Position numbers and translations under genes: made by a program
UHGV virus genome: UHGV-1550212
From: a virus
Length of the DNA stretch: 64,000 nt
Direction: 5' to 3' (one strand)
The notes under the pieces: generated by a model
What the model was told of the DNA's origin: nothing
Seen by the model: the letters and a program-made list of their open reading frames with translations, nothing else
Databases searched by the model: none
In this document: positions 1 through 64,000 of the stretch, in pieces
How positions within the stretch are numbered: position 1 is the stretch's first letter
Layout of the letters: the number at the start of each line of letters is the position of its first letter

Positions 1-1918
1 CAATTGATAGCACTTGTTTGCTATCTTTTGCTACTCTTGTCATAACTGCAAATATCGTAGCAAGCACACCAATCCCAAGTGCAGCCTTGCCCATGTCTTC
101 CCACTCAACAATTCGCCAAGCAAATATGCCAAGTGCAAGTGCACCAACCGCTGCAGCCATAGCAAGCACGCCTACACCAAGCTTTTGCATATCGCCATCT
201 TTGCCAGCAAGACGATTTGCACCAGCCATTGCCAATGCAAGTGTAGTAATTGTTATTGCAGGCGCAAATGCATATGTGTAATCAGGTATGAGTTCATGCC
301 AAGCCCAAATTGACAATGCAAGCACCGCTATTGAACCTGCAATCATCATCATTTGAGCACCGATGCCACCCTTAAGATTTGAGCCCTCTGTCTGCATTTT
401 GCTGAATGCATCAGCATTGCCAGATAGCTTCATACCAAGGCCTGCACCTGCAGATGATATGCCATTTGCAAAGCCGATTGCAAGACCCAATGCAACAATG
501 ACACCAAAGATTAAGCCAACAGATTCCCAGCTTGCTTCCATCAATTCACCTGCAGCAACCACTGCAAGCACAAACAGAGCAATTGAGCCTGATAGCATCA
601 GCATTTCTTTGCCCACTGCATTCTGCTGTCCTTTCTTGCCGCCTGAACCAAACAGCGATTCACCAGACAATGCTTTGCCAAGCACCCATATTGCTCCACT
701 GACAGCAAGCAAAGCAACTGAACCCATAACAACACCACTCCATGATACATTGCTAAATAGCATCATTGACAATGCGACCATGCTAAGCGCGCCTGCAATC
801 ATCATGACATTCTTTGCACCAGCTGATGCATCTTTGTCAGTGATTTTGCCAATTGCCCAATATGCTGCAATGAATGTCAATGTGCCAAGCGTGAACATTC
901 CAAGAGCTTCAAATGTCACAAGTTGACCAAATGACCATATTGTAAGACCCACAAGAGCAATTGCTGCAGCAGCTTTCATGACAACCTCTGTCGTTCTATC
1001 AAGAGATGCCACAAGTGATTCAACTTGGCTGACCATGTCAGCCACTGCAGTCATTGACTCTTTATGAGATTTCAGAGTTTCAGCAGCTTTCAAATACGAA
1101 TCGACAAGCTTATTCAAGGCAGCCTCAAATCTTGGAGCAGCCTTTTCAAGCCTGTCGACAATCAAATCGATAGCTTCAAGACCGCTTTCAAGCTGCAATC
1201 GTTTGACAGGCGACATATTTGTCAAAGAGTCAATGATTGTTGCAAAAGCAGTAGCTATCGTGCCCATTTTTGGGTCAATGTTGGGCGCATTGCTTGCATT
1301 GGCCTTGCTGTTTGCGATTGAGTCTTTTTCTTGACGTTCTGCAATGACGTCTGCAAATGTTGTCAGGTCATCAAGTTTTGATGACATCAATGCAAAGATG
1401 TTGCGTTGATTTTCCTCGATAACTTCAAGATAGACTCTTACAAGGTCACAATGTTGTGTAAATTCAGTATGTTGTGATTCAACATGCTCTGCAATCACAT
1501 CAAGCAAAACAGAAGCATCTGATATGTTTGTTGCAGCAGCTTTGTTTTCAATATGCTCTGCAATGATTTCAAGCAATGCGTTTGTGTCAGACAATAATGC
1601 AGATACTGATGTTGCTGAAGATGATTCGTCTGTTTGCAGTTCAGATATGATTTGAGCAAGACCTGCAAACATATTTGTTTCTGCACTCGAATCTTTTTCT
1701 TTCCATGATTGATACAAAACTGCACCAACAGTTGAGCACAATGACGCAACAATAGTGTCGTTGCCAACAATTGACATGAAAGTGTTTTCAAGCTTTGTCA
1801 GCTCATCATCACTGACATCAGTCGAAGATGCTGACGACGTGTCAGCATCTTCGAACTCTTGCCAGTTTGTTGGCTTGTCGCCTGTAGAATCGTAGACGTT
1901 TGTTTTGTCTTCAGCCAT
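1..1918 (-). CDS. Large hydrophobic Ala/Gly/Leu-rich protein; only the N-terminal ~639 codons are in the window (gene runs past position 1). Tape-measure-like or multi-pass membrane protein
   Basis: Minus-strand ATG at 1918-1916 (MAEDKTNVYDSTG...). I hand-translated both ends in the same frame (last in-window residues ...AVMTRVAKDSKQVLSI); the middle is inferred open because the ORF track lists no minus ORF here. Plus-strand ORFs 14-926 are its codon-aligned antisense. Confidence 0.45.
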   Translation of the reverse strand, partial: MAEDKTNVYDSTGDKPTNWQEFEDADTSSASSTDVSDDELTKLENTFMSIVGNDTIVASLCSTVGAVLYQSWKEKDSSAETNMFAGLAQIISELQTDESSSATSVSALLSDTNALLEIIAEHIENKAAATNISDASVLLDVIAEHVESQHTEFTQHCDLVRVYLEVIEENQRNIFALMSSKLDDLTTFADVIAERQEKDSIANSKANASNAPNIDPKMGTIATAFATIIDSLTNMSPVKRLQLESGLEAIDLIVDRLEKAAPRFEAALNKLVDSYLKAAETLKSHKESMTAVADMVSQVESLVASLDRTTEVVMKAAAAIALVGLTIWSFGQLVTFEALGMFTLGTLTFIAAYWAIGKITDKDASAGAKNVMMIAGALSMVALSMMLFSNVSWSGVVMGSVALLAVSGAIWVLGKALSGESLFGSGGKKGQQNAVGKEMLMLSGSIALFVLAVVAAGELMEASWESVGLIFGVIVALGLAIGFANGISSAGAGLGMKLSGNADAFSKMQTEGSNLKGGIGAQMMMIAGSIAVLALSIWAWHELIPDYTYAFAPAITITTLALAMAGANRLAGKDGDMQKLGVGVLAMAAAVGALALGIFAWRIVEWEDMGKAALGIGVLATIFAVMTRVAKDSKQVLSI

Positions 1919-1927
1919 AGTGTATCA

Positions 1928-2182
1928 TCAGAACTTTGGCAGTTCAAAATTATTGTTGAACTTTGGCATTGGCAGACTTGTCGGCATCATTGACTTTGCT
2001 TTGCGCATATATGCATCTTGTTGAGCCTTGATGCTTTTATGAGTACCGCTTTGTGAATCAGCATCGCCTTTTCGAGCTTCTTCTTCAGTTTTGATAAGCT
2101 CAAGAACATCATCCAGCAGCCATTGATATTCATAGTATGGCAATGCGTCCAATTCAGAAAACTGAAGAGGACATTTTTGCAT
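1928..2182 (-). CDS. Small hypothetical protein (84 aa from internal Met MQKCPLQFSELD...)
   Basis: ORF-track entry 1928..2326 trimmed to the Met at 2182 to remove a 128-nt out-of-frame overlap with the upstream gene ending at 2199. Confidence 0.3.
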   Translation of the reverse strand: MQKCPLQFSELDALPYYEYQWLLDDVLELIKTEEEARKGDADSQSGTHKSIKAQQDAYMRKAKSMMPTSLPMPKFNNNFELPKF

Positions 2183-2198
2183 GATGTATATGCGATTC

Positions 2199-3284
2199 TT
2201 ACAAAAGTTCCGATTCGAGATTTTGAACTGGTTGAAAAATCTGCTTGATTCCCTCTGGAAATCGAAACGGGGCTTCACCCTCCATGTGACACTTCGGGCA
2301 AGTGAACTTGATATTGTTAGATGCAAGAATCATGCACTTAGACAGAATCTTCAGCTTAAGCGGCAATTCTTTGAATGCATCCATTGCTTGGAACGACTGA
2401 CAAATTTGCTCAGCTTTCTTGACATTAAGACCTCGCCAATCAGGTGTAAGCCACTGAGCTGCAAGAATGTATGTCTTTGCGTTCATCAATGTGTCTTTGT
2501 CAAGTGTTCGCATGTACTCTGCAAAAACTTTGCCAACGCCGATTGTCGATGGCTTGAGTACAAGTTCGCCATACGAACGAGTTTGAACTCGATAGCAGCC
2601 GGTTTCAGAATCAATGTATTTGTCCATTGATTCATCGGGCTCATCCCAAGTCATATTGTCAGCAGTTAAGTCAAGCTTAAAATTATGCTTGCAAGTGCCT
2701 GATGAAATTTCCAGCGTAATCGGGTTTGTCAGCTCAGAGTTCTCAGGGAATGTGAGGTCGTGAATCAACATTATCAGGTACCACTTGTCGTGTTCGTATA
2801 TATCATCAACTGACCAATGATTCATGCCAGACTTGCTGACGCATCGAACGCATACCTTAACAATGTCGTTCAAATATGTTGCTGCTTCAGCTGGATTTGC
2901 ATTGTCATCAAGATTCGACCAGTGACGAATTTCACCTGCTCGACATGCTCGATAGATAATTTGCAAATCACTTGGGTACAGTCGACCTTGCTTAGCAAGC
3001 TTCGTCATGTCAACATTGAACCAGCCAGTGTCTGTAACTTCTGATTGACGTGCTCTTTCTGCAATACGCTCTTGAGCTACTTCAGTTGCAGCATCAATTG
3101 CGCTATCATTGACTCTTGTAGCTGCTTCAGCTTCTTCTACTACAGATGCAAGCGGATTGTTTCTACCCGCATTCTCACCGCCATCTGCTGGAATGACGAG
3201 ACGTTTCTTTTCTTGTGGCATATTGTAATGTATTTGAATGGTTTTGAATATGTATTTGAGATGTGCACACATTGAAAATATCAC
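2199..3284 (-). CDS. Hypothetical protein (361-aa ORF; true start may be the internal MPQEKKR)
   Basis: Long minus-strand ORF tightly packed between neighbours; C-terminal CPKC pair; no motif I can place. Confidence 0.5.
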   Translation of the reverse strand: MIFSMCAHLKYIFKTIQIHYNMPQEKKRLVIPADGGENAGRNNPLASVVEEAEAATRVNDSAIDAATEVAQERIAERARQSEVTDTGWFNVDMTKLAKQGRLYPSDLQIIYRACRAGEIRHWSNLDDNANPAEAATYLNDIVKVCVRCVSKSGMNHWSVDDIYEHDKWYLIMLIHDLTFPENSELTNPITLEISSGTCKHNFKLDLTADNMTWDEPDESMDKYIDSETGCYRVQTRSYGELVLKPSTIGVGKVFAEYMRTLDKDTLMNAKTYILAAQWLTPDWRGLNVKKAEQICQSFQAMDAFKELPLKLKILSKCMILASNNIKFTCPKCHMEGEAPFRFPEGIKQIFQPVQNLESELL

Positions 3285-3289
3285 ACAAA

Positions 3290-4585
3290 CTATTGTTTGC
3301 GTTGTAATGTCAGTAGTCCACAGTCATATACAGGTAAAAATCCTGCAGCATTGTAGTCTTCTGCATGTGATATGTCATTGTCTATAAAATGCTCACCAGT
3401 TCGCATATTATGCCAATGACATTGTATAACATTGCTTACTAATTTATAGTCATCTACATATTTTGTAGGGTCTTCTTTTGACAAGTCTATTGTAATAACG
3501 TCGGCAGTTTTCAATTGTTCTGTGTCATCGATGATTGACTTTAGCAATGCGACAATTGTATCAGCGTCATCCCAATCCCAAATTGTGACGCATCGATAGC
3601 CTTGCGACATTGCTTTGCAACATTTGTCTGCATGACTATTTGCATGTCTATGCCAATTTGCTGCAGAGCGGCCTGTCATATACTCAAAGCTATACGCACT
3701 ATTATGCGTAAACGTTGGATTGATTTCAATTGCTATGTTCTCATAGCGTAAGTCATATGTAAATGATTCTATTTGCGGTTGCTCAAACTCAAATTGAACG
3801 TTAAGCGATTCTAACAAGTATCGTTGCCACCATTGATTTTGCTTAGATATGATGTGACCTTGCGCAAGTTTACAATGTGTAGTCATGCAATAATATGGCA
3901 CACCATAACGCATCATATTTGTACGTACAACTGCTTGTGTGCGTCGTTTTAAGTCACCGCCCCACTTGTTGCCATACCGTTCAAGCTTTGTTTGCGTTGC
4001 CAGTTGTATATTCACACATCCATTTGCTTTGCCATATCGTTCAAGTTTGACTTGCGTAATTTTGTCCATAGGCCCAAATGCATTACCAAATTGTGCAATC
4101 TTTGTAGCTTTCATTTTGTCAATATTGCCAACACCTTTGCTGCCAAATCGAACAAGCTTAGTGTCGCCAACTTTGCATTTAACATCATGCAATTGTGATA
4201 TGAATTCTACACCGTATTTGAGCAAGTTATTGATGCGACCATTATAACGCTGTTTAATGATGCCATGCGATGTTTTGCGTGGTGCATAACGAACAAATGG
4301 TGTATTAGCAAGTTCAGCATCTCGCAATTCTTCAAGTTCTTTTATTCGAGCTGCATGTTCAGATGCGTTATCATATTGCAACGCGCCAGCATGACGTTCA
4401 TATGGCAATCTTCCATGCTTACGTATGAAAGCAATTTTGTTTGCATATTGCACACGTATCTTACTATGTGTAGATACTCTTGCGCTTAATTTTGCATATG
4501 GCGTTTCTGCAATCAATTTATCACGTTCAGCTTCAAGTTCTTTTATTCGAGCTTCAAGAGCATCACCAGTTAGTCGTTCAGCCAT
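3290..4585 (-). CDS. Homing-endonuclease-like protein, paralog 1 of 5 (coiled-coil N-module, (K/E)RYGxxxG repeats, Vsr/DUF559-like C-terminal nuclease domain)
   Basis: Start placed at MAERLTGDALEARIKELEAERDK by alignment with the paralog at 16845-17876. Repeats LVRFGSKGVGN / IAQFGNAFGP / LERYGKANG / LERYGNKWGG; C-terminal IEINPTFTHN ... GYRCVTIWDWDD ... GFLPVYDCG. The N-module is duplicated in this copy. Confidence 0.55.
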   Translation of the reverse strand: MAERLTGDALEARIKELEAERDKLIAETPYAKLSARVSTHSKIRVQYANKIAFIRKHGRLPYERHAGALQYDNASEHAARIKELEELRDAELANTPFVRYAPRKTSHGIIKQRYNGRINNLLKYGVEFISQLHDVKCKVGDTKLVRFGSKGVGNIDKMKATKIAQFGNAFGPMDKITQVKLERYGKANGCVNIQLATQTKLERYGNKWGGDLKRRTQAVVRTNMMRYGVPYYCMTTHCKLAQGHIISKQNQWWQRYLLESLNVQFEFEQPQIESFTYDLRYENIAIEINPTFTHNSAYSFEYMTGRSAANWHRHANSHADKCCKAMSQGYRCVTIWDWDDADTIVALLKSIIDDTEQLKTADVITIDLSKEDPTKYVDDYKLVSNVIQCHWHNMRTGEHFIDNDISHAEDYNAAGFLPVYDCGLLTLQRKQ

Positions 4586-4652
4586 TGTGCATGAATGTTC
4601 AATATGTAAATTCACTATATGTACATATAACACGAATATTCAAGTTAGATGC

Positions 4653-6644
4653 ATGGCTGAAGTCAAGAATCAAGTGTTTAATCCAGTAGCACAATTCAAA
4701 TCTGCTGAAGAAAAAGAAGCTGCGAAAGTTATATGGTGCAGTGAATCAGTCGCAATGGCATATGATGCAGTTGACCAAGGCTTGCCACTTAGAGCAAATC
4801 CGTGGTTCTTTGGCAATATTGCACTGCGTAAGCCCGGATTGCTATACAGATACACTGACATAGAATTGCGTGAATGGCTTAGATGCAAGTATGACATATT
4901 ATATTTTGCTGACACATGGTGTCAGATTTTAACTCCAGATGGCACAAGAAAGCATTTTAATTTGAGACCATATCAACGCAAAATGCTGCGTGCATATCAA
5001 CGACAAAAGTATACGATAGTTCTTACTGGGCGACAAGTAGGCAAAACGGTCGTTACATCAGTATTTCTCGCTTGGGCAGTCATTTTCAATCGTGAGCTTA
5101 ACATAGCAGTACTTGGCGACCGCTTGGCAACATCAAGTGAAAACCTGAACAAAACAAAAGACATCATAAACAATCTGCCGTTCTTTATGAAGCCTGGTGT
5201 GTTTGTTTGGAATGGCGGAATGGTCGCATTTGACAATGGTTGCAAAATTATCACAGGTACTGCTCAAAAGTCATCACTTGTCGGTAAGACAATTCACATC
5301 TTATATCTTGATGAGCTCGCAATTCCACCTGCTCAGCAATCAAAGACTCTTGTAGATTATGCATTGCCAACAATTGCGTCATTGCCAACTGGCAAAGTTA
5401 TCGTAACATCTACGCCATCTGGTGATAATGTGTTCAAGACTTTGTGGCTTGGTGCAATTAACAAAACAAATGGCTTCTTTCCAATTCAAGTAAACTGGTG
5501 GGATATTCCTGGCCGTGATGAAAAGTGGAAAGCTGAGCAAATCGCAATTCTTGGTGAAGATGCTTTCAATGAGCAATACAACTGCGTGTTCTTGTCAGGT
5601 GCAACGTCAATTTTCAATTCAAGAGCAATTGATGATATTGCAAGACGACAGCAAAAGTATGAATTTGTTGCTGATGAGCGTCTTGAATCACTACTCAGAT
5701 TCTTCATTGCTGATTCAGATGTCGGCACTGAACCCGAGCCGCACTCATTTATGACTTGGCGTGCAGATATTGACCCAGCAACACTCAAAAATGAAACATG
5801 TATCATCAATATTGACATTGCTGAAGGTTTATCTGGCGACTTTTCTGTCATACATGTGCATCGTATAGTTGACATTACAAAAGATGTTGAACTTGAACTT
5901 GATGCAAGCAATCTGTATGATATGTTTGACGATGACAAAAAATCATTGTTTGCAAAAGCAGTTGAAATGCAACGTCAAATGTCAGCAACACAAGCTCAAG
6001 ATGATGACGATGATGACGATGACGACTGGTTTGGCGCAGACGATGATGTCGCTCAAGGCGTTGATGCATATCAAGATTATGCGAATGCTGCAGTAGAAGA
6101 GATTGGCTTATGGCGTTCAAATGTGACATCAATCAAAGTCATGGCTCTGTATTTGCAGTTCTTAATGACGTATGTGTTTGATGCAAACAAAACAAAGATT
6201 ATCTATGAACGCAACAAATATGGTGGAGAGTTTCGTTCATATTGTTTGTCTGAACGTGCACGCAATATTGCAATTGATGAAGAGAGCTTCGTAAGCTTCC
6301 AACGAACTCTTGGTTCAGAACAACTTGCACCAGGCTGTTCAATTACGCCTGGCACCAAACCAGTGTACGTAAGACAGCTCAAAGACCTTATTGAAACTGG
6401 CAAGATTCTTGAAAACAATGCAGATACGCAAAGAGAGCTTACATATTTTGGCGGTGTCAAAGGCAAGAATGGTCACGTGTCATATCAGGCGTCACCTGGC
6501 TTCCATGATGACATTGCAATGACTCTTGTATCTCTTGCAGCATTTATGGACACTCGATGCAATGACTGGCTTGAACTGCTTGATGTGTTCTACAATGGCA
6601 GCAGTCAAACAAGTTCTGATGATGACGATGATGACTGGATTTGA
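4653..6644 (+). CDS. terL: Terminase large subunit (T4 gp17-like ATPase-nuclease)
   Basis: Walker A LTGRQVGKTVVTSVFLAWAV, Walker B HILYLDELA, C-terminal nuclease-domain GFHDDIAMTLVSLAAF, all closely resembling T4 gp17 as I recall it. Start moved to ATG 4653 (MAEVKNQ), divergent from the gene starting at 4585. Contains in-frame poly-Asp tracts at 6000-6026 and 6618-6635. Confidence 0.9.
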   Translation: MAEVKNQVFNPVAQFKSAEEKEAAKVIWCSESVAMAYDAVDQGLPLRANPWFFGNIALRKPGLLYRYTDIELREWLRCKYDILYFADTWCQILTPDGTRKHFNLRPYQRKMLRAYQRQKYTIVLTGRQVGKTVVTSVFLAWAVIFNRELNIAVLGDRLATSSENLNKTKDIINNLPFFMKPGVFVWNGGMVAFDNGCKIITGTAQKSSLVGKTIHILYLDELAIPPAQQSKTLVDYALPTIASLPTGKVIVTSTPSGDNVFKTLWLGAINKTNGFFPIQVNWWDIPGRDEKWKAEQIAILGEDAFNEQYNCVFLSGATSIFNSRAIDDIARRQQKYEFVADERLESLLRFFIADSDVGTEPEPHSFMTWRADIDPATLKNETCIINIDIAEGLSGDFSVIHVHRIVDITKDVELELDASNLYDMFDDDKKSLFAKAVEMQRQMSATQAQDDDDDDDDDWFGADDDVAQGVDAYQDYANAAVEEIGLWRSNVTSIKVMALYLQFLMTYVFDANKTKIIYERNKYGGEFRSYCLSERARNIAIDEESFVSFQRTLGSEQLAPGCSITPGTKPVYVRQLKDLIETGKILENNADTQRELTYFGGVKGKNGHVSYQASPGFHDDIAMTLVSLAAFMDTRCNDWLELLDVFYNGSSQTSSDDDDDDWI

Positions 6645-6653
6645 TTTGTGACA

Positions 6654-6707
6654 CATCATCACAAAACAAGCCAGCAGAATTGTCTGCTGGCTTGTTTTGT
6701 GATGATG
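6654..6707. terminator. Perfect 24-bp-stem hairpin (loop aattgt) between convergent terminase and DHFR genes; likely bidirectional terminator
   Basis: catcatcacaaaacaagccagcag / aattgt / ctgctggcttgttttgtgatgatg; begins 10 nt after the terminase stop. Confidence 0.6.
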
Positions 6708-6712
6708 TGCTG

Positions 6713-7216
6713 TCATCGTTTTCGATGGAAGACTTTGAATTTGTATCGTAACGTTCTGTCATTATCTGTGCATGTGTATAGTGCAGACTCAGATTTTTTA
6801 GTCCACATTCGCCAATTGACTGCAGGAAATCGAACGTCGCCTTCAGCATAATTGTCAATCATCGTCAAGTACATTCTGTCTGCATAAATCATTGCTTCTT
6901 CAAACAACTTAGAACCGCCGATGATAAACATGTTAGACGCAAATGCAGACTTGCAATATGCTATTGCATTGGCTAGCGTGCTAAATACGAAATAGTCGCT
7001 TGTTGGCTGCAATGTAGAGCTTATAACAATGTTAATTCTGTCGGGCAAGGGCTTGCAATTCATCGACTCAAAAGTCTTACGACCCATGATGACAATGTGA
7101 TTCTTTGTGAGTTTCTTGAAGTGCTGCAAGTCATGTGGAATATGCCAGGGCAAATCACCATTGCGACCTATGACATTGTTATTTGATACTGCTGCTATGA
7201 TATTGATGTATTGCAT
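6713..7216 (-). CDS. frd: Dihydrofolate reductase
   Basis: N-terminal IAAVSNNNVIGRNGDLPWHIPHDLQHFKKLTKNHIVIMGRKTFES is the canonical DHFR signature; 167 aa. Confidence 0.9.
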   Translation of the reverse strand: MQYINIIAAVSNNNVIGRNGDLPWHIPHDLQHFKKLTKNHIVIMGRKTFESMNCKPLPDRINIVISSTLQPTSDYFVFSTLANAIAYCKSAFASNMFIIGGSKLFEEAMIYADRMYLTMIDNYAEGDVRFPAVNWRMWTKKSESALYTCTDNDRTLRYKFKVFHRKR

Positions 7217-7231
7217 TGTTGATGAAGTTGT

Positions 7232-7537
7232 TTATAATGAGTCAGACACTACAGATGCATATTGCAAGACCTGTTTGCGAATATCACTGCCAATCAGTCG
7301 TTCATACTGCAGACGCAGTTTTGTAACTGTCATATTATCTGGCAGTTCTTTGATTTTGATGAACACACCAGCTCTATGACCTTTATCGATGTAGCCGCAT
7401 TTTTCACACATATTGCGCAAATTGTCGACGTATGACTCTTTGTCATTGACTGCAGATAGCATTTGCTGTCTGCTAAATGAATCGCCAATTGCAATTGATG
7501 CTATGAATTGTTTGAATGAATCCCAAGCAGTCATCAC
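7232..7537 (-). CDS. Hypothetical protein (101 aa)
   Basis: ORF with 4-nt start/stop overlap with the upstream gene. Confidence 0.45.
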   Translation of the reverse strand: MMTAWDSFKQFIASIAIGDSFSRQQMLSAVNDKESYVDNLRNMCEKCGYIDKGHRAGVFIKIKELPDNMTVTKLRLQYERLIGSDIRKQVLQYASVVSDSL

Positions 7538-7989
7538 ATATTTGACTTATAAGTTTCACAGCGTTTCCAATCTGTTGCAGACTTCAAGCCCTTCAAGTAT
7601 TCTACATACATTGGGTGCTCCCATGCAGGGTCATCAGTCACAGCAACATAGCCTTTGCTATGCTTATCTTTGTCAATAAGCATCTCTGCGTATTTTGGTG
7701 CAAGCAGTCGTTTGTTTGCAGCCCAAGCAAAATGACATTTGACAAAGTGCCGCGTAATTCTTGTGTATGCTGCTTTGACAGACTTTAGCATATCAGGGTC
7801 TGCAATGACATCTGACAAATTCTGTGGTGCTGCAGCAATGAAAACTGCTTCACAGTCTTTGTGCTTTGCCGCAATTTGCTGCAGCAAGTCTTCATGTGAA
7901 TTGAGATGCAGAATCGTCGAACAGATGACCACGATATCTGTTGCAGGTTCGATTCGCTTTGCTTGTTCTTTAAGAGATGGTTGTTCCAT
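7534..7989 (-). CDS. Hypothetical protein (151 aa)
   Basis: ORF in operon-like packing; no confident motif. Confidence 0.5.
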   Translation of the reverse strand: MEQPSLKEQAKRIEPATDIVVICSTILHLNSHEDLLQQIAAKHKDCEAVFIAAAPQNLSDVIADPDMLKSVKAAYTRITRHFVKCHFAWAANKRLLAPKYAEMLIDKDKHSKGYVAVTDDPAWEHPMYVEYLKGLKSATDWKRCETYKSNM

Positions 7990-7995
7990 GTTGTG

Positions 7996-8256
7996 TCAGA
8001 TTTTGATATGTCGTAGCAAAATTTTATGCAAATTCAACAATGATTGCGCTGCATATGCTGTATTTGGTTGAAGCTCTTTGCAGTTGTCGCATTTCAATGA
8101 CAGTTCAGTTATTTGAGCATCTGTGTCAATGTCAATTGCAGTTTGGCAAACTACACATTGCCATTTAAGTGTATGTGTATGCAAGTTGTTTACGAACAAC
8201 GTAGAGCCAAACTTGTCTTGCCAGTCTTCTGCGCATTTTGGATGAAACATTGTCAA
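7996..8256 (-). CDS. Small Cys-rich (zinc-ribbon-like) protein
   Basis: CxxC ... CxxC spacing (CVVCQ ... CDNC); 86 aa. Confidence 0.4.
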   Translation of the reverse strand: MTMFHPKCAEDWQDKFGSTLFVNNLHTHTLKWQCVVCQTAIDIDTDAQITELSLKCDNCKELQPNTAYAAQSLLNLHKILLRHIKI

Positions 8257-9254
8257 TGAGCCCAGTTAAGCCATACGTCATCAATTGATTGCGTAGTATA
8301 TTCACAATCATACAAAAAATCTACAAGAGCATCATAATTGCGTCTGCCCCATAATTTGTGCTTCAGACTGCCGATTTCTTCGTCTTTCTTGTAATTGTTG
8401 TAGATTCGTTCAAGCATTGCTGAAGAACCTGCTTTTGTGTCATATTCTGCCTCAAACAAACAGCCACAACTTGCTTTCTTTACAATTATGCGGTCATACA
8501 TTGACACTACTGCTCTCAAAATGCTCTTTGACTGCAATCGTAGCGTGTCAAGTTTATTGCATTGAGACTCCCATTTTTTGTACAACGTGTTGAATGATGG
8601 ATTGTCAAGTAGCTTGTCTGCAATTGCATACGCAAATGACATTGCATGCCAATCATCTGTTCTGAAGTCCTCTGTGTTATGCTTGTTGTAATAGGCGCCA
8701 GTCGGTGCACAGCCAATAAACGCTTCAAGCTGTCCAGCATCATTTCGCAATATACGCAATGAATGCTTGTTAAAGAATGACACCCATATGCGATTGTGCG
8801 CAACTATCACAGAATACTTGTTTTCGCATTTTGCAGCAGCATCACTTATTGAACGACAATCAATTTGCTTGCAAATTGATGTTATGAATGCTGCAAACTC
8901 TTCATGCTTCTTGAGCTTGTTTTGCGTGACGTCATACAGATGTAGCAGTCCATTGACAACAGAGTCAAGCTTAGCTTCGTCAGATTCAAAACTGCCAAAT
9001 GTTTCAAAGACTCGCATCTCTTTGTCAACAAGTGTTTCTACAATTGCATCAATATCTTTGCTAAGTAGTGTTTTGGGTTCTAACGTTGCATGCATAAATG
9101 TCAATTGAAGCAATGCATTTGCAGTTTGCTCAGACAACACATCATTTGCACGTGCAATGTCGATTGCAGCTTTAAGTTCTGTTCGTTTGACTTCAAAATA
9201 TCGTTGCAGCTGTAGTTTAAGTTGCTGAGAGTAGACGTTATTTGGTCTGAGCAT
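8253..9254 (-). CDS. Hypothetical protein (333 aa)
   Basis: Long ORF; promoter-like motif 9294-9320 lies ~40 nt upstream of its start. Confidence 0.55.
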   Translation of the reverse strand: MLRPNNVYSQQLKLQLQRYFEVKRTELKAAIDIARANDVLSEQTANALLQLTFMHATLEPKTLLSKDIDAIVETLVDKEMRVFETFGSFESDEAKLDSVVNGLLHLYDVTQNKLKKHEEFAAFITSICKQIDCRSISDAAAKCENKYSVIVAHNRIWVSFFNKHSLRILRNDAGQLEAFIGCAPTGAYYNKHNTEDFRTDDWHAMSFAYAIADKLLDNPSFNTLYKKWESQCNKLDTLRLQSKSILRAVVSMYDRIIVKKASCGCLFEAEYDTKAGSSAMLERIYNNYKKDEEIGSLKHKLWGRRNYDALVDFLYDCEYTTQSIDDVWLNWAH

Positions 9255-9293
9255 ATTTGGGACGGATTCTTGTCTTTACTTTACTATATGAAA

Positions 9294-9320
9294 ATTGTAC
9301 CACAAGTTGTCAAGTTTTGC
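9294..9320 (-). promoter_or_regulatory. Promoter-like motif (sense strand GCAAAA-N15-TACAAT variant)
   Basis: Plus strand reads attgtaccacaagttgtcaagttttgc; member of the recurrent intergenic motif family. Confidence 0.4.
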
Positions 9321-9363
9321 TAACTTTGACGACTTGTGGTACGTCTGTTTTGTACATATGCAG

Positions 9364-9732
9364 TTATTTGATTGCACGTTCAAACATTCTGCAGCACCAG
9401 TCTTTATATGCAGGATTGCCCTTGACATCTGCTCGGAATGCGCAGTTGATAAGAGTCTTCTCCTCATTAACAAAGCATGCATAACGGCAGTTTGCGCAAC
9501 AACGAGCATCTTCTTGTTTTGTGCAAAATGCTGCACATGTCATGTCATCTTCTGTGTTGCGAATTGTTTTTGTTGGCGTGTACTCATAAGTGCACTGACA
9601 AATGCCATTATGCTCACGATGAAAGAAGCAATTTTTGCAAATATGTGCAACTTCTTCAACTGGTGCTGATGCTGCATATGTTTGTTCTTGCTCTACTGCA
9701 GACTGTGCAGCAACTTTAGTCTTTTTTGCCAT
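9364..9732 (-). CDS. Cys-rich protein (about 13 Cys in 123 aa), possible zinc-binding regulator
   Basis: Start moved to MAKKTKVAAQ (ATG at 9732); the longer ORF-track N-terminus would read through the tandem repeat at 9759-9834. Confidence 0.45.
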   Translation of the reverse strand: MAKKTKVAAQSAVEQEQTYAASAPVEEVAHICKNCFFHREHNGICQCTYEYTPTKTIRNTEDDMTCAAFCTKQEDARCCANCRYACFVNEEKTLINCAFRADVKGNPAYKDWCCRMFERAIK

Positions 9733-9758
9733 TGTATCAAATATTTGTATTTGTAAGT

Positions 9759-9834
9759 TGTTTTGATGCAAAATGCAAAACAATATAAAATTGTTTTGAT
9801 GCAAAATGCAAAACAATATAAAATTGTTTTGATA
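9759..9834. repeat. Tandem direct repeat, 2.3 copies of a 33-bp unit
   Basis: ttgttttgatgcaaaatgcaaaacaatataaaa repeated head-to-tail; each unit contains the inverted pair ttgttttg / caaaacaa. Lies between the ligase stop (9836) and the Cys-rich gene start (9732). Confidence 0.8.
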
Positions 9835-9835
9835 T

Positions 9836-11740
9836 CTACAAAGATTTGAACAATTCCTCGTATGTTACAATTTTCTTGCCTTTTGCAAGTGCTGCTTTCA
9901 TTTTGTTCGACAGCTTGTTGACATCATTTGTGACAACATAGTCACATGCATCAATGTTTGCACCGACATCTTCAAGCTTACCATTTGCTGCATCAATAAA
10001 TGCGCCTTTTGTAGCCCAAGTAGGCTTAGGCGAGCCCGTCATGACAACTTTGATTGCTGCATCATTTGTAGACGTCTCTTTATGCATTTCATTAAACATT
10101 ACGAAGCATTGCGGAAAATGCTTGAGCAATCTTTGTATGACATTCAGCTTTATGAGCTTGTCAATTGGCTCCATGCTCAAGCCCTTAAAGTCATACTGAC
10201 AATTGCTGAAGTATGCAGATAACTGATACGCTGCTTTGCTGCCAAGACCAGGAATCTGCATGCATTCAATGAAATGCGATAAGTAAATGCTACTGAAGCG
10301 TTCACGTAAGCCTGCAATGACTGTACGGTCATTTTTGCTGTTTGTGTCAAACTGCAGCAGCTCAAACAGTCGTTCATTGTCAACTTCTTGCACAATGCAG
10401 AACAAGTCTTCAATTGTGGGCGCATCAGAGAATGTCAACATGACATCAAGATTGTCTTGTGCAATAAGCAAAGCCTCGCAAATTTTCGTAGCATAAACCC
10501 AACCAAGCCCATCGATGTTAAGCTTGCAAACGCCTTTGATAAACCTCGTGCATCTTGCAAATTCCTCAGGCATCATCAAGTGAATGCCATCGACATATGC
10601 ATGTACAGGAATGTCAGCTTTGCTGATATCACCAGGTTCAATACATTCTTGAATGTCTGGAATAATGTCGCCGCCCTTTTCAATACGAACAAGAGCGCCA
10701 GGCCAAATGTCATTTGCATGCAAAAAGCCATAGTGAAATGCTGAAGCTGCTTTTACTGTAGTGCCATCAAGCTCAACAGGCTCAAGTTCAACTCTCGGAA
10801 AAAGCTCACCATTGATTCGCTGACGCCAATCAATTCTAGTCACTCGAGTTACAGCAGACATTGCATCAAGCTTCAATGCAACCATGTTTGCGTATTCTGC
10901 TGCATTTGCAAACTGCTGCTCAATCCACAAGTCATCTGCAAAAGGCTTGACTACAATGCCATCAATGCGATATTTGAATTCTGGGCGTTCATTAGCAATT
11001 TTTGTGCAAGTTTCTGCAAACTCATTGTAATCAGTGACTTCAAAGACTTCTGCAATGAATTCTGCAGGCCAGCCAACTTTAGCAAGAGCATCTGCAGGAT
11101 TGGTTTGCTCATATGTTTTGCCATCAAGTGTGTCAGTCAACATGTATGCCATAGGGTCAATGTCTTCCATGCCACACATATCTAATGACTTCACAAATGC
11201 CGCAGCAGTATTACGCTCATTTTTGTATTTAACTGAGCCATCAGAGTTGAAGTGATACTTTTGTGCAAAAATGTCTTTTGCAATGACAGCTTCAAAGCGA
11301 ATCTGATATGGCTGTTCTGCTGCAGCAAGCTGCATCGGCACTTTGCCTGCTACAACAAATTTGCGCGTGACATCATAGCCCGTATAGCCATCACCACGAG
11401 TAACAACTTTTAGCAATCTGCCATCAGTGTCGTAATGTGCTTCACAGCCCATGCCGTCATACTTGTGCATAAGTAACATTTTATAACCAACAATGTTGCA
11501 CACAATATCATGCAATGTGGTTGTAAACTGTGACTTTGTGTGAATTGCAGCAAGACTTAATGCAGGTGTAAGATGCTTAACTTCTTGCTTGTTTGACTCT
11601 TCAAAACGAATCTTATGTTTAATGTCATCATTTGCAAGAAGCTGCTGTTCAAGAGCATCAAATGCATCATCAGACATTATCGGATTGCCCGCATAATATG
11701 CAGCTATAGCGTCATGGTACGTATTGAGCATGTCAGTCAT
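9836..11740 (-). CDS. ligA: NAD-dependent DNA ligase (LigA-like)
   Basis: Adenylation motif KYDGMGCEAHYDTDGRLLKVVTRGDGYTGYDVT (KxDG ... TRGDG); N-terminal Ia-like YYAGNPIMSDDAFDALEQQLL; 634 aa. Confidence 0.8.
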   Translation of the reverse strand: MTDMLNTYHDAIAAYYAGNPIMSDDAFDALEQQLLANDDIKHKIRFEESNKQEVKHLTPALSLAAIHTKSQFTTTLHDIVCNIVGYKMLLMHKYDGMGCEAHYDTDGRLLKVVTRGDGYTGYDVTRKFVVAGKVPMQLAAAEQPYQIRFEAVIAKDIFAQKYHFNSDGSVKYKNERNTAAAFVKSLDMCGMEDIDPMAYMLTDTLDGKTYEQTNPADALAKVGWPAEFIAEVFEVTDYNEFAETCTKIANERPEFKYRIDGIVVKPFADDLWIEQQFANAAEYANMVALKLDAMSAVTRVTRIDWRQRINGELFPRVELEPVELDGTTVKAASAFHYGFLHANDIWPGALVRIEKGGDIIPDIQECIEPGDISKADIPVHAYVDGIHLMMPEEFARCTRFIKGVCKLNIDGLGWVYATKICEALLIAQDNLDVMLTFSDAPTIEDLFCIVQEVDNERLFELLQFDTNSKNDRTVIAGLRERFSSIYLSHFIECMQIPGLGSKAAYQLSAYFSNCQYDFKGLSMEPIDKLIKLNVIQRLLKHFPQCFVMFNEMHKETSTNDAAIKVVMTGSPKPTWATKGAFIDAANGKLEDVGANIDACDYVVTNDVNKLSNKMKAALAKGKKIVTYEELFKSL

Positions 11741-11972
11741 CGTCTTCTTCTGTTAAATCATTTTCTTCTACCAATGTGTCGGTTGTGTCAATATCTGGAA
11801 ATTCGTAGTTGTTAGGTCGTTTTACGCTAATGTCATGCAAATGCTTCATAAGTTTATCACGAGTCATAAAGAACGTGTTATTATTATCATTTGCATACAT
11901 TAAGGGTTTTGCTGTAGATTCATATGTAGTTGCCGTGCATACATACAACGGCGAGCCATTCAGTGTTGGCAT
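11733..11972 (-). CDS. Hypothetical small protein with acidic C-terminus
   Basis: 79-aa ORF ending LTEEDDD; overlaps the ligase start by 8 nt. Confidence 0.4.
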   Translation of the reverse strand: MPTLNGSPLYVCTATTYESTAKPLMYANDNNNTFFMTRDKLMKHLHDISVKRPNNYEFPDIDTTDTLVEENDLTEEDDD

Positions 11973-11973
11973 T

Positions 11974-12417
11974 TCATTGCAATTGTTTTTGATACGCTAT
12001 CAATTCATTAAGCAATTCATCTGCATGACATTGAACAAGCAGTTGCCACGTTTTTGAATCAATGCCCTCAGTTTGCATATACAAGTCTACTACTCGTTTG
12101 TCAAACTTGTTTATTGCATCTACAGTAGCATTACTTGCAGGTTTGTCAACTTTCTTACCGCTGATAAAAGACCATTTTGGCTGTCTTGCATTACCAAGTT
12201 CTCTATGATAAGCATTCATAACTTGTGTCATGTCCATACCGAGTTTGTTGAATGCTTGAGCAATCTGCGGAAAGGCTATGGCAACATTGCGATTTGTCAT
12301 GAATGCATTGTCTGCTTTTTGTTTTGCAGTCAACTTATCATAATCGCTATCACGAACATACAATAGCTCCTTGAATTTGAAGAAGTCTACTTTTTGTGTG
12401 ATGAATTGTTCTGCCAT
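11974..12417 (-). CDS. Hypothetical protein (147 aa)
   Basis: ORF with promoter-like motif 12442-12470 immediately upstream. Confidence 0.5.
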   Translation of the reverse strand: MAEQFITQKVDFFKFKELLYVRDSDYDKLTAKQKADNAFMTNRNVAIAFPQIAQAFNKLGMDMTQVMNAYHRELGNARQPKWSFISGKKVDKPASNATVDAINKFDKRVVDLYMQTEGIDSKTWQLLVQCHADELLNELIAYQKQLQ

Positions 12418-12441
12418 TGAAGTTTATTGTTATATAGTGAT

Positions 12442-12470
12442 ATAGTACAACAAAAATCTCAAATTTGCAC
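12442..12470 (-). promoter_or_regulatory. Promoter-like motif (sense GTGCAAATTTGAGATTTTTGTTGTACTAT)
   Basis: Recurrent intergenic motif ~24 nt upstream of the start at 12417. Confidence 0.45.
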
Positions 12471-12471
12471 A

Positions 12472-12996
12472 CTATGATGGCTTTTTGTCATCAAATTTGA
12501 AAATGACTGGCATTGCAGAATCAGGCTTTATGTCGCCTTTGCTAACTGCGTCATTTAAGCATTCTACAATCTTTTTGCCAAAGTCTTTTACTTCTGCAGG
12601 AATTTTCTCATATGGCACATTTGATGACAATTGGGGCTCGTTTTGTTGATGCTCATTTTGTTGAAGCTCTGCTGTTTCAGATAGCTGCTTGTCAATTCGA
12701 GTACACATCAATTCATCACGTGCATCAATAAATTCTTGAATTGCTTGCAGCTGCTCAATGCTGCATATGACAACACATTGCAATAAGTTTGATGCATCAT
12801 AGAATGACATGCCAACAATTCGTGTAGTGTCATAATCGAATGCACATGAAGATTGCGCATAATCGATGTCTTTCAATGTATCCATAAACGACATTGATAA
12901 GTCTTCAATACCTGATACATCTGCAATGCTGAACACAAATTGTGTGCTGCCAACGCATTCATGCTTATCTGAAAATATGAGCTTATCTACTGTCAT
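12472..12996 (-). CDS. Hypothetical protein (174 aa)
   Basis: ORF; no confident motif. Confidence 0.5.
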   Translation of the reverse strand: MTVDKLIFSDKHECVGSTQFVFSIADVSGIEDLSMSFMDTLKDIDYAQSSCAFDYDTTRIVGMSFYDASNLLQCVVICSIEQLQAIQEFIDARDELMCTRIDKQLSETAELQQNEHQQNEPQLSSNVPYEKIPAEVKDFGKKIVECLNDAVSKGDIKPDSAMPVIFKFDDKKPS

Positions 12997-13208
12997 TTCG
13001 TAGTTACTTTTGTGATGATGCCCTTTGCAAGCATCTTTTTGTATGTGTCATAGCCGATAATGTCAATTGTTGTGTCGTTTACTCGCCGAACAATCAACTC
13101 TGCTTTATCTGCAGCAGACATGATGTTATCTGCAGCTTCTTTGTTTGCAGTGATAGCAGACCACTTACCATTACCGAGCTTAGTTATGTTTGCTTTGATT
13201 GATGTCAT
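12993..13208 (-). CDS. Hypothetical small protein (71 aa)
   Basis: ORF with 4-nt overlap to the downstream gene. Confidence 0.4.
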   Translation of the reverse strand: MTSIKANITKLGNGKWSAITANKEAADNIMSAADKAELIVRRVNDTTIDIIGYDTYKKMLAKGIITKVTTK

Positions 13209-13213
13209 TGTTG

Positions 13214-14557
13214 TCAGAATTGAAACATGTTGTTGATAAACGTATCGCCAAACTGCGCATCTGCAGCTTTTGACGTTATGTCATACGTTGCTGCATTGAT
13301 GCCGAGTGCAGTTATTGTTGATTGCGCATCTACAAGTTCATACACTTTGCAGCTTGGCTTTGTAATGTCTGTAAACGACATTGTGTACATGAAGTTTTCA
13401 AAGATATGTCTTGGTACTTCACGTGCATTCAAACATGCAAGTTGTCTATTTTCTGCAAATCGCGCCTTGAGCCATTCAAAGTCATCTGCAGGTACTGAGT
13501 CAACATTCATGAATGTCTTATATGCTGCAGTCAAAAACATTGCAATGACTTCGTCATCATACAAATCTTCACCAAGCATATATCGCATGCCAGGTTCCAA
13601 CTGTTTTGCATTGTCAGTTTCAATACCAAGAGACTTCAATGCATCGTAGATTTGGCCTACAGATAAATGCGACCAATTGTTGCCACGTTTCTTGAGCTTG
13701 CCAAACAATTCTGGGATGTTGTCACCAGCATCACCAAGCACAATCTTGTAAAACAAGAAACTTGGCACATGTTCATGAATCTCTGCATCAACATACTCAA
13801 GCAATGCTGCATATGGGTTGTCAAGAATGCGTGTTTTAACTTGAGCACCAGCAAAGCTGTCGAAGATGCTGCCGCCGACATTCTGCGACTTTTCACCAGC
13901 AAGTTCTTTGATGTGTTCAAGCACAAACTTGTCGCCCATCAGTACTCGAGACTTCTGCCACCCATTTGCTTTGCAGCCATTTTTGATGATTGCATATGCT
14001 GAACATGCGCCAGTGTATGTGTCAACACAAACACATTGAGTCAAGTCTTTGTCAGTGCCTTGATACAACACATTGCGGCCTTTTGACGTTGCATATCTGC
14101 TAAGCATGAAGATGACATCATCAGCTTCTGCTTCAGAAAGCTTAATGTGACGAATGCCATGCACTTCTTGCATCAACTTCAACCAGTCAAAGTATACACC
14201 ATAAACTTTGAGCCAGTTGATTGTCTGGTCATATGTTCGAGTGCCTTTGTAACCAGCATCTTCACCTTGTTCAAAGCCCTCTCTTGTCAAGTATTGATGC
14301 TTTGAGCGCCACAAATTCGACTTTTTGTCATCGACCGCAATGATGACATCATCAACAACATCTTCAAGTCTACGAAGCTCATTACAAAGGTCGAGCGTTA
14401 ACTTGGATATCAAAGACAGTCTTGATGCATTCTCATTCTTTTCGAATGACAAGTCTGTGCCTGATTTTGCTAATACTGGCACTCTGCTCTTCAACCACCA
14501 GCTTCCATCAATTACGTAGATGAACTTGTGATTATGAGTATTGTCAAGCTTTGTCAT
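13214..14557 (-). CDS. 5'-3' exonuclease / flap endonuclease (T4 RNase H-like)
   Basis: FIYVIDGSWW near N-terminus; SEAEADDVIFMLSRY ... GTDKDLTQC resembles T4 RNase H EADDHIAVL ... DGDFTQL; helix-hairpin-helix-like GDAGDNIP. Confidence 0.65.
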   Translation of the reverse strand: MTKLDNTHNHKFIYVIDGSWWLKSRVPVLAKSGTDLSFEKNENASRLSLISKLTLDLCNELRRLEDVVDDVIIAVDDKKSNLWRSKHQYLTREGFEQGEDAGYKGTRTYDQTINWLKVYGVYFDWLKLMQEVHGIRHIKLSEAEADDVIFMLSRYATSKGRNVLYQGTDKDLTQCVCVDTYTGACSAYAIIKNGCKANGWQKSRVLMGDKFVLEHIKELAGEKSQNVGGSIFDSFAGAQVKTRILDNPYAALLEYVDAEIHEHVPSFLFYKIVLGDAGDNIPELFGKLKKRGNNWSHLSVGQIYDALKSLGIETDNAKQLEPGMRYMLGEDLYDDEVIAMFLTAAYKTFMNVDSVPADDFEWLKARFAENRQLACLNAREVPRHIFENFMYTMSFTDITKPSCKVYELVDAQSTITALGINAATYDITSKAADAQFGDTFINNMFQF

Positions 14558-14805
14558 TGTCTGAATGCTTTTGCAATTGCTGATGTTGAGAGCATTGGCA
14601 CACTACCATTTTTGAAGCGAGGCTTTTTGTTTGACAACGACCACTTTTGCTTATGCCACTTTGAGCAGTTTGTGCCACGATTTGTTACATCTGCGCCGGA
14701 CCTTGAGCACTTGAGTCGGAAATCTTGTGCAGATGTGCAGTGCTTCTTTATTGAATGCTGACAATTATAGCAGCATTTATCTTGTGGTGTCACTGGATAT
14801 CTCAT
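14554..14805 (-). CDS. Hypothetical Cys-rich small protein
   Basis: ORF 14554..14913 trimmed to internal Met MRYPVTPQ (ATG 14805) to remove overlap with 14807..15274. Confidence 0.35.
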   Translation of the reverse strand: MRYPVTPQDKCCYNCQHSIKKHCTSAQDFRLKCSRSGADVTNRGTNCSKWHKQKWSLSNKKPRFKNGSVPMLSTSAIAKAFRQ

Positions 14806-14806
14806 G

Positions 14807-15274
14807 TCATTCAATGATAAGCGTATGACCAACTTCTTTCGCAAATGACACAATGCAGCCAAACAATTGCGGGTCACACCAAGGCTTGATGAACTGCTGC
14901 CACCAGTGAACATCAGATGACACCATCATTTCTTTGACAAGGTCTTCCTTTTCCCTGTCAAGATATGCAATATCACCCAATGCAAACATTGACTTCAAGA
15001 TGTTATCATCACTCATGTCAAACTTGCCAAGCCCTTGTTCGTCAACTTTTCGTGCAACTTTTATTGCATCAGGCAGCTTGCATGCCCCATTTGCGCATAA
15101 ACATGCTGCAAGAATTACAAATGCAGGCTTCTTATCCTGTGCAAGTCTGTATGCCCAATTGCGTGTTGCAGGAAAGTTTGGTACCCTGATGTCTACACCT
15201 TGAGGCAGATTTGATTCTTTAACTGCTTTGAGCTTGGCATCACTGCCAACCATGCCCATCTTTATTTGTGTCAT
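14807..15274 (-). CDS. Hypothetical protein (155 aa)
   Basis: ORF; no confident motif. Confidence 0.5.
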   Translation of the reverse strand: MTQIKMGMVGSDAKLKAVKESNLPQGVDIRVPNFPATRNWAYRLAQDKKPAFVILAACLCANGACKLPDAIKVARKVDEQGLGKFDMSDDNILKSMFALGDIAYLDREKEDLVKEMMVSSDVHWWQQFIKPWCDPQLFGCIVSFAKEVGHTLIIE

Positions 15275-15401
15275 ATATCAATCTTGGTCAAGAAATTGTT
15301 CTTCGTCATTTGACTGTTTCTTTGTCGACTCATCGACATTGTCTGCATCAAGCCATTTGTCATCTTGCTTGACTGTTCCAGTATCTGGTGCGTTCATATT
15401 G

Positions 15402-15797
15402 TCATCGGTTCTTTGAAAATGAAACTTGTGTTGATTGCTGTGGTCGTATATCGACAAACACTGAATCTACTGCGTCAAACTTAAGTGTCGCAAGTGAATC
15501 AATTGTCTGTCTTGCTTTTTGCAACTTGCGTGCTTTGATGCCTGATACTGTTGCAGACTTTTCAAGCAGATATGCATCACGAGGCGTCCAGTAACGAGCT
15601 TGCCAACGCATATGCATAGAGTCAACAATCAGATTTTCTGCTGCAGCGTCAATAATTGCCGCAGTTGATTGCTGAGTTGCATCAAGTCGTTGCTGCAACA
15701 CTGCTAATTGTTTTGTGTGCTGTTGCTGATGTTTGAATACTATGCTGATTGCTCCAAATAAGAGAAACCATGCAATAAACTGCAAAAATGACTTCAT
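15402..15797 (-). CDS. Hypothetical membrane-anchored protein (N-terminal hydrophobic helix)
   Basis: MKSFLQFIAWFLLFGAISIVF then Gln-rich coiled region; directly downstream of the clamp-loader gene. Confidence 0.45.
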   Translation of the reverse strand: MKSFLQFIAWFLLFGAISIVFKHQQQHTKQLAVLQQRLDATQQSTAAIIDAAAENLIVDSMHMRWQARYWTPRDAYLLEKSATVSGIKARKLQKARQTIDSLATLKFDAVDSVFVDIRPQQSTQVSFSKNR

Positions 15798-16801
15798 GAT
15801 TGCTGCACGAATTTTGAGAGCTCGAATGATAATGCGAGCATTGTTATGAATTGGTCAATTGATTGTTTCGACTCTACACCGTATTTGTGAGCTGCAATGA
15901 CAATGTCTCCAAGTCGTGCAACAAAACCGGGTGTGTTCTTTGAGAGCTTTGCATAGCACCAATTTGCAAAGTCAGTTGAGAGAGCATTGATGACTTCGGT
16001 TTCACGACCTTTGTATTGTGACAGTGTTTTGTAAAATTCACGTGGGTCTTTGCATGCAACAATGAAATCATACAGTTCTTCAAACTTTGCTGACATGCCC
16101 TTTGTGACATGCTCAAGCGTTATATGACGCTCGCCTTGATTGAAGACAAAGTAGCAAATGTTCAGAATTTTGCGGAAGTCTGGGTAGTTATCTTGAATTA
16201 GCTTGATGAGCGCTTCTTTTTCAATTGTGCATTCATTTTCCTTCAAGATATTGTAGACGCGAACCATGCATTTCTTCATCAACTGTTCTGCGACATCATC
16301 AGAAAAGTCGAATGATAGCATTTTGAGACGAGATTGAGCAATTGATGCATCAATGCGGTCTGGATAGTTGCAAGTTGCAATGAAAAACGCGATGCCTGCA
16401 AACTCTTCAATGGTGCCTCTTAAAGCCATCTGACTTTGCACAGATAAAAAATCCATTTCATCAAGCAGCACAACCTTTACGCCACTTGACGACAATGACA
16501 TATGCTGACAGAATTCTGAAATTGTGTTGCGAACTGTGTCAATGCCAGAATTCTTTGAGCAGTTAATTTGCAAAATTGAACGCCTATCAGTCCACTTCAA
16601 TGCCAATGCTCTTGCTGCGGTTGTTTTTCCACTTCCTGGTGCTCCTGCGAACAAATAATTTTGCGGCTGACCATTAAATGCTGCAGCATAATCATCAGGC
16701 ACAATTAACTCTTCGACTTTTGTTGGCCTGTAGCGTTCTAACCAAGTTTTATCTTTAAGGGATGCCATTTGTTGTTTGTTGTGATATGTGATATGATGCA
16801 A
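15794..16801 (-). CDS. Sliding-clamp loader subunit (T4 gp44 / RFC-like AAA+ ATPase)
   Basis: WLERYRPTKVEEL, P-loop AGAPGSGKTTAARALA, Walker B VVLLDEMDFLS, and NYPDFRKILN matching T4 gp44 NFPDFRKTIG. Confidence 0.85.
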   Translation of the reverse strand: MHHITYHNKQQMASLKDKTWLERYRPTKVEELIVPDDYAAAFNGQPQNYLFAGAPGSGKTTAARALALKWTDRRSILQINCSKNSGIDTVRNTISEFCQHMSLSSSGVKVVLLDEMDFLSVQSQMALRGTIEEFAGIAFFIATCNYPDRIDASIAQSRLKMLSFDFSDDVAEQLMKKCMVRVYNILKENECTIEKEALIKLIQDNYPDFRKILNICYFVFNQGERHITLEHVTKGMSAKFEELYDFIVACKDPREFYKTLSQYKGRETEVINALSTDFANWCYAKLSKNTPGFVARLGDIVIAAHKYGVESKQSIDQFITMLALSFELSKFVQQS

Positions 16802-16825
16802 AATGCATATTCATATTGTATATGA

Positions 16826-16856
16826 ATATGATACAACAAACGTGTCAATTTTGCAC
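16826..16856 (-). promoter_or_regulatory. Promoter-like motif (sense GTGCAAAATTGACACGTTTGTTGTATCATA)
   Basis: Recurrent motif ~25 nt upstream of the clamp-loader start. Confidence 0.45.
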
Positions 16857-17876
16857 AGCATGACCGCAATCGTACACAGGCAAAAAGCCTGCGTCAAGCA
16901 TCTCTTGTGTATCTTGTCCACAATCTTTAACATATTGTCGTGTTTTGAAATTATGCCAATGCTTATGAATTGTTGACTTGTCATCTGACAGCTGTGGATT
17001 GAGCGCGAAGTCAGTCGAGTCTACTGGTTCACCTGCAAGATGCTTTCTAATGGCATCAATGACTTCATTGTCATCCATCCATTCGAATATTGTAATGCAA
17101 GTGTAGCCATGCTTGAGAGCAAGCTGAGTTTTGTTGAAGTGATAGTCGAATGCAAGTGGATGATTATGCGTTGATTTGCCCATTGCATATGCAAATCCAT
17201 ATGCTGCATTGTGTGAAAACGTTGGGTTAATTTCAATGAGCAATTTGCAATGTTCATTGCTGTAGTTCAAATCAAATGAAAATCTATGCAATGAAATTTC
17301 ATCATAGCCACAATTGATGCAAAGTTCTTGCTGCAGTTTATCATGCCAATATTTGTTTATCGCTGAAATTGGGCGACCATTTGCATCTCTGCATCTCTTT
17401 GTCATGCAAAACCATGGCACACCATATCGTTGCAGCGTTGTTGCATTGATTTTTTGTTTAGGCCCAAATGCATTGCCATACAAGCGTTGTTTTGTTTCAA
17501 GCATTTTGTTAATGTTGCTTAGAGAGTCACCCCACTTTGCTCGTTTTGTTTCAATTGATTTTGCGACGTTGCCCCATGCATTGCCGTAGCGCTCTAAATT
17601 TGTTTGTCGTTGTTTAGCGACATTGCCCATGCCATTGCCATATTTTGCACGTTTTGATGCAACCATTTTCGCAGCAACATCTTTGCATTGATTGCTATGT
17701 TCTACACCATATTTGTGCAAACATGCTATTTTTCGATTGTACTTTGTTTTAATTGCGCCATGCGATGTTTTACGTGGCGCATATCTCACAAATGGCGTTT
17801 CTGCAAGCAATTTGTCTCTTTCCTCTTCAAGTTCTTTTATGCGAGCTTCAAGAGCTTCTCCTGTCAATTTTTCCAT
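16845..17876 (-). CDS. Homing-endonuclease-like protein, paralog 2 of 5
   Basis: MEKLTGEALEARIKELEEERDKLLAETPFVRYAPRKTSHG; repeats KYGNGMGN / ERYGNAWGN / LYGNAFGP / LQRYGVPW; C-terminal LLIEINPTFSHN ... GYTCITIFEWMDD ... GFLPVYDCG. Confidence 0.6.
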   Translation of the reverse strand: MEKLTGEALEARIKELEEERDKLLAETPFVRYAPRKTSHGAIKTKYNRKIACLHKYGVEHSNQCKDVAAKMVASKRAKYGNGMGNVAKQRQTNLERYGNAWGNVAKSIETKRAKWGDSLSNINKMLETKQRLYGNAFGPKQKINATTLQRYGVPWFCMTKRCRDANGRPISAINKYWHDKLQQELCINCGYDEISLHRFSFDLNYSNEHCKLLIEINPTFSHNAAYGFAYAMGKSTHNHPLAFDYHFNKTQLALKHGYTCITIFEWMDDNEVIDAIRKHLAGEPVDSTDFALNPQLSDDKSTIHKHWHNFKTRQYVKDCGQDTQEMLDAGFLPVYDCGHAVQN

Positions 17877-17906
17877 ATGTCATTTGTGTAAATGTCAACA
17901 AAAATA

Positions 17907-17941
17907 GCGCAGCAGTGTAATCTCACGACTAACTGCTGCGC
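17907..17941 (-). terminator. Hairpin (10-bp stem gcgcagcagt / actgctgcgc, 15-nt loop)
   Basis: Inverted repeat between the primase-helicase gene end (18111) and the paralog-2 start (17876). Confidence 0.35.
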
Positions 17942-18110
17942 TTGAACATTGTGCTATGAAAGAATGACCATCCCAAACACCCAAACAAGCACAAATGTTC
18001 CGACACAAGAAAACGGAAGAACCCGAAAGAAGCGAGGAGCACGCTTTGTTTGTGACTGGATTGTTATCAATGTATGTACTTATAGGGTGTTTGTTCGTGG
18101 GTTCTTGTCA

Positions 18111-21100
18111 TCAAAAGCTTCGATTCATCAGTTCATCAGCAAGTCGTTCAAGTTCAGTAGCAGCTTTTTGTCGCTTGGCTTCTCTTTCTGCTTCAACATC
18201 TGCTTTGCTTACTGGCGATTCCAAGTCTTTTGCAGGTGCATCTTCAATAACAGTCAAATTGCTGTCATCAAACTTGTTGTCAATGTCAACTCGTTTGAAT
18301 GATATGATGCCTGATGACACCTGAGCTTCTGCTTGTTGTTTGTCAAATACAAGGCTGCTAATTGTTGATTGCAGTTTTGTAGATGCCAGCAATCGTTCTG
18401 TGTTATCTGCAAAAATGTCATCAGTAAACAATACATGCAGCATTTGAGCAATCGAATCACGACTTCTGCTGCAGCCACTGTCAAATGCAGGCAACTGCTT
18501 AATTGCATAGATGTCGCCATCATGTACAGTAATTGCATTGAACATGCGTCTTGCAATTGATGCCACCGAATCAAGTACATCTGGTGATTGCGGCGTGTAG
18601 CCTCGTGAATCGAAGTATATGAGTGCAGAGTTCTTAACAATTTGGTCGACTACTTCTGATGCAATTGAGACTGCATCTTTGCTGTTATTGAAGACATCAT
18701 TTAGCATATATGACACAATCTTGATGTTCGACTCATGCATTGTGCCACTTGAACCCGCATCAAATATTGACACTGCATCTTTGATTGATTTGAGTCTTGC
18801 AAGTCGATACATGTCTTTGTTGTCAATGACATACATATCGATAGTCTTCATGATGGTGTCAAACAAGTAATGATGCGATAGTGTTCGCAATGCATGTCGC
18901 CAATCATCAAACACTCGTCTGTCTTCTACAAGATATGTAAGCTTGCCATTTTTCTTGACAAGTTCAAATCTGTCTGATTCTTGAACTTGCTCTGCTGGCA
19001 AATTCATGATAACTTCGAATGTAGCCTGATTGACAAATGATGCAAACATTTTGCCAATCTTGCTGTTCTTTTCTTGACGGTACTCTGCTCGAGCTTCTTT
19101 TGCAGCATTGAGAACTTGAGCAATCATCATGTCATCTGCAACAACATCTTGCACGACTTTGCATTCATAGCCATACGATGACAATGTGTTCTGAATGATG
19201 ACAAGCTGAGTAGCCCATTGTCGCCATTTCTGCTCAAACATATTGAGCTTATACGCAGTCAAGTGAATCTTGATTTCACCTGTGTACGGGTCACGATAAA
19301 AGTACGGTGCATTGAATGCCCATTCAAAGAAATCAAAGAGACTTCTTGAGTCATTGCGCTTTGTCTGCATTTGCAAAATGTCCCAGAATGACAGCTTTTC
19401 AACATTTGTTAATGTCAAGTCAAGCTCGTCATATGCAGTAATGTTTCGTGGGTCGCCATTTGATTTTGTCATACTGAAATACACATATGACTGAATGGAT
19501 ATTTTGCGAAGCCGTGAGTTAAATTGTTCGATTTCTTGACCTGTAAATGCCTCGTCATAAATGACATCAAATTCATAGCTGTCATTGATATCAATGCCAA
19601 CTGACAAGTAATTTGTGCAGAACAGCAGTTCAATATCACCAATTGTGCCAGATTCATTGATTGATTGAACAAAGTCATGCATTGCATTGTCACGCTTGTA
19701 GTACTTGACTTTTGGATTTCTGCCAAGCATCATTCGAACTGCGCCTACAATTGCATGAGTAAATGCGTCGCCTTTGTTTGTTGGGAACAGAATTCGTTTG
19801 CCTGCTTTAATTGCTGTTGAGATATGTGATGCAAGTTTTGTAATCTTGTCGCCGTCATGTTTGCAGCAGACAAATCTGACACCTTTGTTGTAATTAAGCG
19901 GCTTGTCGCAGAATATGACAGTGTCAAAATGACAGAACATGTGTTCAGCTACAGGTGTGCCTGTCATCAAAATGACTTTTGTCTGCAACTTTGTTAAGTT
20001 GTCAATCACATTTGCAGGTACAACATCACGATATGCAGACATTGTCAACAAGTGCGATTCGTCGACGACAACATAGTCATATAAAATTGACACTTCCTCT
20101 GGGTCAGCTAATGTAAATTTATCGAATGTCAAAGCTACATTGACATGCTTAGACAATTCAAGACCTCGTTGACCAAATGAGCAATACATGCCAAGGTCTG
20201 ACATCTCAATCTTTGATTGCAAGATTGATGTGTATGGTTCAATCAGCATGACTCGTTTTCCATCACGAGTAAGCTGCTTGATAAATTCTGTCTTGCCTGA
20301 GCCTGGCCGTGCAATCAAGTAATTGATGCCAGTTACAAATACTTCTTCAAGTTCATGCTTGTATGTTGACAAGTACTCATTTTCTGCAAGTTTGAAGACA
20401 TGCGTATGTCGAAGTTCAAAGTCTTTTTGCTGTGCAACTTTCGACATAATGTACTGACTGATTGCATCTTCTGTATTGTGTTCAGCAATCAGTTCATTGA
20501 CAGTTACAGATGACTTGTTAGCAAACTTGAATTTGAAGCCGTGCTTTTCACGAAGTTCTTTGACAGATGACCATACGCACGGACAAGTGCCTGCTGCATT
20601 ACGTTCAACTGCAGACCTGAATGAGTTTGCCCAGCTGTTATGCTCTGCATTGAACTTTGGATTACCCGAACACATTTGCAAGAACATTTGCAACACATGT
20701 TCATATTGACCACCTGTAGTTGACTTCAAATCATATAGCCATGCAAGTGTATAGGCCAAGCGATATCTACCAGTGTTGTCGTAGTTTTGTGGAGTGATTG
20801 TGAGCATTGTGCCCTCTTCAATCATTGTGATGTCATCACGTTGAGTGAAGACTTGCTCGCCGTCAGTCATTGCAGTCATATGAGACTTCGGCGCATAATC
20901 AAAACGACCTCGAAGTCTATCAAACATTGTCTTCAGTTTGTCGATGCAAAATTTTGCATCAACTGAAGCATAGATGCTAACATCAAACTCTGGTTGCTCA
21001 ATGAATTGCGCGTTTTGATTGATGATGACATCTTTATCACGTGCAACAAACAACGGCTGACTAATTTTGCAAACAGATGCATCAACTACTCGAGATTCAG

Positions 21101-21710
21101 ACATTTGACCTGACTTTTCAAGTCGTCTTGACAATGTATTGTTGACAGGATGCACTTCTCGAGCCATGTCATGATTGCCCTCTGATTCAAGCTGGTCACT
21201 CAGCAACACAAGGCATTTCCAAATGACATACAATTTTGCCTCATATGCATCAAGATATGCTTTCTTTGCTGCAGAAGCATTTTCAGATGACACAAATACA
21301 GCATCTTCAGTTTGAATTGACAGAGGCTTTGAGATTGTGTAGACGTGCAAGCCTGAACCAGAAGTCGACTTAAGCACAGCAACACACCACGGATATTTGC
21401 AAAGCATTGCAGCCAAACGTGGTTTGATGACTTCTACAAGTTCTTTTGAGTGAAAGTCCAAATCGACTGGCTGCAGACCTGACCAAGTCAAGTAGTCATG
21501 AACTTGTTGTTTTGGTCGAGCAAACATTGTCGATTGCGACACAAAGGGACGATGTGCTTTATCTACTGTGTCAAGTGACTCATCATTTGCAACTTTCATG
21601 ATGAGGTCATACAATGAAATTTGTTGCTTATTGACAGTGTCTTCTGTTTTACGAACACTGTCGCCCATCATGAACTTTATGCCACTGAGCAAATCTTTGA
21701 CGTTTGACAT
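18111..21710 (-). CDS. Primase-helicase: N-terminal archaeo-eukaryotic-primase-like domain fused to an SF2-type helicase
   Basis: N-terminus VDLDFH (DxD) and STSGSGLHVYT (sGxGxH) fit primase motifs I/II. Helicase motifs ARPGSGKTEF (I), VVVDESH (II), LMTGTP (III), QFNSRLRK (VI). 1199 aa. Confidence 0.55.
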   Translation of the reverse strand: MSNVKDLLSGIKFMMGDSVRKTEDTVNKQQISLYDLIMKVANDESLDTVDKAHRPFVSQSTMFARPKQQVHDYLTWSGLQPVDLDFHSKELVEVIKPRLAAMLCKYPWCVAVLKSTSGSGLHVYTISKPLSIQTEDAVFVSSENASAAKKAYLDAYEAKLYVIWKCLVLLSDQLESEGNHDMAREVHPVNNTLSRRLEKSGQMSESRVVDASVCKISQPLFVARDKDVIINQNAQFIEQPEFDVSIYASVDAKFCIDKLKTMFDRLRGRFDYAPKSHMTAMTDGEQVFTQRDDITMIEEGTMLTITPQNYDNTGRYRLAYTLAWLYDLKSTTGGQYEHVLQMFLQMCSGNPKFNAEHNSWANSFRSAVERNAAGTCPCVWSSVKELREKHGFKFKFANKSSVTVNELIAEHNTEDAISQYIMSKVAQQKDFELRHTHVFKLAENEYLSTYKHELEEVFVTGINYLIARPGSGKTEFIKQLTRDGKRVMLIEPYTSILQSKIEMSDLGMYCSFGQRGLELSKHVNVALTFDKFTLADPEEVSILYDYVVVDESHLLTMSAYRDVVPANVIDNLTKLQTKVILMTGTPVAEHMFCHFDTVIFCDKPLNYNKGVRFVCCKHDGDKITKLASHISTAIKAGKRILFPTNKGDAFTHAIVGAVRMMLGRNPKVKYYKRDNAMHDFVQSINESGTIGDIELLFCTNYLSVGIDINDSYEFDVIYDEAFTGQEIEQFNSRLRKISIQSYVYFSMTKSNGDPRNITAYDELDLTLTNVEKLSFWDILQMQTKRNDSRSLFDFFEWAFNAPYFYRDPYTGEIKIHLTAYKLNMFEQKWRQWATQLVIIQNTLSSYGYECKVVQDVVADDMMIAQVLNAAKEARAEYRQEKNSKIGKMFASFVNQATFEVIMNLPAEQVQESDRFELVKKNGKLTYLVEDRRVFDDWRHALRTLSHHYLFDTIMKTIDMYVIDNKDMYRLARLKSIKDAVSIFDAGSSGTMHESNIKIVSYMLNDVFNNSKDAVSIASEVVDQIVKNSALIYFDSRGYTPQSPDVLDSVASIARRMFNAITVHDGDIYAIKQLPAFDSGCSRSRDSIAQMLHVLFTDDIFADNTERLLASTKLQSTISSLVFDKQQAEAQVSSGIISFKRVDIDNKFDDSNLTVIEDAPAKDLESPVSKADVEAEREAKRQKAATELERLADELMNRSF

Positions 21711-21750
21711 ATTTTGTTGATGCTTTTTGTTTGGTCAAAATTATATTGAA

Positions 21751-21779
21751 TATGATACAACACTTGTGACATTTTTGCT
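21751..21779 (-). promoter_or_regulatory. Promoter-like motif upstream of the primase-helicase gene
   Basis: Plus strand tatgatacaacacttgtgacatttttgc; sense GCAAAAATGTCACAAGTGTTGTATCATA. Confidence 0.4.
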
Positions 21780-22426
21780 TAGAATGCGACACCGACATGT
21801 GCGCCAATCATAGCAGCTTTTGAGTCAACTTTCTTCATGCAGCCTGCATCAAGACCTATACGCCATTGTAAACTACTCTTACCAAATTGACGAGTGTATG
21901 ATAGCCAATACATGTCAATTGATTGCTTGTTAAATGTGCCAAATGCATAGTGAAAGTCTACATTATTTCGTGGTGCATCATGGTCAATGACTTTGATTGT
22001 CGTAGTTTGCACTTCACGAATAACTGTGTCTGCTTTGAACATCAAAACGTCCCAATCACGTTGCTTGATTGTGTTTTGCGTAATGTAGTCTTTTATTGCT
22101 ATTTGCAGTTTGTCTGACTTCAATGTGTCTGCATACTCATACTGTGCAAAGTAGTCATTAACATACTGCATAAGCTTTGTAGTGTCTATGTCAACTACAA
22201 GAGTCGTGTCACGATACACTGGCACTGGTATTGTCTTGCCAGGCATATGAACTGTGTCGTGTTTAATAACAGTGTCAGCTTTGACAATTGGCTCTGCATT
22301 TATAGCATCTTGATATGTTTGCCAGTCTTTTGGGCTGACAAAATGCCAATCTTTGAAAATCATGACAGCAGTCAATACAATGACTGCTGTCATGACTATG
22401 ATTTTGAGTGTCTTCAACATATTCAC
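21779..22426 (-). CDS. Hypothetical membrane-anchored protein (215 aa)
   Basis: N-terminal hydrophobic segment LKIIVMTAVIVLTAVMIF. Confidence 0.5.
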   Translation of the reverse strand: MNMLKTLKIIVMTAVIVLTAVMIFKDWHFVSPKDWQTYQDAINAEPIVKADTVIKHDTVHMPGKTIPVPVYRDTTLVVDIDTTKLMQYVNDYFAQYEYADTLKSDKLQIAIKDYITQNTIKQRDWDVLMFKADTVIREVQTTTIKVIDHDAPRNNVDFHYAFGTFNKQSIDMYWLSYTRQFGKSSLQWRIGLDAGCMKKVDSKAAMIGAHVGVAF

Positions 22427-24022
22427 TTATGCTTTTGCAGTTACAGATGATAAGACAATTCGTTGCAGGAAATTGCCTGCAGTGTCCATAATGTCCCAAG
22501 TAGTACTTGAGCCCTCATTGTTTGACAATGTAAATCTGATGTAATTCGATGTTCTTGTCAATTCATCGCGAATGATATTGTTGCCTGAACGTGCAATGTA
22601 ACTGCCAAATTTTTGCAATGCTATCTGAGCATTGTCTGTGTCAAGCAATGCAATTGATATGTCTACAGAAGAGCCCTTTGGGCAGTTGATTGTCTTGACA
22701 ACGAACAATGATTGAGCATCATCATTTATCACAAGCTTGCTGATAAGCGTAGGCACAGGTCTGTCAATCTGCAAGACTCTATCTACGCCCGCTTTTGCAT
22801 TGCCAATGACTGTCTTTTGATTGATGACTTTATGCACAATGTCATATGATTCAAATTTGACTTGAGGTTTACGATGCCAGCAAAGCATTGCAATGTCATC
22901 TTCAGACAGAATCAATTGCATTGAACGACTTATGCGTACTTGTCCAAGAGTTGACACGTAATCAAGCACAGCAGTAACATACACAAGAGCCATTTTTGGC
23001 TTGTTATCTGGATTGTCATCGTCTACAATGATAGGCGACCATTCAACTGCTTGTGTCGCGTTGTCAACATTTGCAAATTGCATATGTCGTATGCTTGAAT
23101 CTATGAGAACGCCTTCTGCATTGTATGCTTGCAAGATGACGTCATACGTGACATTCGCATCATCAATCAACTCAAGTCTTGAAATCCAATCTGACAGTTG
23201 CATTGTACGATGCTTCATCTGCATTTCAATGCATGCAGGCGCAAATTCGGATTCTTGTCGCAGTACTACATCTGCATACAAAGTCTCATCTTCATTGCCG
23301 GTCAACAGCAATGCTTGTTTGATTTCTCGAAGAGCAAACTGAGTAAATGTTCTGACTGCCCCAGATACAAGTGACTGCTCAAATGAGTAAACTTTGTCAT
23401 CATACACAAGTCCAATCTCAACATTGATATTTGATTGCAATGCTCGTCTTGTAGATGTGCCAAACACGAACTCACGAACTTTAGACATTTCATCACTGTT
23501 CATTGAACACAAGAAGTCAATATCGACAATCTTGAATTCAATTTCAGTAGTGAACTGCTCATTGTCAATGACGACAATCTTGTTTTTGACAGGTGTAAAC
23601 AATGAACGTGCTTTGATGTCAAGCAATGACATCAAACTGTATTTGACATCATCAATGTCAATTGACAGTCTAAGCCAAACGCCAATGACATTTGATGCAT
23701 AACGAAATCCACTGACTGCGTATAATCTGCATGTCAGATATTGCAGTTTGTCAAGCGATGTCGTCTTATATGCCGAATCTGCAAAATTTGCGACAATTGT
23801 GTCTGTGTATGAGTCTGGTGTCAGATATGTCGGCACCTGATATGTAGTGTTTTGTGCAACTGAACTGTATTCACGAACATTGTGTGTTTCTGCACCATCG
23901 GCATTCAATAGATGCACAACACCGCCACTTGCAATCTTATGCAAGGGCACGTCTGTCATGTCGTAGACACTTGAATCACCAATCTCAAGTGCAAAGTCTT
24001 CAGTCAGTCTCAGTCGTTGCAT
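22427..24022 (-). CDS. Hypothetical protein (531 aa)
   Basis: Long ORF; no motif recognised. Confidence 0.55.
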   Translation of the reverse strand: MQRLRLTEDFALEIGDSSVYDMTDVPLHKIASGGVVHLLNADGAETHNVREYSSVAQNTTYQVPTYLTPDSYTDTIVANFADSAYKTTSLDKLQYLTCRLYAVSGFRYASNVIGVWLRLSIDIDDVKYSLMSLLDIKARSLFTPVKNKIVVIDNEQFTTEIEFKIVDIDFLCSMNSDEMSKVREFVFGTSTRRALQSNINVEIGLVYDDKVYSFEQSLVSGAVRTFTQFALREIKQALLLTGNEDETLYADVVLRQESEFAPACIEMQMKHRTMQLSDWISRLELIDDANVTYDVILQAYNAEGVLIDSSIRHMQFANVDNATQAVEWSPIIVDDDNPDNKPKMALVYVTAVLDYVSTLGQVRISRSMQLILSEDDIAMLCWHRKPQVKFESYDIVHKVINQKTVIGNAKAGVDRVLQIDRPVPTLISKLVINDDAQSLFVVKTINCPKGSSVDISIALLDTDNAQIALQKFGSYIARSGNNIIRDELTRTSNYIRFTLSNNEGSSTTWDIMDTAGNFLQRIVLSSVTAKA

Positions 24023-24089
24023 ATTGTCGAAATCTTGTTTGTGTTATATGTACACAAAACTGCACCAGCAATTTTGCTGGTGCAGCTGG

Positions 24090-24347
24090 TTAATTGTTGA
24101 GATACTGCTGAAGCTCAACTTCTGTTGCAAGTCTACATTGCTTAATATTGAACACTGTCATAATATGACAACTCTTGCATTTATGCCAAATTTCAGCAAC
24201 AGCAGTTTGTGTGTTCTTTGGCAATGAGCGTCTGTACTTGACAATGTCTGTAGTGCCGCAGCATTTACATGTGCCAAGCACTACATACAATTTTGAGTTA
24301 GTCGCGCTCAATTGTGACATGTCTAACTTCTGCTTCTTCATAGCCAT
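24090..24347 (-). CDS. Small zinc-ribbon-like protein
   Basis: CKCCGTTD ... CKSCH Cys pairs; 85 aa; start may be one of three nearby Met. Confidence 0.4.
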   Translation of the reverse strand: MAMKKQKLDMSQLSATNSKLYVVLGTCKCCGTTDIVKYRRSLPKNTQTAVAEIWHKCKSCHIMTVFNIKQCRLATEVELQQYLNN

Positions 24348-25719
24348 GCTCTCTTAGCTTTTCAATGAGTGCTTCAACATCTGCTCGATAAGTGTCACGA
24401 TTGTCAGAACGTTCAACTACTTTGTACTCTTTCTTAAGTTCTACAATCTTTGCTTTTAGTTTTTTCTGCTCATCTTGAGTCAATCTGCTGACTGCAATTT
24501 CAAGAACTTTGTGATTGATTGAATGCTCATCAAGAATAGACTTGACTTGTTTAGTAGTCATCTTATGCAGTACAATGACTTCGTCAAGCACAAGTTGAAT
24601 GAACTTCATGATGTCTTCATACCACTGAATTGTAGTACGAATGTCTTCAAGTCGTTTTTGCTTGCGAATTTCATAGAATTGCAAACGCCACTCGACAAAT
24701 CGCATAATGAGTGAACCGACTGTTTTGTATCGACGAATCTTGTCATCGAAGTCAATGACAGTCAAGTTGTCACGTTCAATTCTGCAGAACATTGCAAGAG
24801 TCCAGTACAATGAGTCTTTTGCAAGCAACTCAACAAGTTTTGCTTTCGTAAACTTTATCTCATACAGAATCTTGTCTTTGTGAGAGTAATTTGTCCATGC
24901 TTCAATAATGTCACGGTCAAGCAGCATATTGAGATGGTTTTCATAGCCATCGAATGTGTTATTGTATGGGATTGCAGTTACATTGACTGTAGTGTCATCA
25001 ACAACTTCCATTCGACCATGATGCTCATATACACCATTGACAAGTCGCCATTCTCCTTGCAAGCCTTTGACATACGGCGTAATTTTGCGTTCAGAAATAT
25101 CTTCGCCATCAAGAGCATCAATAACAGCATTGCAAACTTCAATTGGATTACGATTGATAATTGTGCTTGAATAGCCAACCGCGATGCCCATAATTGAGTT
25201 TAGCAAAATTGTGGGCACAATTGGCAGATAAAATTGCGGCTCAACTTCAATGCCCTCTTGCCAACGATTTGTCAGCAACTCATTGTCTTTCATGAGCAAC
25301 TCAAATGCATCTGACAATCGAACAAAGATGTATCGAGGCGCACCTGCATATGGGCTGTAGAATGTACCAAACTGACCCTCACCAATGAAGTATGGAATGT
25401 TCTGCTTAAAGTCCTGAGACATGATTGTGATATTGCCCTCAAGACTTGTCTGGCCGTGTTCGTAACCACCCTCTGCTTTTACATAGCCCGCAAATGCACC
25501 TACAGTTTGCTTAACACCACCTTTAAGACGCTTGAGCGCAACATACATGATTTTTCGTGCAGTAGGCTTAAAGCCATCACGAACATCAGGTATTGCACGT
25601 TCAAATGCAGTGTGTAACGCATACTCTTTATATCGAGTATTCAAAAATTCCGCAATGGAAATTTGAATATCTTGTTCTGTCAATGGTTCTGTGTAAACTT
25701 CTTGTTTTCGTCGTGCCAT
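24298..25719 (-). CDS. DNA topoisomerase II, GyrA-like breakage-reunion subunit (T4 gp52-like)
   Basis: FLNTRYKEYALHTAFERAIPDVRDGFKPTARKIMYV matches the GyrA/ParC N-terminal signature (RAxPDVRDGxKP). Start placed at MARRKQEVY (ATG 25719) so the promoter motif at 25750-25777 stays upstream. Confidence 0.8.
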   Translation of the reverse strand: MARRKQEVYTEPLTEQDIQISIAEFLNTRYKEYALHTAFERAIPDVRDGFKPTARKIMYVALKRLKGGVKQTVGAFAGYVKAEGGYEHGQTSLEGNITIMSQDFKQNIPYFIGEGQFGTFYSPYAGAPRYIFVRLSDAFELLMKDNELLTNRWQEGIEVEPQFYLPIVPTILLNSIMGIAVGYSSTIINRNPIEVCNAVIDALDGEDISERKITPYVKGLQGEWRLVNGVYEHHGRMEVVDDTTVNVTAIPYNNTFDGYENHLNMLLDRDIIEAWTNYSHKDKILYEIKFTKAKLVELLAKDSLYWTLAMFCRIERDNLTVIDFDDKIRRYKTVGSLIMRFVEWRLQFYEIRKQKRLEDIRTTIQWYEDIMKFIQLVLDEVIVLHKMTTKQVKSILDEHSINHKVLEIAVSRLTQDEQKKLKAKIVELKKEYKVVERSDNRDTYRADVEALIEKLREHGYEEAEVRHVTIERD

Positions 25720-25749
25720 TGTAGCTAATTTGATTTTATTTCCTATATT

Positions 25750-25777
25750 ATTGTACAACGATGTTGTTAGATTTGCA
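25750..25777 (-). promoter_or_regulatory. Promoter-like motif (sense GATGCAAATCTAACAACATCGTTGTACAAT)
   Basis: Recurrent motif ~30 nt upstream of ATG 25719. Confidence 0.45.
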
Positions 25778-25951
25778 TCATTTGAATATCTTCAAATCTG
25801 CAAAGCTGCGCAGTAGACTGAATACGGAATACTAAGAATACACCAGAATCAGTGACGCATTTAACAAGTGCATCTTCATTTGTGGGCGTGTACAATACGA
25901 CATCCCAAGGTTCAAGTTGTTTTGCTTCTTCTGCTGTCATATGCGTAGTGT

Positions 25952-26920
25952 TTAATCAAGCCAATGCAACATATTCTCATCATCAAAACGAGATTCAAGC
26001 TCTGCTGTCGTAATGAATGCAAGTTTGTTCAGCATATACTGCTGCAATTCACGTTTGCGAATTGATTCAAATCTGACAAATGTTTCAGGCACTTCAAGTT
26101 CACCATCAGCATCATATGTTGCAACAGACGTGTCAACATTGATGTTATGAATCTTTTCACATGACACTCTGTACTTTGTCAAGTCAAAGCCTGGCATGCC
26201 ATCATTACGAGGCAGCAAACTCCACATAGCAAAGTTTTCTACAGCTTCAGCAACAAATGCAAGAGCTTCATGCATGTCAACACTATAGTCTTCTATAAGA
26301 TTTGCATACAATGTAGCTACAATGTTTTGGTGTGTTGCAAGGTCAAGCTTATTACTAATTGCATGCTCAAAAATGTCTTTGAAGTTCTCATACATAGTAA
26401 AGTTCTTCAAGACAAGTCGCTGTAATGCTGTGCGATCTTCAAGAGCTGCAAATGCTGCGTCATCATGCATTGCAGAAGCTGCTGCTTGCTGAGCATTCAG
26501 TACAACTGACACATCATGAATGACAAATTTTGAGTCAATCAATACTGACACTGCAATAAATGGTGCAACAGACTTTGAGTCTTTTTGAGCAAAGTCAATC
26601 TTAATGTGAAATGAATTGCCTTGTCGTGATTGCACTGAATGATAAATGTCGTAGTCGTTGACATACAGCTTAAAGTGCTGCTTGATTGCATCATTGACTG
26701 CATTGATGCCCGCATCATAAATGTTGCCAATCACTTCAAGTGCACGAGTGTTAAGCGTATGTGCAAGAAATGCTACGTTTTGATAGTTGACGAGTTTGTG
26801 AGACAAGTCAGTCGTGCTGTTAAGTTGTCTCATCAAATCATGCAGTGCATCGTATGACAATTTGATGTCATCTAATGTGTTGCACTCATGTATTGCGTTA
26901 ATTTGCTGTGCCAGAGTCAT
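25952..26920 (-). CDS. Hypothetical protein (322 aa)
   Basis: ORF; no motif recognised. Confidence 0.5.
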   Translation of the reverse strand: MTLAQQINAIHECNTLDDIKLSYDALHDLMRQLNSTTDLSHKLVNYQNVAFLAHTLNTRALEVIGNIYDAGINAVNDAIKQHFKLYVNDYDIYHSVQSRQGNSFHIKIDFAQKDSKSVAPFIAVSVLIDSKFVIHDVSVVLNAQQAAASAMHDDAAFAALEDRTALQRLVLKNFTMYENFKDIFEHAISNKLDLATHQNIVATLYANLIEDYSVDMHEALAFVAEAVENFAMWSLLPRNDGMPGFDLTKYRVSCEKIHNINVDTSVATYDADGELEVPETFVRFESIRKRELQQYMLNKLAFITTAELESRFDDENMLHWLD

Positions 26921-27164
26921 TTTGTGTATGTTCTTGATTTGCTTGTTCTGCTAAGTTGTTTATGAATGCTTTGAGCAATGTAATGATTGTTGTTAGCAAC
27001 TGAATTTGAAACAATACAATGCTAAACACGACAATTGCTACAACGCAAAATGAAATGAAGAGCATATTGATGTCAAATTTGTTTGCTATCAATGTTTGCA
27101 GCCAAGTTATGACTGCAAACATTGAAATCAGTATGAATGCTTTGTGCTGTGATAACGATTTCAT
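26898..27164 (-). CDS. Small two-helix membrane protein (holin-like topology)
   Basis: 88 aa, two hydrophobic helices and a polar C-terminus; not adjacent to a lysin, so function open. Confidence 0.35.
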   Translation of the reverse strand: MKSLSQHKAFILISMFAVITWLQTLIANKFDINMLFISFCVVAIVVFSIVLFQIQLLTTIITLLKAFINNLAEQANQEHTQNDSGTAN

Positions 27165-27880
27165 TTGAAATGTGTGGATGTTGGATTAGTGTCGGTCATT
27201 CTAACATGCCAATCATAAATGAACCATCTTGCGAGGTCATCATTTTTGATGTTATGAGTTTTGACATACTGTTCAGGACCTAATGCCTCACCAGTTTCAG
27301 GATTGACTGCGAAATGAGATTCATCTACATTAGTAGACTTGTTTTTGATGTTTGAGATTCGGAGCTTTGTATGCAGTTCAGTGCCATCAGATTGCAGTGT
27401 TTTGACATAGAATGCAGTTTTTGTCGTTGCTTCATTGTCAAGCCATACTCCAAACTTAACTCCGTGCGATTTCCAGTATGCATTGTCAGCATCCCTGATT
27501 GCTTTGAAGTTCGGGTCATCCAACCAAGGTTTGAAGACGTATACAGCATGTTGTTCTTTTCGAGTGATTTCGCCTTTGCCTTCACAAACTGTATGATACA
27601 GCCGCATTGCAGTTTCTTCATCAAAATAGTAAGTCAGATTGCCTGGCTTATCAAATGTGCCAAGCTGTTGACCATCGATTACAAGAATGAATGTGTACCG
27701 CGAATCCTTAAAGAATTCTACTTGTACAGGCTGTTTGTGCTGTTTGCTGTTAAGCAGTCTGTCAATTGTAATGACTGCCCAGTTGGTGCCTGTCTTTGTT
27801 TTGTTGCCGTGAAACAGTTCAGGATATGAAACTGTGTAAGGCAATGCTTTGTACTTCCAATGTTCATTAAAGCTTTTCAT
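27161..27880 (-). CDS. Hypothetical protein (239 aa)
   Basis: ORF preceded by three tandem promoter-like motifs. Confidence 0.5.
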   Translation of the reverse strand: MKSFNEHWKYKALPYTVSYPELFHGNKTKTGTNWAVITIDRLLNSKQHKQPVQVEFFKDSRYTFILVIDGQQLGTFDKPGNLTYYFDEETAMRLYHTVCEGKGEITRKEQHAVYVFKPWLDDPNFKAIRDADNAYWKSHGVKFGVWLDNEATTKTAFYVKTLQSDGTELHTKLRISNIKNKSTNVDESHFAVNPETGEALGPEQYVKTHNIKNDDLARWFIYDWHVRMTDTNPTSTHFK

Positions 27881-27963
27881 ATGTAGAGATTTTTGTAGTT
27901 TGTATCAATTGCATTCTATATCAATTGTATCTTGTATCAAATACATTATATTGATATATGATA

Positions 27964-28110
27964 ATTGTACTACAAAAATCCCAAATTTGCACACTTTGAT
28001 AATCAAAAGTGCAAACAAAATTCAAAGTTATATTGTACATCACAAAGTGCAAATTTGCACTTTGTGATGTTAAAATGCCCCATTGTACAATATTTTGTGC
28101 TATTTTGCAC
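27964..28110 (-). promoter_or_regulatory. Three tandem promoter-like motifs, the middle one embedded in a perfect 26-bp palindrome (28041-28066)
   Basis: attgtactacaaaaatcccaaatttgcac (27964-27992), attgtacatcacaaagtgcaaatttgcac (28032-28060), attgtacaatattttgtgctattttgcac (28082-28110); palindrome cacaaagtgcaaatttgcactttgtg. Confidence 0.5.
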
Positions 28111-28215
28111 AAAGCAGCATGTTAAAATGTAACCATTTATAACGCTGCAAAATGTCTGCATAAAATAAGCAGCTTAGCAATCTAAGCTGCTGTCATTGTA
28201 TGCATGCAGTCACTG

Positions 28216-28701
28216 TCATTTGTAGTGCTCAGTTATGTATGCTGAGCATAGCAATACAACTGATATGCAAATGACAATGTATGTTGGTGTAATCAGTGTC
28301 ACATTAAATAGCAATGCAGTCAATGCGCATACTGTTACTGATATAAGTGTTGAAATGAATACTGCATATGTACTAAACTTGCTTTTGAATAGACGCTCAA
28401 TGATGTACGTTGTTACAATAGATAGCAAGACTATGCATACAAATAACAGCAACCAAGTTGAGTTTGACGTTGTCGGCTCTTCAATAAATTGCAATGTTGC
28501 AGATGATACTTCAATGTTGTTTGGCGCTTGTAAAGTGCCACTTGCTGCATCTGCGTACATCACAGTTAAGTAGTGTCGTTGAATTTCTGCTGCGTCTACT
28601 TTATAGATTCTATGCCATGCAACATCTGATATGATGTATGTTGCAGCCATAAATGCAGCAATGCATAGCATATAAGAGCCAAACTTTGCAATCGGTTTCA
28701 T
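28216..28701 (-). CDS. Multi-pass membrane protein (about 4 predicted TM helices)
   Basis: Start at MKPIAKF (ATG 28701); hydrophobic runs YMLCIAAFMAATYIISDVAW, WLLLFVCIVLLSIVTTYII, VFISTLISVTVCALTALLF, IVICISVVLLCSAYI. Confidence 0.5.
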   Translation of the reverse strand: MKPIAKFGSYMLCIAAFMAATYIISDVAWHRIYKVDAAEIQRHYLTVMYADAASGTLQAPNNIEVSSATLQFIEEPTTSNSTWLLLFVCIVLLSIVTTYIIERLFKSKFSTYAVFISTLISVTVCALTALLFNVTLITPTYIVICISVVLLCSAYITEHYK

Positions 28702-28735
28702 GCAAATATATTTTTGTTTGTATATGTACATAAAA

Positions 28736-28765
28736 GAGCAAGTTCTCAATGTGGAGAACTTGCTC
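28736..28765 (-). terminator. Hairpin (12-bp stem gagcaagttctc / gagaacttgctc, loop aatgtg)
   Basis: Perfect inverted repeat downstream of the tRNA/non-coding region on the minus strand. Confidence 0.4.
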
Positions 28766-29159
28766 AGCTGACCTGTTGCCAGGTGAAAGCGTGGTGCAGC
28801 ACCTTGTGCTGCAATGGCTATGCTGCCATCGCCATAACGGGCTGAGCATTGCCCAGCATCATTACACGACCAGCTGCATTAAGCGTACGCTTTGCTTTGT
28901 TGAAAAATTTGCCAGTTATCTGGTATCTGCACATCTATTCAAGCGACCTACTATGCAATCAAATGCCTGTCGAGCCCAATGTTTGAGCAGTTGTTTGTCA
29001 GATGCTCAGCTGACTGCAGTCTTTCTGAGTGTATCAAGTTCAGCGATTCTGCATCTTTGCTAAATGGCAATAGTTCAGGTGGACTCGCCGAGAATCGAAC
29101 TCGGGTCTTACATAGCGCATCCTTGACTTGGTCCTGTAAACAGGGTTGTCAACATGCAT
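28766..29159 (-). ncRNA. Candidate structured non-coding RNA region downstream of the tRNA cluster, including a tRNA-like 3' half at about 29075-29105
   Basis: About 390 nt with no credible ORF, more GC-rich than surroundings, internal repeats (gctcagctgac twice) and a T-arm/acceptor-like CCGAGTTCGATTCTCGGCGAGTCCACC for which I could not find a pairing 5' acceptor strand. Confidence 0.25.
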
Positions 29160-29230
29160 TGCAATACGACAGGACTCGAACCTGCGACCTCGGATTGGAC
29201 GTCCGCGCTCTTACCGCTGAGCTACGTATT
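29160..29230 (-). tRNA. tRNA-Gly(UCC)-like, atypical (G at position 33, G1:G72 mismatch); possibly a pseudo-tRNA
   Basis: Minus strand GAATACG-TA-GCTCAGCGGTAAGAGC-GCGGA-CGTCCAA-TCCGA-GGTC-GCAGG-TTCGAGT-CCTGT-CGTATTG; canonical D and T arms, anticodon TCC. Confidence 0.5.
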
Positions 29231-29321
29231 CTTATCAATTGACTGCACTGCAATGCAATCAATCGTGCCAATGATATTTGACGCATAATTGCAGTTATGC
29301 GTAACAATTCAAATGTCATTG

Positions 29322-29394
29322 AGCCAACTGCAGGAGTCGAACCTGTAACCTGCTGATTACAAATCAGCTGCTCTGCCAATTGAGCTAAGTTGGC
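29322..29394 (-). tRNA. tRNA-Thr(UGU)
   Basis: GCCAACT-TA-GCTC-AATTGGCA-GAGC-A-GCTGA-TTTGTAA-TCAGC-AGGTT-ACAGG-TTCGACT-CCTGC-AGTTGGC-T; acceptor stem 7/7 paired. Confidence 0.8.
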
Positions 29395-29476
29395 ATAAAG
29401 TCGTTGGGCCATTGCAACCCAAACCTATCATCTTTGTCTAACCAAAGATGCAAGTGTTCTCTTACACCACGACTTG

Positions 29477-29548
29477 TAGCCGAACTTGGAGTCGAACCAA
29501 GCTTTCGAGAATGAAAATCTCGCGTCCTAACCGATAGACGAAACGGCC
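29477..29548 (-). tRNA. tRNA-Glu(UUC)
   Basis: Anticodon arm CGAGA-TTTTCAT-TCTCG, T arm CTTGG-TTCGACT-CCAAG, D loop with GG; acceptor stem has two mismatches at its base, so ends are +/- 2 nt. Confidence 0.65.
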
Positions 29549-29731
29549 AAGAGCAGTTCAAGTCTGCAGCATTGAACTGCGGAAACAATGCCTGTACGGG
29601 CAGCAAATTGTGCAGATACAGCGACATTGCAAAATCACACCGAACCAAGTTTGTGGCTCTTCTGTCTCATAAAAACAAGTAATCATTACACTTGGCACCA
29701 ATGATTCTGATGTAAAAATCGGTGTGTTATG

Positions 29732-29816
29732 CGGAGAGTAAGGGATTCGAACCCCTGGTACGTTGCCGTACAGTGGTTTTCAAGACCACCGCCATCGACC
29801 GCTCGGCCAACTCTCC
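29732..29816 (-). tRNA. tRNA-Ser(UGA), long variable arm
   Basis: GGAGAGT ... GTGGT-CTTGAAA-ACCAC, variable arm TGTACGGCAACGTACCA, T arm AGGGG-TTCGAAT-CCCTT, acceptor 3' ACTCTCC perfectly paired. Confidence 0.85.
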
Positions 29817-30010
29817 ATAAAACATTGCATAAGCATTCTTATCTCTTGATGAGACCAAGTAGCTAATTTGGCAAGTTTGTTATATCTATCGTGACTGTTG
29901 CAGTTTGTTTGTCACTCAATACACAAAACTTTCGAACATTCATTGACAGCACTGCAATATCGCTTTTTAAGCTTAGCCATCAATGTATTTATGCAATGTA
30001 TAACAATTCG

Positions 30011-30092
30011 TAGCCAAACCGGGACTTGAACCCAGACTCCTAATGGAACAACATTTTGAGTGTTGCGTGTCTACCAATTCCACCATTTGGCC
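30011..30092 (-). tRNA. tRNA-Leu(CAA), long variable arm
   Basis: Anticodon arm CAACA-CTCAAAA-TGTTG, variable arm about 13 nt, T arm CTGGG-TTCAAGT-CCCGG, acceptor GGCCAAA/TTTGGCT. Confidence 0.8.
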
Positions 30093-30182
30093 ATTTACAA
30101 ATGCAATCTATTTCACAACTGTTTGCATTTGCATTGTTTAACACTAAAAATATGATTCATCTAATCAAAAACCAGAGAATTG

Positions 30183-30256
30183 TAGGGTAGACAGGACTCA
30201 AACCTGCGACCACGTGGTCCCAAACCACGCATTCTAATCAACTGAACTACTACCCT
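30183..30256 (-). tRNA. tRNA-Pro(UGG)
   Basis: AGGGTAG-TA-GTTC-AGTTGATTA-GAAT-G-CGTGG-TTTGGGA-CCACG-TGGTC-GCAGG-TTTGAGT-CCTGT-CTACCCT-A. Confidence 0.85.
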
Positions 30257-30262
30257 AAGTAG

Positions 30263-30334
30263 TTGAACCGTCTGGACTCGAACCAGAAATGGCTGAACCA
30301 AAATCAGCTGTGTTACCGATTACACCACGATTCA
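30263..30334 (-). tRNA. tRNA-Gln(UUG)
   Basis: TGAATCG-TG-GTGT-AATCGGTA-ACAC-A-GCTGA-TTTTGGT-TCAGC-CATT-TCTGG-TTCGAGT-CCAGA-CGGTTCA-A. Confidence 0.85.
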
Positions 30335-30398
30335 ATCAAATGCAAATCTTTGTAAGGCGTTTGCAATCCTGTAATTTGTTTATGTATTTTATAGTGAT

Positions 30399-30427
30399 AT
30401 AATACTACAAACATTTATGATTTGCAC
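30399..30427 (-). promoter_or_regulatory. Promoter-like motif upstream of the tRNA operon (sense TGCAAATCATAAATGTTTGTAGTATTAT)
   Basis: Same TGCAAA-N16-TAnnAT architecture as the protein-gene motifs, about 65 nt upstream of the tRNA-Gln 5' end. Confidence 0.45.
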
Positions 30428-30450
30428 CATATACTGTAACTTTGTATCAC

Positions 30451-30813
30451 TTAATTGTACAATATGACTCTGTCTTTAAGTTTGTGCATGTGTAGCACGC
30501 TTGTAATATCTACTGGCAACTTATATGACCCATCAGATATTGCAAATGCAGCAAGTTGCATAATCAAATCTGCATTGTCTGTAAGAACTTCTGCAAATTT
30601 ACTGGCATCACAACATGCATAATACTTGCGAATTGTTGTTGCTTGTTTTTGTATGATGACGCGCACGTAAACAGTTTGAGCAATGATTGCGCGTCGTAAA
30701 TCAACTTTGACAATACACATAGTGTCATCGTGGTCATTTATGACATGTCGCCATACACCGTCATTGCAAATGCCGTGCTGTGCTATAAGTATTTTCGTGA
30801 TATCAGACATCAT
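30451..30813 (-). CDS. Hypothetical protein (120 aa)
   Basis: ORF; no motif recognised. Confidence 0.45.
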   Translation of the reverse strand: MMSDITKILIAQHGICNDGVWRHVINDHDDTMCIVKVDLRRAIIAQTVYVRVIIQKQATTIRKYYACCDASKFAEVLTDNADLIMQLAAFAISDGSYKLPVDITSVLHMHKLKDRVILYN

Positions 30814-30858
30814 CTCTGTTCAAATATAATTTTTTGATAATAAAATTCCATACAAATA

Positions 30859-31356
30859 TCATTCGATGTTACCAGATAATATCCGAATGGCATCCAATGC
30901 ATTTTCTCGTATTAAGCCAAACTTACCTATAACTTGAACAAAATGTTTGTCATTTTCAAATGTTGAGTCGTCAAGAATGACATATTGTTTGATGTTATGT
31001 TTATCAACAAGCGCAGGCACTGCAGCAAATCTGTCATAAAAGCCCTCAGCATAAATTGATGGCAACAAATAGCCCGGCATATTGCGCTTAAGCCACATTG
31101 TCTTGCAGTCATCAAGAATAGCCCAACTACTTATCAAGCAAATTGCGCCAACATCTGACATCTGACAAATGTATCTCAACCAGCCAACACAACGTTCGTC
31201 AAATAATTGACCAAACTCATCTCTCGACTGCACATCCATGTTTGCACGATGTTTTGACATGTGCAACATATTGAGATTATCTTGGCTATTCAAAACGCCA
31301 TCAATATCCAAGAAAATTACTTTGTCAGGCCAAATCACTTTGCTTGCTGCGTTCAT
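30859..31356 (-). CDS. HAD-superfamily hydrolase (possible 5'-nucleotidase-type phosphatase)
   Basis: HAD motif I VIFLDIDGVLNS and later ILDDS; 165 aa. Confidence 0.45.
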   Translation of the reverse strand: MNAASKVIWPDKVIFLDIDGVLNSQDNLNMLHMSKHRANMDVQSRDEFGQLFDERCVGWLRYICQMSDVGAICLISSWAILDDCKTMWLKRNMPGYLLPSIYAEGFYDRFAAVPALVDKHNIKQYVILDDSTFENDKHFVQVIGKFGLIRENALDAIRILSGNIE

Positions 31357-32200
31357 AACGATGCTTTATTATGTCTTCTATTGTTAGATTGAGCGCAGGC
31401 CACGTGTCAAACACTTTTTGTAATTGCTCATCTGACTTATTAAGAAGCTTCTTATATGTTGTGCTCAATGATTGATAATGAGCGTCAAGAGCTTTGCTGA
31501 TGTGCGCAAGTGGTATTTGCAAATGCACAATACAATGCAGCACAAATGCTTGTTTGCGAAGTCTTTGAACGCCACCATCCAAACGCCAAATTTGCAGCAT
31601 ATTGCATTTTAACGCATCTTCATACAATGACTGCACAACTTGTATGTTATGCTCTGCTGTAGTACGTCTGCTATCGCGTTTTGTTGCTGCAAGCGACCTG
31701 CGTGAATCTGGGCGTTGTCTTGTGTGCTTAATAGTCTGTGCTGTGACATCATTGATATGAATATGAGTTTTCTCAATGTCAATGAATTCAGTACGATGTT
31801 CTTTTGCTGCAGTTTTTCGTCTGCCAAGTACACGTTTGTCATATACTTGTTCTTGCAGTCGTTCAGACAACTCTGCTTGCAAATCTGCGACTTGTTTGCG
31901 CAATATTGCATTTTGCGCAGATTGTTGTGCTGCAATATCTGCAACAGACATAATGTCAAAGACTGTGTTGAGCTGCAGCCATACATTATATGCGCATTCT
32001 ACAATATGACGTTTGGCTGCATCAATTGTTGCAAATTGCTCACGAGTCTTAAATGCATCAAGCATTGTGCTTATGACATACGCATGCTCACGTTGAATTA
32101 TTGTGATATTGATGCCACCAATTGTTGCAGTCCATTGCATTGGCGCAGATAACTGCACATTGACAGATGCATCAATAGACTTGCGCAATGAATCAAACAT
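31325..32200 (-). CDS. Hypothetical protein with coiled-coil region (291 aa)
   Basis: ORF; its ATG (32200-32198) is preceded on the sense strand by the C-rich spacer CCCCCCCACCCCC. Confidence 0.5.
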   Translation of the reverse strand: MFDSLRKSIDASVNVQLSAPMQWTATIGGINITIIQREHAYVISTMLDAFKTREQFATIDAAKRHIVECAYNVWLQLNTVFDIMSVADIAAQQSAQNAILRKQVADLQAELSERLQEQVYDKRVLGRRKTAAKEHRTEFIDIEKTHIHINDVTAQTIKHTRQRPDSRRSLAATKRDSRRTTAEHNIQVVQSLYEDALKCNMLQIWRLDGGVQRLRKQAFVLHCIVHLQIPLAHISKALDAHYQSLSTTYKKLLNKSDEQLQKVFDTWPALNLTIEDIIKHRYERSKQSDLA

Positions 32201-32208
32201 GGTTGCTT

Positions 32209-32221
32209 GGGGGTGGGGGGG
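32209..32221. repeat. Homopolymeric G tract GGGGGTGGGGGGG in the 24-nt spacer between two minus-strand genes
   Basis: Plus strand ttgggggtgggggggtca; striking in AT-rich DNA. Confidence 0.8.
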
Positions 32222-32224
32222 TCA

Positions 32225-32734
32225 TCATAACATTATGAGTTGTTGACGTGCTTGCATCTGCTCAATGCAATCATCACCTGTTATGCACAAATACTGAGGC
32301 AACTTGTCAAGTGAAATGAGCGTGCAAATGTATGGGTCAAAGAACTTATTTGTTGATGCAAGCAAATCGTAAAATAGACATGCTTGTTCTGCATCAAGTC
32401 GAGTAACAACAAGTCTATTGTAGCCAGGCGCATCGAAACCACATTTAAGCAAATGTCTACCGACGCGTATGTCATTGCCCATTGTCAATGTTGCTACAAG
32501 CATGCTGTCACATTCTACTGCAGGTTCTGAGTAGTGCCAGTTAATTGATGCATACGCAGTTAACACATACATGCCAGCAGTGACGTCCCATTCAGACTCT
32601 GCAATAATTGCCCATGTGCGCTTACCATTGTGCTCAATTTCAACAAAATCACCCCTTGTATATGAATCTACAAGCTTTGCAGTTATCAGATACTGCAGTT
32701 GTTCTATGCTATTGTATTTGATGCAAGTTTTCAT
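32225..32734 (-). CDS. Hypothetical protein (169 aa)
   Basis: ORF ending with TGA immediately before the C-rich spacer. Confidence 0.5.
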   Translation of the reverse strand: MKTCIKYNSIEQLQYLITAKLVDSYTRGDFVEIEHNGKRTWAIIAESEWDVTAGMYVLTAYASINWHYSEPAVECDSMLVATLTMGNDIRVGRHLLKCGFDAPGYNRLVVTRLDAEQACLFYDLLASTNKFFDPYICTLISLDKLPQYLCITGDDCIEQMQARQQLIML

Positions 32735-33029
32735 AATCTGTCAATATAAAGCATCGTACAAGTCTTGAAACGAGTCGTCTATGACCCGTCTCAACTCGTA
32801 TCATATGCTTGGTGAATAGTGGACCTGCTGCTGTAACACAATGTCTGTCAAGGGCATTTAGTACTTTGTTCATTGCAATCAATGGGTGCAAATGACTATT
32901 CGGCCAGCATTCTTCTGCAATGTATGTCAAAATGCCATCGCCATATGACACGACTGCGCATTTGTCTGCAACAAGATGCTTCTTAGCAATCTCTGCAACT
33001 TTCTGTGTAGAACAACACATCACAATCAA
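32709..33029 (-). CDS. Hypothetical protein (106 aa)
   Basis: ORF; 4-nt overlap with the topoisomerase gene end. Confidence 0.4.
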   Translation of the reverse strand: MIVMCCSTQKVAEIAKKHLVADKCAVVSYGDGILTYIAEECWPNSHLHPLIAMNKVLNALDRHCVTAAGPLFTKHMIRVETGHRRLVSRLVRCFILTDYENLHQIQ

Positions 33030-35020
33030 TCATCTGCAGCATCACCATCGAAGCCCATTAGTACTTTGCGTACATGCGCATTGCCGCCGAGCCATGCATT
33101 GATTGCATCCCATGAGTCTTCTTTAGCGACTACTTGTTCGAGTACTGGCGCAGACATAATGTCTTCAAACTCTGTAGAAGTCAATGATGCAAGACCCTTC
33201 TTATGATTGACTTCCCAGTCTTTGCTGCCATTGAATTTGTCTGCGACTTTATTGTAATCATCATAGAAGTAGAACTTTCGCTCTTCACCAGTTTTGCGAT
33301 TGTTGCAAATGATGATTGGCGTGACTACGTTGTACACAAGGCCCATGTCAAATAACTCAGGCCAGAACTTATAGAAGAATAACTGCAGCAATGATGAAAT
33401 GCTGTAGCCATCAACATCAGCATCAGTCAAAATGCAAATCTTGCCATAGCGTAATTTGCGTGGGTCTGCTTTTTCATTGAATCGCAAGCCAAGCGACTGC
33501 ATCAAACCAGCAATTTCAGGCTTTTCTATGAGTTTCTTTGGATTGTCATAGTAGCAATTGCCGATTGACTTACCGCGAATGCAGTAGAAGCCTTGAGTAA
33601 GTGCATTTCGATTGACTCGAATACCTTGTGATGCAGAATCACCTTCTACAATGAATAGCATGCATTCATTACGATTTGTCTTTTGTGCAGCATCTACAAG
33701 TTTATTGACGTGAAACTGCTTTGTCTTGACTTCAAGTTTCTTATTGAGCTCCTTGGCTTCTTTGGCTTTCTCTTTCTCTTCTTCAATCTGTTTCTTGATT
33801 TTGCAGTCCATCAAGATGCGGTCAAGAATTTCAGTTTTTGTCAAGTACTTCTTGAGCTTATCTGAAATGAGAATTGGAAAGCCAAACTTTTGTGTTTTTG
33901 TAGCCAATTTATCTTTGACCTGCGCATCGAATTCAGGATTGGGGATTTTCCACATCGACAAAATTGACATGTGCTTAAATACGTCTTTCTTTGCAGGTTC
34001 AAACCCATATTTGTTTTTGATGTGACTAATCAAAAAGTCTGCGCATACATTCGCGATGAAGTCCATATGCGTGCCATAGTCACATCGAATTGAATTGACT
34101 ATTGCAAAGCTTTCAAAGAAGCCTGCTCTACTTGGACCAATCTCAAAACTGTAGTTTTCGTTTTCATCACCACGAAATTCTTGAGTATGTTCCCATAAGT
34201 CTTTGTATTCCCAGAAGTGTTTGAACTTGAACTCATAGTTTTCACCAGTGACTTCATTGTGCCATTCAACTACAAGTGGATTGTTTACATCGCAGCCCAT
34301 AACTGCGACTTCAATTGCTCGTGATAGCCACTTGTCTACAGTGTCATCTGGAATGTGGTCAAGCGGAGCTGCGTTAATCCACTCCCATCTGCCAAGGTCA
34401 AGATGAGCTTCGATGTATGTAAAATGTTCAGACTTACGGCATTTGCTGACTTTTGCCTCATCATGTCGCCCCATGTTGTCATACCAGCAAATTTCAAGTT
34501 TTTTGCCATCTTTTGCTGTAATGACTTTGAATGACTTAGACATCACATTGACAAGTGACGCGCCAAGACCATTTGTGCCAGACAATGCGCCGCGGTCAGC
34601 AACAAAATTTGAACCAGACCTCAATGAGCCAAATACCATCTGCGGTATGTACTCATTGTACTCTGGATGCATCACTACAGGAATGCCACCGTTGTCCCAT
34701 ACTGCAAGCTTGCCTGTTTTTGGGTTGACTGTGACAGATATGCGATTGACTACTTCTTGTGCATGACTTTGAATGTTACGTTGACGCTCATCAAAACTAT
34801 TATTGATGCACTCATTAAACATTGTATTCAAGCCAATTGACTGATATGTGTCATAGACACGTCGAATCGGTCTTTCAGCATCTTCATATGGACGATACAA
34901 CTCACATTCTTGTTCCGCAAGAAATTCAAGCGAACCTATGTACATGCCGGGCTTCAGTAGACAATGCTCGCGCGATGAAAGTTTTTTGAATTTTTCTGTC
35001 AGAGTGTTTATGTCAGACAT
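33026..35020 (-). CDS. DNA topoisomerase II, GyrB-like ATPase + TOPRIM subunit (T4 gp39/gp60-like, fused)
   Basis: ATPase motifs GLNTMFNECINNSFDE, VWDNGGIPV, GTNGLGASLVNVMS; TOPRIM motifs LFIVEGDSA and KICILTDADVDGYSI. Start at MSDINTL (ATG 35020). Confidence 0.85.
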   Translation of the reverse strand: MSDINTLTEKFKKLSSREHCLLKPGMYIGSLEFLAEQECELYRPYEDAERPIRRVYDTYQSIGLNTMFNECINNSFDERQRNIQSHAQEVVNRISVTVNPKTGKLAVWDNGGIPVVMHPEYNEYIPQMVFGSLRSGSNFVADRGALSGTNGLGASLVNVMSKSFKVITAKDGKKLEICWYDNMGRHDEAKVSKCRKSEHFTYIEAHLDLGRWEWINAAPLDHIPDDTVDKWLSRAIEVAVMGCDVNNPLVVEWHNEVTGENYEFKFKHFWEYKDLWEHTQEFRGDENENYSFEIGPSRAGFFESFAIVNSIRCDYGTHMDFIANVCADFLISHIKNKYGFEPAKKDVFKHMSILSMWKIPNPEFDAQVKDKLATKTQKFGFPILISDKLKKYLTKTEILDRILMDCKIKKQIEEEKEKAKEAKELNKKLEVKTKQFHVNKLVDAAQKTNRNECMLFIVEGDSASQGIRVNRNALTQGFYCIRGKSIGNCYYDNPKKLIEKPEIAGLMQSLGLRFNEKADPRKLRYGKICILTDADVDGYSISSLLQLFFYKFWPELFDMGLVYNVVTPIIICNNRKTGEERKFYFYDDYNKVADKFNGSKDWEVNHKKGLASLTSTEFEDIMSAPVLEQVVAKEDSWDAINAWLGGNAHVRKVLMGFDGDAADD

Positions 35021-35050
35021 GTCTGTAAATTGAGATGTTTGTATATGTAT

Positions 35051-35079
35051 ATTGTACAACAAGAATGCAAAACTTGCAC
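35051..35079 (-). promoter_or_regulatory. Promoter-like motif (sense AGTGCAAGTTTTGCATTCTTGTTGTACAAT)
   Basis: About 30 nt upstream of ATG 35020. Confidence 0.45.
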
Positions 35080-35207
35080 TGAAAATATACACATTTTCAC
35101 ATAACAGCAAGCATAATGCCAAGCAGCACTGCAAGACATATCAAACCTATGCCAAGAACAATAAAGTCCAGCATAGAATACGTGTCATTAGACTGTTTCA
35201 TAAGTAG

Positions 35208-36134
35208 TTATCGCAATTGATTCTTTGCAATGAATGCATTGATGTGCTCTGGCTTGCATACAGCACGATAGTAGAGTTCAAATACTCGTTTAGCAGATGG
35301 CAATTTGCATGCAGTCAAATCTTTATTTTGCATTATAACACCAGTGATGTACTTAATGTCATGTCGTTCAATGTCTGAACAATTATGCTTTGCAGCAAAT
35401 TCAAATGCTTGCTTGATAATTTTTGAACATTCTGCTGTGGTGCATTGCTGAAACGCTATGCAAAACTCTGCATAAGTGCTGCAGTCATTTTGCAGATGTA
35501 ATGCAACAGATGATTTCAACATTGATTCTGTTAAGTACTTTGGCAGCTTGCACAAAATTTTGACGTACTTGCACTTGTCATCTGTCACATGCACGTAGCC
35601 AGACACTGCAAGCATTCTAACATATCGAACAAGTTCTCTATGCTGTAGTGCTGTGCGCAGTATGACATTATTTTGCAGCAAAATTTCATTGTCAACTGTG
35701 CAGTTAAGTGGCAATGTGTTGTATGCTACTTTAAGATACGATAGCTTCGTTAATTGTTGTAAGCCATCATAGCCAACAAAATCTGCTGGCACAATCAGTG
35801 GCAGACTGCAAACGACTTGTCGATTATTTCTGTCAACAATTGTGATTGCTGGGTTTTGCAAGTCAAGCACAGATTTTGAGCAAAACACTTGCATGACACC
35901 TTGAACTGTGACAAATCCGAAGTTCTTGCACAATTGCATATTGCATGTACGAGCTTCTGCTGCGCTAATTGTTGCAATGGGCAACTGTTTGTCGCTACGC
36001 ACATGCATTGGAGCTGGCCATATTGGGTCAGCTCTCAATACAAGCACATGTTTATTGCAGTCATATATTGCAGCAAAATCTGCAAGATTGCTGATGTATC
36101 TTAAAGTAGTGTTACAAATCCCATTCATATGCAT
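35208..36134 (-). CDS. Hypothetical Cys-rich protein (start uncertain)
   Basis: ORF 35208..36350 trimmed to internal Met MHMNGICNT because the N-terminal part overlaps the upstream gene out of frame. Confidence 0.45.
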   Translation of the reverse strand: MHMNGICNTTLRYISNLADFAAIYDCNKHVLVLRADPIWPAPMHVRSDKQLPIATISAAEARTCNMQLCKNFGFVTVQGVMQVFCSKSVLDLQNPAITIVDRNNRQVVCSLPLIVPADFVGYDGLQQLTKLSYLKVAYNTLPLNCTVDNEILLQNNVILRTALQHRELVRYVRMLAVSGYVHVTDDKCKYVKILCKLPKYLTESMLKSSVALHLQNDCSTYAEFCIAFQQCTTAECSKIIKQAFEFAAKHNCSDIERHDIKYITGVIMQNKDLTACKLPSAKRVFELYYRAVCKPEHINAFIAKNQLR

Positions 36135-36945
36135 TGTCTTGTACAGGTCCACTAATTTGAACATCGAGGCCAAAGCGCTCAAGATAGCCATCGCAGAAAT
36201 CAAGCCCATATTTGTTGCACTGTCTGAATGCATACTGGAACTTATCCAAGATTGCCCATAGATAAGGCTTTGAGCCTTCTGTGGGATATCCGCCCTTTCT
36301 GTAATGCCACCAGCGCATGATATCATGAAACTCCCAATCTTCTGCTTCACATTCTACTGTAAAGCAGTCATGATATTTTGCCATCTGAGGCCAGAGTTCA
36401 GTATTGATGCGTTGACGAGTTGCTGCGCAGTCATCAAGCAACTCAAGAAACTCTTCAGGCGCATCAATCATGGGCAGATTTGCTTCATTGACATCTATTT
36501 CTGCATCATTCGACAGCAGCTTTGTGATACGACCATTATGCTCCGCAATGTCCTCATAGACTTTTTTGCGCGTAGCATCCATAGTCGCAGTCCACTTCGT
36601 GCCCTCTTCAATTTTCGGAAGTTGCTTGTCTTTGTTTTCATTCCATTCAGGTGACTGGTCGAATATTGCCTTGCGACGAATATCGACAAGCTCCAAAAAG
36701 AAGGGCTTCGTCAACATAACAGTGTCACCCAGAATTTCTTTTGCTTGTTCAAAGCCCTCAATTTTGATTGAGTCTGCTGCAGCACAAATCTGCTCCTGAA
36801 TTTTGTCTGCAGCTTCAAGAATGATGCGAGCTTTTGTTTTGATGTCGTAAGATGCAGAATGTAAGCCAAGCTGCTCTGCAATTTCTACGGAATTTTGAAG
36901 ACGAGCCTGCATGGCTTCTTCATTGTTCTTCTTTCCTCGTGCCAT
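36112..36945 (-). CDS. Hypothetical protein (277 aa)
   Basis: ORF; acidic, no motif recognised. Confidence 0.5.
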   Translation of the reverse strand: MARGKKNNEEAMQARLQNSVEIAEQLGLHSASYDIKTKARIILEAADKIQEQICAAADSIKIEGFEQAKEILGDTVMLTKPFFLELVDIRRKAIFDQSPEWNENKDKQLPKIEEGTKWTATMDATRKKVYEDIAEHNGRITKLLSNDAEIDVNEANLPMIDAPEEFLELLDDCAATRQRINTELWPQMAKYHDCFTVECEAEDWEFHDIMRWWHYRKGGYPTEGSKPYLWAILDKFQYAFRQCNKYGLDFCDGYLERFGLDVQISGPVQDNAYEWDL

Positions 36946-36960
36946 AATGTTATTGTTTTG

Positions 36961-37209
36961 CTATATGAGACTTGTTATGACTTCAAGCACATGTTCTTTT
37001 GAATAGCACTTATCAAACTTATGCTTGAAGTCAAATAGTGACTCAAGCTTTGTTAAGTACCATTGATTGTCATACTTGAACCAGACTCGAGCATTTGCCG
37101 AACATATTGCATGCATTGCAGCATTCTGGTCTTCTTCAGGATTACGCCACTTAGACCCAAAGTGATATTGCAATGTAATGCCGCATTTATGAATTTCGTG
37201 CAATTTCAT
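36961..37209 (-). CDS. Hypothetical small protein (82 aa)
   Basis: ORF. Confidence 0.4.
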   Translation of the reverse strand: MKLHEIHKCGITLQYHFGSKWRNPEEDQNAAMHAICSANARVWFKYDNQWYLTKLESLFDFKHKFDKCYSKEHVLEVITSLI

Positions 37210-37218
37210 GTGTACTTG

Positions 37219-37473
37219 CTAAAATGTTAACTGTAATGACTTGATATTGCTGCATTCGATTTTTAACATGGCCAACTTGTCATGTGCAGCCATTGCGTCA
37301 TATTTGATGTTTGCAATTTCGAGCTTTTGTGCAATTTTGTATGCAGTGGCAGCATCAGTAGATATGCAGATGCAATTGCCAATGACTATATTTGCTGCAT
37401 CTGTTATGTTAACTTTGCATGCATTATCATTGTTATCAATGACTTCGATGCATTTGATTGAGTTAAAGTCCAT
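37219..37473 (-). CDS. Hypothetical small protein (84 aa)
   Basis: ORF with promoter-like motif 37526-37554 upstream. Confidence 0.4.
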   Translation of the reverse strand: MDFNSIKCIEVIDNNDNACKVNITDAANIVIGNCICISTDAATAYKIAQKLEIANIKYDAMAAHDKLAMLKIECSNIKSLQLTF

Positions 37474-37525
37474 ATTGCAGAGGTTTAGTATATTTGACTC
37501 TATATTATTTATAGATTAATACTAC

Positions 37526-37554
37526 ACACTTGCAGATTTTGCACTTAATTGATA
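37526..37554 (-). promoter_or_regulatory. Promoter-like motif (sense GTGCAAAATCTGCAAGTGTGTAGTATTAAT)
   Basis: Recurrent motif in the divergent intergenic region. Confidence 0.4.
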
Positions 37555-37644
37555 AATAATTTGTAAACATTTTCACAAACTTTTAACAGCTCTTTCGCTT
37601 ATGAAAACTACTCAACTCTGGTTTGAACGCCAGCAGTCAATCGC

Positions 37645-37651
37645 GGGGGGG
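37645..37651. repeat. Homopolymeric G7 tract 27 nt upstream of the plus-strand gene at 37678
   Basis: caatcgcgggggggctcttc in an otherwise AT-rich intergenic region. Confidence 0.8.
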
Positions 37652-37677
37652 CTCTTCGTGCTCCTGATTACATAGAT

Positions 37678-38370
37678 GTGCGGTTTACGCTCGTAGATGA
37701 TATGAGCATACATTGTGCATATATGCCAAACATATATGTGTTTGCTGATGGCAATGAGTATGCAATATCTCCAATAGGTTCACAATCACTTGATTATGAC
37801 GGCTCATGTATTGTACGTATTACCAAGTCAGACTGGATTGAAATGTTTGGCGCTGGTGTTACACAAGGCAGACTTAAATTTGGCTATGGTACAAATGAGC
37901 TTGAATTTTGTGAATTGATAAGCACTGCAACTGCTGAAGTCAAATTCGTTATTGGTTATGAGCAAAACCAGTCTGTCACTGCAACATTTAGTGATTTGCT
38001 GCATAATCCACTTGTCGCAACAAACAACAATTCTGCACAAGCAACAATTACATATACATTTAGTCATGCGACATTTAGAACAGCAGCATTTACGATTATC
38101 GGTAATGTGACATTTATTCCAGGCGGTGATGTAAGTAAAACAGCTATAATTCTTGCGCCTAATTATAGTATAACAATTAAGTACACTACGTCATCAACGC
38201 CAAAACTATTTGAGCATTCAATGACATTTGAGCGTAACAATGAAATGCTTGAGTATGTTGGCACTGAAGTAGACAGACATGCGTATTGTCAAATGAGACG
38301 TAGAACTACGGGCTCAACTGTATATTGTCATGTGTATATTGATGATAGCATGCTTAATATGATGGATTGA
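37678..38370 (+). CDS. Hypothetical protein (230 aa), one of only two plus-strand genes
   Basis: ORF begins with GTG at 37678 (ATG alternative at 37702); followed by a strong hairpin. Confidence 0.5.
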   Translation: MRFTLVDDMSIHCAYMPNIYVFADGNEYAISPIGSQSLDYDGSCIVRITKSDWIEMFGAGVTQGRLKFGYGTNELEFCELISTATAEVKFVIGYEQNQSVTATFSDLLHNPLVATNNNSAQATITYTFSHATFRTAAFTIIGNVTFIPGGDVSKTAIILAPNYSITIKYTTSSTPKLFEHSMTFERNNEMLEYVGTEVDRHAYCQMRRRTTGSTVYCHVYIDDSMLNMMD

Positions 38371-38385
38371 TAGTTGTAATATTGC

Positions 38386-38430
38386 GCAAAAAGAAAGCCG
38401 AACTGAATTTCAGTTCGGCTTTCTTTTTGC
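38386..38430. terminator. Perfect 21-bp-stem hairpin with flanking A/T runs; bidirectional terminator between convergent genes
   Basis: gcaaaaagaaagccgaactga / att / tcagttcggctttctttttgc. Confidence 0.7.
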
Positions 38431-38446
38431 ATACGCTTATGCTATG

Positions 38447-41400
38447 TTAGAACAGAGCAATGATGTTGTCGACAAACATAAAGCATGCATGCAGCAATTC
38501 AGCTGTCGGCATCATCTCATATGCTTTGCCATCATACATGAATCGCACAGTGACAATGGGTGACACTTCATCTTTGAATGCAAGCACAGGAACATCTACA
38601 CCTGCAGTCAATTGCACTTCAACATCCTTGTCAGCTGCTACATCTTTAGCAATCACTGTAATATCTCGACAACGACCAGCAGCTACTGCATATCTAACAT
38701 TTGTCAATGTAGCAGACATGTCAGCAAGAGCTTGCATGATTTGTTGCTGAGTAAATTGCTCAACTGACTTCTTTGCAGCCTTGACAGCTTCGATATCTTG
38801 TGTGTTTGCAAGAATCAATGCTACCACTGCAGGGTCAGAAGTAGTCCACCAACGACCATCAATTGCAAGCCACAGTCGATTGCCATTGACGTCAATTGCA
38901 TATGCATATTGAGTGTTTGGCGCCAATGCGACTTTTCGAGTGTTCTTTAAGAACTCTGCCGCATCAGGAGCCGCAACAATGTTCTTGACAAATGACGGCA
39001 GCATTTCAGCTTCAAATGTTTGTGTAGCTTCAAAGACACCGCCATGTGCATCGTCATCAATTCTGCCTGCAAAGCGTTTGCAGATTTGAATGATTGTAGC
39101 CATGCCTACCGTTGAAACGACTTGACGTTTCATTGCAGGCATTTGCAGAGGCATTGTATCTTGCGCAATGTACAATGATGTCGTATTAATAGTGTCAAGT
39201 ACTCGTGCAATGTCTGCAGTATCAACAATTACAAACCAGTCGCCGTCATGGCAGACAATAAGTTGCTTGCTGTCATTTGCATATGTCAGCAATACTGCAA
39301 TGTCATTTTTGATTGAGATTGCAGGAATCCATGCTTGTTGCAGAGGTAAGTCAAGATTTGGTGTGCCGCATGGATAAAGCGCAGATGGCTGCATAATTGA
39401 GCGGCAATCAAAACCTATTGAACTTACAAGCTGCAGAACTTCGCCACGAATGCAAGCATTACTTTGATTCTGTGTCATGTCATATGCAAGCCAACTGCAA
39501 ATTGCTTTGATTGATGACACTGGAAATGCTACGCCAATTGTGCTGTATGCAATCTTGCCGTCTGCTGACAATGACTCATCAACTGCAATGCCAGCATCAT
39601 TGAACAATGACATATCAATTGAACAATGGAATTCGCCACCAGGCATTGGACCTGCAGCAATGCCATAGCCAGGACCAAGTGACAGCCATTCTTTCATTGC
39701 ATCTGAATTGTATGACGAGAACTTGTACAACACGTATGACTTATGCGGGTCACTAACTGACTTGCGAATCTCCATCTTGGCGCCTGCTTTCTTTGCAATT
39801 GCTTTAATGTTATCGGCGTGCTTCTTTGCCTCAGACTTATCAAATTTGCCTTCATCAAGTTGAGCAATCTTGCCAAGCGCATAAGCAGTCCATGCAATTG
39901 ACAATTGATTCAGCGCGCCAACTTCTGACCACGACTTTTCTGCAAACCATGAGCCAAGACCAGATTTGTCAAGAGTTTCTTTGCGTTCAGCTTTTGTTGC
40001 AGCATCCCACCACTTGCCTGTTGCAGGCAACACAACGTCTTTGATTTGCTCCTTGCGAAGCTCATTGACACCGATTTTGCCCTCATGAACATGCGCATTT
40101 GCATGATATGCTCTAAGAGCAGCCAATGCAGCATCATATGAGTCATAGTCTTGCGGCCAGAATTCCCCATTCTTGCCAATGATGCCCCATACGCCCTTTG
40201 ACTTTTCTTGTATGACAGAATCTTTGTCACCGGCAGCTTCATTGACAAATGCTGTGTTAAGATACGCAATGACATGCTGAAGCTCTTTGTCATCTGCAGA
40301 CTCATTGACATTCTTAGCGTAATCACCAAGAATTGATTCAACTTTGCCACGCAAATTGCTTGGCATATCATCAAGGTCAAGATTGCCATACTTCGTGACT
40401 TCTGGTTGAGACAATCCAAGCAATTTCAACACCTTATCACGGTACTTGTTTGCGAGCTTCTTCCAAATCCAGCGGAATGTTACAGCGCCAATCAGAAATT
40501 TGATGAGGCCCTCATCAAGTACATGCTGTTCACGCAAATATGACGTAATGCATGAACGTTGACCATCAGTCAAGTCAACCCACATTTTATCAAGCAATAT
40601 TGAATCTGGGTTGCTTGCAATGCCAGCACCACTGCGGTTGTACACATTCATTCTGTCAATTGCTGGTGTTGCGTCATTGTCCCACCAAGCTTGTGCATAT
40701 GAACATCCAGCAGGATTTGAGATTGCCTCATTAATGTACATGACATTGAAGATTTCGCAAAGACGCTTGCGGCATTCATGTGACATAACTTGCCATTGTT
40801 CGGCAATTTTGTCTTCTGACCACTGCAGCAACATGTCTGCAAATTCTTTACCTGCGCATTGCTCAACTACACCATGTTTTGAACGCCAATAATTGTCAGG
40901 CTCAATCTGCGCAATTGCATGAACAAATGAAGTCAGATTGTATGACGCAGATTCGCAAATGCAATGCTGTTCAATGTAGCTACGAACAGCAAGTGCAGTG
41001 TCTTCCGGCAAGTTGCTATATGGTGACTCATAGATGTTTGCTTGCTGATTGAGCATATGTGGAGCAACTTCTGCAATGATTTGCTTGCGAACATTCAATG
41101 GCCATGCATTCCATGAAGATTCTACAGATTCATCAAGATGCATGCCAATTGCATCCATAACTGCATCAGCATCTTTGCCCAACAGTTCGTCAAACAATTT
41201 GTCTACTACTGCAGTGTCATATCGCAAATTTGGCTGAGCTTTTGCAAGAGCATTCATCATTGCTTTGCGTTCTTGTTTTGACGCATTGTTCCATGTGCCA
41301 GCATACAATTCTGCTGTCGCGCTTTCACAGACAATATCTGCAGCAGCATATGCTTGCTTCATAATGTCCATGAAGATTGACTTCATTTTTGGATGCATCA

Positions 41401-41653
41401 CATGATACTTTTCATTGTAGATGTCAAGTACGCCATAAACATCTTTCAATGGTCGAATGCTTTCTGATGAGCCGAATGATGGCTTCAAAATTGAATTGCA
41501 TACACGTTCAACGGTGCCACGCATAAACTTGACATCACTTCGCTTGTCACTGATAGACATAAATGCATCAATGACAGACTTGATGGTGTCATCTGCAGCT
41601 TCATTAACAAAGCCTACTGGTCGACCGCCAAACTTGTTTGTTTGTGTTGTCAT
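38447..41653 (-). CDS. Large hypothetical protein (1068 aa)
   Basis: Uninterrupted ORF; no catalytic motif recognised by eye. Confidence 0.6.
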   Translation of the reverse strand: MTTQTNKFGGRPVGFVNEAADDTIKSVIDAFMSISDKRSDVKFMRGTVERVCNSILKPSFGSSESIRPLKDVYGVLDIYNEKYHVMHPKMKSIFMDIMKQAYAAADIVCESATAELYAGTWNNASKQERKAMMNALAKAQPNLRYDTAVVDKLFDELLGKDADAVMDAIGMHLDESVESSWNAWPLNVRKQIIAEVAPHMLNQQANIYESPYSNLPEDTALAVRSYIEQHCICESASYNLTSFVHAIAQIEPDNYWRSKHGVVEQCAGKEFADMLLQWSEDKIAEQWQVMSHECRKRLCEIFNVMYINEAISNPAGCSYAQAWWDNDATPAIDRMNVYNRSGAGIASNPDSILLDKMWVDLTDGQRSCITSYLREQHVLDEGLIKFLIGAVTFRWIWKKLANKYRDKVLKLLGLSQPEVTKYGNLDLDDMPSNLRGKVESILGDYAKNVNESADDKELQHVIAYLNTAFVNEAAGDKDSVIQEKSKGVWGIIGKNGEFWPQDYDSYDAALAALRAYHANAHVHEGKIGVNELRKEQIKDVVLPATGKWWDAATKAERKETLDKSGLGSWFAEKSWSEVGALNQLSIAWTAYALGKIAQLDEGKFDKSEAKKHADNIKAIAKKAGAKMEIRKSVSDPHKSYVLYKFSSYNSDAMKEWLSLGPGYGIAAGPMPGGEFHCSIDMSLFNDAGIAVDESLSADGKIAYSTIGVAFPVSSIKAICSWLAYDMTQNQSNACIRGEVLQLVSSIGFDCRSIMQPSALYPCGTPNLDLPLQQAWIPAISIKNDIAVLLTYANDSKQLIVCHDGDWFVIVDTADIARVLDTINTTSLYIAQDTMPLQMPAMKRQVVSTVGMATIIQICKRFAGRIDDDAHGGVFEATQTFEAEMLPSFVKNIVAAPDAAEFLKNTRKVALAPNTQYAYAIDVNGNRLWLAIDGRWWTTSDPAVVALILANTQDIEAVKAAKKSVEQFTQQQIMQALADMSATLTNVRYAVAAGRCRDITVIAKDVAADKDVEVQLTAGVDVPVLAFKDEVSPIVTVRFMYDGKAYEMMPTAELLHACFMFVDNIIALF

Positions 41654-41712
41654 ATATCAACTATTTTGATTGTCAATCAATTGATTTGTTTGTTATATGT
41701 ATGCAACAATGC

Positions 41713-41748
41713 AAAATGAACCTGCAAATTTCTTCGCAGGTTCATTTT
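41713..41748 (-). terminator. Hairpin (13-bp stem aaaatgaacctgc / gcaggttcatttt) downstream of the reductase gene
   Basis: Inverted repeat followed on the sense strand by a T-rich run. Confidence 0.5.
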
Positions 41749-41766
41749 TGAGCATGTCATGCAATA

Positions 41767-44700
41767 TCAATTACATGCTGAATGTCCGCAGTTGGTGCAT
41801 CGAACACAGCCATCAAACTTGACCATGTCACCGCCGCATTCAGGACACTTTGCATACATCTTTGAGCCATCTTGAATATGCAGTTTCAATGCGCGCCCAA
41901 TTGCTTTGCAGAATGTTCCGACAGATGCAAAGCTTTTTGCAGTTTGGTCGACAATTTCGCCAAGGTCAATGCCATTGCGAAGCATCGTTGAGTACAGTCG
42001 AGTAATTGTTTGCTGCTCGTCTGAACCAAGACGTTCTGAGATATTATCATAGTGCTGCAAGAATGACAAATTATCACCAAGCTTGTAGTGCTTCTTATCA
42101 GTCTTTGTGATTGTCGTTTGTTCAATGCCTTGCAACTTGTCGAATTCATCTTTGTCAAGTTCAAATGCAAAGATTTCATAAGGTCGACCGTCATCACAGC
42201 CTACAAGAATACACCACTTGCGCTTATACACTGACACGCAATACACTGCAGCAGGCAATACTGGTTTTCGTTTTGAGCGATGACCAGATTGCAAGATGTG
42301 CGACTTGTCTTTTGACTGCTTGTCATCTTTTACGAGAACACCTGCACGTGAGCCATCTCGATAAATTGTGCAGCCTTTGCAGCCAGATTTCCATGCAGTC
42401 AGATAAATTTCACGAACAAGCTCTTTTGTTGCAGAGTTTGGAATGTTGACCGTTACAGAAATTGACGAGTCAATGTATTTTTGCAATGCACCTTGCAATT
42501 TCACCTTGCCAATCCAGTCAACATCTTCAGTAGTTGCCTTGTAGTATGGTGATTGAATAAGCAATTCATCAATGACTGCTTGCGGAGCATTTGACAACCA
42601 AGCTTTGATGCGAGACATTTCTGCTTCTGACCATTCAATGCCAGTATCTTTGACAAGAGTAAATTTGCCATCGCCAAGCTGCACTCGTTTACAAATCCAC
42701 TGCATCAACGGATAATGAACTACAGCGTATTCAATGAACTTGTCACCAGTAGTCTCATCAATGAAGTTGATGTCGGCCTCATTATCAACTGCAGTTGGCT
42801 TACGACGACGTTTATGTAGTGGCATAAATACGGGCTCAATACCAGACGTTGTCTGAGTCATCAAAGCTGTAGTGCCTGTTGGTGCAATTGTGGTCGTGTT
42901 AATGTTTCGACGGCCAAATTGCTGATAAGTTTTGATGTGCTCATCATCAATCAGTTCAGATAGCATACGCTGGATGAACTTTGATTGCACATCTGTGTCA
43001 TAGTCAAATATTGCAAATGAGCCACGAATCTTTGCCAAGTCAATTGACGCTTCATAAGTCGCCTTTACAAGCCATTGTTGCATAGTGACTGCGAAGTCAA
43101 TTGACTCCTGCGAGCCATAACGCAAGCCAAGCATCGCCATTGCATCGCCAAGCGCAAGGAAGCCCATGCCATATCGACGAGTGTTTGTCAGTTTATCATA
43201 AACTTTGTGCCACAAGTCAAGTTCAGTCTTTTTGATGTCAAAGTCTTCTTTATCTGACCGAACCTTTGCAATGATTCGTTGCACTGCTTCAATTTCAAGC
43301 TGCACAAGGTCATCCATGATGACTGCACAGTCATATGTATCTTTGTAGAATGTCTCAAAGTCAAATGATGCATCAGCAGTCCAAGGATTAAGCACATATG
43401 CAGTCAAATTGCGATGCGACAAAATGCAGCTTGCATATGCAGCGAGAGGCTGTTCACCGCAATTTAGTGTATTGACTACTTGCTTGTCATTGACAGCAAT
43501 AAAGAAATTGTGGAAGTCTTCTACTGTGCCATTGTACACATCTGCTTTGTTCATGTGACGTGTTGCAACGACTTTGACAATTGCATCACCAGTAGTGTCA
43601 ATGTCTGCATATTTGCTGCAGTCACCTAACGCTGCGCAAGCATCACAGCAATATGCTTGTTCACGATTGTCATAAGAAACTTCGAATTCTTTACCACAGC
43701 ACTCGCATTGTTTGATAACTGTGTTTCGTTCTGTTTTTACAAGCTCGTCAGTCTTCAATGCAATTGATAGCTTATCTGCGCTTGGCATATCAATTGCCCA
43801 CAATGAGTCATTTGTTGCAAGGTCAATTGCATTCTTGAAATCGCCATTAGCAAGCCTGAACTCATGATTTGCTGTGCAATTGATGACATGGCCGTCATCA
43901 AGCACAATTTGAATGATTTGCGCATTATGTGCAGTCAATCTGGGTCGACGCATTGTGCGCACAACGAGCTTGCCATTAGAGTCAAGACAATATACTGGAA
44001 TGTCTTCACCACTATCAGCAAGCTCTTTGAATGTCTTCAAACCTGAGCCATCAGCAACAAGTACTTTTGTGTCACCTGTGAAGCATGGATTTGTTGAGCG
44101 CTCTTCATACATTTTGCCATATGCTTTCGAGTTCGACTCTTCCATGATACGGTCCCAGAAGAACACGCCGGGTTCTGCAGATGCCCATACGTTATCAACA
44201 ATTTTGTCAAACAATGCTTTTGCATCTGATGTCTTATGCAGCTCTTGGCCATTAGAGCCACGCCAAACATGCTCAAACTGTTGTTCTGCAAGCACTGCAC
44301 GCATAAATGCATCAGTAAGCTTGATTGAAATGTTTGCGCCTGTGATTTTCGTCAAGTCCTTTTTTGCATCAATGAACTTATCTGCGTCAGGATGCTCAAT
44401 TGACAATGACAACATCAATGCGCCACGCCTGCCATTTTGTGCAACTTCTTTTGTTGATGTTGAAAAACGTTCCATAAATGACACTACACCAGAAGTTGTA
44501 ATAGCACTGTTATGCACTTCTACGTCTTCTGGACGAATGTGCGACAAATCATGACCAACGCCACCACGACGCTTCATCAACTGAACTTGCTCTTCATCTG
44601 TTTTGAAGATGCCGCCATATGAATCTGCGTCATTGCCAATTACATAGCAATTTGACATTGACGTGTAACCGCCAAGACCAATACCAGCCATTGGAGAACC

Positions 44701-44988
44701 ACCAAGCACAAACCGCTTAAAAGGCTCAAGTAAATATGCAAGTCGTTCTTTTGACAATACACGTTTGCCTGTCTGTTCTTCAAATTGTGATTCGATGCGG
44801 TCAAATTCATTGACCCAGCGCTCATGCATATCAGACAATGAGTGTTCATACAAATTGTCTTTGTCATGATGCAAGTATTTTGACATGCATATGTCAGCAG
44901 CCATTGAATCGCCTGTAAATTCATGCGTCAGTGTAGTGTGCACTTCAGCATATTCAGGCGACCCAATTTGAATGGGATGTTTTGTCAT
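41767..44988 (-). CDS. nrdJ: Ribonucleotide reductase, class II-like (NrdJ-type) catalytic chain, interrupted by an intein
   Basis: RRGALMLSLSIEHPDADKFIDAK signature; catalytic motif split as ...ERSTNP | intein | CGEQPLAAY, giving NPCGEQPL after excision; C-terminal zinc ribbon CPECGG ... CVRCTNCGHSAC. Start at MTKHPIQ (ATG 44988). Confidence 0.75.
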   Translation of the reverse strand: MTKHPIQIGSPEYAEVHTTLTHEFTGDSMAADICMSKYLHHDKDNLYEHSLSDMHERWVNEFDRIESQFEEQTGKRVLSKERLAYLLEPFKRFVLGGSPMAGIGLGGYTSMSNCYVIGNDADSYGGIFKTDEEQVQLMKRRGGVGHDLSHIRPEDVEVHNSAITTSGVVSFMERFSTSTKEVAQNGRRGALMLSLSIEHPDADKFIDAKKDLTKITGANISIKLTDAFMRAVLAEQQFEHVWRGSNGQELHKTSDAKALFDKIVDNVWASAEPGVFFWDRIMEESNSKAYGKMYEERSTNPCFTGDTKVLVADGSGLKTFKELADSGEDIPVYCLDSNGKLVVRTMRRPRLTAHNAQIIQIVLDDGHVINCTANHEFRLANGDFKNAIDLATNDSLWAIDMPSADKLSIALKTDELVKTERNTVIKQCECCGKEFEVSYDNREQAYCCDACAALGDCSKYADIDTTGDAIVKVVATRHMNKADVYNGTVEDFHNFFIAVNDKQVVNTLNCGEQPLAAYASCILSHRNLTAYVLNPWTADASFDFETFYKDTYDCAVIMDDLVQLEIEAVQRIIAKVRSDKEDFDIKKTELDLWHKVYDKLTNTRRYGMGFLALGDAMAMLGLRYGSQESIDFAVTMQQWLVKATYEASIDLAKIRGSFAIFDYDTDVQSKFIQRMLSELIDDEHIKTYQQFGRRNINTTTIAPTGTTALMTQTTSGIEPVFMPLHKRRRKPTAVDNEADINFIDETTGDKFIEYAVVHYPLMQWICKRVQLGDGKFTLVKDTGIEWSEAEMSRIKAWLSNAPQAVIDELLIQSPYYKATTEDVDWIGKVKLQGALQKYIDSSISVTVNIPNSATKELVREIYLTAWKSGCKGCTIYRDGSRAGVLVKDDKQSKDKSHILQSGHRSKRKPVLPAAVYCVSVYKRKWCILVGCDDGRPYEIFAFELDKDEFDKLQGIEQTTITKTDKKHYKLGDNLSFLQHYDNISERLGSDEQQTITRLYSTMLRNGIDLGEIVDQTAKSFASVGTFCKAIGRALKLHIQDGSKMYAKCPECGGDMVKFDGCVRCTNCGHSACN
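43462..44085 (-). mobile_element. Intein (208 aa) inserted at the catalytic Cys of the reductase
   Basis: Starts CFTGDTKVLV (block A), block B TANHEF, block F DVYNGTVEDFHNFFIAV, ends ...VVNTLN followed by Cys +1; middle has a small Cys cluster (CECCGK ... CCDAC ... C), no LAGLIDADG motif seen. Confidence 0.65.
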
Positions 44989-45029
44989 TGTAACAGTGCA
45001 TTTAAGTGTTTTAACTGTTTTATGTATAA

Positions 45030-45057
45030 ATTGTACAACAATGGGCAAAATTTTGCA
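45030..45057 (-). promoter_or_regulatory. Promoter-like motif (sense TGATGCAAAATTTTGCCCATTGTTGTACAAT)
   Basis: About 40 nt upstream of the reductase ATG; its TGCAAA element lies inside the left arm of the hairpin at 45055-45108. Confidence 0.45.
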
Positions 45058-45108
45058 TCAACTCAAAACAGCCAAGCAATTCATTGCTTGGCTGTTTTGA
45101 GTTGATGC
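45055..45108 (-). terminator. Perfect 25-bp-stem hairpin (loop ttca)
   Basis: gcatcaactcaaaacagccaagcaa / ttca / ttgcttggctgttttgagttgatgc. Confidence 0.55.
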
Positions 45109-45296
45109 GCACCTGCTATTTTACTTGAACAGCTTCTGCAAGAATGAAACTGCAATCTACTACATCATCTTCTTCGCATTTAGAATTGAAGTACTGCTGA
45201 GCATCCTTGGCATTGTCAAATGCTTCATACCATCGATGGTCAATGTAGTCTACTAATACAAGATAGTGTTTCATAGTTAGTTGCAGTTAGTTGTAG

Positions 45297-45752
45297 TTAT
45301 TGTGCTTTACCAGTGTAATAAGTGATTGCATCAATGTAAGGCTGTTCTTTAGACATTAGCCAATCAATGCCAAATACTGTATCTTGACGAAATCTTCGTT
45401 GTGCAATCATTTGAACTTCGATTGGCATATCTACGTCCTTGCCAAATCTGATTGTATTTGCAAGTTCTGTGATTGCATATCTGAGAATTGTGTCAGTACT
45501 CATTGTTAATGTGCTTTCCGGCAATTGCCAGTAACGTTCTTGGAATGCTCGATTTGCTGAGTAAGTCCAAAGTTCAAGTCTTGCATTTCTGCAATCATAT
45601 GAAACAATCAGACTTAATCCTTTTGTCCAGCAATGTGCTATCTTAATGATAGGGTTGTTGTCATTGATTGATGACATTGCTTGCAATCTTTCGAAATCTT
45701 TAACATATCTGTTATCATTCGAAAGCTGTTCCATTATTTCACCGTAAGTCAT
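45297..45752 (-). CDS. Hypothetical protein (151 aa)
   Basis: ORF with promoter-like motif at 45798-45825. Confidence 0.5.
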   Translation of the reverse strand: MTYGEIMEQLSNDNRYVKDFERLQAMSSINDNNPIIKIAHCWTKGLSLIVSYDCRNARLELWTYSANRAFQERYWQLPESTLTMSTDTILRYAITELANTIRFGKDVDMPIEVQMIAQRRFRQDTVFGIDWLMSKEQPYIDAITYYTGKAQ

Positions 45753-45797
45753 TGTAGTAGAGGTTAAAATATATTAATATATAATAATTATACTACA

Positions 45798-45825
45798 AAG
45801 TTGTCAGATTTGCACCAGAATGTAT
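45798..45825 (-). promoter_or_regulatory. Promoter-like motif (sense GGTGCAAATCTGACAACTTTGTAGTATAA)
   Basis: Recurrent motif upstream of the start at 45752. Confidence 0.45.
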
Positions 45826-45941
45826 AACAAGTTTGCATAAAAGTTTTACATAAAATGCAAACAAAACAAGCAGACTGCAATTGCAGCCTGCTTGCGCCAA
45901 AACAGAAAAAGATGATAACTTACTAACCCAAAAACCTAACT

Positions 45942-47483
45942 TTATCTACTTGCAGAATCCCGCATTGAAGTCATGACTTGCTCTTGAATTGTTATAGGCA
46001 TGATGTTGAAGTCTGACAATTCAGCAATGTCATCAACGTCAAGAGCTCTCAATGTATCTGTGGTGCAACAAGTCACAATGATTGACTTGCGAACAAACTC
46101 ATCTGCGACATTCCACAATAGTTGACAAATTGCTCGATTGTCAAGACAAATTTCATTAACTGTACGAACAAGACTGTACCATGCAGTCACATTGTTGCGT
46201 TTCAGAGTTTCAAGCATATATCGTGCAAGCCCAAAACCTGCTACATATAACCCAGTCTGTTTGTTGAATGACTCGATTGCGTATGCATCAAACAATGCTT
46301 CTGTCATCAAGGGCATTGCTGCAGTCATTCTGTAGTATCGATAGTCAACGCAGACAATTAGCCAGTTAACATATGAATTGACTGCATATGCATATGCCTT
46401 GAAGCCAAGGTCATTCAAGATTTTGCAAACAGCATTGTAAGTCGATTCATCAGCATTGCCAAAGTTTGCAAGCAACTTAACTTTCAGAATGTCTTCACCA
46501 ATTGCATTTCTTGTAGCAGTGAATGATGGCATACATGCAAAGCTTCTTTTGCAGATGTCTGTGATAAGTTGCTGTGCATCATTTACAAGTTGTCTTGCAG
46601 CCTCAGCACGTTTTTCAGACTGTGCTTGATATTTTGGTCGCAACTGTGATGAGCCAGTCGCAGCACCATATCGCATAGCAGCTTGCCAGTCCTTGAGATT
46701 ATTTTGCAATTCACGAACATAGTCTGCAGCAACCATTGCAGATGGAGTTCTTTGTTGCTCGATTAGTTTGTTGATGTTTGCAAGCACATCTGATGCAAAC
46801 ATATCTTTTGGCTTGACTCTTGCAATTTCAGCAAGCACTGCCGGTACACGAGCAATACCGCGAGGTTCATTTGAAACTACTACTGCATAGTCTACAAGTG
46901 CCTCACATACAAGCTGCTCATCAACAAAGTACTCAGGATTCTGCACAGCATCTTCAACAACTGCAATCAATGTTGCTCTACGATTGTCATCAGGTTTGTT
47001 GCCAAACAGCTCAATGTACAGCATGTCTGCTTGCTGGTCTGTCATTGAACCTGCGATGTCAATTGACTTTGCAAGTTTGTTAAGCAGTTCAGCTTGCTTA
47101 CTTGACAATCTGACTTTGTATGACGACTCTACGGCTTCTTTGACTGCTTTGAGTTTTCTATCAATGTCAAGGCTGCTTTCATTGACATTCATGCCGACAA
47201 TACTTGCAGCTTCAGTGTTAAATTGCTCAACAGTTTCTGCTGCAGTTATTGGCACTGACACAATAGATTGTTTTGCATTTGCTGCAAGCTGATTGAGTCG
47301 ATTGACTGCTTCAGAATCTTGCACAACTGCAAGATATCTTACGCACAGCTCATCAATCTGTGAAAGATAACTTTGGGTCATGTTTATCGAAAAAATGTTG
47401 TTTCTTGACGAATAGCTGTTGGATGCAATTTGCGGAAACACTTCGACATTTCTAAGTTCTGATGATGACAACAATGTTTCCAT
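45942..47483 (-). CDS. Hypothetical protein (513 aa)
   Basis: Long ORF; no motif recognised. Confidence 0.55.
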   Translation of the reverse strand: METLLSSSELRNVEVFPQIASNSYSSRNNIFSINMTQSYLSQIDELCVRYLAVVQDSEAVNRLNQLAANAKQSIVSVPITAAETVEQFNTEAASIVGMNVNESSLDIDRKLKAVKEAVESSYKVRLSSKQAELLNKLAKSIDIAGSMTDQQADMLYIELFGNKPDDNRRATLIAVVEDAVQNPEYFVDEQLVCEALVDYAVVVSNEPRGIARVPAVLAEIARVKPKDMFASDVLANINKLIEQQRTPSAMVAADYVRELQNNLKDWQAAMRYGAATGSSQLRPKYQAQSEKRAEAARQLVNDAQQLITDICKRSFACMPSFTATRNAIGEDILKVKLLANFGNADESTYNAVCKILNDLGFKAYAYAVNSYVNWLIVCVDYRYYRMTAAMPLMTEALFDAYAIESFNKQTGLYVAGFGLARYMLETLKRNNVTAWYSLVRTVNEICLDNRAICQLLWNVADEFVRKSIIVTCCTTDTLRALDVDDIAELSDFNIMPITIQEQVMTSMRDSASR

Positions 47484-47495
47484 GTGATATGTATT

Positions 47496-48104
47496 TTAGC
47501 CTGCAAACTCATTGATTTTTAGGTCATTTGTCGTAACTGCAAAGCAATCAATGTGCAGCCATGTGACGTCTTTTTCTATACGACAACGATGCGGCAATTC
47601 ATCTGCATGCTCTTTAATGAGCTTTCGCATTTCTGCAGCAGTCATATCTGCAGACTGACAATCAATTGCTGCGCCATTACAATGAGCACTCAAATAAAGC
47701 TTGTTTGCAAGCGTTTTGTCTTTTGGAATTTGACAAATATTGCATCGTAAGCCACGTTGACTCATTGCGCCGCCTTTAGCCCAATTATTGACACATAACG
47801 GCACTTTCAGCACAAATTTGCGTAATGCAAGCAGCAAATCAAGCAGTTCTCTGTCAAGAAACTGCCAAGAATTATCGCCAAACTTGTCATAGCAGTGTTT
47901 GCATACAAGTTCTTTTATGCTGAAATATTGCTTAAGCTCTGCAATAACAGAGTCTCTTGAAGCACTTGCAATATCTGCAATGTTAGTTATGCTGTTGTTG
48001 CTGTTGTTCATGTTGTCTGTCAAGTTCTTTGCATTTGCACTCATTTCGTTCACCCATGACTTTTGTAATACCTGCAGTTGCAAACATGCCTGCGACTGCG
48101 CCAA
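47496..48104 (-). CDS. Peptidase M15-family cell-wall hydrolase (endolysin candidate); true start probably internal (MNNSNNS, about 48011)
   Basis: Zinc-ligand motifs YLSAHCNGAAIDCQSADM (SxHxxGxAxD) and TWLHID (WxHxD). ORF-track N-terminus overlaps the holin-like gene out of frame. Confidence 0.6.
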   Translation of the reverse strand: MAQSQACLQLQVLQKSWVNEMSANAKNLTDNMNNSNNSITNIADIASASRDSVIAELKQYFSIKELVCKHCYDKFGDNSWQFLDRELLDLLLALRKFVLKVPLCVNNWAKGGAMSQRGLRCNICQIPKDKTLANKLYLSAHCNGAAIDCQSADMTAAEMRKLIKEHADELPHRCRIEKDVTWLHIDCFAVTTNDLKINEFAG

Positions 48105-48294
48105 TTATGCCTGCAACTGCGCCAAGTTGTTCAGTTGTTTTGCCAGTTGCTACGACTTCCCATATGATTGCAAAACAAACAACGAGTAATATAAAGATGC
48201 CTATAAAAGTCACAGCTACGACAAAAAATGATTTGACTGACACACCAGTGTCATTCGTCACTAAGTTGCGCATTGTAAATTTGTTGTTATTCAT
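47983..48294 (-). CDS. Holin-like small membrane protein
   Basis: Two hydrophobic helices (FFVVAVTFIGIFILLVVCFAIIW; LGAVAGIIGAVAGMFATAGI) and a charged C-terminus; directly upstream of the M15 peptidase. Confidence 0.5.
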   Translation of the reverse strand: MNNNKFTMRNLVTNDTGVSVKSFFVVAVTFIGIFILLVVCFAIIWEVVATGKTTEQLGAVAGIIGAVAGMFATAGITKVMGERNECKCKELDRQHEQQQQQHN

Positions 48295-48396
48295 AGGGAT
48301 GGCGAACTGTACACATTGTGCATATTGTACACACTATATATTGTATGTGTTTGTATATGTATTTTAACAGGCATTAGCAAACAATACAAAAACAAC

Positions 48397-48438
48397 AAAT
48401 GAAAGTGGCCCAGATGTATATCTGAGCCACTTTCATTT
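48397..48438 (-). terminator. Hairpin (13-bp stem aaatgaaagtggc / gccactttcattt with inner stem cagat / atctg)
   Basis: Inverted repeat between the nucleotidyltransferase-kinase gene end and the holin start. Confidence 0.5.
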
Positions 48439-48455
48439 ATCGTATAGTCTGTTTA

Positions 48456-50111
48456 TTATGCAAGTAGTGTTTGCAGCATATAGCAGCCTTTTGCATATGC
48501 AACAATTGCTTTTGCAGGATTGTTCTTGATGTATGCAGGTAACTTGAGCCAAATCAATGACACAAGTACTTTCTGTCGCAGCGTCAAATCAAGTTCATCG
48601 ATATTGTAGCCAATGACTTTTGCTCTGACATCGCCATCAACATAATCGAATTGCTGATATGCTGACTGATTGAATGCATCATAGCCAGACAAGCCATACG
48701 CAAACTTTGCAATGTCATAATCGATGTCACCTGTCATCTTAACGTCACCAAAGTAGCCTCTTGGGTCAATGAACATGCATTTTGATGAATCTGCACTGAA
48801 CATCGTATTTGACGTATTCGGGTCACCATGAATGAATGACCAATTTTCGCATGCATAGTCAATTGAATCTTCTTGCGACAAGAAGAGTCTTAACTTGCTC
48901 ATCAGTTCATCGAATGGCATCAATGCAATGCCATTGAATGATTTGATGCCTGCTACAAGTGACTTGACTTCAGCATATCTTGCAATAGTAGTCTCAATGT
49001 ACTCTTTGCGCATTGCGTCAATCATTTGTTGTCTGCTAACGGGCCAAATCTCGTCATTGTCAAGATTGCTTGCATGCAATTCATTGATTGACTGCTTGAA
49101 TGTCGTCATGCAGCCGCGCGCAATTGCAGCATATCTACGCTCAATATCAACTTTATTGAGGAACTGATGCACAGTCACTCCGTTAATTTTCGACATTTTG
49201 ATGAAGTCTTCACCAGTTTCAAATATCGATGGAATGACTGTTGATTCTGCATTCATCGCATGACGATACCACTCTTGCTCTTTCTGAATGAGTGCCAAGC
49301 CTCGAGCATTTGTAGCAGATTTTGTAACAATATCGCCATCAATGCTAATGCTATTGAAATATCGCACTTCATTGTCACGTGCAGTCTTGACTGCTTCACT
49401 GACAAATACACCACGTTCACCATATGAATGACAACCAGCAATTTCATATCTGTCTACAAATGTAACGTTGGTCATCAAATCAGCAAAATCAGCATTGCTA
49501 TCATTGTGCTGCATATCAATGACATTGTTATGAAATGCTGCAGGTACATAGTATGCACCGACAATGCCACTATGATATGTTGACTCACATATGTGGTCAA
49601 GCATATATGATTCTGCATCTGCATATGAACCTACTTTGTTGTACACTTCTGCAGGAATAAGATGAAGTCTGCAATCAATATCATTTGACGTGCAGCAAGT
49701 TATGCAGCCAGTTTTGAATTTGTCAAGTGGCAATTCAATATCGCCAAGCCACACATCAGACCAATGATAGAATACATTGCATTCACCAATGTTGTTAGCA
49801 ATAAACATTGCTACATCTGCGCATGCTTTTGCTGAGCCATCAGCTTTGTCATGCACAATAGTTGACAATTTGATATCTGGCGCAAATGCTGCAGCATGTT
49901 CATGAATCATTGCTGCATGAGTGTCATTTGCACATGCAACAATGAATTCATCAAACTGTTGAGCATAGGATGTCAAAATCTTTGCGAGCACTGTTTGTTT
50001 GCCTGCATTTACAAGCGTTTTTGGAATGTAGTTATTACCAGTCATTGTTGACATGCGAGTGCCCAAACCACATGCAATGATTGCTAACACATTTGGATAT
50101 TGATGAGACAT
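48456..50111 (-). CDS. Bifunctional sugar-phosphate nucleotidyltransferase + aminoglycoside-phosphotransferase/choline-kinase-fold kinase
   Basis: N-terminal LAIIACGLGTRMSTMTGNNYIPKTLV resembles the LicC/RmlA-type signature; C-terminal kinase motifs FIHGDPNTSN (HGDxxxxN) and FIDPRG. Start at MSHQYPNV (ATG 50111). Confidence 0.65.
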   Translation of the reverse strand: MSHQYPNVLAIIACGLGTRMSTMTGNNYIPKTLVNAGKQTVLAKILTSYAQQFDEFIVACANDTHAAMIHEHAAAFAPDIKLSTIVHDKADGSAKACADVAMFIANNIGECNVFYHWSDVWLGDIELPLDKFKTGCITCCTSNDIDCRLHLIPAEVYNKVGSYADAESYMLDHICESTYHSGIVGAYYVPAAFHNNVIDMQHNDSNADFADLMTNVTFVDRYEIAGCHSYGERGVFVSEAVKTARDNEVRYFNSISIDGDIVTKSATNARGLALIQKEQEWYRHAMNAESTVIPSIFETGEDFIKMSKINGVTVHQFLNKVDIERRYAAIARGCMTTFKQSINELHASNLDNDEIWPVSRQQMIDAMRKEYIETTIARYAEVKSLVAGIKSFNGIALMPFDELMSKLRLFLSQEDSIDYACENWSFIHGDPNTSNTMFSADSSKCMFIDPRGYFGDVKMTGDIDYDIAKFAYGLSGYDAFNQSAYQQFDYVDGDVRAKVIGYNIDELDLTLRQKVLVSLIWLKLPAYIKNNPAKAIVAYAKGCYMLQTLLA

Positions 50112-50136
50112 TGTGTAGTGTTGCTTATATGAAAAT

Positions 50137-50192
50137 ATTGTACAACATGCATTGCAAATTTGCAATGATACAACATGCATTGCTATTTTGCA
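50137..50192 (-). promoter_or_regulatory. Two tandem promoter-like motifs; the first contains the 18-bp palindrome cattgcaaatttgcaatg
   Basis: attgtacaacatgcattgcaaatttgca + atgatacaacatgcattgctattttgca, 26 nt upstream of ATG 50111. Confidence 0.5.
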
Positions 50193-50440
50193 AGATGACA
50201 ATGCTTACGCCATACTGCAATTTCAACATCTGTAGCAAAATCAAAGTGCAAGCCATGCAATTGTTTCATGTCATATTGACGTCTTGCAATATACTTGTTG
50301 CCAACTCGCTCAACAACAGAACCAACTTCTACTACATTTTTAGAATGTCGTGGCTCATGTAATGGCACTCTGAATATGTATCTGCCATCTAATGTTGACA
50401 TTATATCACCATTGTCAATTATGCCTGTTTGCCTGCTCAT
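50183..50440 (-). CDS. Hypothetical small protein (85 aa)
   Basis: ORF overlapping the promoter-like repeats of the downstream gene; weak. Confidence 0.3.
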   Translation of the reverse strand: MSRQTGIIDNGDIMSTLDGRYIFRVPLHEPRHSKNVVEVGSVVERVGNKYIARRQYDMKQLHGLHFDFATDVEIAVWRKHCHLAK

Positions 50441-50455
50441 TGTTAAAGCATCAAG

Positions 50456-51130
50456 TTATTTTTGAATGTCTGCAAGTTCTGCTGCAATTCTATTGTATGC
50501 TAATATGTGCTTAATTGCGTCATCAAGCAGCTTGTTAAATTCAAGATACTGCTGCAGCACTTTGTCATTCTGCAATGACTGCTCAAGCGCAGCATAATCA
50601 CCTGCAAACGGGCGATTCATTGACAGACCAAAGTTCTTCGCGCATTTAGCATAAAAAGCATTGTACTCTGCAGCATCAATCGGTGTCGCGTCATGAGCAT
50701 TAAGCGCACTTTCACTGAGCAATGGGATTGTAAGTTTTCTGCAACGAGTAAACTCATCTTTGTCGACATACAGCACAGAACAACGAACGACATGGTCTTC
50801 TGCATTCATGCCGCCAGTCAACAAATCCATGTCCCAATCGAAGCAAATGTTGTAGATGTACAGCATCACAGTTCGATGTTTTTTGTAGACAAATTTCCAG
50901 TATCGAGACTTCTTGCATATATCTTTGATATGCTGCAAGTCATGCATAAATTTGTCATACGATATCGCATCAAAGCGAGGCAATGATTTGTTGTCAATGA
51001 ATGCGTTTGCTGCATCTGCACAACGTTTGAATTCTGCTTGATGCATATTTAGCTCTTCTGTGCGCTTTGCTACAAGTGCTTCATATTCTGCTTTTGCAAG
51101 TTCAAGTCTTGCTTCATACAAACTTTGCAT
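50456..51130 (-). CDS. Hypothetical protein (224 aa)
   Basis: ORF; no motif recognised. Confidence 0.5.
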   Translation of the reverse strand: MQSLYEARLELAKAEYEALVAKRTEELNMHQAEFKRCADAANAFIDNKSLPRFDAISYDKFMHDLQHIKDICKKSRYWKFVYKKHRTVMLYIYNICFDWDMDLLTGGMNAEDHVVRCSVLYVDKDEFTRCRKLTIPLLSESALNAHDATPIDAAEYNAFYAKCAKNFGLSMNRPFAGDYAALEQSLQNDKVLQQYLEFNKLLDDAIKHILAYNRIAAELADIQK

Positions 51131-51155
51131 ATTTGTGTACGTTTATGAGTTTCTG

Positions 51156-51611
51156 TTAAAATTTGCCATCTGCTACTTGAAAGCATCGATAGCCAAGCTC
51201 TCGCCATTTAGCAACCATAGAATCACGGTCTTCAAGTATAAACGCGATTTGTTTCAGCTCATCTTCAGACAAGGCTTCTACAAGCAATTCAGGCTTGACA
51301 AGTGTATCATGACGTTTATCACCATCTTTTCGCATAAGAATTTGCGGATTGACGATTCTGCCATCTGTATGCTGTGCAAGCCAAATTTCTGTCATTTGTC
51401 TACAGCTTTCACGACGACCTGTGCAGAATATGATTCTGTAGCCAACTTGCTGCAAATCGCAAAGCAAGTCAAGCACAGTCATAATGGGCATGTCTTCATG
51501 ACAGTGTGCATAAAACGCATCCCAATCTTTGTTTGATTGTTGAAGATATTTTAGACGGTCGCCAACTTTTGAAATTGTTCCGTCAATGTCGCATATAATG
51601 ATATTTGCCAT
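51156..51611 (-). CDS. HAD-family polynucleotide 3'-phosphatase-like protein (resembles the phosphatase domain of T4 polynucleotide kinase)
   Basis: IIICDIDGTIS (DxDGT), IIFCTGRRE, and C-terminal ILEDRDSMVAKWRELGYRCFQVADGKF, which matches my recollection of the T4 Pnk tail [27 protein letters not shown]. Confidence 0.6.
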   Translation of the reverse strand: MANIIICDIDGTISKVGDRLKYLQQSNKDWDAFYAHCHEDMPIMTVLDLLCDLQQVGYRIIFCTGRRESCRQMTEIWLAQHTDGRIVNPQILMRKDGDKRHDTLVKPELLVEALSEDELKQIAFILEDRDSMVAKWRELGYRCFQVADGKF

Positions 51612-51630
51612 GATGTGTATGCTTATGAAA

Positions 51631-51654
51631 GGAAGAGCTCAATTGAGCTCTTCC
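51631..51654 (-). terminator. Palindromic hairpin ggaagagctc-aatt-gagctcttcc
   Basis: Perfect 24-bp palindrome 20 nt upstream of the phosphatase start and downstream of the preceding gene. Confidence 0.45.
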
Positions 51655-51685
51655 TGATAGTCAACTTGATAAACCTCTACGAAAA

Positions 51686-52558
51686 TCAAGCCTGACTACT
51701 TTTGTTGATTACGAGATACTTGTATCGTTCTTTGATTGTGATGTTCTTTGATTTTGCAGCCTCGATTTCTTTGCGTTCCTTGGAGGAATAGTTGAACTTG
51801 ATATAGTCGGAGAACAATTCGGGCTTATCTGCTACTTCATTGTTCTTGACTTCTTTTACAAGAGTTTGCTGAAACTCATTGATTGTAGTGAAACCGAGGA
51901 ATGACTGGAACTTGTTAAGCGGAAACAGCTTATCTGTGTTGTCCTCGAATGTCGGGAATTCGTCAGAATACGTAATTTCAATTTGGTCTACAAAATATCT
52001 GAGTTTTTCCCAGGGTTCCTTGCCAATGAGGAGAATGTTCTGATGGTCGAGTTTTTCCTCGAACATTTCCAGGAGACATTCGTATGATTTTACGAGACGA
52101 ACTCCAGGATATGTAATTGATGCAATTGAACGAGGTTTGTGAGTCGTCTTAACTTCTTTATTGTACGTTTCCTCGTCAATGCAATAGATGTATCGCTTAA
52201 CCTTGTCGTATTCTTTAGGAAGATAGTTGTTGTCAAGGAATTGCTTGTCAACTACAATGAAACTGAAAGGATAGAGTTCATTGAATCGTTGGCGAAGCTG
52301 TTCTGTTGCAAGGAAGAAATGCGAGCCATCTTTTGCTGCAAATTCCATATTTGAATTGCATCCTGCATATGCAATGTATCTGTTTCGCTTCCATTTGAGG
52401 AATCGACTTACCAGGTTCTTTTCGAAGATGTCCTTGTATTTGAAGTTAGTGTCCCAGTACTCCTTAACAATTCCATCTTGCATTTTTCTTGACAATTTTG
52501 AATTGTCTACCGGCCTATCAGTAAAAACTGAAGGTTTGTTTGCGTTGTATAATCCCAT
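51686..52558 (-). CDS. Hypothetical protein (290 aa) with codon usage unlike its neighbours
   Basis: ORF whose sense strand is visibly richer in GAG/CTC/CGA/TCC-type codons than flanking AT-rich genes; no motif recognised. Confidence 0.5.
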   Translation of the reverse strand: MGLYNANKPSVFTDRPVDNSKLSRKMQDGIVKEYWDTNFKYKDIFEKNLVSRFLKWKRNRYIAYAGCNSNMEFAAKDGSHFFLATEQLRQRFNELYPFSFIVVDKQFLDNNYLPKEYDKVKRYIYCIDEETYNKEVKTTHKPRSIASITYPGVRLVKSYECLLEMFEEKLDHQNILLIGKEPWEKLRYFVDQIEITYSDEFPTFEDNTDKLFPLNKFQSFLGFTTINEFQQTLVKEVKNNEVADKPELFSDYIKFNYSSKERKEIEAAKSKNITIKERYKYLVINKSSQA

Positions 52559-52595
52559 TGTAGTAGAGGTTTGTTAATTTATTATTTATAGATAT

Positions 52596-52624
52596 ATAAT
52601 ACTACGACAATGCAAATTTTGCAC
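52596..52624 (-). promoter_or_regulatory. Promoter-like motif (sense GTGCAAAATTTGCATTGTCGTAGTATTATA)
   Basis: About 38 nt upstream of the start at 52558. Confidence 0.45.
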
Positions 52625-52653
52625 TGTCGTAGCATAAAAGTTTACACATTTTT

Positions 52654-53004
52654 TTACAAATGTGAGAACAACTTATTCGTAACTCGTTCAATTGCAAATT
52701 CAACACCATATTGCAATAACTGTTCAGTGCTAAATGACCTTGCTGCACGTGCAGGTGCTACAATATGCTTTGATTGCGCATACAAAATCCAAGTATCAGT
52801 TGGCCTGTCATAAGTAACTGTCAGTCTGTATGTTTGCAACACAAACTCTTGACTAAAGTGTTCTCTTCGCCAAAACTCTGGTTCTGCAATATGCAAATCA
52901 AACCAAGCAAACTCAAACAAGATTTGTTCGAGTTGACGTTGATGCTTGCGTTCAGCACGATATGTACCGCTGAACAGATACTTGATGATGTTCATCATTT
53001 GCAA
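52654..53004 (-). CDS. Hypothetical protein (116 aa)
   Basis: ORF. Confidence 0.45.
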   Translation of the reverse strand: MQMMNIIKYLFSGTYRAERKHQRQLEQILFEFAWFDLHIAEPEFWRREHFSQEFVLQTYRLTVTYDRPTDTWILYAQSKHIVAPARAARSFSTEQLLQYGVEFAIERVTNKLFSHL

Positions 53005-53711
53005 TCATTATGCTGAGTATGAATTGCGTTGCCCTGTGAATCCAAGCGAATCGCAGTTTGCATTGCGACTTCAGATTGTATTTGTTCTGCCACATAAGAC
53101 TTTCCGATGCCCCCGCCTGGATGTACTGCCCTGAACCTATCAAAATCTGTGCCCAGCTGCTCAGCAACAGACAGCATGATATTATCACCAACGAGCTGAG
53201 ATGCCAGCAGAGAATTCGTCGGAATTCGCGGATTGCGTGAGTCCTCATCAATTGCTGGCAATGACACAAGCAAATCTGCCCAAGCATTCATATCAGTGAC
53301 CTTGCCACCAGCAAAGTTGATGCCAATGATTTGGCAATTCGGTGCAAGCAATTCACGATGTTCACGAAGATATGTCATTGCAGTTGCAAGTTCAGATGTG
53401 TTGCCAGTTTTGCTGAATGCTACAATAACATCGTTGTTTCGAATCATGCCAAAGTCACCATGCATTGCATGCACTGCATCAAAGAATGATGCGTTCAATG
53501 ACAAGCAATAACATGTTGCAGCAAGTTTTTCACAGCAATGCACATTTTTACCAATGCCAGTGAACAACACTTTGCCATCAGACTTCAATGCATTTGCAAT
53601 GATATCTGCTGCAATACCAAGAACGTCATATTGCGCATCTGAAATATTGTTGTGCCATGCTACAAGCGATTCAACTGATGCAGCAATGCCTTTGTGTACA
53701 AGTGTTTTCAT
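52995..53711 (-). CDS. SIS-domain sugar-phosphate isomerase, arabinose-5-phosphate isomerase-like (KdsD/KpsF-type SIS domain without CBS domains)
   Basis: GKVLFTGIGKN, HGDFGMI, VIVAFSKTGNTSEL and FRAVHPGGGIGK line up with the KdsD motifs GKVVVMGMGKSG / HGDLGMV / VIAISNSGES / SHPGGALGRKLL as I recall them. Start at MKTLVHKG (ATG 53711). Confidence 0.75.
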   Translation of the reverse strand: MKTLVHKGIAASVESLVAWHNNISDAQYDVLGIAADIIANALKSDGKVLFTGIGKNVHCCEKLAATCYCLSLNASFFDAVHAMHGDFGMIRNNDVIVAFSKTGNTSELATAMTYLREHRELLAPNCQIIGINFAGGKVTDMNAWADLLVSLPAIDEDSRNPRIPTNSLLASQLVGDNIMLSVAEQLGTDFDRFRAVHPGGGIGKSYVAEQIQSEVAMQTAIRLDSQGNAIHTQHNDCK

Positions 53712-53730
53712 TTTTGTGATGTTTGAAGGT

Positions 53731-54411
53731 TCAAAGAAACTTGAGTTTTGACAGCATTTCAGTGTCTTGTTCAGTGTTGATGCAGAGCTCTTGCATAACA
53801 TCAAGCAATGCAGACCATAATTGCTCATATGATTTGCCGTTGTTCATAACAACAGCGTCAACAAACAGCTCATCTATGTGTTGTTCACTTGAATGACTGA
53901 TGTTTTGCTTGACATCATCATTGACAATTTTAATGAGTTTGAAACCTCTTGAACGCAATGCGGTCGCTTCGTTTGGATATCGACAATCGCCAACACAAAT
54001 AAGTGCTTCATTATGACAATTGTCAAGTCGATACAGCAAACTGTTTACAAAGAAGTCTTCACCATACAGTTTCTTGAGCGCATCTGAAACATCAAGATGC
54101 ACATTGCGAATCGATGAACCTGCAAACTCTACAAAGTGTTTCTGTTTGAATGCATTGTTATGCAAGTCTTGCAAATTGTAGCCCAGTGTACTTGCAATAA
54201 ATGCTTTCAGTGGCTTTGCAAAGCACTCATATGCAAGATTGCAGCCACATGGCCAGTATGGATTTGCTTCAATTTGCTGCAAAGTTGATGTGTAAATGCC
54301 ATCAATTACAGTGAACTTGCATTTAGTCATGACTCGAATCATCGCCCAAGCCAAATCTTTGCCTACGCCTGCATGACCAACAAGCGCAATTTTTGTTATG
54401 TCATCATTCAT
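53731..54411 (-). CDS. Deoxynucleoside monophosphate kinase (T4 gp1-like)
   Basis: P-loop KIALVGHAGVGKDLAWAMI versus T4 gp1 KLIFLSGVKRSGKDTTADFI; C-terminal D-x-R ... E pattern also similar. Confidence 0.65.
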   Translation of the reverse strand: MNDDITKIALVGHAGVGKDLAWAMIRVMTKCKFTVIDGIYTSTLQQIEANPYWPCGCNLAYECFAKPLKAFIASTLGYNLQDLHNNAFKQKHFVEFAGSSIRNVHLDVSDALKKLYGEDFFVNSLLYRLDNCHNEALICVGDCRYPNEATALRSRGFKLIKIVNDDVKQNISHSSEQHIDELFVDAVVMNNGKSYEQLWSALLDVMQELCINTEQDTEMLSKLKFL

Positions 54412-54793
54412 TGCACCACTGTTTAAGAGTCACAAAATTGTTGAAGTCTGCATAAAAGTCATCACCACCGTTAAGCATTGCGACATTCTCAAGTTCATTG
54501 AGAATGATTTGCTTATCAATGACTATTGCAAGAGCGTCAAAGTCTTCTTTTGATTGCAAGTTAAGTAGCACAGGATGACCTTTGAGTCTTGTAGTTAATG
54601 TTGCTGGCAGTCTATGCACAGACTTCTTTTTCTTTGACTGCGTAGGATGTTTTGAGCGCTTTCTTGTAGCAGTCAGCTGAATATCATAATCAATTTCAAG
54701 CAAACCTGCATCTTGCATTACAAAATTGAGATTAACATGCACAGGATACTTTTGCTGAATGTCTATGAATTCTTGTAATTTGTCGTTTATCAT
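54404..54793 (-). CDS. Hypothetical protein (start at MINDKLQEF)
   Basis: ORF 54404..54886 trimmed because a promoter-like motif (54817-54845) and hairpin (54852-54879) lie inside the longer N-terminal extension. Confidence 0.45.
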   Translation of the reverse strand: MINDKLQEFIDIQQKYPVHVNLNFVMQDAGLLEIDYDIQLTATRKRSKHPTQSKKKKSVHRLPATLTTRLKGHPVLLNLQSKEDFDALAIVIDKQIILNELENVAMLNGGDDFYADFNNFVTLKQWCNE

Positions 54794-54816
54794 TTGAAAT
54801 GCATTTGTATATGATA

Positions 54817-54845
54817 ATTGTACCACGTATGCATCAACTTTGCAC
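54817..54845 (-). promoter_or_regulatory. Promoter-like motif (sense GTGCAAAGTTGATGCATACGTGGTACAATT)
   Basis: 24 nt upstream of ATG 54793. Confidence 0.45.
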
Positions 54846-54851
54846 ACAAAA

Positions 54852-54879
54852 CAAGACCAGCTCAATTGAGCTGGTCTTG
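54852..54879 (-). terminator. Hairpin caagaccagctc-aatt-gagctggtcttg
   Basis: 12-bp perfect stem; shares the core agctcaattgagct with the hairpin at 51631-51654. Confidence 0.5.
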
Positions 54880-54897
54880 CGGTCATATGTAGACTTC

Positions 54898-55470
54898 TTA
54901 AAATTTGGATAGACTCGTAGTATCAAGCGATGCAATTGAATCAATGCGCAAAGAATCTGCTATAGGTGCGCAATCATCAATTGGGTGACTTGCAGGCTTA
55001 ACTTTGAGCATATACATTCTGCAGTTGCCAATATCTATAAGGGAACCAGAACGTGTCATATAATCACAGCCCAAAATGCCAACGACTTCATGACCAAGTG
55101 CTTTGCTAAGCTGAACTAAAATAGGCGAAATGTCATCAATAAACATGTCCAGCTCTACAGAGCCATTTGCGATAGTAATGTCTGCATCTATTGCATGAGA
55201 TACTTGAAGAGCCCCTGTGACATATGATAGTCGCTTAACTGAACGCTCTTTGCCAACCATGTCATGAGTAGCAACAAATGTGCTATCAATCAATGACAAT
55301 GACGCGCCAGTATCAAGCAAAAGCCATGCATCGACACCATTGACATTTGCATGTACAAATGGCAGGCTCTTCAAAACAATCGGTGACTGTGATTGCTGCA
55401 ATGCTTCATTGCACATTGTCAGCGTCATAATCGCAAGTAGCGATATAAGAAACAATTTGAATGCTTTCAT
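54898..55470 (-). CDS. Secreted or lipid-anchored retropepsin-like aspartic protease
   Basis: N-terminal signal-like MKAFKLFLISLLAIMTLTMC followed by the aspartyl-protease motif AWLLLDTGASLSLID. Confidence 0.55.
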   Translation of the reverse strand: MKAFKLFLISLLAIMTLTMCNEALQQSQSPIVLKSLPFVHANVNGVDAWLLLDTGASLSLIDSTFVATHDMVGKERSVKRLSYVTGALQVSHAIDADITIANGSVELDMFIDDISPILVQLSKALGHEVVGILGCDYMTRSGSLIDIGNCRMYMLKVKPASHPIDDCAPIADSLRIDSIASLDTTSLSKF

Positions 55471-55474
55471 AAGG

Positions 55475-57232
55475 CTACTCTGCTTTTGTTGCTTGCATCA
55501 GTTCAGCAAAGCTTACAGTGTAAGCATCTTCACCAACAGTCACATATGCAGCATCAACATTTGAGTCATTGCCTGTGTATGCAACCAAGGTGCCTGCTGG
55601 AATTTCTACACCGTCAATTGTTAGCATCGAATTGACAAGCTTGTATGTCTTGTTATCTTCGAAGTTCTCATTGACATATGCAGCAGCAATCATTGTTGAA
55701 CGTTTACGAGATTCATTGACAAAGCTTGCGCCAACAAGTTCTGACAGCTTCTTCTTTGTTGCTGCAGAGCATTTGTCATATGCAATGTCAATTGCGAGGT
55801 CTACATCACCAAGTTCCTTTGCAATGAGTTCATCAATCTGAGACAGCTTCTTGTCATCTTTGACAGCGACAAAATTCATTGCAAACTTGCGAGCGTTGTC
55901 TGACAATGATTCATCAATGTTCCACTGTTTCATCAATGTCTGCTTCAACACCTTGTCAAGTTCTGACCAGTCCTTATCTGCAAGAGTAGTTGCATCAAAG
56001 TCTTCATTGCTGAACTGCTTCAGCACTTTGACTTTGTCATCATGTGACAATGCTGACCACTTGTTTGCAGCGTCTTCAGCAGATTCAAGCAGAGGCTTGA
56101 TTGCATCTTTGAGTTCTTGCGGCCAAGTTTCAGGCGCTTTGAGCAGCATCTCAGATGAGTTGTACTCAAGCATGTCTGTCATGATTGCAAGCTTGACATT
56201 GTTAGCTTTCTCTTCAGGTGACAGAGCTTTGAATTTTTCAGCCCAGTCTTCAGATTCAGTCACGATTGATGCAGGCTTTGCAAAACCAGCAACAAAAACG
56301 AGCTTGTACATGATGTTCGTCATGAATGAGCAAGCTGCATCGATATCTGACTGAGTTGCTGCAGATTGAGCATCACGAATGTTGAGCAATGCCTGACGAA
56401 GAGACATAATGCCTACAACAGGGTCAGACCATGTCAATACAACTGAACTATCGATTGTGATGCCCTTGTCAAATCGCATATTTTCTGCAATGCGGTCAGC
56501 AAGTTCAGGCAGTTCAGTGTAGTACTGCTCAAGCGCTGCATGTGCAGCAGGAATTGAAACTTTTGCAGCATCAAATGCGTTGTTGATGTGCATAACATGC
56601 GCAGTTTGAATTGACTGCATCAACATCGACACTACTGCAGATTCTGTTGCAACATCATCTGTTGCAGCTTCATTAACAAATGACGCCATTGCATTTTGCA
56701 GCATGTATTGATGGTCTCGTACTGGCAACTCAACAATTTCAAAGCCTTCAAGAGACTTTGGCGAATCAGTTGCTGAACCTGCTTCAAGACACTTCTTTGA
56801 TGCATTGTCAATGACAAACCACATCTTTTGTGCTTTGAGTGCAATGTAAGTCTTGTCTTTTGATTGCTGAACAGTCATGTTGTCAAGAGCCAACGCACTG
56901 ATTGGCAAATTCTTGACTGCTGACTTGTCAAGTGCTTCATTGACTGCTACATTGTCATCACTCATTAACTGAGTATTTGCAGCAAATGTTGCAGAATCAA
57001 TGCTAAGCTCTTTGCCATCAGGCATAGAGAACTTAACTGCATCTGCAACATCAAGCACTTGCACCATGGCGCCTGCTTCGACTTTGTCATCACCAACAGC
57101 GAACTCAGTTACAACCTGATATGCCTTGTTAGCTTCAACAGTTTCAACAGACTCCATAATGAACTTTGCTGTACTGCAAGAGATTTTGTGCTTTTTCATG
57201 TTCATGTATGAATTTGAGTGTTTGTTGTTCAT
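55475..57232 (-). CDS. Hypothetical acidic protein (585 aa), possibly virion-associated given its position near the capsid gene
   Basis: Long ORF; preceded by three tandem promoter-like repeats. Confidence 0.55.
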   Translation of the reverse strand: MNNKHSNSYMNMKKHKISCSTAKFIMESVETVEANKAYQVVTEFAVGDDKVEAGAMVQVLDVADAVKFSMPDGKELSIDSATFAANTQLMSDDNVAVNEALDKSAVKNLPISALALDNMTVQQSKDKTYIALKAQKMWFVIDNASKKCLEAGSATDSPKSLEGFEIVELPVRDHQYMLQNAMASFVNEAATDDVATESAVVSMLMQSIQTAHVMHINNAFDAAKVSIPAAHAALEQYYTELPELADRIAENMRFDKGITIDSSVVLTWSDPVVGIMSLRQALLNIRDAQSAATQSDIDAACSFMTNIMYKLVFVAGFAKPASIVTESEDWAEKFKALSPEEKANNVKLAIMTDMLEYNSSEMLLKAPETWPQELKDAIKPLLESAEDAANKWSALSHDDKVKVLKQFSNEDFDATTLADKDWSELDKVLKQTLMKQWNIDESLSDNARKFAMNFVAVKDDKKLSQIDELIAKELGDVDLAIDIAYDKCSAATKKKLSELVGASFVNESRKRSTMIAAAYVNENFEDNKTYKLVNSMLTIDGVEIPAGTLVAYTGNDSNVDAAYVTVGEDAYTVSFAELMQATKAE

Positions 57233-57366
57233 ATGATATGATATATATCAAGTGCAGCAATTGAACAGATTGCAAAAACAATGCTCAGACTGTAAAGTCT
57301 GAGCATTGAACGACTAAATTGTACATCTTCCACAATGATATAGAATCATTGTTAATATTGTATTGA

Positions 57367-57478
57367 TATTGTACAACATGCATTGCATATTTGCAATGAT
57401 ACAACATGCAAAATGCACTTGCACTTTGATGCAAAGTACTGCGTACACAACATGCATCGCGTATTTGCATTTTGACGC
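57367..57478 (-). promoter_or_regulatory. Array of three tandem promoter-like units
   Basis: attgtacaacatgcattgcatatttgca / atgatacaacatgcaaaatgcacttgca / tactgcgtacacaacatgcatcgcgtatttgca; closely related copies at 50137-50192 and 58517-58590. Confidence 0.5.
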
Positions 57479-57482
57479 AATG

Positions 57483-58565
57483 TCATTGTTGTTTATGCCA
57501 GCCATATGATGCCTGACCAGCATCATACACTTCTACGAAGCCATGGTCGTACATAAAATCTTCATTACGAGTGCCCTTGCCCCCATTAGTGCCAAGAATA
57601 CGGTCTGCGCCATGCATAAGCAGCATATTATTTGTGACATGTTGCTTTGTCAGCATATTGAACCAGTGTTTGCTATATGACAAGCCAAGACCATCAAAGC
57701 CCAGCTTTGTGTACACACCACCGTCAAACTTGCTTAAATCACAATATGATAACACAGATTCAGGGTCATATGTCTTGATAAAGTGCTTAAAGATTCGTTC
57801 AGCACCACCAACAACTTTGGTTGCTGCACAAAGACGTAGCAATTCATATTGATAGCGCTTATTGTATCGTGGACGACCAAATGTCATAAGTTGATGAATG
57901 ACATAACCACCAAGCAACTCAAGTGGATGACCTTCAATCAACGCAAGATTGATAAAATTGCCTGAGCACTTGCCTTGCAAATGATGTTCAATCAAAAATT
58001 GATTTGCAGTATACTTGTCAATTTCAACAACTTTAAGCTTGCGAGCATATACAATCTTTGATTTGTCTACGATTTGATGCTTGATGTGATTGATAACTTT
58101 CTTGGCGTCATCCCAGTCCCACACATGAATGCAATGAAAGCCTGCTGATTTGGCGATGTCTGTTTTCTTTGCATGAATATCACAAGGCAAATGCGAATCT
58201 TTTGCATCATGCATAAACAGATGTTCAAATGAATGTGTGCTGTTATGTGAAAATGCAGGATTGATGTTAATGACAATATTGTCATGTCGAAAATCGAAGA
58301 CTTCATCGCCAATGACAAAGTTGCGCTCAAAATTTATACCGACATGTTTGAGTAACACTTGATGCCACACATCTTTATAGGCTGATTCAAGCTTGCTTAG
58401 CTCATCACAGTTTGCAATGTTTTTGTAACGTTGAATAGCAGCATCAAAGTCAAGATTGACTTCAGCGTAGTCTGCATTTTTATCGTAGTGAAATTTTGAG
58501 CTCATGTGTATAATTTTGTATGAGATTATTGTACAACATGCAAATGCATGTTGCATTTGATGCAA
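57483..58565 (-). CDS. Homing-endonuclease-like protein, paralog 3 of 5 (nuclease-like domain N-terminal, different downstream module)
   Basis: DNIVININPAFSHN ... GFHCIHVWDWDD near the N-terminus; C-terminal GFVEVYDAG shared with the other paralogs; middle region with ANQFLIEHHLQG. Confidence 0.55.
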   Translation of the reverse strand: MHQMQHAFACCTIISYKIIHMSSKFHYDKNADYAEVNLDFDAAIQRYKNIANCDELSKLESAYKDVWHQVLLKHVGINFERNFVIGDEVFDFRHDNIVININPAFSHNSTHSFEHLFMHDAKDSHLPCDIHAKKTDIAKSAGFHCIHVWDWDDAKKVINHIKHQIVDKSKIVYARKLKVVEIDKYTANQFLIEHHLQGKCSGNFINLALIEGHPLELLGGYVIHQLMTFGRPRYNKRYQYELLRLCAATKVVGGAERIFKHFIKTYDPESVLSYCDLSKFDGGVYTKLGFDGLGLSYSKHWFNMLTKQHVTNNMLLMHGADRILGTNGGKGTRNEDFMYDHGFVEVYDAGQASYGWHKQQ

Positions 58566-58590
58566 AGTACTGCGTACACAACATAAAGTA
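58517..58590 (-). promoter_or_regulatory. Promoter-like repeat units between two homing-endonuclease-like genes
   Basis: attgtacaacatgcaaatgcatgttgcatttgatgcaaagtactgcgtacacaacat; shares ttgatgcaaagtactgcgtacacaacat with 57420-57460. Confidence 0.45.
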
Positions 58591-58612
58591 CAAGTTTGTC
58601 TTTTGATAGACT

Positions 58613-59674
58613 TTACTTTGTATTGCTACGCGTCATTGTTAAATGACCGCAATCATACACATCAACTTCTGTTTTGCCAAGCATGCATGTATGACAATTT
58701 ATTTTGAAATCTGCTGCAGCGTAATCAGGATAGTTTAGTGGAGATTCTTTTGACAAATCAATTTCAATTGTGTCAGTAGTTTTAAGCTGTTCAGTACCTG
58801 CAATGATATCTGCAATAAGATTGATAACTTCTTCTTGTGAATCCCAATCAAACACAGTTATGCAACGATAGCCTACATCAAGTGCAAGTTTTGTTTTATT
58901 GTAATGGTATTGCGCACCAATAACATTGTTGTCTTTTGCTCGACCAGTTAAATATGCAAAACTAACAGTGCAGTTGTGCGTAACTGTTGGACAAATTTCT
59001 ATAAGTAACTTTGCAGGCTCATACTGCAAATCATATGTTTGATTATTGATGTTAAACTCGTACTGTGTATCAATTGCCAACTGTCGTAATAACGCATCAT
59101 GCCACATCATATTACATTTAGAAATTGTTTTGGATGACAATCTGCATTGAGGCAATTGACATGGCCAATCTACGCCGTACATTTGTTGTGTTGTTTGACG
59201 CATTTTGTTAACATCACCAAAATGATTGCCATATCGATGCTCTTTGGTTTTAAGCGACTGCTCAATATTGACATTGCCTACACAACCATAACGTTCAAGT
59301 TTTGTTGCAGCAGTTTTGCTAACATCACCATGTCCATTACCAAATTTGGCGACTTTAGTTGCAAGTATTTTATGACTTGGGCCAAATGCATTGCCATACA
59401 ATTCTTGTTTAGTCGCAAGCATTTTGTCGATATTACAACCAGCGCCATAAGTGTTATGCATAGTTTGCATACGCTGTCGAATAAATTTTGGCACAGATAA
59501 AGGACTTTCTACACCATATTTGCGTAAGCAACTGATTTTGCATGCGTACTTTTGCTTGATGACAGAATGTGCATTTCGACGTCCTATGTAAGTATTTTCT
59601 GATGTAGCAGCAAGCTCTGCATCTCTAAGAACTTCAAGTGCAGCAATTCGTGCTTCAATTTCTTCAGATGTCAT
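58613..59674 (-). CDS. Homing-endonuclease-like protein, paralog 4 of 5
   Basis: MTSEEIEARIAALEVLRDAELAAT; repeats LERYGCVGN / HRYGNHFGD / QMYGVDWP; LLIEICPTVTHN ... GYRCITVFDWD ... VDVYDCGH. Confidence 0.6.
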   Translation of the reverse strand: MTSEEIEARIAALEVLRDAELAATSENTYIGRRNAHSVIKQKYACKISCLRKYGVESPLSVPKFIRQRMQTMHNTYGAGCNIDKMLATKQELYGNAFGPSHKILATKVAKFGNGHGDVSKTAATKLERYGCVGNVNIEQSLKTKEHRYGNHFGDVNKMRQTTQQMYGVDWPCQLPQCRLSSKTISKCNMMWHDALLRQLAIDTQYEFNINNQTYDLQYEPAKLLIEICPTVTHNCTVSFAYLTGRAKDNNVIGAQYHYNKTKLALDVGYRCITVFDWDSQEEVINLIADIIAGTEQLKTTDTIEIDLSKESPLNYPDYAAADFKINCHTCMLGKTEVDVYDCGHLTMTRSNTK

Positions 59675-59694
59675 TTTTTAATAGCATATTGATA

Positions 59695-59723
59695 ATTGTA
59701 CAACATACAAATGCGTTTTGCAT
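59695..59723 (-). promoter_or_regulatory. Promoter-like motif (sense TGCAAAACGCATTTGTATGTTGTACAATT)
   Basis: 21 nt upstream of ATG 59674. Confidence 0.45.
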
Positions 59724-59759
59724 TTTTGATGTAGCAATTGCTTGCACAGTTTGCAAAAA

Positions 59760-59790
59760 AGAACCGCTTGCAATCTAATTGCAAGCGGTT
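59760..59790 (-). terminator. Hairpin gaaccgcttgcaat-cta-attgcaagcggttc (14-bp stem)
   Basis: Perfect inverted repeat downstream of the capsid gene on the minus strand. Confidence 0.5.
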
Positions 59791-60021
59791 CAATGAATAC
59801 GTTTGTCAGAAACTGTCAATGTGTGCAATCGCTTGAAGAGTTAGCTGAACAGCTTGTTGATGCGATTGCTGCATTGGTGACTACCAAGCAGCCCATTGAA
59901 CATTGGATTCGACATCAACGTCTTTGTGGTTGTTGTTGAACTCACCAAGCCAGCAAGTATCATTTAGCAAGTTTCCAAACTTAACGTACTTGTCGTTCCC
60001 CGGCTTGGGTGGCGCAGGTTG

Positions 60022-61737
60022 TCAAATCCAGCCGTAGTCGCTGTGGATAGCGAAGGTGAGATAAGCCAACTCGGGATACATACCCGTCTCCGCGAGAGCG
60101 TAATCCGACTCAATCAGCAACTTAGGTGCTGCTGTACCCTCAGCGGTTAATTCCACACTTGATGCAAGGTCATATGGCATGAATACACATCCCTGGTTGA
60201 CATTCTCTACGTCAACGCCGTCAGCAGTCTTGTTCGTACGAAGAACGAGAACAGTGTTATCGTTCAGCGGCTGCTTAGGATTGCAATAGATTTTAATGCC
60301 AGCCAAGTCACCTGCATAATACAGGTTCTTGTTGTCCTGTACCAGCGTATTGTCAAGAGCTGCAACAAAGTTCTTCTGAGCCTTAATTGCAACCAAGGCA
60401 ATCGTATTGACCACAGCAGCATCACCAGCACCGAAACGCGACAGGTTGCCAATGATTGTCGAAGCAGCCAGGATACGAGTTGCGATACGAGCCTGACGGG
60501 TAATCTGGTTCTCAGCCGAGCTGTTCGATTCAGCGTTAGGAACCATGCCGAACTCAGCCGTGCGGTCTACACCCATCTTGTCAACGAATGCAGGAGCCTG
60601 GAATTCCGAGAATGCCTTGGCAGTCGAACCAGCGTAGCCAATGTACAAGTTCAGGTTGTAGCCCTGAGCAGCCAACAGCTGAGCATGTGTCGTAACACCA
60701 AGTGCACGCATGCGCTTCAGACCATTGTCGTTGATTGACTGCGTGATTTCATTCTGCATTGCATTCTTGATGATTGCAACTGCATCCAAACCGCGAGCAC
60801 GGAGGTCCTTAACCTGGCGACGAGTCAGAGCACCCCAAGTCTGGTACGTCTTAACTTCGATAGCCTTTGAGAAGGTGCGGAGCTCCAGCATGTTCGGGTT
60901 GCCAGCCTCAGCCTCAGAACGAGACATTGGATTGCCGTCAAGGTCATCCATTGCAGCGAAGCCGTGGATGTGTTCGTCACCAGCCGAAACCAGGTCGAAC
61001 ATAACCTCAGTCATGCCAGTCAGCATGTCAGTTACAGCACCTGTAGCGTCAACCGAGTAGATTTTCGATGCAGCCATTGCAACATCAGCCAACGACTTGT
61101 CAGGAGCAACAGTCATTGCGCCACCAGCGCCAACGGTATATACGCCTTCATTGCGAACTACGAGGTAGCCTGCAACACGCGATACCTGTACGAACGTTAC
61201 CTTGGCAGCAAGCTCACCAGCAGCTGAACCGCCGATGTACAGAACTTGACCCTTCTTGAGGCCATGAACCATTGTCTGCGAAGCAACATTGTACAACTCC
61301 TTCCACTTGATGAGGAAGTAGCGAGGACCCTTGGCTGCGTTCAACTTGCCACCACCATACACGTAGTCTACATAGTCCAGCTGAACCAGCGGGCTGTATA
61401 CAGGAATGGCCGGGAGCAGGTCGAACAGAATCGTGTTGGCTGCGATGTTCATGTTCAGAGCCAGAACATTGGCAGCTACATCGATTGAACCACGCTTACG
61501 CGACGGGTCATGGAACTGTGCTTGCGTACCTGGGTCAGCAGGGAAAGCGACCGGACCTACGCCATTGAGATTCTGCGAATACGTCGACTCAAACGACTCG
61601 TTCATATACTGAACGTTCTGAGCGATTGATGCGAGCAGATACTTCTTAGCGGGCGAAAGCTTGGAGTCAAACGACTCATCAAGAACAGGGCCCCACTTTT
61701 TCAGCAATGCATCAATCTGTGTACGTTTTGCGTTCAT
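60022..61737 (-). CDS. Major capsid protein (T4 gp23-like)
   Basis: N-terminus TQIDALLKKWGPVLDE versus T4 gp23 TKAELLNKWKPLLEGE; internal QVKDLRARGLDA versus AQDLRAVHGMDA; codon usage noticeably more GC-rich at third positions than neighbours. Confidence 0.8.
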   Translation of the reverse strand: MNAKRTQIDALLKKWGPVLDESFDSKLSPAKKYLLASIAQNVQYMNESFESTYSQNLNGVGPVAFPADPGTQAQFHDPSRKRGSIDVAANVLALNMNIAANTILFDLLPAIPVYSPLVQLDYVDYVYGGGKLNAAKGPRYFLIKWKELYNVASQTMVHGLKKGQVLYIGGSAAGELAAKVTFVQVSRVAGYLVVRNEGVYTVGAGGAMTVAPDKSLADVAMAASKIYSVDATGAVTDMLTGMTEVMFDLVSAGDEHIHGFAAMDDLDGNPMSRSEAEAGNPNMLELRTFSKAIEVKTYQTWGALTRRQVKDLRARGLDAVAIIKNAMQNEITQSINDNGLKRMRALGVTTHAQLLAAQGYNLNLYIGYAGSTAKAFSEFQAPAFVDKMGVDRTAEFGMVPNAESNSSAENQITRQARIATRILAASTIIGNLSRFGAGDAAVVNTIALVAIKAQKNFVAALDNTLVQDNKNLYYAGDLAGIKIYCNPKQPLNDNTVLVLRTNKTADGVDVENVNQGCVFMPYDLASSVELTAEGTAAPKLLIESDYALAETGMYPELAYLTFAIHSDYGWI

Positions 61738-61825
61738 GATTGAATTTGTTTGTTATTGAAAGTGAAACATATATTTCTGTATAATATGTATAGAACTACT
61801 GACATTGATTGAATTGTGAAAATGG

Positions 61826-63217
61826 TCATTTTTCAATCTTTTTGAGCAATGCATGACCACAATCATAGACTTCGACGAAGCCTGACGCAATCATTTGTTG
61901 CCTATCAAACCCATTGTCAAGTAGATGTTCCCATGTCTTTGTATTGTGCCAATGCAATTGAATTGATGATTTATCTGTACTAAGCTGCGGATTTTTTGAA
62001 AAGTCTGCACAGTCAATTTTGTCACCGTTAAGATGCTTACGAATGCATTCAATGACAGTGTCGTGGTCATCCCAGTCCCATATTGTTATGCATACATAGC
62101 CATGTTGTAATGCAATTTGTGTCTTGTCAAAATGACTATCATGTCTCTTTGGCCTATTACGCTTTGTGCGCTTAGTAATATATGCATATGAGTATGTTGA
62201 GTTATGCGAAAATGTTGGATTCACTTCAATCAACAATTTGCAATGTTCATTTTCATAATGCAAGTCATATGAAAAGCCAAGTAGCTTAACATCGTCATAA
62301 CTGCAATCAATGTTAAGCTCTTGTTGCAACTTATCATGCCAAAATTGATTTGGCTTAGATATTATGTTGCCTTGACTGTTTATGCAGTTAGAAGTCATAC
62401 ATGACCATGGCACGCCATAACGCTCAATGTTTGTTTTGTTTGCACTTGCTTGAATTTTTGACAATGGGCCCCATGGATGACCATACTTTGCACGCTTGAC
62501 ATCTGCACCACGTTTAGCAACTTCACGATAATCGCCATAACGCTCTTTTCTTGTAGCAAGCATTTTTGCAATATTGCCCGCGCCACGAGAGCCATATCTA
62601 AGCTCTTTAGTCTTTTGAGCTTTGGCGTAATCACCACAAAATGCATTGCCATATCGAGCAATTTTTGTTGCTTTCATTTTTTCAATGTTGCCTGCACCAG
62701 CATTGCCATAACGTTCAAGTTTTGTTTGCTTGGACAATTCAACATTGCCAAATTTGTTGCCATAACGCACTAATTTTGTTTCTTGTGAACGTTGACGTAT
62801 TTCTTGCACTTGTGCACAGTATTCTACGCCATAGCGTTTTAACATTGTTATTCGTTGATTATATGCACGTTTAATAGGTGCATGCGATGTTCGTTTTGGC
62901 CCATATTTAACAAACTCAGTAGATGCAAGTAATTCATCACGCTCACGTTCAAGTTCTGCAATTCGTTGTTGTATATGGACATCATACACAGGCTGCTCAG
63001 AAATGTCATCAATAGCTGTCGTTTCTAATTTAGCAAGTTTGCGTTTAAGAGCTTTTGTTGTTTGCGTGCAGCTCATTTTTATCAATGCATGTGCATGTCT
63101 GCCACAGTCAAGTACAATGTTAGGCTCATTTGCAAGGCGTTCATCACGTTTACATTCTGCAGCATGTATTGCATCAATAAGTTGTCGTCTCTTTACATTA
63201 TATTCGTCTTGTGTCAT
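61826..63217 (-). CDS. Homing-endonuclease-like protein, paralog 5 of 5
   Basis: IAELERERDELLASTEFVKYGPKRTSHAPIK; repeats VRYGNKFGN / ERYGNAGAGN / IARYGNAFCGD / LRYGSRGAGN / ERYGDY / AKYGHPWGP / ERYGVPW; LLIEVNPTFSHN ... GYVCITIWDWDD ... GFVEVYDCGH. Confidence 0.6.
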   Translation of the reverse strand: MTQDEYNVKRRQLIDAIHAAECKRDERLANEPNIVLDCGRHAHALIKMSCTQTTKALKRKLAKLETTAIDDISEQPVYDVHIQQRIAELERERDELLASTEFVKYGPKRTSHAPIKRAYNQRITMLKRYGVEYCAQVQEIRQRSQETKLVRYGNKFGNVELSKQTKLERYGNAGAGNIEKMKATKIARYGNAFCGDYAKAQKTKELRYGSRGAGNIAKMLATRKERYGDYREVAKRGADVKRAKYGHPWGPLSKIQASANKTNIERYGVPWSCMTSNCINSQGNIISKPNQFWHDKLQQELNIDCSYDDVKLLGFSYDLHYENEHCKLLIEVNPTFSHNSTYSYAYITKRTKRNRPKRHDSHFDKTQIALQHGYVCITIWDWDDHDTVIECIRKHLNGDKIDCADFSKNPQLSTDKSSIQLHWHNTKTWEHLLDNGFDRQQMIASGFVEVYDCGHALLKKIEK

Positions 63218-63333
63218 AATTATCTGTGTTTAATTTATGTATACTATTGTATTGTAGCATTGACTACTTTGCGCATAACAAAAAAGAAGCCAAGTCATTT
63301 GACTTGGCTTTGAAATGTGTACTTGCAGTTGTA

Positions 63334-63909
63334 TTAGAACTGAGAACCGACAACTCGTGGCACTGCAAGTTCGCTCGTAAGAGTAACTTGGCAAGTGTAA
63401 ATGTCGTCACTATTCTTGTCATGTGAATCAACTGCGCTGATAGGACCCTTAGGGAATCCATTCTTGTACGACGTTACTCTCCAGGCTGTTCCAACCTGAT
63501 TATTTTCAACGAGAATCCAAGAACCTACATAGTTCTTCTTGAGACCCATGGCTCCCGTGAGAGGATTCCTGCGTTTAGCATTCCAACTTTGGAAAGCATT
63601 GTAAATCACAGGGTCATTGGTGTCTGGTCCATGCAAGTTCAGATTCATTGTGATAGTCAGGTTATGAATGTTGCTGACTGTCAATGCTGAGAACTGACGA
63701 GACTGATTTTGTGCAACTTTTTGTGAAACCACATCAGGCGCATTGTCAAGTGTGCCCAAACCTGAAATTGACTGAATTTGCTCATCAATTGTATCTGGAA
63801 TCACAACGCCTGTAGGTGGCATAAGTGTGAGCTCGAACAATGAACTGAACACGGGTTCAGCATATTCGGCAGTCACTTCGCTGTTTTTGATATGCGGTAA
63901 CTTCGGCAT
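63334..63909 (-). CDS. Hypothetical protein (191 aa), possibly a virion structural protein
   Basis: ORF upstream of the capsid-gene region; no motif recognised. Confidence 0.45.
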   Translation of the reverse strand: MPKLPHIKNSEVTAEYAEPVFSSLFELTLMPPTGVVIPDTIDEQIQSISGLGTLDNAPDVVSQKVAQNQSRQFSALTVSNIHNLTITMNLNLHGPDTNDPVIYNAFQSWNAKRRNPLTGAMGLKKNYVGSWILVENNQVGTAWRVTSYKNGFPKGPISAVDSHDKNSDDIYTCQVTLTSELAVPRVVGSQF

Positions 63910-64000
63910 GATTGTAATGTGTTATTAAATTGTTCTTGTTTTGTTATGCGTCATCGTACAGTGAATGAATTATCGTCATCTTCTGTAGTAGTTGGGTCAT

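Follow-up and report, generated by a model that had tools for sequence, protein, structure and literature searches.

A probable Hef-like / EDxHD-type homing-endonuclease gene with a doubled N-terminal module in a variable slot beside a phage terminase gene

Introduction

The 64-kb stretch of viral DNA analyzed here (UHGV virus genome UHGV-1550212; hereafter the window) raises the question of what kind of gene p1 is, an open reading frame next to the gene for the large terminase, TerL, and of how and when p1 came to begin with two copies of one module. Homing-endonuclease genes of phages are known for replacement of one gene by another at a locus, for domains arranged like beads on a string, for repeat-mediated deletions and for domain swapping (PMC10055350, PMC3239194). 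I-Bth0305I (PDB 3R3P; Taylor et al. 2011) is the prototype of the EDxHD (Vsr-like) family, in which Taylor et al. also placed the Hef-type enzymes (PMC3239194). In vibriophage ICP1, homing endonuclease genes of the T5orf172 type hold repeated CapR/Zn-finger domains (Barth, Dunham and Seed 2023, PMC10055350).

Results and Discussion

Reading frame and divergent spacer of p1

On the minus strand, p1 runs from the ATG at 4585 to a stop codon at 3290-3292 (Table 1); a longer form starting at GTG 4633 is possible, and the gene calls of related contigs all pick the ATG. The placement back-to-back with the terminase over 67 bp that an earlier note on this DNA had described agrees with the coordinates of the spacer. 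This spacer is not conserved in contig L019, and the spacers of allele classes A and B (see below) are also unlike. A scan for sigma-70 promoters returned 6 sites versus 5.9 expected, i.e., nothing above chance, and inspection of the spacer by eye revealed no Bacteroidota-type TAnnTTTG motif. Because no Rfam family was found within window positions 1-9000 and the RNA structure of the conserved 5' block of p1 is not unusual (z +1.5), the reading of this block as an RNA element was dropped.

Table 1. Positions of the features discussed and contigs carrying each allele class of the slot
Feature	Position	Strand	Remarks
Large terminase gene TerL	4653..6644	+	T4-type; Terminase_6N, E 8e-22
ORF p1	3290..4585	-	431 aa; homing-endonuclease gene of Hef-like / EDxHD type (Vsr fold), free-standing; allele class A
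Divergent p1/TerL spacer	4586..4652	.	67 bp between ATG 4585 and ATG 4653
N-terminal module copy 1 (aa 8-61)	4403..4564	-	helix, beta-hairpin, helix; module HMM E 3e-28
Inter-module linker (aa 62-75)	4361..4402	-	predicted disordered; pLDDT <50 at aa 66-70
N-terminal module copy 2 (aa 76-129)	4199..4360	-	module HMM E 3e-31
26-nt direct repeat copy 1	4531..4556	-	22-nt core encodes ARIKELE
26-nt direct repeat copy 2	4330..4355	-	201 nt (= 67 codons) from copy 1; 96% identity
Five short helical DUF7487-type repeats (aa 130-235)	3881..4198	-	motifs ...TKxxRYGxxxG...; presumed DNA-binding array
Vsr-like nuclease core (aa 262-352)	3530..3802	-	fold comparison; conservation in 125 homologs
Shortened C-terminal domain (aa 353-431)	3293..3529	-	pLDDT >90
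67-nt block (codons 9-30)	4495..4561	-	identical in classes A and B; alignment
Replaced cassette versus allele B contigs	3247..4494	.	no nucleotide similarity; codon 31 to 43 nt past p1 stop
Conserved 340-aa gene bounding the slot opposite TerL	2199..3221	-	94-100% aa identity among contigs
Four other paralogs	61826-63217, 16845-17876, 58613-59674, 57483-58505	-	tblastn
Allele class A			window, L001, L002
Allele class B			L015, L016, L027, L028; truncated copy in L003
Allele class C			L017, L018
Allele class D			L019
Allele class E			L029 (P0003)

Protein architecture and nuclease family

The p1 protein has a beads-on-a-string order, with two modules and a disordered linker followed by five repeats, a Vsr-like core and a short C-terminus. 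In an AlphaFold (AF2) model built from 125 homologs (mean pLDDT 87.7), helices are predicted at aa 7-27 and 39-58 in the first module (pLDDT of the block mostly 88-97) and at aa 74-94 and 106-124 in the second; past the modules come short helices (aa 133-261, with those of the repeat array at aa 133-242) and an alpha/beta domain (aa 279-429). The last helix of module 2 plus KYGVE doubles as the first DUF7487-type repeat. Pfam DUF7487, which covers only the repeat array of p1, matches aa 173-239 with 29.5 bits, above the gathering cutoff of 27, and reaches scores as high as 210 bits in distant homologs; it has no function assigned in Pfam, and no paper in the literature searched mentions it. 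Inside the array, two 29-nt direct repeats (3969-3997 and 4029-4057) lie 60 nt apart, and it is at this pair that one 21-aa DUF7487-type repeat is missing from the ortholog P0002 (contig L002), a difference that would be consistent with repeat-mediated in-frame deletion or gain.

With regard to DNA binding, p1 gave no match to HTH or NUMOD motifs; the N-terminal modules (hereafter ARIKELE modules) and DUF7487 repeats stand in their place, and neither matched a known DNA-binding fold or family. In the EDxHD family, an N-terminal NUMOD/HTH motif is an accessory and not a catalytic feature. In distant homologs, HTH_28 or a C2H2 finger precedes the DUF7487 repeats, which fits a DNA-binding role of the N-terminal region, where the p1 clade has the ARIKELE module; we infer that the modules and the DUF7487 repeats of p1 bind DNA.

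The nuclease was recognized by fold comparison only, in which the catalytic domain was found to have a Vsr-like fold; PDB sequence searches with p1 and with the 125-sequence profile returned nothing meaningful. Fold matches of p1 in BFVD were phage proteins annotated as "endonuclease-like" and "homing endonuclease". D278, P290, and H294 are invariant in the 125-sequence alignment and E287, N289, N295, H318, K321, and D337 nearly so; p1 retains all of these residues. Set against the active site by which EDxHD enzymes are recognized (a Mg-binding Asp, an Asn/His, a general-base His, a second Asp, and a Glu), that of p1 could be partly mapped, short of the last acidic residue (D222 in I-Bth0305I); the spacing of D278-N289-H294 parallels D196-N208-H213 of I-Bth0305I (PMC3239194). 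At the sequence level, the "homing endonuclease" family phrog_3339 matches p1 weakly (E 2.5e-7), its homolog P0043 at E 1.3e-96, and the paralog at 57483-58505 at E 3.8e-42; a tblastn search with this paralog matched genes annotated as "Hef-like homing endonuclease" in Campylobacter and Vibrio phages. With p1 itself, neither NCBIfam nor a tblastn search of 50,697 phage records (INPHARED) gave a match. Fold, partly mapped conserved residues and sequence homology thus support assignment of p1 to the Hef-like / EDxHD group, and the label "homing-endonuclease-like" that it had been given from the sequence was correct.

Most family members have about 150 residues more in the C-terminal domain than p1, and the activity of p1 could be altered because this insertion is missing; the short form is common to about 20 diverged relatives with open reading frames.

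Paralogs beside essential genes

A tblastn search recovered all four of the further paralogs that the earlier note had counted, at 27-42% identity to p1. All five family members adjoin essential genes: p1 adjoins TerL, the paralog at 16845-17876 abuts the gene for a gp44-like clamp loader (15794-16801), and the gene for the Gp23-like major capsid protein (60022-61737) is flanked on both sides, with the paralog at 61826-63217 upstream and the tandem pair 58613-59674 and 57483-58505 downstream. While p1 and three of the paralogs lack the approximately 150 C-terminal residues, the paralog at 57483-58505 keeps the full domain.

The slot at 16845-17876 was compared with that of the IMG/VR contig L021 (window 16972-17750 versus L021 12216-13330), where the ends of the gene are conserved and the middle is replaced; L021 carries a P0007-like allele of 455 aa versus one of 343 aa in the window, and only the first ~42 and last ~42 codons can be aligned in DNA.

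As a separate observation, each gene of the tandem pair is preceded on the minus strand by a 24-nt motif, GCATTTGYATGTTGTACAATWATC, which is found at these two places only (58524-58547 and 59691-59714; 0 expected by chance). The motif could act as a promoter or operator, and its position shows that the paralog at 57483-58505 starts at ATG 58505 and not at TTG 58565.

Alleles and breakpoints in the slot next to TerL

Related contigs were collected by exact-protein look-ups, plus one from a scan of viral contigs. In the nine with a readable slot, TerL is 93-100% and the 340-aa gene 94-100% identical at the amino acid level, while the gene in the slot itself comes in five allele classes (Table 1). 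Identity between classes A to D is 37-49%, except for C versus D (65%); class E (P0003), compared by BLASTP outside this matrix, has 40% identity to p1 and 66% to class D. Breakpoints are abrupt and common to several alleles: in L003, L015/L016, and L017/L018, nucleotide homology with the window ends at 4495, after codon 30, and it restarts at 3246, 3258, or 3418, depending on the allele. Alleles are also mosaic; about 190 aa are 97-100% identical between P0003 and P0004, and most of the remainder is 13-57% identical, while P0004 and P0006 have unlike N-terminal halves and C-terminal halves with mostly 63-97% identity. Allele A was found on two haplotypes of the TerL 5' end (the window and L001 are 92-98% identical over 4600-3600 and 73-82% in the neighboring TerL 5' end), i.e., alleles reassort against TerL haplotypes.

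All 11 sampled contigs with TerL at at least 93% identity had an occupied slot, and none an empty one; among TerL relatives at 56-60% identity, the gene is absent and the gene order is different (not collinear). Mobility of p1 is thus suggested by allele swapping and not by presence and absence. Further scans yielded few sequences; a TerL scan of JGI metagenome contigs returned a 1.7-kb fragment and two distant relatives only, and a scan of viral contigs with the 22-nt core of the direct repeat (Table 1) returned one contig only.

The position of p1 directly beside TerL and the presence of a gene in the slot of every sampled close relative might also be expected if p1 were not selfish but served the terminase as an accessory nuclease required for packaging, and HNH endonucleases encoded beside terminase genes in cos phages offer a general precedent (PMC3592412). 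However, a partner of a TerL conserved at 93-100% would not be expected to drop to 37-49% identity, nor to be truncated as in L003; moreover, the four paralogs adjoin unrelated genes, the gene is absent in the TerL relatives at 56-60% identity, and the fold is Vsr-like and not HNH. We consider a packaging function highly improbable. A second possibility is that p1 is a decayed or domesticated, non-homing member of the family that serves as a DNA-binding protein or as a nuclease for phage exclusion or anti-host defense. The missing C-terminal insertion, the weak phrog_3339 score and the lack of a match in INPHARED point in this direction, but every invariant core residue is intact, the shortened C-terminus is predicted with pLDDT >90 and recurs in open reading frames of the diverged relatives, and allele swapping at the slot goes on; we hold decay or domestication to be unlikely. 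A free-standing Hef-like / EDxHD homing-endonuclease gene in an allele-swapping slot, with modules that are reshuffled, is the best explanation overall, with a probability of roughly 0.7.

One contig deserves separate mention. L003 (IMGVR_UViG_3300045988_149023; 175.5 kb) carries a B-type allele that is cut off after about 204 aa, and its first 1219 nt, which include a gene for a 327-aa putative lipoprotein, match neither the window nor L015; positions 1-1900 of this contig reflect a chimeric assembly at a repeated gene or else a genuine rearrangement.

Homology and age of the doubled module

The earlier note had described two consecutive N-terminal modules in p1, a description that hinged on their homology, and the alignment shows this homology clearly. 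The two peptides it had quoted, ARIKELEAERDKLIAETPY and ARIKELEELRDAELANTPFVRYAPRKTSHG, correspond to aa 12-30 and 79-108 of p1; aa 12-58 align without gaps to aa 79-125 with a BLOSUM62 local score of 91, which none of 2000 shuffles reached (mean 23.5 +/- 4.4, maximum 46), and an HMM built from the N-terminal modules of family members matches both copies. Each copy is ~55 aa long, at an offset of 67 codons. The module is rare, with matches in 22 of 1.84 billion cluster representatives (E <=0.001); two proteins matched in the module search, P0146 and P0153, were discarded as unrelated repeat proteins.

The suggestion that the duplication is recent did not hold. Modules 1 and 2 share 40% of residues and 50% of bases over 47 aligned codons, and only 30% of residues, 41% of bases and 11 of 40 third positions (close to random) once the seven ARIKELE codons are left out. 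Each is closer to the modules of other genes: module 2 is 74% identical at the amino acid level to the single module of the paralog at 16845-17876, while the nearest relative of module 1 is the module of P0006 (61%), and among slot alleles module 1 most resembles those of classes C and B (61% and 55%). The two do not pair in a neighbor-joining tree.

What could speak for a recent tandem duplication within p1 is, apart from the plain homology of the protein segments, the 26-nt direct repeat, which is 96% identical, has an identical 22-nt core and lies exactly 67 codons apart; it is the only trace of the doubling at the DNA level. The core, however, has three sites in the window (0 expected), of which the third, with one mismatch, lies in the paralog at 16845-17876; because this tract is conserved across the family, it has no value as a mark of recency. 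Both modules are, in addition, already present in the orthologs P0001 (96% aa identity to p1) and P0002 (93% by alignment, 88% by BLASTP), which are encoded on contigs with 93-95% DNA identity to the window. Given the divergence outside ARIKELE and the closer match of module 2 to another gene than to module 1 (74% versus 40%), we attach next to no probability to a recent duplication and conclude, as judged by these comparisons, that the modules are homologous but old.

The number of modules varies among relatives. About 20 close relatives have one, P0005 (which corresponds to the paralog at 61826-63217), P0022, and P0154 have two, and P0142 seems by eye to have three. Two origins are conceivable for the doubling in p1, an old tandem copy and an in-frame fusion that joined the N-termini of two family members. 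In the latter case, a module-bearing family member would have recombined in frame behind the module of a slot allele, so that the two modules would have different source genes. Consistent with such a fusion, the modules closest to module 1 are those of slot alleles C and B and the one closest to module 2 is that of a paralog 13 kb away, the first 30 codons of p1 are near-identical to alleles B and C and similarity then drops abruptly, mosaic alleles and exchange between slots are documented, and the linker between the modules is predicted to be disordered. On the other hand, aa 31-58 are like no sampled allele in DNA, so that no donor can be named, P0005, P0022, P0154, and P0142 show tandem arrays in older lineages too, and the shared first 90 nt could stem from later homogenization. 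A fusion is a tentative possibility, and one compatible with a homing-endonuclease gene whose modules are reshuffled.

Divergence gradient in TerL

The first 300 nt of TerL occur as three haplotypes that are 72-78% identical. Between haplotypes, identity is 85-93% in nt 301-700 and 94-99% in nt 1301-1990, and 57% of codons 1-100 differ versus about 20% of codons 201-400, in a comparison that leaves out L019 with its one-codon indel. Divergence of TerL thus climbs steadily towards the slot, while the opposite flank (window 1-3246) is 96% identical up to the junction. This gradient makes the 5' end of TerL the best candidate for the target region, although a gradient this steep could have causes other than target-site evolution.

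Comparison with known systems

Relative to I-Bth0305I, p1 has only 16-18% sequence identity, with no match to the PDB at the sequence level; it is free-standing and intergenic, whereas I-Bth0305I is intron-encoded in recA; it has its own module and DUF7487 repeats in place of NUMOD/HTH motifs; and it has an extra C-terminal domain. The likeness to Hef-like genes (phrog_3339) includes family-wide sequence homology, a free-standing position and many copies per genome; Campylobacter phages have 10-11 Hef-like copies per genome. Sandegren et al. reportedly found in 2005 that Hef of T4-related phages sits at a locus where relatives have a different endonuclease gene. Differences from phrog_3339 members are the absence of about 150 C-terminal residues from p1 and three paralogs and the rare module with which these proteins start, a position taken by an HTH or a zinc finger in distant members. 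The ICP1 T5orf172 genes and the p1 family are alike in having repeated DNA-binding domains (putative in p1) strung like beads, in showing in-frame repeat-mediated deletions and domain swapping, and in lying beside or bracketing essential genes (PMC10055350); in contrast, the ICP1 proteins combine a T5orf172 nuclease with Zn fingers, unrelated to the Vsr-like nuclease and the binding domains of p1.

Proposed mechanism

By analogy with established free-standing phage homing endonucleases and with I-Bth0305I, we propose that the modules and repeats of p1 would form an extended modular arm that binds a long stretch of DNA, and that the Vsr-like domain would cut the DNA of a rival genome near the slot in a mixed infection, with the hypervariable initial ~300 nt of TerL as the most plausible site. 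Recombinational repair with the carrier genome as template would transfer the allele of the slot. Numbers of modules and repeats may shift by recombination among family members that uses the conserved 5' and 3' ends of the gene and short conserved tracts, so that the doubled module would be one product of shuffling within the family and would lengthen or retarget the footprint.

A more specific variant, rather doubtful when its parts are taken jointly, is that the conserved ends (codons 9-30 with their 67-nt block, and the final ~40 codons) would serve as built-in homology arms through which Hef-like alleles and paralogs displace each other at fixed slots by essential genes. Each nuclease would target the TerL 5' haplotype that adjoins its rival, and ARIKELE modules (one to three) and DUF7487 repeats would make up an undescribed modular DNA-reading array in which copy number sets the length of the target.

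Because replacement, domain arrays, deletions and swapping are already known for such genes, we regard p1 as a variant, in its domain architecture, of a homing-endonuclease family already known, placed in an allele-swapping slot and with presumed cleavage and homing. Taken by itself, the doubled module is a small detail of architecture, since p1 is an ordinary type of phage selfish element. More notable than the doubling is that closely related phages hold very different versions of the gene at one spot. The locus is a clean natural example of diversification, in which a single slot of nearly identical gut phages is filled by five alleles that cannot be aligned, with sharp shared breakpoints, mosaic alleles and varying numbers of modules and repeats. 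If the modules and DUF7487 repeats read DNA in a modular fashion, variants with one, two, and three modules would be a ready series for studying how footprint and specificity scale, and the steep divergence at the start of TerL (first 300 nt) indicates where the target site may be sought.

The TerL gene and its downstream end

TerL is one of just two plausibly coding plus-strand ORFs of at least 180 aa in the 64-kb window, and the encoded protein has a run of nine aspartates and an acidic end, DDDDDDWI. Between TerL (stop at 6644) and the convergent DHFR gene (6713-7216) lies a perfect 27-bp inverted repeat with a 4-nt loop (6652-6709), which is conserved in related contigs and looks like a bidirectional terminator hairpin.

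Follow-up and report, generated by a model that had tools for sequence, protein, structure and literature searches.

The window, by which we mean the whole stretch of 64,000 nucleotides analysed here from virus genome UHGV-1550212, carries on its + strand a gene for a large terminase (TerL) of the T4 gp17 type (4653..6644; 663 aa plus stop). The ORF opens at ATG 4653 (MAEVKNQ...), a start also used by the homologues, and its stop codon lies at 6642-6644. The protein matches the Pfam family PF03237 (Terminase_6N) over aa 123-323 (8.3e-22). The structures of T4 gp17 (3ezk and 3cpe) are its top sequence matches by profile (E 6e-75) as well as the best Foldseek matches of its AF2 model (E 1.8e-35 and 1.9e-34), with further TerL structures ranking next. 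The model, with a mean pLDDT of 81.9, has a two-domain fold like that of T4 gp17. In the ATPase domain, Walker A (G126-R-Q-V-G-K-T132, 5028..5048, + strand), in which R127, Q128, G130, K131 and T132 are invariant, aligns with SRQLGKT of T4, and the invariant Walker B Asp and catalytic Glu (D220-E221 in LYLDE, 217-221; 5310..5315, + strand) align with IYIDE. Across 124 homologues, GRQVGKT and LYLDE are invariant or nearly so. The nuclease triad of T4 consists of D401, E458 and D542 (PMC3074133). On the + strand of our gene, their counterparts are D388 on β1 (NIDIAEG, 5814..5816; LDCSEG in T4), invariant in the 124 sequences, the invariant E519 (YERNKYG, 6207..6209; IELNSTG in T4) and the pair D619-D620 (HDD, 6507..6512; YHDD in T4), invariant or nearly so. 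Judging from sequence and model, this is a T4-type large terminase whose ATPase and nuclease motifs are intact.

Relatives of this TerL were found at the protein level only: a megablast search with the gene as query gave no match in 50,697 phage records, and the best cultured relative, that of phage MA9V-1, has 40% identity. Neither a portal nor a small terminase gene was recognised by a PHROGs and Pfam scan of 20 large ORFs in the window. At the 3' end of the gene, a perfect 27-bp inverted repeat with a 4-nt loop (6652..6709, not assigned to a strand) separates the convergent TerL and DHFR genes. It is distinct from the acidic motifs described below and is probably a bidirectional intrinsic terminator. 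Its core of A-tract, GC stem and T-tract is kept in five relatives, and a simple terminator scan did not report it.

In the RNase H-like nuclease domain, a clade-specific insertion (aa 408-478; 5874..6086, + strand) occupies the β2-β3 turn, as judged from the AF2 strands and the T4 alignment. It lies between β2 (398-407) and β3 (479-489) of the model, and T4 residues 417 to 423, with the turn TDDV, cover profile positions 409 to 473. Over a somewhat wider segment, aa 407-486, the net charge is about −21. A helix is predicted within the insertion (aa 427-447; 5931..5993, + strand; DSSP on the AF2 model, pLDDT about 50-57), and its pattern YDxF...F..A(V/L) is kept in relatives of at least 55% identity. 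The last helix of the model ends at aa 648. Beyond the nuclease fold extends a flexible C-terminal tail (aa 649-663; 6597..6641, + strand) composed of GSSQTSS, six Asp residues (6618-6635) and W-I (6636-6641). The only long segments with pLDDT below 50 are aa 410-425, 443-473 and 650-663; both acidic tracts fall inside them, and the model predicts both to be disordered. Together, the insertion and the tail hold −27 of the −28 net charge of TerL. The insertion is not the regulatory auxiliary β-hairpin of terminase nucleases (β8-β9 in SPP1; PMC2685612), as that hairpin is C-terminal and corresponds to aa 599-613 here.

The internal acidic motif (6000..6032, + strand) comprises nine Asp residues (aa 450-458, 6000-6026) followed by W-F (6027-6032), the Asp run being encoded by the tandem 9-nt units GATGATGAC, GATGATGAC and GATGACGAC. 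The C-terminal motif is a run of six Asp residues (aa 656-661) followed by W-I and the stop. The exact 18-mer GATGATGACGATGATGAC opens the first run at 6000-6017 and constitutes the second at 6618-6635, the two copies being 618 bp, or 206 codons, apart on the + strand. The original prediction had described a gp17-like terminase with the same 18-nt repeat at two in-frame positions, and both the Pfam and T4 gp17 matches and the exact search bear this out. When up to two mismatches are allowed, the sole further match in the 64 kb is an overlapping copy at 6009-6026, where shuffles expect 0.01. If the motifs are anchored on their Trp residues, 6009-6032 and 6618-6641 match at 22 of 24 nt, and at 23 of 24 in relative L001. 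No other run of at least five acidic residues was found in ORFs of at least 100 aa in the window, which rules out a proteome-wide acidic bias. We also looked for a basic partner, and no ORF of at least 80 aa contains a 12-aa window with eight or more K/R.

Other origins of the similarity were considered. Copying of one tract from the other, or gene conversion between them, is unsupported, since the similarity stops at D6-W-Φ and the upstream flanks have no in-frame alignment. The codons of L001 and L010 seem to co-vary against those of the window and L008, but the existence of two sublineages, together with the 9-nt periodicity, accounts for this without gene conversion. A phase-variation or contingency locus is ruled out, because the unit is 3 or 9 nt, the frame is always kept, and a single +1 codon variant was found among 13 sequences.

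We compared codon usage of the tracts between the window and five relatives of about 90-92% DNA identity. All five keep the D9/D10-WF and D6-WI peptides, while synonymous codons inside the tracts vary. The longest exact DNA stretch shared by the two tracts is 18 nt in the window, and 21, 14, 18, 14 and 21 nt in the relatives, at a spacing of 609-621 bp. The register of this stretch shifts among the six genomes, and the repeat is thus not conserved at the DNA level. That the peptides are kept while their synonymous codons vary argues that selection bears on the peptide and not on the DNA repeat. In a simulation with the codon usage of the window (GAT 51%), two Asp runs give an exact 18-nt match in some register with P≈0.06. 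Once both runs exist, each of their residues has only two codon choices, and we regard the DNA repeat as incidental. Moreover, the internal tract is periodic over 9 nt, and both usable registers open with GAT GAT GAC GAT, so that with about half of the synonymous choices for the final two C-terminal codons the match would still extend over at least 18 nt.

How widespread the two features are was examined in a survey set of 124 TerLs, with an NJ tree built on the ATPase columns alone. In 28 of them the β2-β3 segment is 60 aa long or longer, and these 28 form an exclusive clade on the tree. Every clade member has the insertion, which is strongly acidic in nearly all of them and weakly so in P0014, P0015 and P0136. 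The other 96 TerLs have a neutral segment of 24-48 aa, and the mean net charge of the segment is −18 in the clade versus +1 in the rest. An acidic C-tail was found in 27 of the 28, usually with an aromatic or hydrophobic last residue, and the last 15 residues have an average charge of −6.0 in the clade versus +0.3 elsewhere. The tail ends in F/W/Y/L/I/V/M in 23 members; P0002 and P0023 have an acidic end without a terminal hydrophobic residue, and P0014 ends in a basic stretch. In 24 of the 28, the longest acidic run is followed within two residues by a hydrophobic or aromatic one, where composition expects 13.4. An exhaustive search of 1.84 billion representatives returned the same clade pattern. 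The original prediction that acidic tracts are not a standard feature of gp17-like terminases holds, as they are absent from T4 gp17 and from most relatives. Because the 28 sequences make up one clade, the co-occurrence of insertion and acidic tail represents essentially one evolutionary event, not 28. The combination of an acidic run with a terminal aromatic residue nevertheless recurs, as P0155, from an unrelated TerL lineage devoid of the insertion, ends in ...RYDDDDDDDF.

Within the clade, insertion sequences are barely alignable between subclades, and both sites stay acidic down to about 33% identity even though the sequence itself changes. At closer range, in the 90% cluster, the internal run is D9 in 12 of 13 sequences and D10 in one, whose tract reads (GAT GAT GAC)x3 + GAT; the D6WI ending is found in 14 of 14, and the flanking residues vary.

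We favour an explanation to which, taken as a whole, we give a probability of roughly 55%. The tracts are a lineage trait of one monophyletic clade of T4-type TerLs, from large (about 180-220 kb) phages, and the two Asp runs would be this genome's version of the clade's paired disordered motifs, each acidic and then aromatic or hydrophobic. One motif sits in an insertion of 60-120 aa at the β2-β3 turn and the other in the extreme C-terminal tail. Selection on the peptide would target charge, tract length and the W/F/Y/L/I that follows, and the 18-nt identity would be a by-product of two-codon Asp runs and of a 9-nt slippage unit, GATGATGAC.

The analysis shows that the motifs exist, are conserved, are predicted to be disordered, sit at these places in the fold and are under selection as peptides, whereas we infer their binding partners and regulatory role. 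Most likely, the C-terminal D6-W-I would serve as a flexible peptide docking TerL on the portal or the procapsid vertex, its Asp residues resting against a basic surface and its closing W-I held by a hydrophobic pocket. For the internal D9-W-F, which hangs some 70 residues away from the nuclease core, we envisage either another ligand of this kind or a DNA-mimic autoinhibitory D/E repeat. In the latter case, it would fill a DNA-binding groove until the motor is assembled. In T4 gp17, the C-terminal 33 residues are flexible and protease-sensitive, and the protein lacking them retains all in-vitro activities (PMC3074133). An alternative model has the ATPase domain of T4 gp17 contacting the portal (PMC5389665). 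Docking of the tail on the portal is thus unsettled even for the model system. Low-complexity acidic loops can also persist without a specific function, which we counted against a functional role, along with the lack of a recognisable portal and of any strongly basic protein segment in the window and with the deviating tails or insertions of P0002, P0023, P0014, P0015 and P0136.

A more daring version, to which we attach little credence, is that the near-identical D6-9-W-Φ motifs compete for a single basic and hydrophobic receptor site and so act as a switch built into the enzyme. As long as TerL is off the capsid, a DNA-binding or nuclease groove would be masked by one of the motifs. Once TerL docks, the C-terminal tail would bind to the portal or vertex, with the internal motif either pushed aside or captured. 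If this were true, portal binding would be coupled to nuclease licensing, providing a physical basis for the long-debated steric-block or headful control of TerL cleavage, and the arrangement would also reveal which TerL domain faces the portal.

Alternatively, the tracts might be tolerated rather than used. Slippage of GATGATGAC at two exposed, permissive sites, a hairpin turn and the C-terminus, would then have generated a neutral low-complexity expansion, as suggested by the 9-nt periodicity, with three units internally and two at the C-terminus, by the one D10 variant, by the predicted disorder at both sites and by the poor alignability of the insertions. However, neutral drift does not readily account for acidity maintained at both sites across the clade, nor for tracts whose length hardly varies in the 90% cluster although synonymous changes occur within them and amino-acid changes beside them. 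The excess of hydrophobic or aromatic residues after the acidic run and the lack of any other such run in the 64 kb also speak against it. We consider this explanation unlikely, although it is the strongest of the alternatives.

It is considerably harder to see the insertion as a decoration for immune evasion, bulky, highly charged and disordered, that would hinder recognition of TerL by host sensors such as Avs1-3 or Upx. SeAvs3 makes extensive contacts with the native nuclease domain, and the interfaces between Avs proteins and terminases depend on complementarity of both shape and charge (PMC13601566). The Avs3-terminase complex 8dgc is among the Foldseek fold matches, and the insertion is both clade-specific and fast-evolving in sequence. 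Yet the β2-β3 turn appears, from the strand topology of the model, to lie at the strand end opposite the active-site carboxylates read by Avs3, and evasion accounts neither for the acidic C-tail nor for the conservation of a hydrophobic residue behind the acidic run.

The 18-bp repeats had initially been proposed as a substrate for recombination, and this idea now looks very improbable. Slipped-strand or single-strand-annealing deletions can, on rare occasions, arise between short direct repeats, and here an exact 18-nt direct repeat lies in frame over 206 codons, a spacing at which a repeat-mediated deletion would keep the frame; the five relatives also share 14-21 nt at similar distances. 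Such an event would join 5990-5999 directly to ...GATGATGACTGGATTTGA, with the junction ...ACACAAGCTCAA/GATGATGACGATGATGAC/TGGATTTGA, and remove most of the nuclease domain. The deleted gene of 1374 nt would encode a 457-aa, ATPase-only TerL still ending in DDDDDDWI. As it would lack E519 and D619/D620 of the catalytic triad, this product would be nuclease-dead and hence non-viable on its own. No homologue of the size expected for the deletion, with high identity and partial coverage, was found among 193 protein-database matches or in the 41-member cluster, and the full-length members of the 90% cluster (13 of 13) all have 662-664 aa. The shifting length and register of the repeat against a constant peptide, the 9-nt periodicity and the P value of the match argue in the same direction. 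Relatives carry the tracts, and no structural variants were found among assembled homologues. According to the original prediction, this would make them a lineage trait of little consequence; a lineage trait they are, but their retention to about 33% identity argues for a function.

As remote as recombination is an effect on translation, in which the D9 nascent chain, the longest Asp run in the window, would destabilise the ribosome (intrinsic ribosome destabilisation) and cause stochastic abortion near residue 458, yielding a truncated, ATPase-only product in a possibly Mg2+-dependent manner: the run sits 450 residues into TerL, when a long nascent chain already occupies the exit tunnel and counteracts such destabilisation (bioRxiv 10.1101/2021.02.02.429294), the acidic runs are shorter and interrupted in most clade members, and the C-terminal tract is left unexplained.

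We thus regard this TerL as a modest variant of a known enzyme, with no recombination device. Its DNA repeat is ordinary, a coding by-product with no variants in the assemblies. What deserves attention is that a whole clade of large-phage TerLs has gained and kept two features, a strongly acidic and disordered insertion in the nuclease domain and an acidic, usually aromatic-ended C-tail. For T4-type motors, it is still under debate which portion of TerL touches the portal and by what means the nuclease is restrained while DNA is translocated (PMC5389665, PMC3074133). Clean experimental handles would come from a lineage whose presumed docking peptide is simple, extreme (D6-W-I) and also present as a duplicate within the nuclease domain. 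Should the tracts prove inert, they would still be a lineage marker for classifying uncultured phages of about 180 kb.

Among characterised terminases, T4 gp17 is the same two-domain enzyme, with about 26% identity to the TerL described here, and Walker A, Walker B, the catalytic Glu and the D/E/D triad all align. It differs by its β2-β3 turn of 2-3 residues, in place of some 70 residues that hold most of the negative charge, and by its mildly acidic tail, which ends in SHGMSMV. The Chryseobacterium phages MA9V-1 and MA9V-2 are cultured members of the acidic clade. TerL of MA9V-1 has an acidic β2-β3 segment of 77 aa (net −11, ...VDGDDDFQMGDDLFEDYDIYW) and an acidic/aromatic tail (...EVDDFYGDGFDEWVG), without homopolymeric Asp runs; its annotation reads only 'terminase family protein' and says nothing about acidic segments. 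The sister group, composed of gp87 of Sphingomonas phage PAU (30% identity) and P0054, lacks the acidic insertion. PAU gp87 has a neutral 40-aa segment and a long C-terminal extension ending in DDSAESLMDMF.

As for the tail, the part of PMC5389665 that cites Yeo & Feiss 1995, Morita 1995 and Lin 1999 presents TerL C-terminal tails as thought to bind the portal or procapsid. The prohead- or portal-binding tails of lambda gpA and T3 gp19, and those proposed for T4 gp17 and P74-26 TerL, resemble the present one in their extreme C-terminal position after the nuclease, their flexibility and their small size. Their sequences are unrelated to that of our tail, and in a non-systematic survey of the literature we met, for those systems, no second copy of such a motif inside the nuclease domain. 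A 'LYWEDD' portal-binding consensus was set aside, as a literature search gave no match. An adaptor tail has been shown to bind the portal clip via its terminal Phe and complementary charge (PMC12407722).

For the internal motif, D/E repeats offer a parallel, as they autoinhibit DNA-binding domains electrostatically by occupying the DNA-binding surface (PMC10250230). Like D/E-repeat regions such as the acidic tail of HMGB1, the TerL insertion has consecutive Asp/Glu residues in a disordered stretch attached to a nucleic acid-binding domain: D9 (aa 450-458) lies in a stretch of pLDDT below 50 (aa 443-473) inserted in the nuclease domain. These examples are eukaryotic and non-homologous, and the TerL run differs in having a conserved aromatic or hydrophobic residue after it. 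That last property is shared with E. coli SSB (...DDDIPF) and with T7 gp2.5 and gp4, whose flexible tails combine a short acidic run and a terminal hydrophobic or aromatic residue and serve as docking peptides for partner proteins. These proteins and their pathway are different from TerL, and the resemblance is one of analogy only.

The large terminase (TerL) encoded here bears two disordered acidic motifs, which are conserved at the peptide level and sit at defined positions of a canonical TerL. Its gene starts at the ATG at 4653, as in all homologues, and ends with the stop codon at 6642-6644 (+ strand; 663 residues, MAEVKNQ...); the long ORF listed from 4425 runs over a divergent gene of the - strand. 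Every sequence and fold criterion examined places the protein in the T4-type family. Pfam Terminase_6N matches it at 8.3e-22, a profile from 23 relatives matches T4 gp17 structures at E 6e-75, and an AlphaFold2 model (mean pLDDT 81.9) matches 3EZK and 3CPE (E ~1e-35), followed by other large terminases. Among 124 homologues there is little or no variation in Walker A (GRQVGKT, residues 126-132), in Walker B with its catalytic Glu (LYLDE, 217-221) or at the nuclease carboxylates D388, E519 and D619/D620, and the motifs of these carboxylates line up with those of T4 D401, E458 and D542 (PMC3074133). The protein is a bona fide TerL of the T4 type, from an uncultured phage. The gene has no nucleotide match in 50,697 phage records; its closest cultured relatives are in Chryseobacterium phage MA9V-1 (40%) and Sphingomonas phage PAU (30%), and identical or near-identical proteins sit on contigs up to 177-181 kb.

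As originally predicted, the gene holds two in-frame poly-Asp tracts that share an 18-nt repeat, GATGATGACGATGATGAC, with exact copies at 6000-6017 and 6618-6635 (+ strand). The first copy starts a run of nine Asp (residues 450-458) followed by W-F, and the second encodes six Asp (656-661) followed by W-I and the stop codon. When the alignment is anchored on the common Trp codon, 6009-6032 and 6618-6641 are identical at 22 of 24 bases, so that the repeated unit is 'D6-W-hydrophobic'. With up to two mismatches, the sole further match in the 64-kb window overlaps the first copy (6009-6026; 0.01 matches in shuffles). Among ORFs of at least 100 residues, only the two tracts contain runs of at least five acidic residues. 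The only other segment of the window with at least eight D/E per 12 residues is the tail (...EENDLTEEDDD) of a small ORF at 11736-11996 (- strand, 87 residues stop to stop), which lies directly upstream of the gene for NAD-dependent DNA ligase.

In the model, beta2 (398-407) leads into a linker of low confidence, and a helix (427-447) and a region of pLDDT below 50 (443-473), home to D9-W-F, follow before beta3 (479-489). T4 residues 417 to 423 (turn ...IDVTDDVW...) cover positions 409 to 473 of the profile in the HMM alignment, which places the internal tract within some 70 inserted residues at the turn of the beta2-beta3 hairpin of the RNase H-like fold. The final helix stops at residue 648, and the D6-W-I tail (650-663) again has pLDDT below 50. 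Residues 407-486, which contain the insertion, have a net charge of -21 and the tail (646-663) of -6, together -27 of the protein's -28. We considered whether the insertion is the auxiliary beta-hairpin proposed to gate terminase nucleases and rejected this, as the latter is a C-terminal element (PMC2685612) whose counterpart here is residues 599-613.

An acidic stretch occupies the same insertion in 23 of 23 aligned relatives, down to 33% identity, and most of them have an acidic tail with an aromatic or hydrophobic end, such as DDGFGL, DDGYGI, DDYDLY, YYDDY or EDDYW. A wider survey of 124 TerLs, T4, MA9V-1 and PAU included, was split at a beta2-beta3 segment of at least 60 residues. The 28 long segments measure 61-123 residues with a mean net charge of -18, versus mostly 24-48 residues (26 in T4, same anchors) and +1 in the other 96; the last 15 residues average -6.0 and +0.3, respectively. 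Acidic tracts are thus a lineage trait and, as had been proposed, not a standard feature of gp17-like terminases. The 28 form an exclusive clade in a neighbour-joining tree of ATPase-domain columns only, and the sister group (PAU gp87 and the homologue P0054) is without the acidic insertion. The trait was hence acquired a single time and then retained, and the 28 do not count as independent cases. Scanning 1.84 billion cluster representatives exhaustively with HMMER showed the pattern again, the acidic insertion being present in about a dozen clusters at 50% identity. In 24 of the 28 clade members, F/W/Y/L/M/I/V comes no more than two residues after the longest acidic run, versus 13.4 expected from composition, and a residue of this set closes 23 of the 28 proteins. 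The insertion sequence changes fast, the helix pattern YDxF...F..A(V/L) being restricted to the subclade of at least 55% identity, and the charge and the acidic-run-plus-hydrophobic layout outlast this turnover. As exceptions, P0002 and P0023 have acidic ends, and P0014 has a basic end stretch and, like P0015 and P0136, is only weakly acidic. The combination of acidic insertion and acidic/aromatic tail is a variant of the T4-type TerL that is specific to this clade. We found no description of it in the literature searched, and the MA9V-1 annotation, 'terminase family protein', does not mention acidic segments. P0155, from an unrelated TerL lineage (~31% identity; neutral 44-residue beta2-beta3 segment, no insertion), ends in ...NLFKRYDDDDDDDF (...RYDDDDDDDF), a poly-Asp C-terminus with a final aromatic residue that apparently arose independently. 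Scattered other TerLs finish in ...DDDMDGWF, ...NDDSSWF or ...DIDDSTWNW.

The 90%-identity cluster has 13 full-length members from separate samples, with D9 in 12 and D10 in one, and D6-W-I in all 14 sequences that reach the C-terminus, while the flanking residues vary (A/T, S/V/P, D/Y, S/N). In five related genomes (~90-92% DNA identity), D9-W-F (D10-W-F in one) and D6-W-I are likewise kept and the GAT/GAC patterns differ. Such constancy amid varying flanks and codons means that the target of selection is the peptide and not the DNA repeat. Neutral low complexity born of slippage would fit the 9-nt periodicity of the internal tract and the single D10 variant, but it is unlikely given the deeply conserved charge, the fixed tract lengths and the conserved hydrophobic residue after the acidic run. 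It is plausible, at rather long odds, that the insertion shields TerL from Avs-type sensors, since SeAvs3 recognises the shape and charge of the native nuclease domain (PMC13601566); this would leave the C-terminal tail unexplained.

The DNA repeat is meaningful against random sequence but hardly so given two poly-Asp runs: simulations that drew Asp codons as the window uses them (51% GAT) gave an exact 18-nt stretch common to D9 and D6 in some register in 6% of cases. The longest exact inter-tract stretch is 21, 14, 18, 14 and 21 nt in the five relatives versus 18 here, with a spacing of 609-621 bp. The internal tract consists of three 9-nt units, and both usable registers begin GAT GAT GAC GAT; because of this periodicity, about half of the synonymous choices for the final two C-terminal codons still give a match of at least 18 nt, and gene conversion is unnecessary to explain the recurring long matches. 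The suggestion that the direct repeats could mediate deletion of the nuclease domain is not supported. Such a deletion would stay in frame (206 codons) and would cost the enzyme E519 and D619/D620 of its catalytic triad. No deletion-type homologue (high identity, partial coverage) occurs among 193 database matches or in the 90% cluster, and with the peptide conserved and the match varying in length we regard this role as very improbable. Equally improbable is ribosome destabilisation by the nascent D9 run (PMC9718836), an effect counteracted by long upstream nascent chains (bioRxiv 10.1101/2021.02.02.429294).

TerL is the sole long + strand gene in the window, the rest being transcribed on the - strand; the remaining + strand ORFs of at least 150 residues overlap - strand genes, except 363-926 and 37678-38370. 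Directly after its stop codon, a perfect 27-bp inverted repeat with a 4-nt loop (6652-6709) separates it from the convergent dihydrofolate reductase (DHFR) gene (6713-7216, - strand). The core AAAACAAGCCAGCAGA...TCTGCTGGCTTGTTTT (A-tract/GC-rich stem/T-tract) is kept in five relatives and the outer CATCATCAC/GTGATGATG is variable. This is probably a bidirectional intrinsic terminator; a simple terminator scan made no call there. There is no small-terminase candidate upstream of TerL, in contrast to T4 (g16-g17) and MA9V-1. DUF7487 proteins are encoded at two places (Pfam 9e-07 and 6e-07; repeated ...ERYG... motifs in one), beside TerL and close to the gene of the major capsid protein, the copy beside TerL also in three relatives (L001, L007 and L008), and a weak homing-endonuclease PHROG match (4.5e-06) adjoins the capsid gene (60025-61737). 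These DUF7487/homing-endonuclease-type entries (3293-4588, 58616-59674 and 61829-63217, all - strand) may represent mobile genes of the endonuclease type, grouped around those for packaging and the head.

Elsewhere in the window (GC content 40.5%), the ligase (9839-11740), two topoisomerase II subunits (24301-25758 and 33029-35134) and DHFR make up a gene set for replication and nucleotide metabolism, as is typical in large phages of the T4-like or jumbo type. The ribonucleotide reductase large subunit (41770-45048, - strand; Pfam 5e-74) may be interrupted by an intein, as residues 338-517 match an intein splicing domain under the gathering score; Pfam intein domains also occur in the distant TerL homologues P0100, P0102, P0103 and P0105. 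ARAGORN and Rfam agree on a cluster of seven tRNA genes (Gly, Thr, Glu, Ser, Leu, Pro and Gln; 28727-30334, - strand). ARAGORN's permuted tmRNA at 28727-29169, overlapping tRNA-Gly, is probably a false positive, since Rfam has no tmRNA at the gathering threshold.

The tracts are a lineage feature whose function is likely but unproven. That the acidic motifs are conserved and functional and the DNA repeat incidental we hold with considerable confidence; docking or autoinhibition specifically, with binding targets that we infer by analogy, is tentative, at slightly under even odds, and the statement as a whole has a probability of roughly 0.55. No binding partner was found within the window. It is a widespread view that large-terminase C-terminal tails attach the motor to the portal or procapsid (PMC5389665, citing work on lambda gpA, T3 gp19 and T4 gp17), and in a related interaction the portal clip is bound by an adaptor C-terminal tail via a terminal Phe and complementary charges (PMC12407722). 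Most economically, D6-W-I would be the clade's docking tail. However, T4 gp17 lacking its last 33 residues retains full activity in vitro (PMC3074133), and in an alternative model it is the ATPase domain that contacts the portal (PMC5389665). The same economical reading would make D9-W-F, on its long flexible tether, either a second ligand of the tail's kind or a DNA mimic over a DNA-binding groove until assembly; consecutive D/E repeats tethered to DNA-binding domains are electrostatic autoinhibitors (PMC10250230). By analogy only, the acidic motifs would work in the manner of the docking tails of TerLs, of D/E-repeat autoinhibitors and of SSB-type acidic tips.

Follow-up and report, generated by a model that had tools for sequence, protein, structure and literature searches.

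In the window, a stretch of 64,000 nucleotides from the UHGV virus genome UHGV-1550212, a minus-strand cluster of seven tRNA genes is directly followed by a segment in which a sequence-only reading had noticed an apparently unpaired 3' half of a tRNA, raising the question of what kind of gene this half belongs to. As that reading had stated, a T-arm plus acceptor-like sequence is present (29104..29078, minus strand). The accompanying claim that no matching 5' acceptor strand exists was mistaken: GGGCUCG, at 28977..28971 on the same strand and downstream of the T-arm, is a perfect partner and had looked missing because a permuted gene places it there. We are confident that the locus harbors a circularly permuted tmRNA (ssrA) gene that is functional and belongs to a large phage (Table 1), which settles the annotation of what had looked like an "orphan tRNA half." The segment originally delimited at 28766-29159 is itself genuine, but the feature extends from 29160 to the terminator at ∼28732. 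The view of it as a noncoding, structured gene of stable-RNA type beside the tRNAs, with a tRNA-like 3' half, was borne out, whereas the suggested alternatives of a degenerate tRNA or an unrecognized element were not.

The segment was also correctly described as noncoding and as G+C-rich compared with its flanks (∼0.47 at 28700-29300 versus ∼0.40 for the genome and 0.27 to 0.36 just downstream). Its longest open reading frame (ORF; 104 amino acids [aa], plus strand, 28749-29063) is stopped early in strain L043 and frameshifted in strains L001 and L037, and the substitutions that it carries in the other strains are nonsynonymous. With this antisense ORF broken in three strains, a protein-coding reading was discarded. 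The relatives did not have a protein gene at this position but retained the RNA features.

ARAGORN called a permuted tmRNA (tmRNA*) at 28727..29169 with default thresholds. Its model comprised a complete tRNA-like domain, with an acceptor stem of 7 bp, a 12-nt D-loop analogue, an 8-bp P2a, and a T-arm with 5 bp in the stem and 7 nt in the loop, as well as the tag frame GKFFNKAKRTLNAAGRVMMLGNAQPVMAMAA-stop. On the minus strand, the 3' half (29116..29078) is followed by the spacer (29077..28978) and by the 5' half, which begins at 28977. The elements are thus ordered as P2 strands, T-arm, and acceptor 3' strand, then a spacer of ∼100 nt, and then a second block of acceptor 5' strand, D-loop analogue, P2 strands, tag frame, two hairpins, and terminator. 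The two tRNA-like halves pair with each other, forming an alanine-type acceptor stem (G3·U70, A73) stacked on the T-arm and a three-part P2. There is no anticodon arm, and the D-loop analogue leads into P2a (9 bp), P2b (8 bp with a bulge), and P2c (8 bp).

Table 1. Features of the locus. Positions are those of the window; sequences of minus-strand elements are given as RNA.
Feature	Position	Strand	Basis or remarks
Predicted permuted tmRNA (ssrA) precursor, whole gene	28732..29160	-	From just past tRNA-Gly to the end of the terminator U-tract; ARAGORN, RF04321, and fold
Seven upstream tRNA genes (Gln, Pro, Leu, Ser, Glu, Thr, Gly)	29161..30334	-	Same strand as the tmRNA
Acceptor piece, 81 nt plus CCA	29080..29160	-	Predicted boundaries; ARAGORN and cofold
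P2c, acceptor-piece strand UGCAUGUU	29151..29158	-	Partner 28935..28928; cofold; 8/8 pairs
Acceptor-piece hairpin CCUG-UUUA-CAGG	29133..29144	-	Cofold and centroid fold
P2b, acceptor-piece strand UCAAGGAU	29119..29126	-	Partner 28947..28939, one bulged G; cofold and centroid fold
P2a, acceptor-piece strand GCUAUGUAA	29108..29116	-	Partner 28958..28950; ARAGORN model and centroid fold; 9/9 pairs
T-arm CCGAG / UUCGAUU / CUCGG	29088..29104	-	5-bp stem, 7-nt UUCGAnU-type loop; adjoins acceptor 3' strand
Acceptor 3' strand CGAGUCC (29087..29081), discriminator A (29080), CC (29079..29078)	29078..29087	-	
Intervening spacer	28978..29077	-	Hairpins and candidate H-type pseudoknot; presumably excised
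Stems of the candidate spacer pseudoknot	S1, 29014..29010 / 29001..28997; S2, 29007..29003 / 28989..28985	-	5 bp each, overlapping
Acceptor 5' strand GGGCUCG	28971..28977	-	G1 = 28977 (presumed RNase P site); G3·U70; 7-bp pairing
D-loop analogue, 12 nt, ACAGGCAUUUGA	28959..28970	-	Aligned to RF04321 consensus aAaUGGuUUCGA
Coding-piece P2 strands	28928..28958	-	P2a, 28958..28950; P2b, 28947..28939; P2c, 28935..28928
4-bp hairpin CCAG-AUAA-CUGG	28912..28923	-	At the expected place of PK1; overlaps resume codon GGC; cofold
Tag frame, 31 codons, GKFFNKAKRTLNAAGRVMMLGNAQPVMAMAA	28818..28913	-	Most likely resume codon GGC (28913..28911); stop UAG (28820..28818)
Hairpin H5, GCAGCAC-AAG-GUGCUGC	28796..28812	-	Just past the stop codon
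Hairpin H6, CCUG-GCAA-CAGG	28772..28783	-	GNRA loop
Intrinsic-terminator-like hairpin	28732..28765	-	12 bp, then UUUU
12-nt direct repeat TGCTCAGCTGAC, copy 2	28761..28772	+	Terminator foot; copy 1 at 29003-29014, spacer

Each of the helices proposed here pairs perfectly at the positions listed. When the two predicted pieces were cofolded, the minimum-energy structure consisted of P1, the T-arm, P2a, P2b, and P2c. The 429-nt precursor folded with a z-score of -3.53 (0/100 shuffles were equally stable), and its centroid recovered P1, the T-arm, P2a, and P2b. Between P2 and the resume codon, no convincing PK1 pseudoknot was found; this stretch contained only a 4-bp hairpin and is invariant between the two alleles described below, so it offers no covariation. 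PK2 to PK4 are absent, and two simple hairpins stand in their place. At the 3' end, ACC is encoded and followed by U, leaving the terminal A of CCA unencoded. Because CCA is likewise encoded in none of the seven neighboring tRNA genes, it is predicted to be added posttranscriptionally. The internal repeat noted earlier is real: the 12-mer TGCTCAGCTGAC occurs twice, and an exact direct repeat of at least 12 nt was seen in 14 of 2,000 shuffles of the gene. Since position 28770, in copy 2, is changed from C to T in four of the eight strains, the repeat as such is not conserved, which weakens the idea that it functions as a repeat.

A covariance-model search, suggested in the earlier reading as a check, pointed to the same identity but remained below threshold. 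In a permissive search of 28600-29300 (701 nt), the Rfam family RF04321 (tmRNA_permuted) aligned over its full length (model positions 1-213) to 28818..29138 with 30.8 bits (E = 2e-4), missing the gathering score of 47 bits; the large insertions in the spacer and tag region were penalized in this alignment. At gathering scores, no tmRNA family reached threshold in the window. With the three subtype models (RF01849, RF01850, and RF01851), the alpha subtype scored 12.7 bits and the beta subtype 11.5 bits, in both cases for the T-arm/acceptor core only, and no cyanobacterial match was listed. Other Rfam families overlapping the segment gave at best 12 to 19 bits (E ≥ 0.5), none of them convincing. 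RF04321, whose model is derived from the tRNA-like domains of permuted tmRNAs of alpha-, beta-, and cyanobacterial origin, reportedly recovers all permuted tmRNAs in the 2025 database (PMC11915505). The subthreshold score therefore indicates that the present copy is more divergent or more insertion laden than those in that database, and together with the low scores of the subtype models it indicates that the copy fits none of the three lineages. Threshold-based Rfam annotation would miss it.

To compare strains, we assembled eight copies from about eight metagenome samples, comprising six of the window type and a pair, L001 and L037, with a second allele (L type). A 175.5-kb IMG/VR contig (L001/L002) had 91% identity in a 22-kb global alignment, and further strains from other samples were obtained via exact-protein lookups (L037, L038, L039, L040, L043, and L044, as well as L030 and L035, both without differences from the window). 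All strains retrieved carry the element. Among the six window-type copies, there was no variable site in the tRNA-like domain plus P2 strands (∼125 nt), compared with six in the spacer (102 nt), three in the tag frame (96 nt), and four in the 3' region (85 nt). The changes in the spacer and in H6 preserve pairing, either by forming G·U pairs or by altering the loop within the GNRA pattern. H6 has a GUAA loop and a G·U closing pair in L044 and an ACAA loop in L040, and pairing of spacer stem S1 survives a C-to-U change in L044. A 9-bp complementarity between spacer and tag frame (29010..29002 with 28849..28841) was set aside, as it is absent from the L-type allele. On the level of sequence, the eight-copy comparison supports a function of the tmRNA gene.

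In the L-type allele, both tRNA-like halves differ from the window at about half of their positions, while the tag peptide is unchanged. Comparison of 43 pairs in a hand-registered structure revealed that 25 were unchanged, 2 had changed on one side, 15 had changed on both sides, and 1 was broken. Because three of the 15 double changes reflect a register shift in a small hairpin, 12 count as clean compensatory doubles; four of these are located in the acceptor-piece hairpin, three in P1, two each in the T-stem and in spacer stem S2, and one in a local stem. The acceptor stem reads GGGGGUG/CACCUCC and, despite its three double changes, retains G3·U70; the T-stem reads CCGCC/GGCGG, and in the acceptor-piece hairpin (UUGC-GAAA-GCAA) all four pairs are changed on both sides. 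P2c accounts for the two one-sided changes, which preserve pairing, and the hairpin near the resume codon is GCCA/UGGC in shifted register. Folding with comparative sequences, likewise proposed earlier, thus yielded both a stable precursor and pairing that is kept across alleles through compensatory changes. In the L-type copy, the T-loop is 6 nt long and P2a is poorly formed; this copy passed ARAGORN at 95% of thresholds only and was flagged as a possible pseudogene. A consistent P2a/P2b could not be derived for it, since the ARAGORN and minimum-energy models disagree.

The tag frame, which lacks a start codon, encodes a peptide (GKFF…PVMAMAA-stop) that is identical in 8/8 copies. GGC at 28913..28911 is the most likely resume codon; the in-frame GCA at 28895..28893, favored by the Rfam alignment, is an alternative and would give a 25-aa tag. 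The three variable sites (GGC to GGU in codon 1, AAU to AAC in codon 12, and GCA to GCC in codon 30) are all third-position synonymous changes, and in the other two frames they would be nonsynonymous or would create stops. Selection on the frame is purifying and acts on the encoded peptide. Because the change in codon 12 is synonymous, translation from at least GCA 28895 is supported. Such synonymous-only variation constitutes unusually direct in silico evidence for translation of a phage tmRNA tag. For a tag, 31 aa is unusually long, and a hairpin partly buries the putative resume codon.

These features bear on three other explanations. The RNA could be a decoy rather than a tagger, its tRNA-like domain titrating host SmpB or blocking trans-translation while the frame lies idle. 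Such activity has a precedent in the mycobacteriophage DS6A, in which an RNA consisting of a tRNA-like domain only inhibits tmRNA (PMC4131195), and the missing PK1 to PK4 as well as the partial burial of the resume codon would be in line with it. However, a 31-codon frame that is identical in eight copies, with three synonymous-only sites, would be unexpected if it were not translated, and its canonical hydrophobic end, AMAA-stop, likewise speaks for tagging; we therefore regard a decoy as very unlikely. Loss of function, that is, a decaying relic of a host-derived tmRNA gene or an attachment-site fragment, would agree with the subthreshold Rfam score, with the imperfect appearance of the L-type allele, and with the tmRNA 3' fragments that ssrA-integrating phages often carry (PMC9004378). 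Yet both tRNA-like halves, the tag frame, and the terminator are present and intact, six copies show variation in the spacer but none in the tRNA-like domain, and the substitutions are compensatory. Moreover, no integrase was found among the neighboring genes, and 185,579 representative bacterial genomes contained no match to either the tRNA-like-domain or the tag-end sequence (two scans). An attachment-site fragment was discarded in view of the completeness of the gene and the lack of a nearby integrase, and a relic as a whole appears highly improbable.

Finally, the resemblance to tmRNA might be coincidental and the locus encode some other structured RNA, such as an analogue of the T4 small stable RNAs, or a small protein. 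T4 small stable RNAs are encoded by non-tRNA genes within the phage tRNA cluster; their function is unknown, and they are not known to be tmRNAs. The first reading had suggested such an analogue as one possibility, and neither the 12-nt repeat nor the candidate spacer pseudoknot is a standard tmRNA feature. The present gene resembles those of T4 in being a non-tRNA RNA gene in a tRNA cluster, probably matured by the same enzymes, but differs from them in carrying all sequence hallmarks of a tmRNA. Chance co-occurrence of a T-arm, a 7-bp stem with G3·U70, a 12-nt D-loop analogue, a 9-bp P2a, and a downstream AMAA-stop frame, each at its canonical relative position, is very unlikely, no other Rfam family was convincing, and the antisense ORF is disrupted in relatives, which makes this explanation extremely improbable.

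As a functional permuted tmRNA, the RNA may work along the lines laid down for two-piece tmRNAs by Keiler, Shapiro, and Williams (2000), so far as that work is cited in PMC9004378. The tRNA cluster and the tmRNA gene are probably cotranscribed, judging from strand and spacing, and 3' processing of tRNA-Gly (end at 29161) would free the 5' end of the acceptor piece. Host tRNA-processing enzymes would then cut at G28977 (RNase P), trim the 3' end after A29080, and complete the CCA. The spacer would be discarded, leaving an acceptor piece of ∼84 nt and a coding piece of ∼246 nt that would be held together by P1 and P2. Alanine would be charged via G3·U70 and A73, host SmpB and EF-Tu would bind, and the complex would enter ribosomes stalled on broken mRNAs. 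Translation would resume at GGC and add the tag ending in PVMAMAA, so that the product would be marked for proteolysis and the ribosome freed. The phage would likely benefit by keeping ribosomes available while host and phage mRNAs are degraded during infection. SmpB is normally supplied by the host. Among the 58 window ORFs of at least 90 aa, in a window that covers about one-third of the genome, none encoded SmpB, a CCA-adding enzyme, or an RNA ligase; because SmpB is lacking among them, tmRNA function would depend on that of the host.

The element is a divergent and unusually well-supported copy of a known class, the phage two-piece tmRNAs. Knowledge of phage tmRNAs dates back to the mycobacteriophages and Bacillus phage G (PMC4131195), and such RNAs were also noted in huge phages (PMC7162821). 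For the two-piece form, 53 unique ARAGORN calls have been reported, mostly from marine or aquatic phages and with one Bacteroidetes phage, Cellulophaga phi4:1; examples include the OM43 phage Melnitz, Pelagibacter phages HTVC008M and Mosig, Caulobacter phiCbK-like phages, and cyanophages (PMC9004378). Like these, the present copy is a permuted ssrA near tRNA genes in a large T4-like or jumbo phage of lytic type, has a complete tRNA-like domain and a tag frame ending in AA-stop, and is called tmRNA* by ARAGORN. Unlike them, it has no blastn-detectable similarity to deposited phages, has a much longer tag and a post-tag region of two hairpins, and lies in a window without a riboswitch at Rfam gathering scores; its samples are apparently from the gut and its nearest isolates infect Bacteroidota. 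With bacterial two-piece tmRNAs (Alphaproteobacteria, some Betaproteobacteria, and Cyanobacteria; PMC11915505), it shares the permuted order, P1, the T-arm, and P2a to P2c, as well as the implied processing into an acceptor and a coding piece, but it differs in the low RF04321 and subtype scores, in lacking a recognizable PK1 or later pseudoknots, and in its Gly-first tag. What is less ordinary about this copy is hence its apparent gut or Bacteroidota-type setting, the lack of fit to the three permuted lineages, the long tag, the reduced body, and the existence of two alleles. A two-piece tmRNA in an apparently human-gut phage lies outside the known marine or aquatic alpha/beta/cyanobacterial setting.

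A search with topoisomerase II led to distant relatives (19 loci plus Chryseobacterium phage MA9V-1), none of which contained a permuted tmRNA even with relaxed ARAGORN settings; one of these loci, L008, carries a standard one-piece tmRNA (tag GKETFAFAA). The latter also has a Gly resume codon, in the context AUAAAU-GGC-AAA compared with AUAACU-GGC-AAA here, and its gene is likewise located downstream of a topoisomerase II gene. The present tag, that of L008, and the Bacteroides tag GETNYALAA all begin with Gly and end in A-x-A-A, although the L008 and Bacteroides tmRNAs are not permuted and have a pseudoknot-rich body, and the tag here is three times longer. One joint reading of these observations is an independent permutation of tmRNA within gut phages that are kin to Bacteroidota phages with one-piece tmRNAs, with the 12-nt repeat as the footprint of a tandem duplication and with the tRNA-like domain, like several neighboring tRNA genes, maintained as strongly divergent alleles that conserve structure and reassort between strains under diversifying selection by host factors recognizing tRNA bodies (defense nucleases, synthetases, or SmpB). 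We consider this scenario rather unlikely as a whole, and since similarity between the two repeat copies ends at the 12 nt, the duplication footprint stays speculation.

The phage itself is distantly T4-like, has a genome of ∼128 to 181 kb, and probably comes from the gut. Window genes include those for a gp23-type capsid protein, a T4-type terminase, both topoisomerase II subunits, a ribonucleotide reductase with an intein, an NAD-dependent ligase, and a clamp loader. By protein identity (26 to 37%), the nearest deposited phages are Bacteroidota jumbo phages (Chryseobacterium MA9V-1/2, Tenacibaculum, Flavobacterium, and Prevotella Lak phages) and phage PAU. By blastn, deposited phages gave tRNA matches only and no near relative of the genome. 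In IMG/VR, a DNA pattern for the T-arm/acceptor had 0 matches, and one for the tag end identified one close relative only. A metagenome scan with a flanking protein yielded two contigs, neither of which extends to the element, and exact lookups of several window proteins returned no record or the window's own strain only (ENA scaffold ZEEV15-1_SAMEA3664939, run ERR1137265). Sample naming suggests a human-gut cohort. A Bacteroidota host is plausible and fits the Gly-first tag and the likeness to the L008 tmRNA.

Variation between strains was not confined to the tmRNA gene. In the 22-kb alignment of the window with L001, the patches of low identity of the substitution type correspond to tRNA-Pro, tRNA-Ser, and the two tRNA-like halves of the tmRNA. 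Across strains, tRNA-Thr, -Pro, and -Gln each occur with two very different bodies, and tRNA-Ser occurs in canonical variants and in a selenocysteine-like fold with a Ser anticodon (RF01852, 41.8 bits). The tRNA and tmRNA alleles are combined differently among strains on near-identical flanks, which points to cassette-like recombination with several alleles maintained in the population. This population could be a tractable system for studying selection on phage tRNA bodies. Some strains contain extra ORFs in or near the tRNA cluster, some of them endonuclease-like, and homing endonucleases are possibly a driver of the recombination.

The tRNA cluster of the window (29161-30334) was compared with its counterparts on contigs of related strains from other metagenome samples (L001, L037, L038, L039, L040, L043, and L044). 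Single tRNA genes were present as sharply different alleles that reassorted across strains otherwise about 91 to 99% identical. The tRNA-Thr(UGU) gene occurred in two forms, either 74 nt long or 86 nt long with a long variable arm, and two bodies apiece were found for tRNA-Pro(UGG) and tRNA-Gln(UUG). The anticodon loops and the flanks were conserved. In two of the strains (L001 and L037), the canonical tRNA-Ser(UGA) was swapped for an RNA whose top-scoring model was the selenocysteine-type tRNA (RF01852, 41.8 bits versus a gathering score of 47). This RNA had a D-stem of 6 bp with a loop of 4 nt and retained the serine anticodon UGA. In the tRNA-Gly(UCC) gene, the topmost position of the acceptor stem was mismatched (G1·G72), and this gene was identical in all strains (8/8).

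In some strains, the tRNA-Thr and tRNA-Glu genes were separated by an additional ORF of 273 to 291 amino acids, or an endonuclease-like ORF (DUF559/MTES_1575) adjoined the cluster. These extra ORFs may represent mobile endonucleases behind the cassette exchange. Since the neighboring gene on the opposite side of the cluster from the tmRNA encodes a protein with an RNA-repair HAD domain, of the "Swiss Army Knife" type (PF18143, E = 2e-14), a connection of the RNA gene cluster with RNA repair is suggested.

Locations of features in the window and in related contigs
Feature	Location	Strand	Remarks
tRNA-Gly(UCC)	window 29161-29231	-	directly upstream of tmRNA
Selenocysteine-type RNA	L001:4061-4143		also in L037; homologous to window tRNA-Ser 29731-29816
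Extra-ORF regions	L040:1297-2172, L043:1371-2192, L044:2752-3034
HAD-domain gene	window 30859-31356	-	immediately upstream of tRNA cluster
Perfect palindrome, 34 nt	window 28037-28070		ACATCACAAAGTGCAAA/TTTGCACTTTGTGATGT
Standard one-piece tmRNA	L008:18430-18776		tag GKETFAFAA
Ribonucleotide reductase large subunit gene	window 41767-45048	-

The palindrome lies in an A+T-rich intergenic region with many TTTGCA/TGCAAA motifs, which was a hotspot of indels in the strain comparison; it may serve as an operator or promoter element.

In a distant relative (L008, a 158-kb contig; 32% identity in topoisomerase II, 21% G+C at the locus), the gene for a standard tmRNA lies downstream of the topoisomerase II gene, ∼6.6 kb away, in a position comparable to that of the permuted tmRNA gene in the window. 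Elsewhere in the window, an intein-like insertion was found inside the ribonucleotide reductase large subunit, where residues 338 to 517 matched Intein_splicing with 30.8 bits, below the Pfam cutoff of 35.8.
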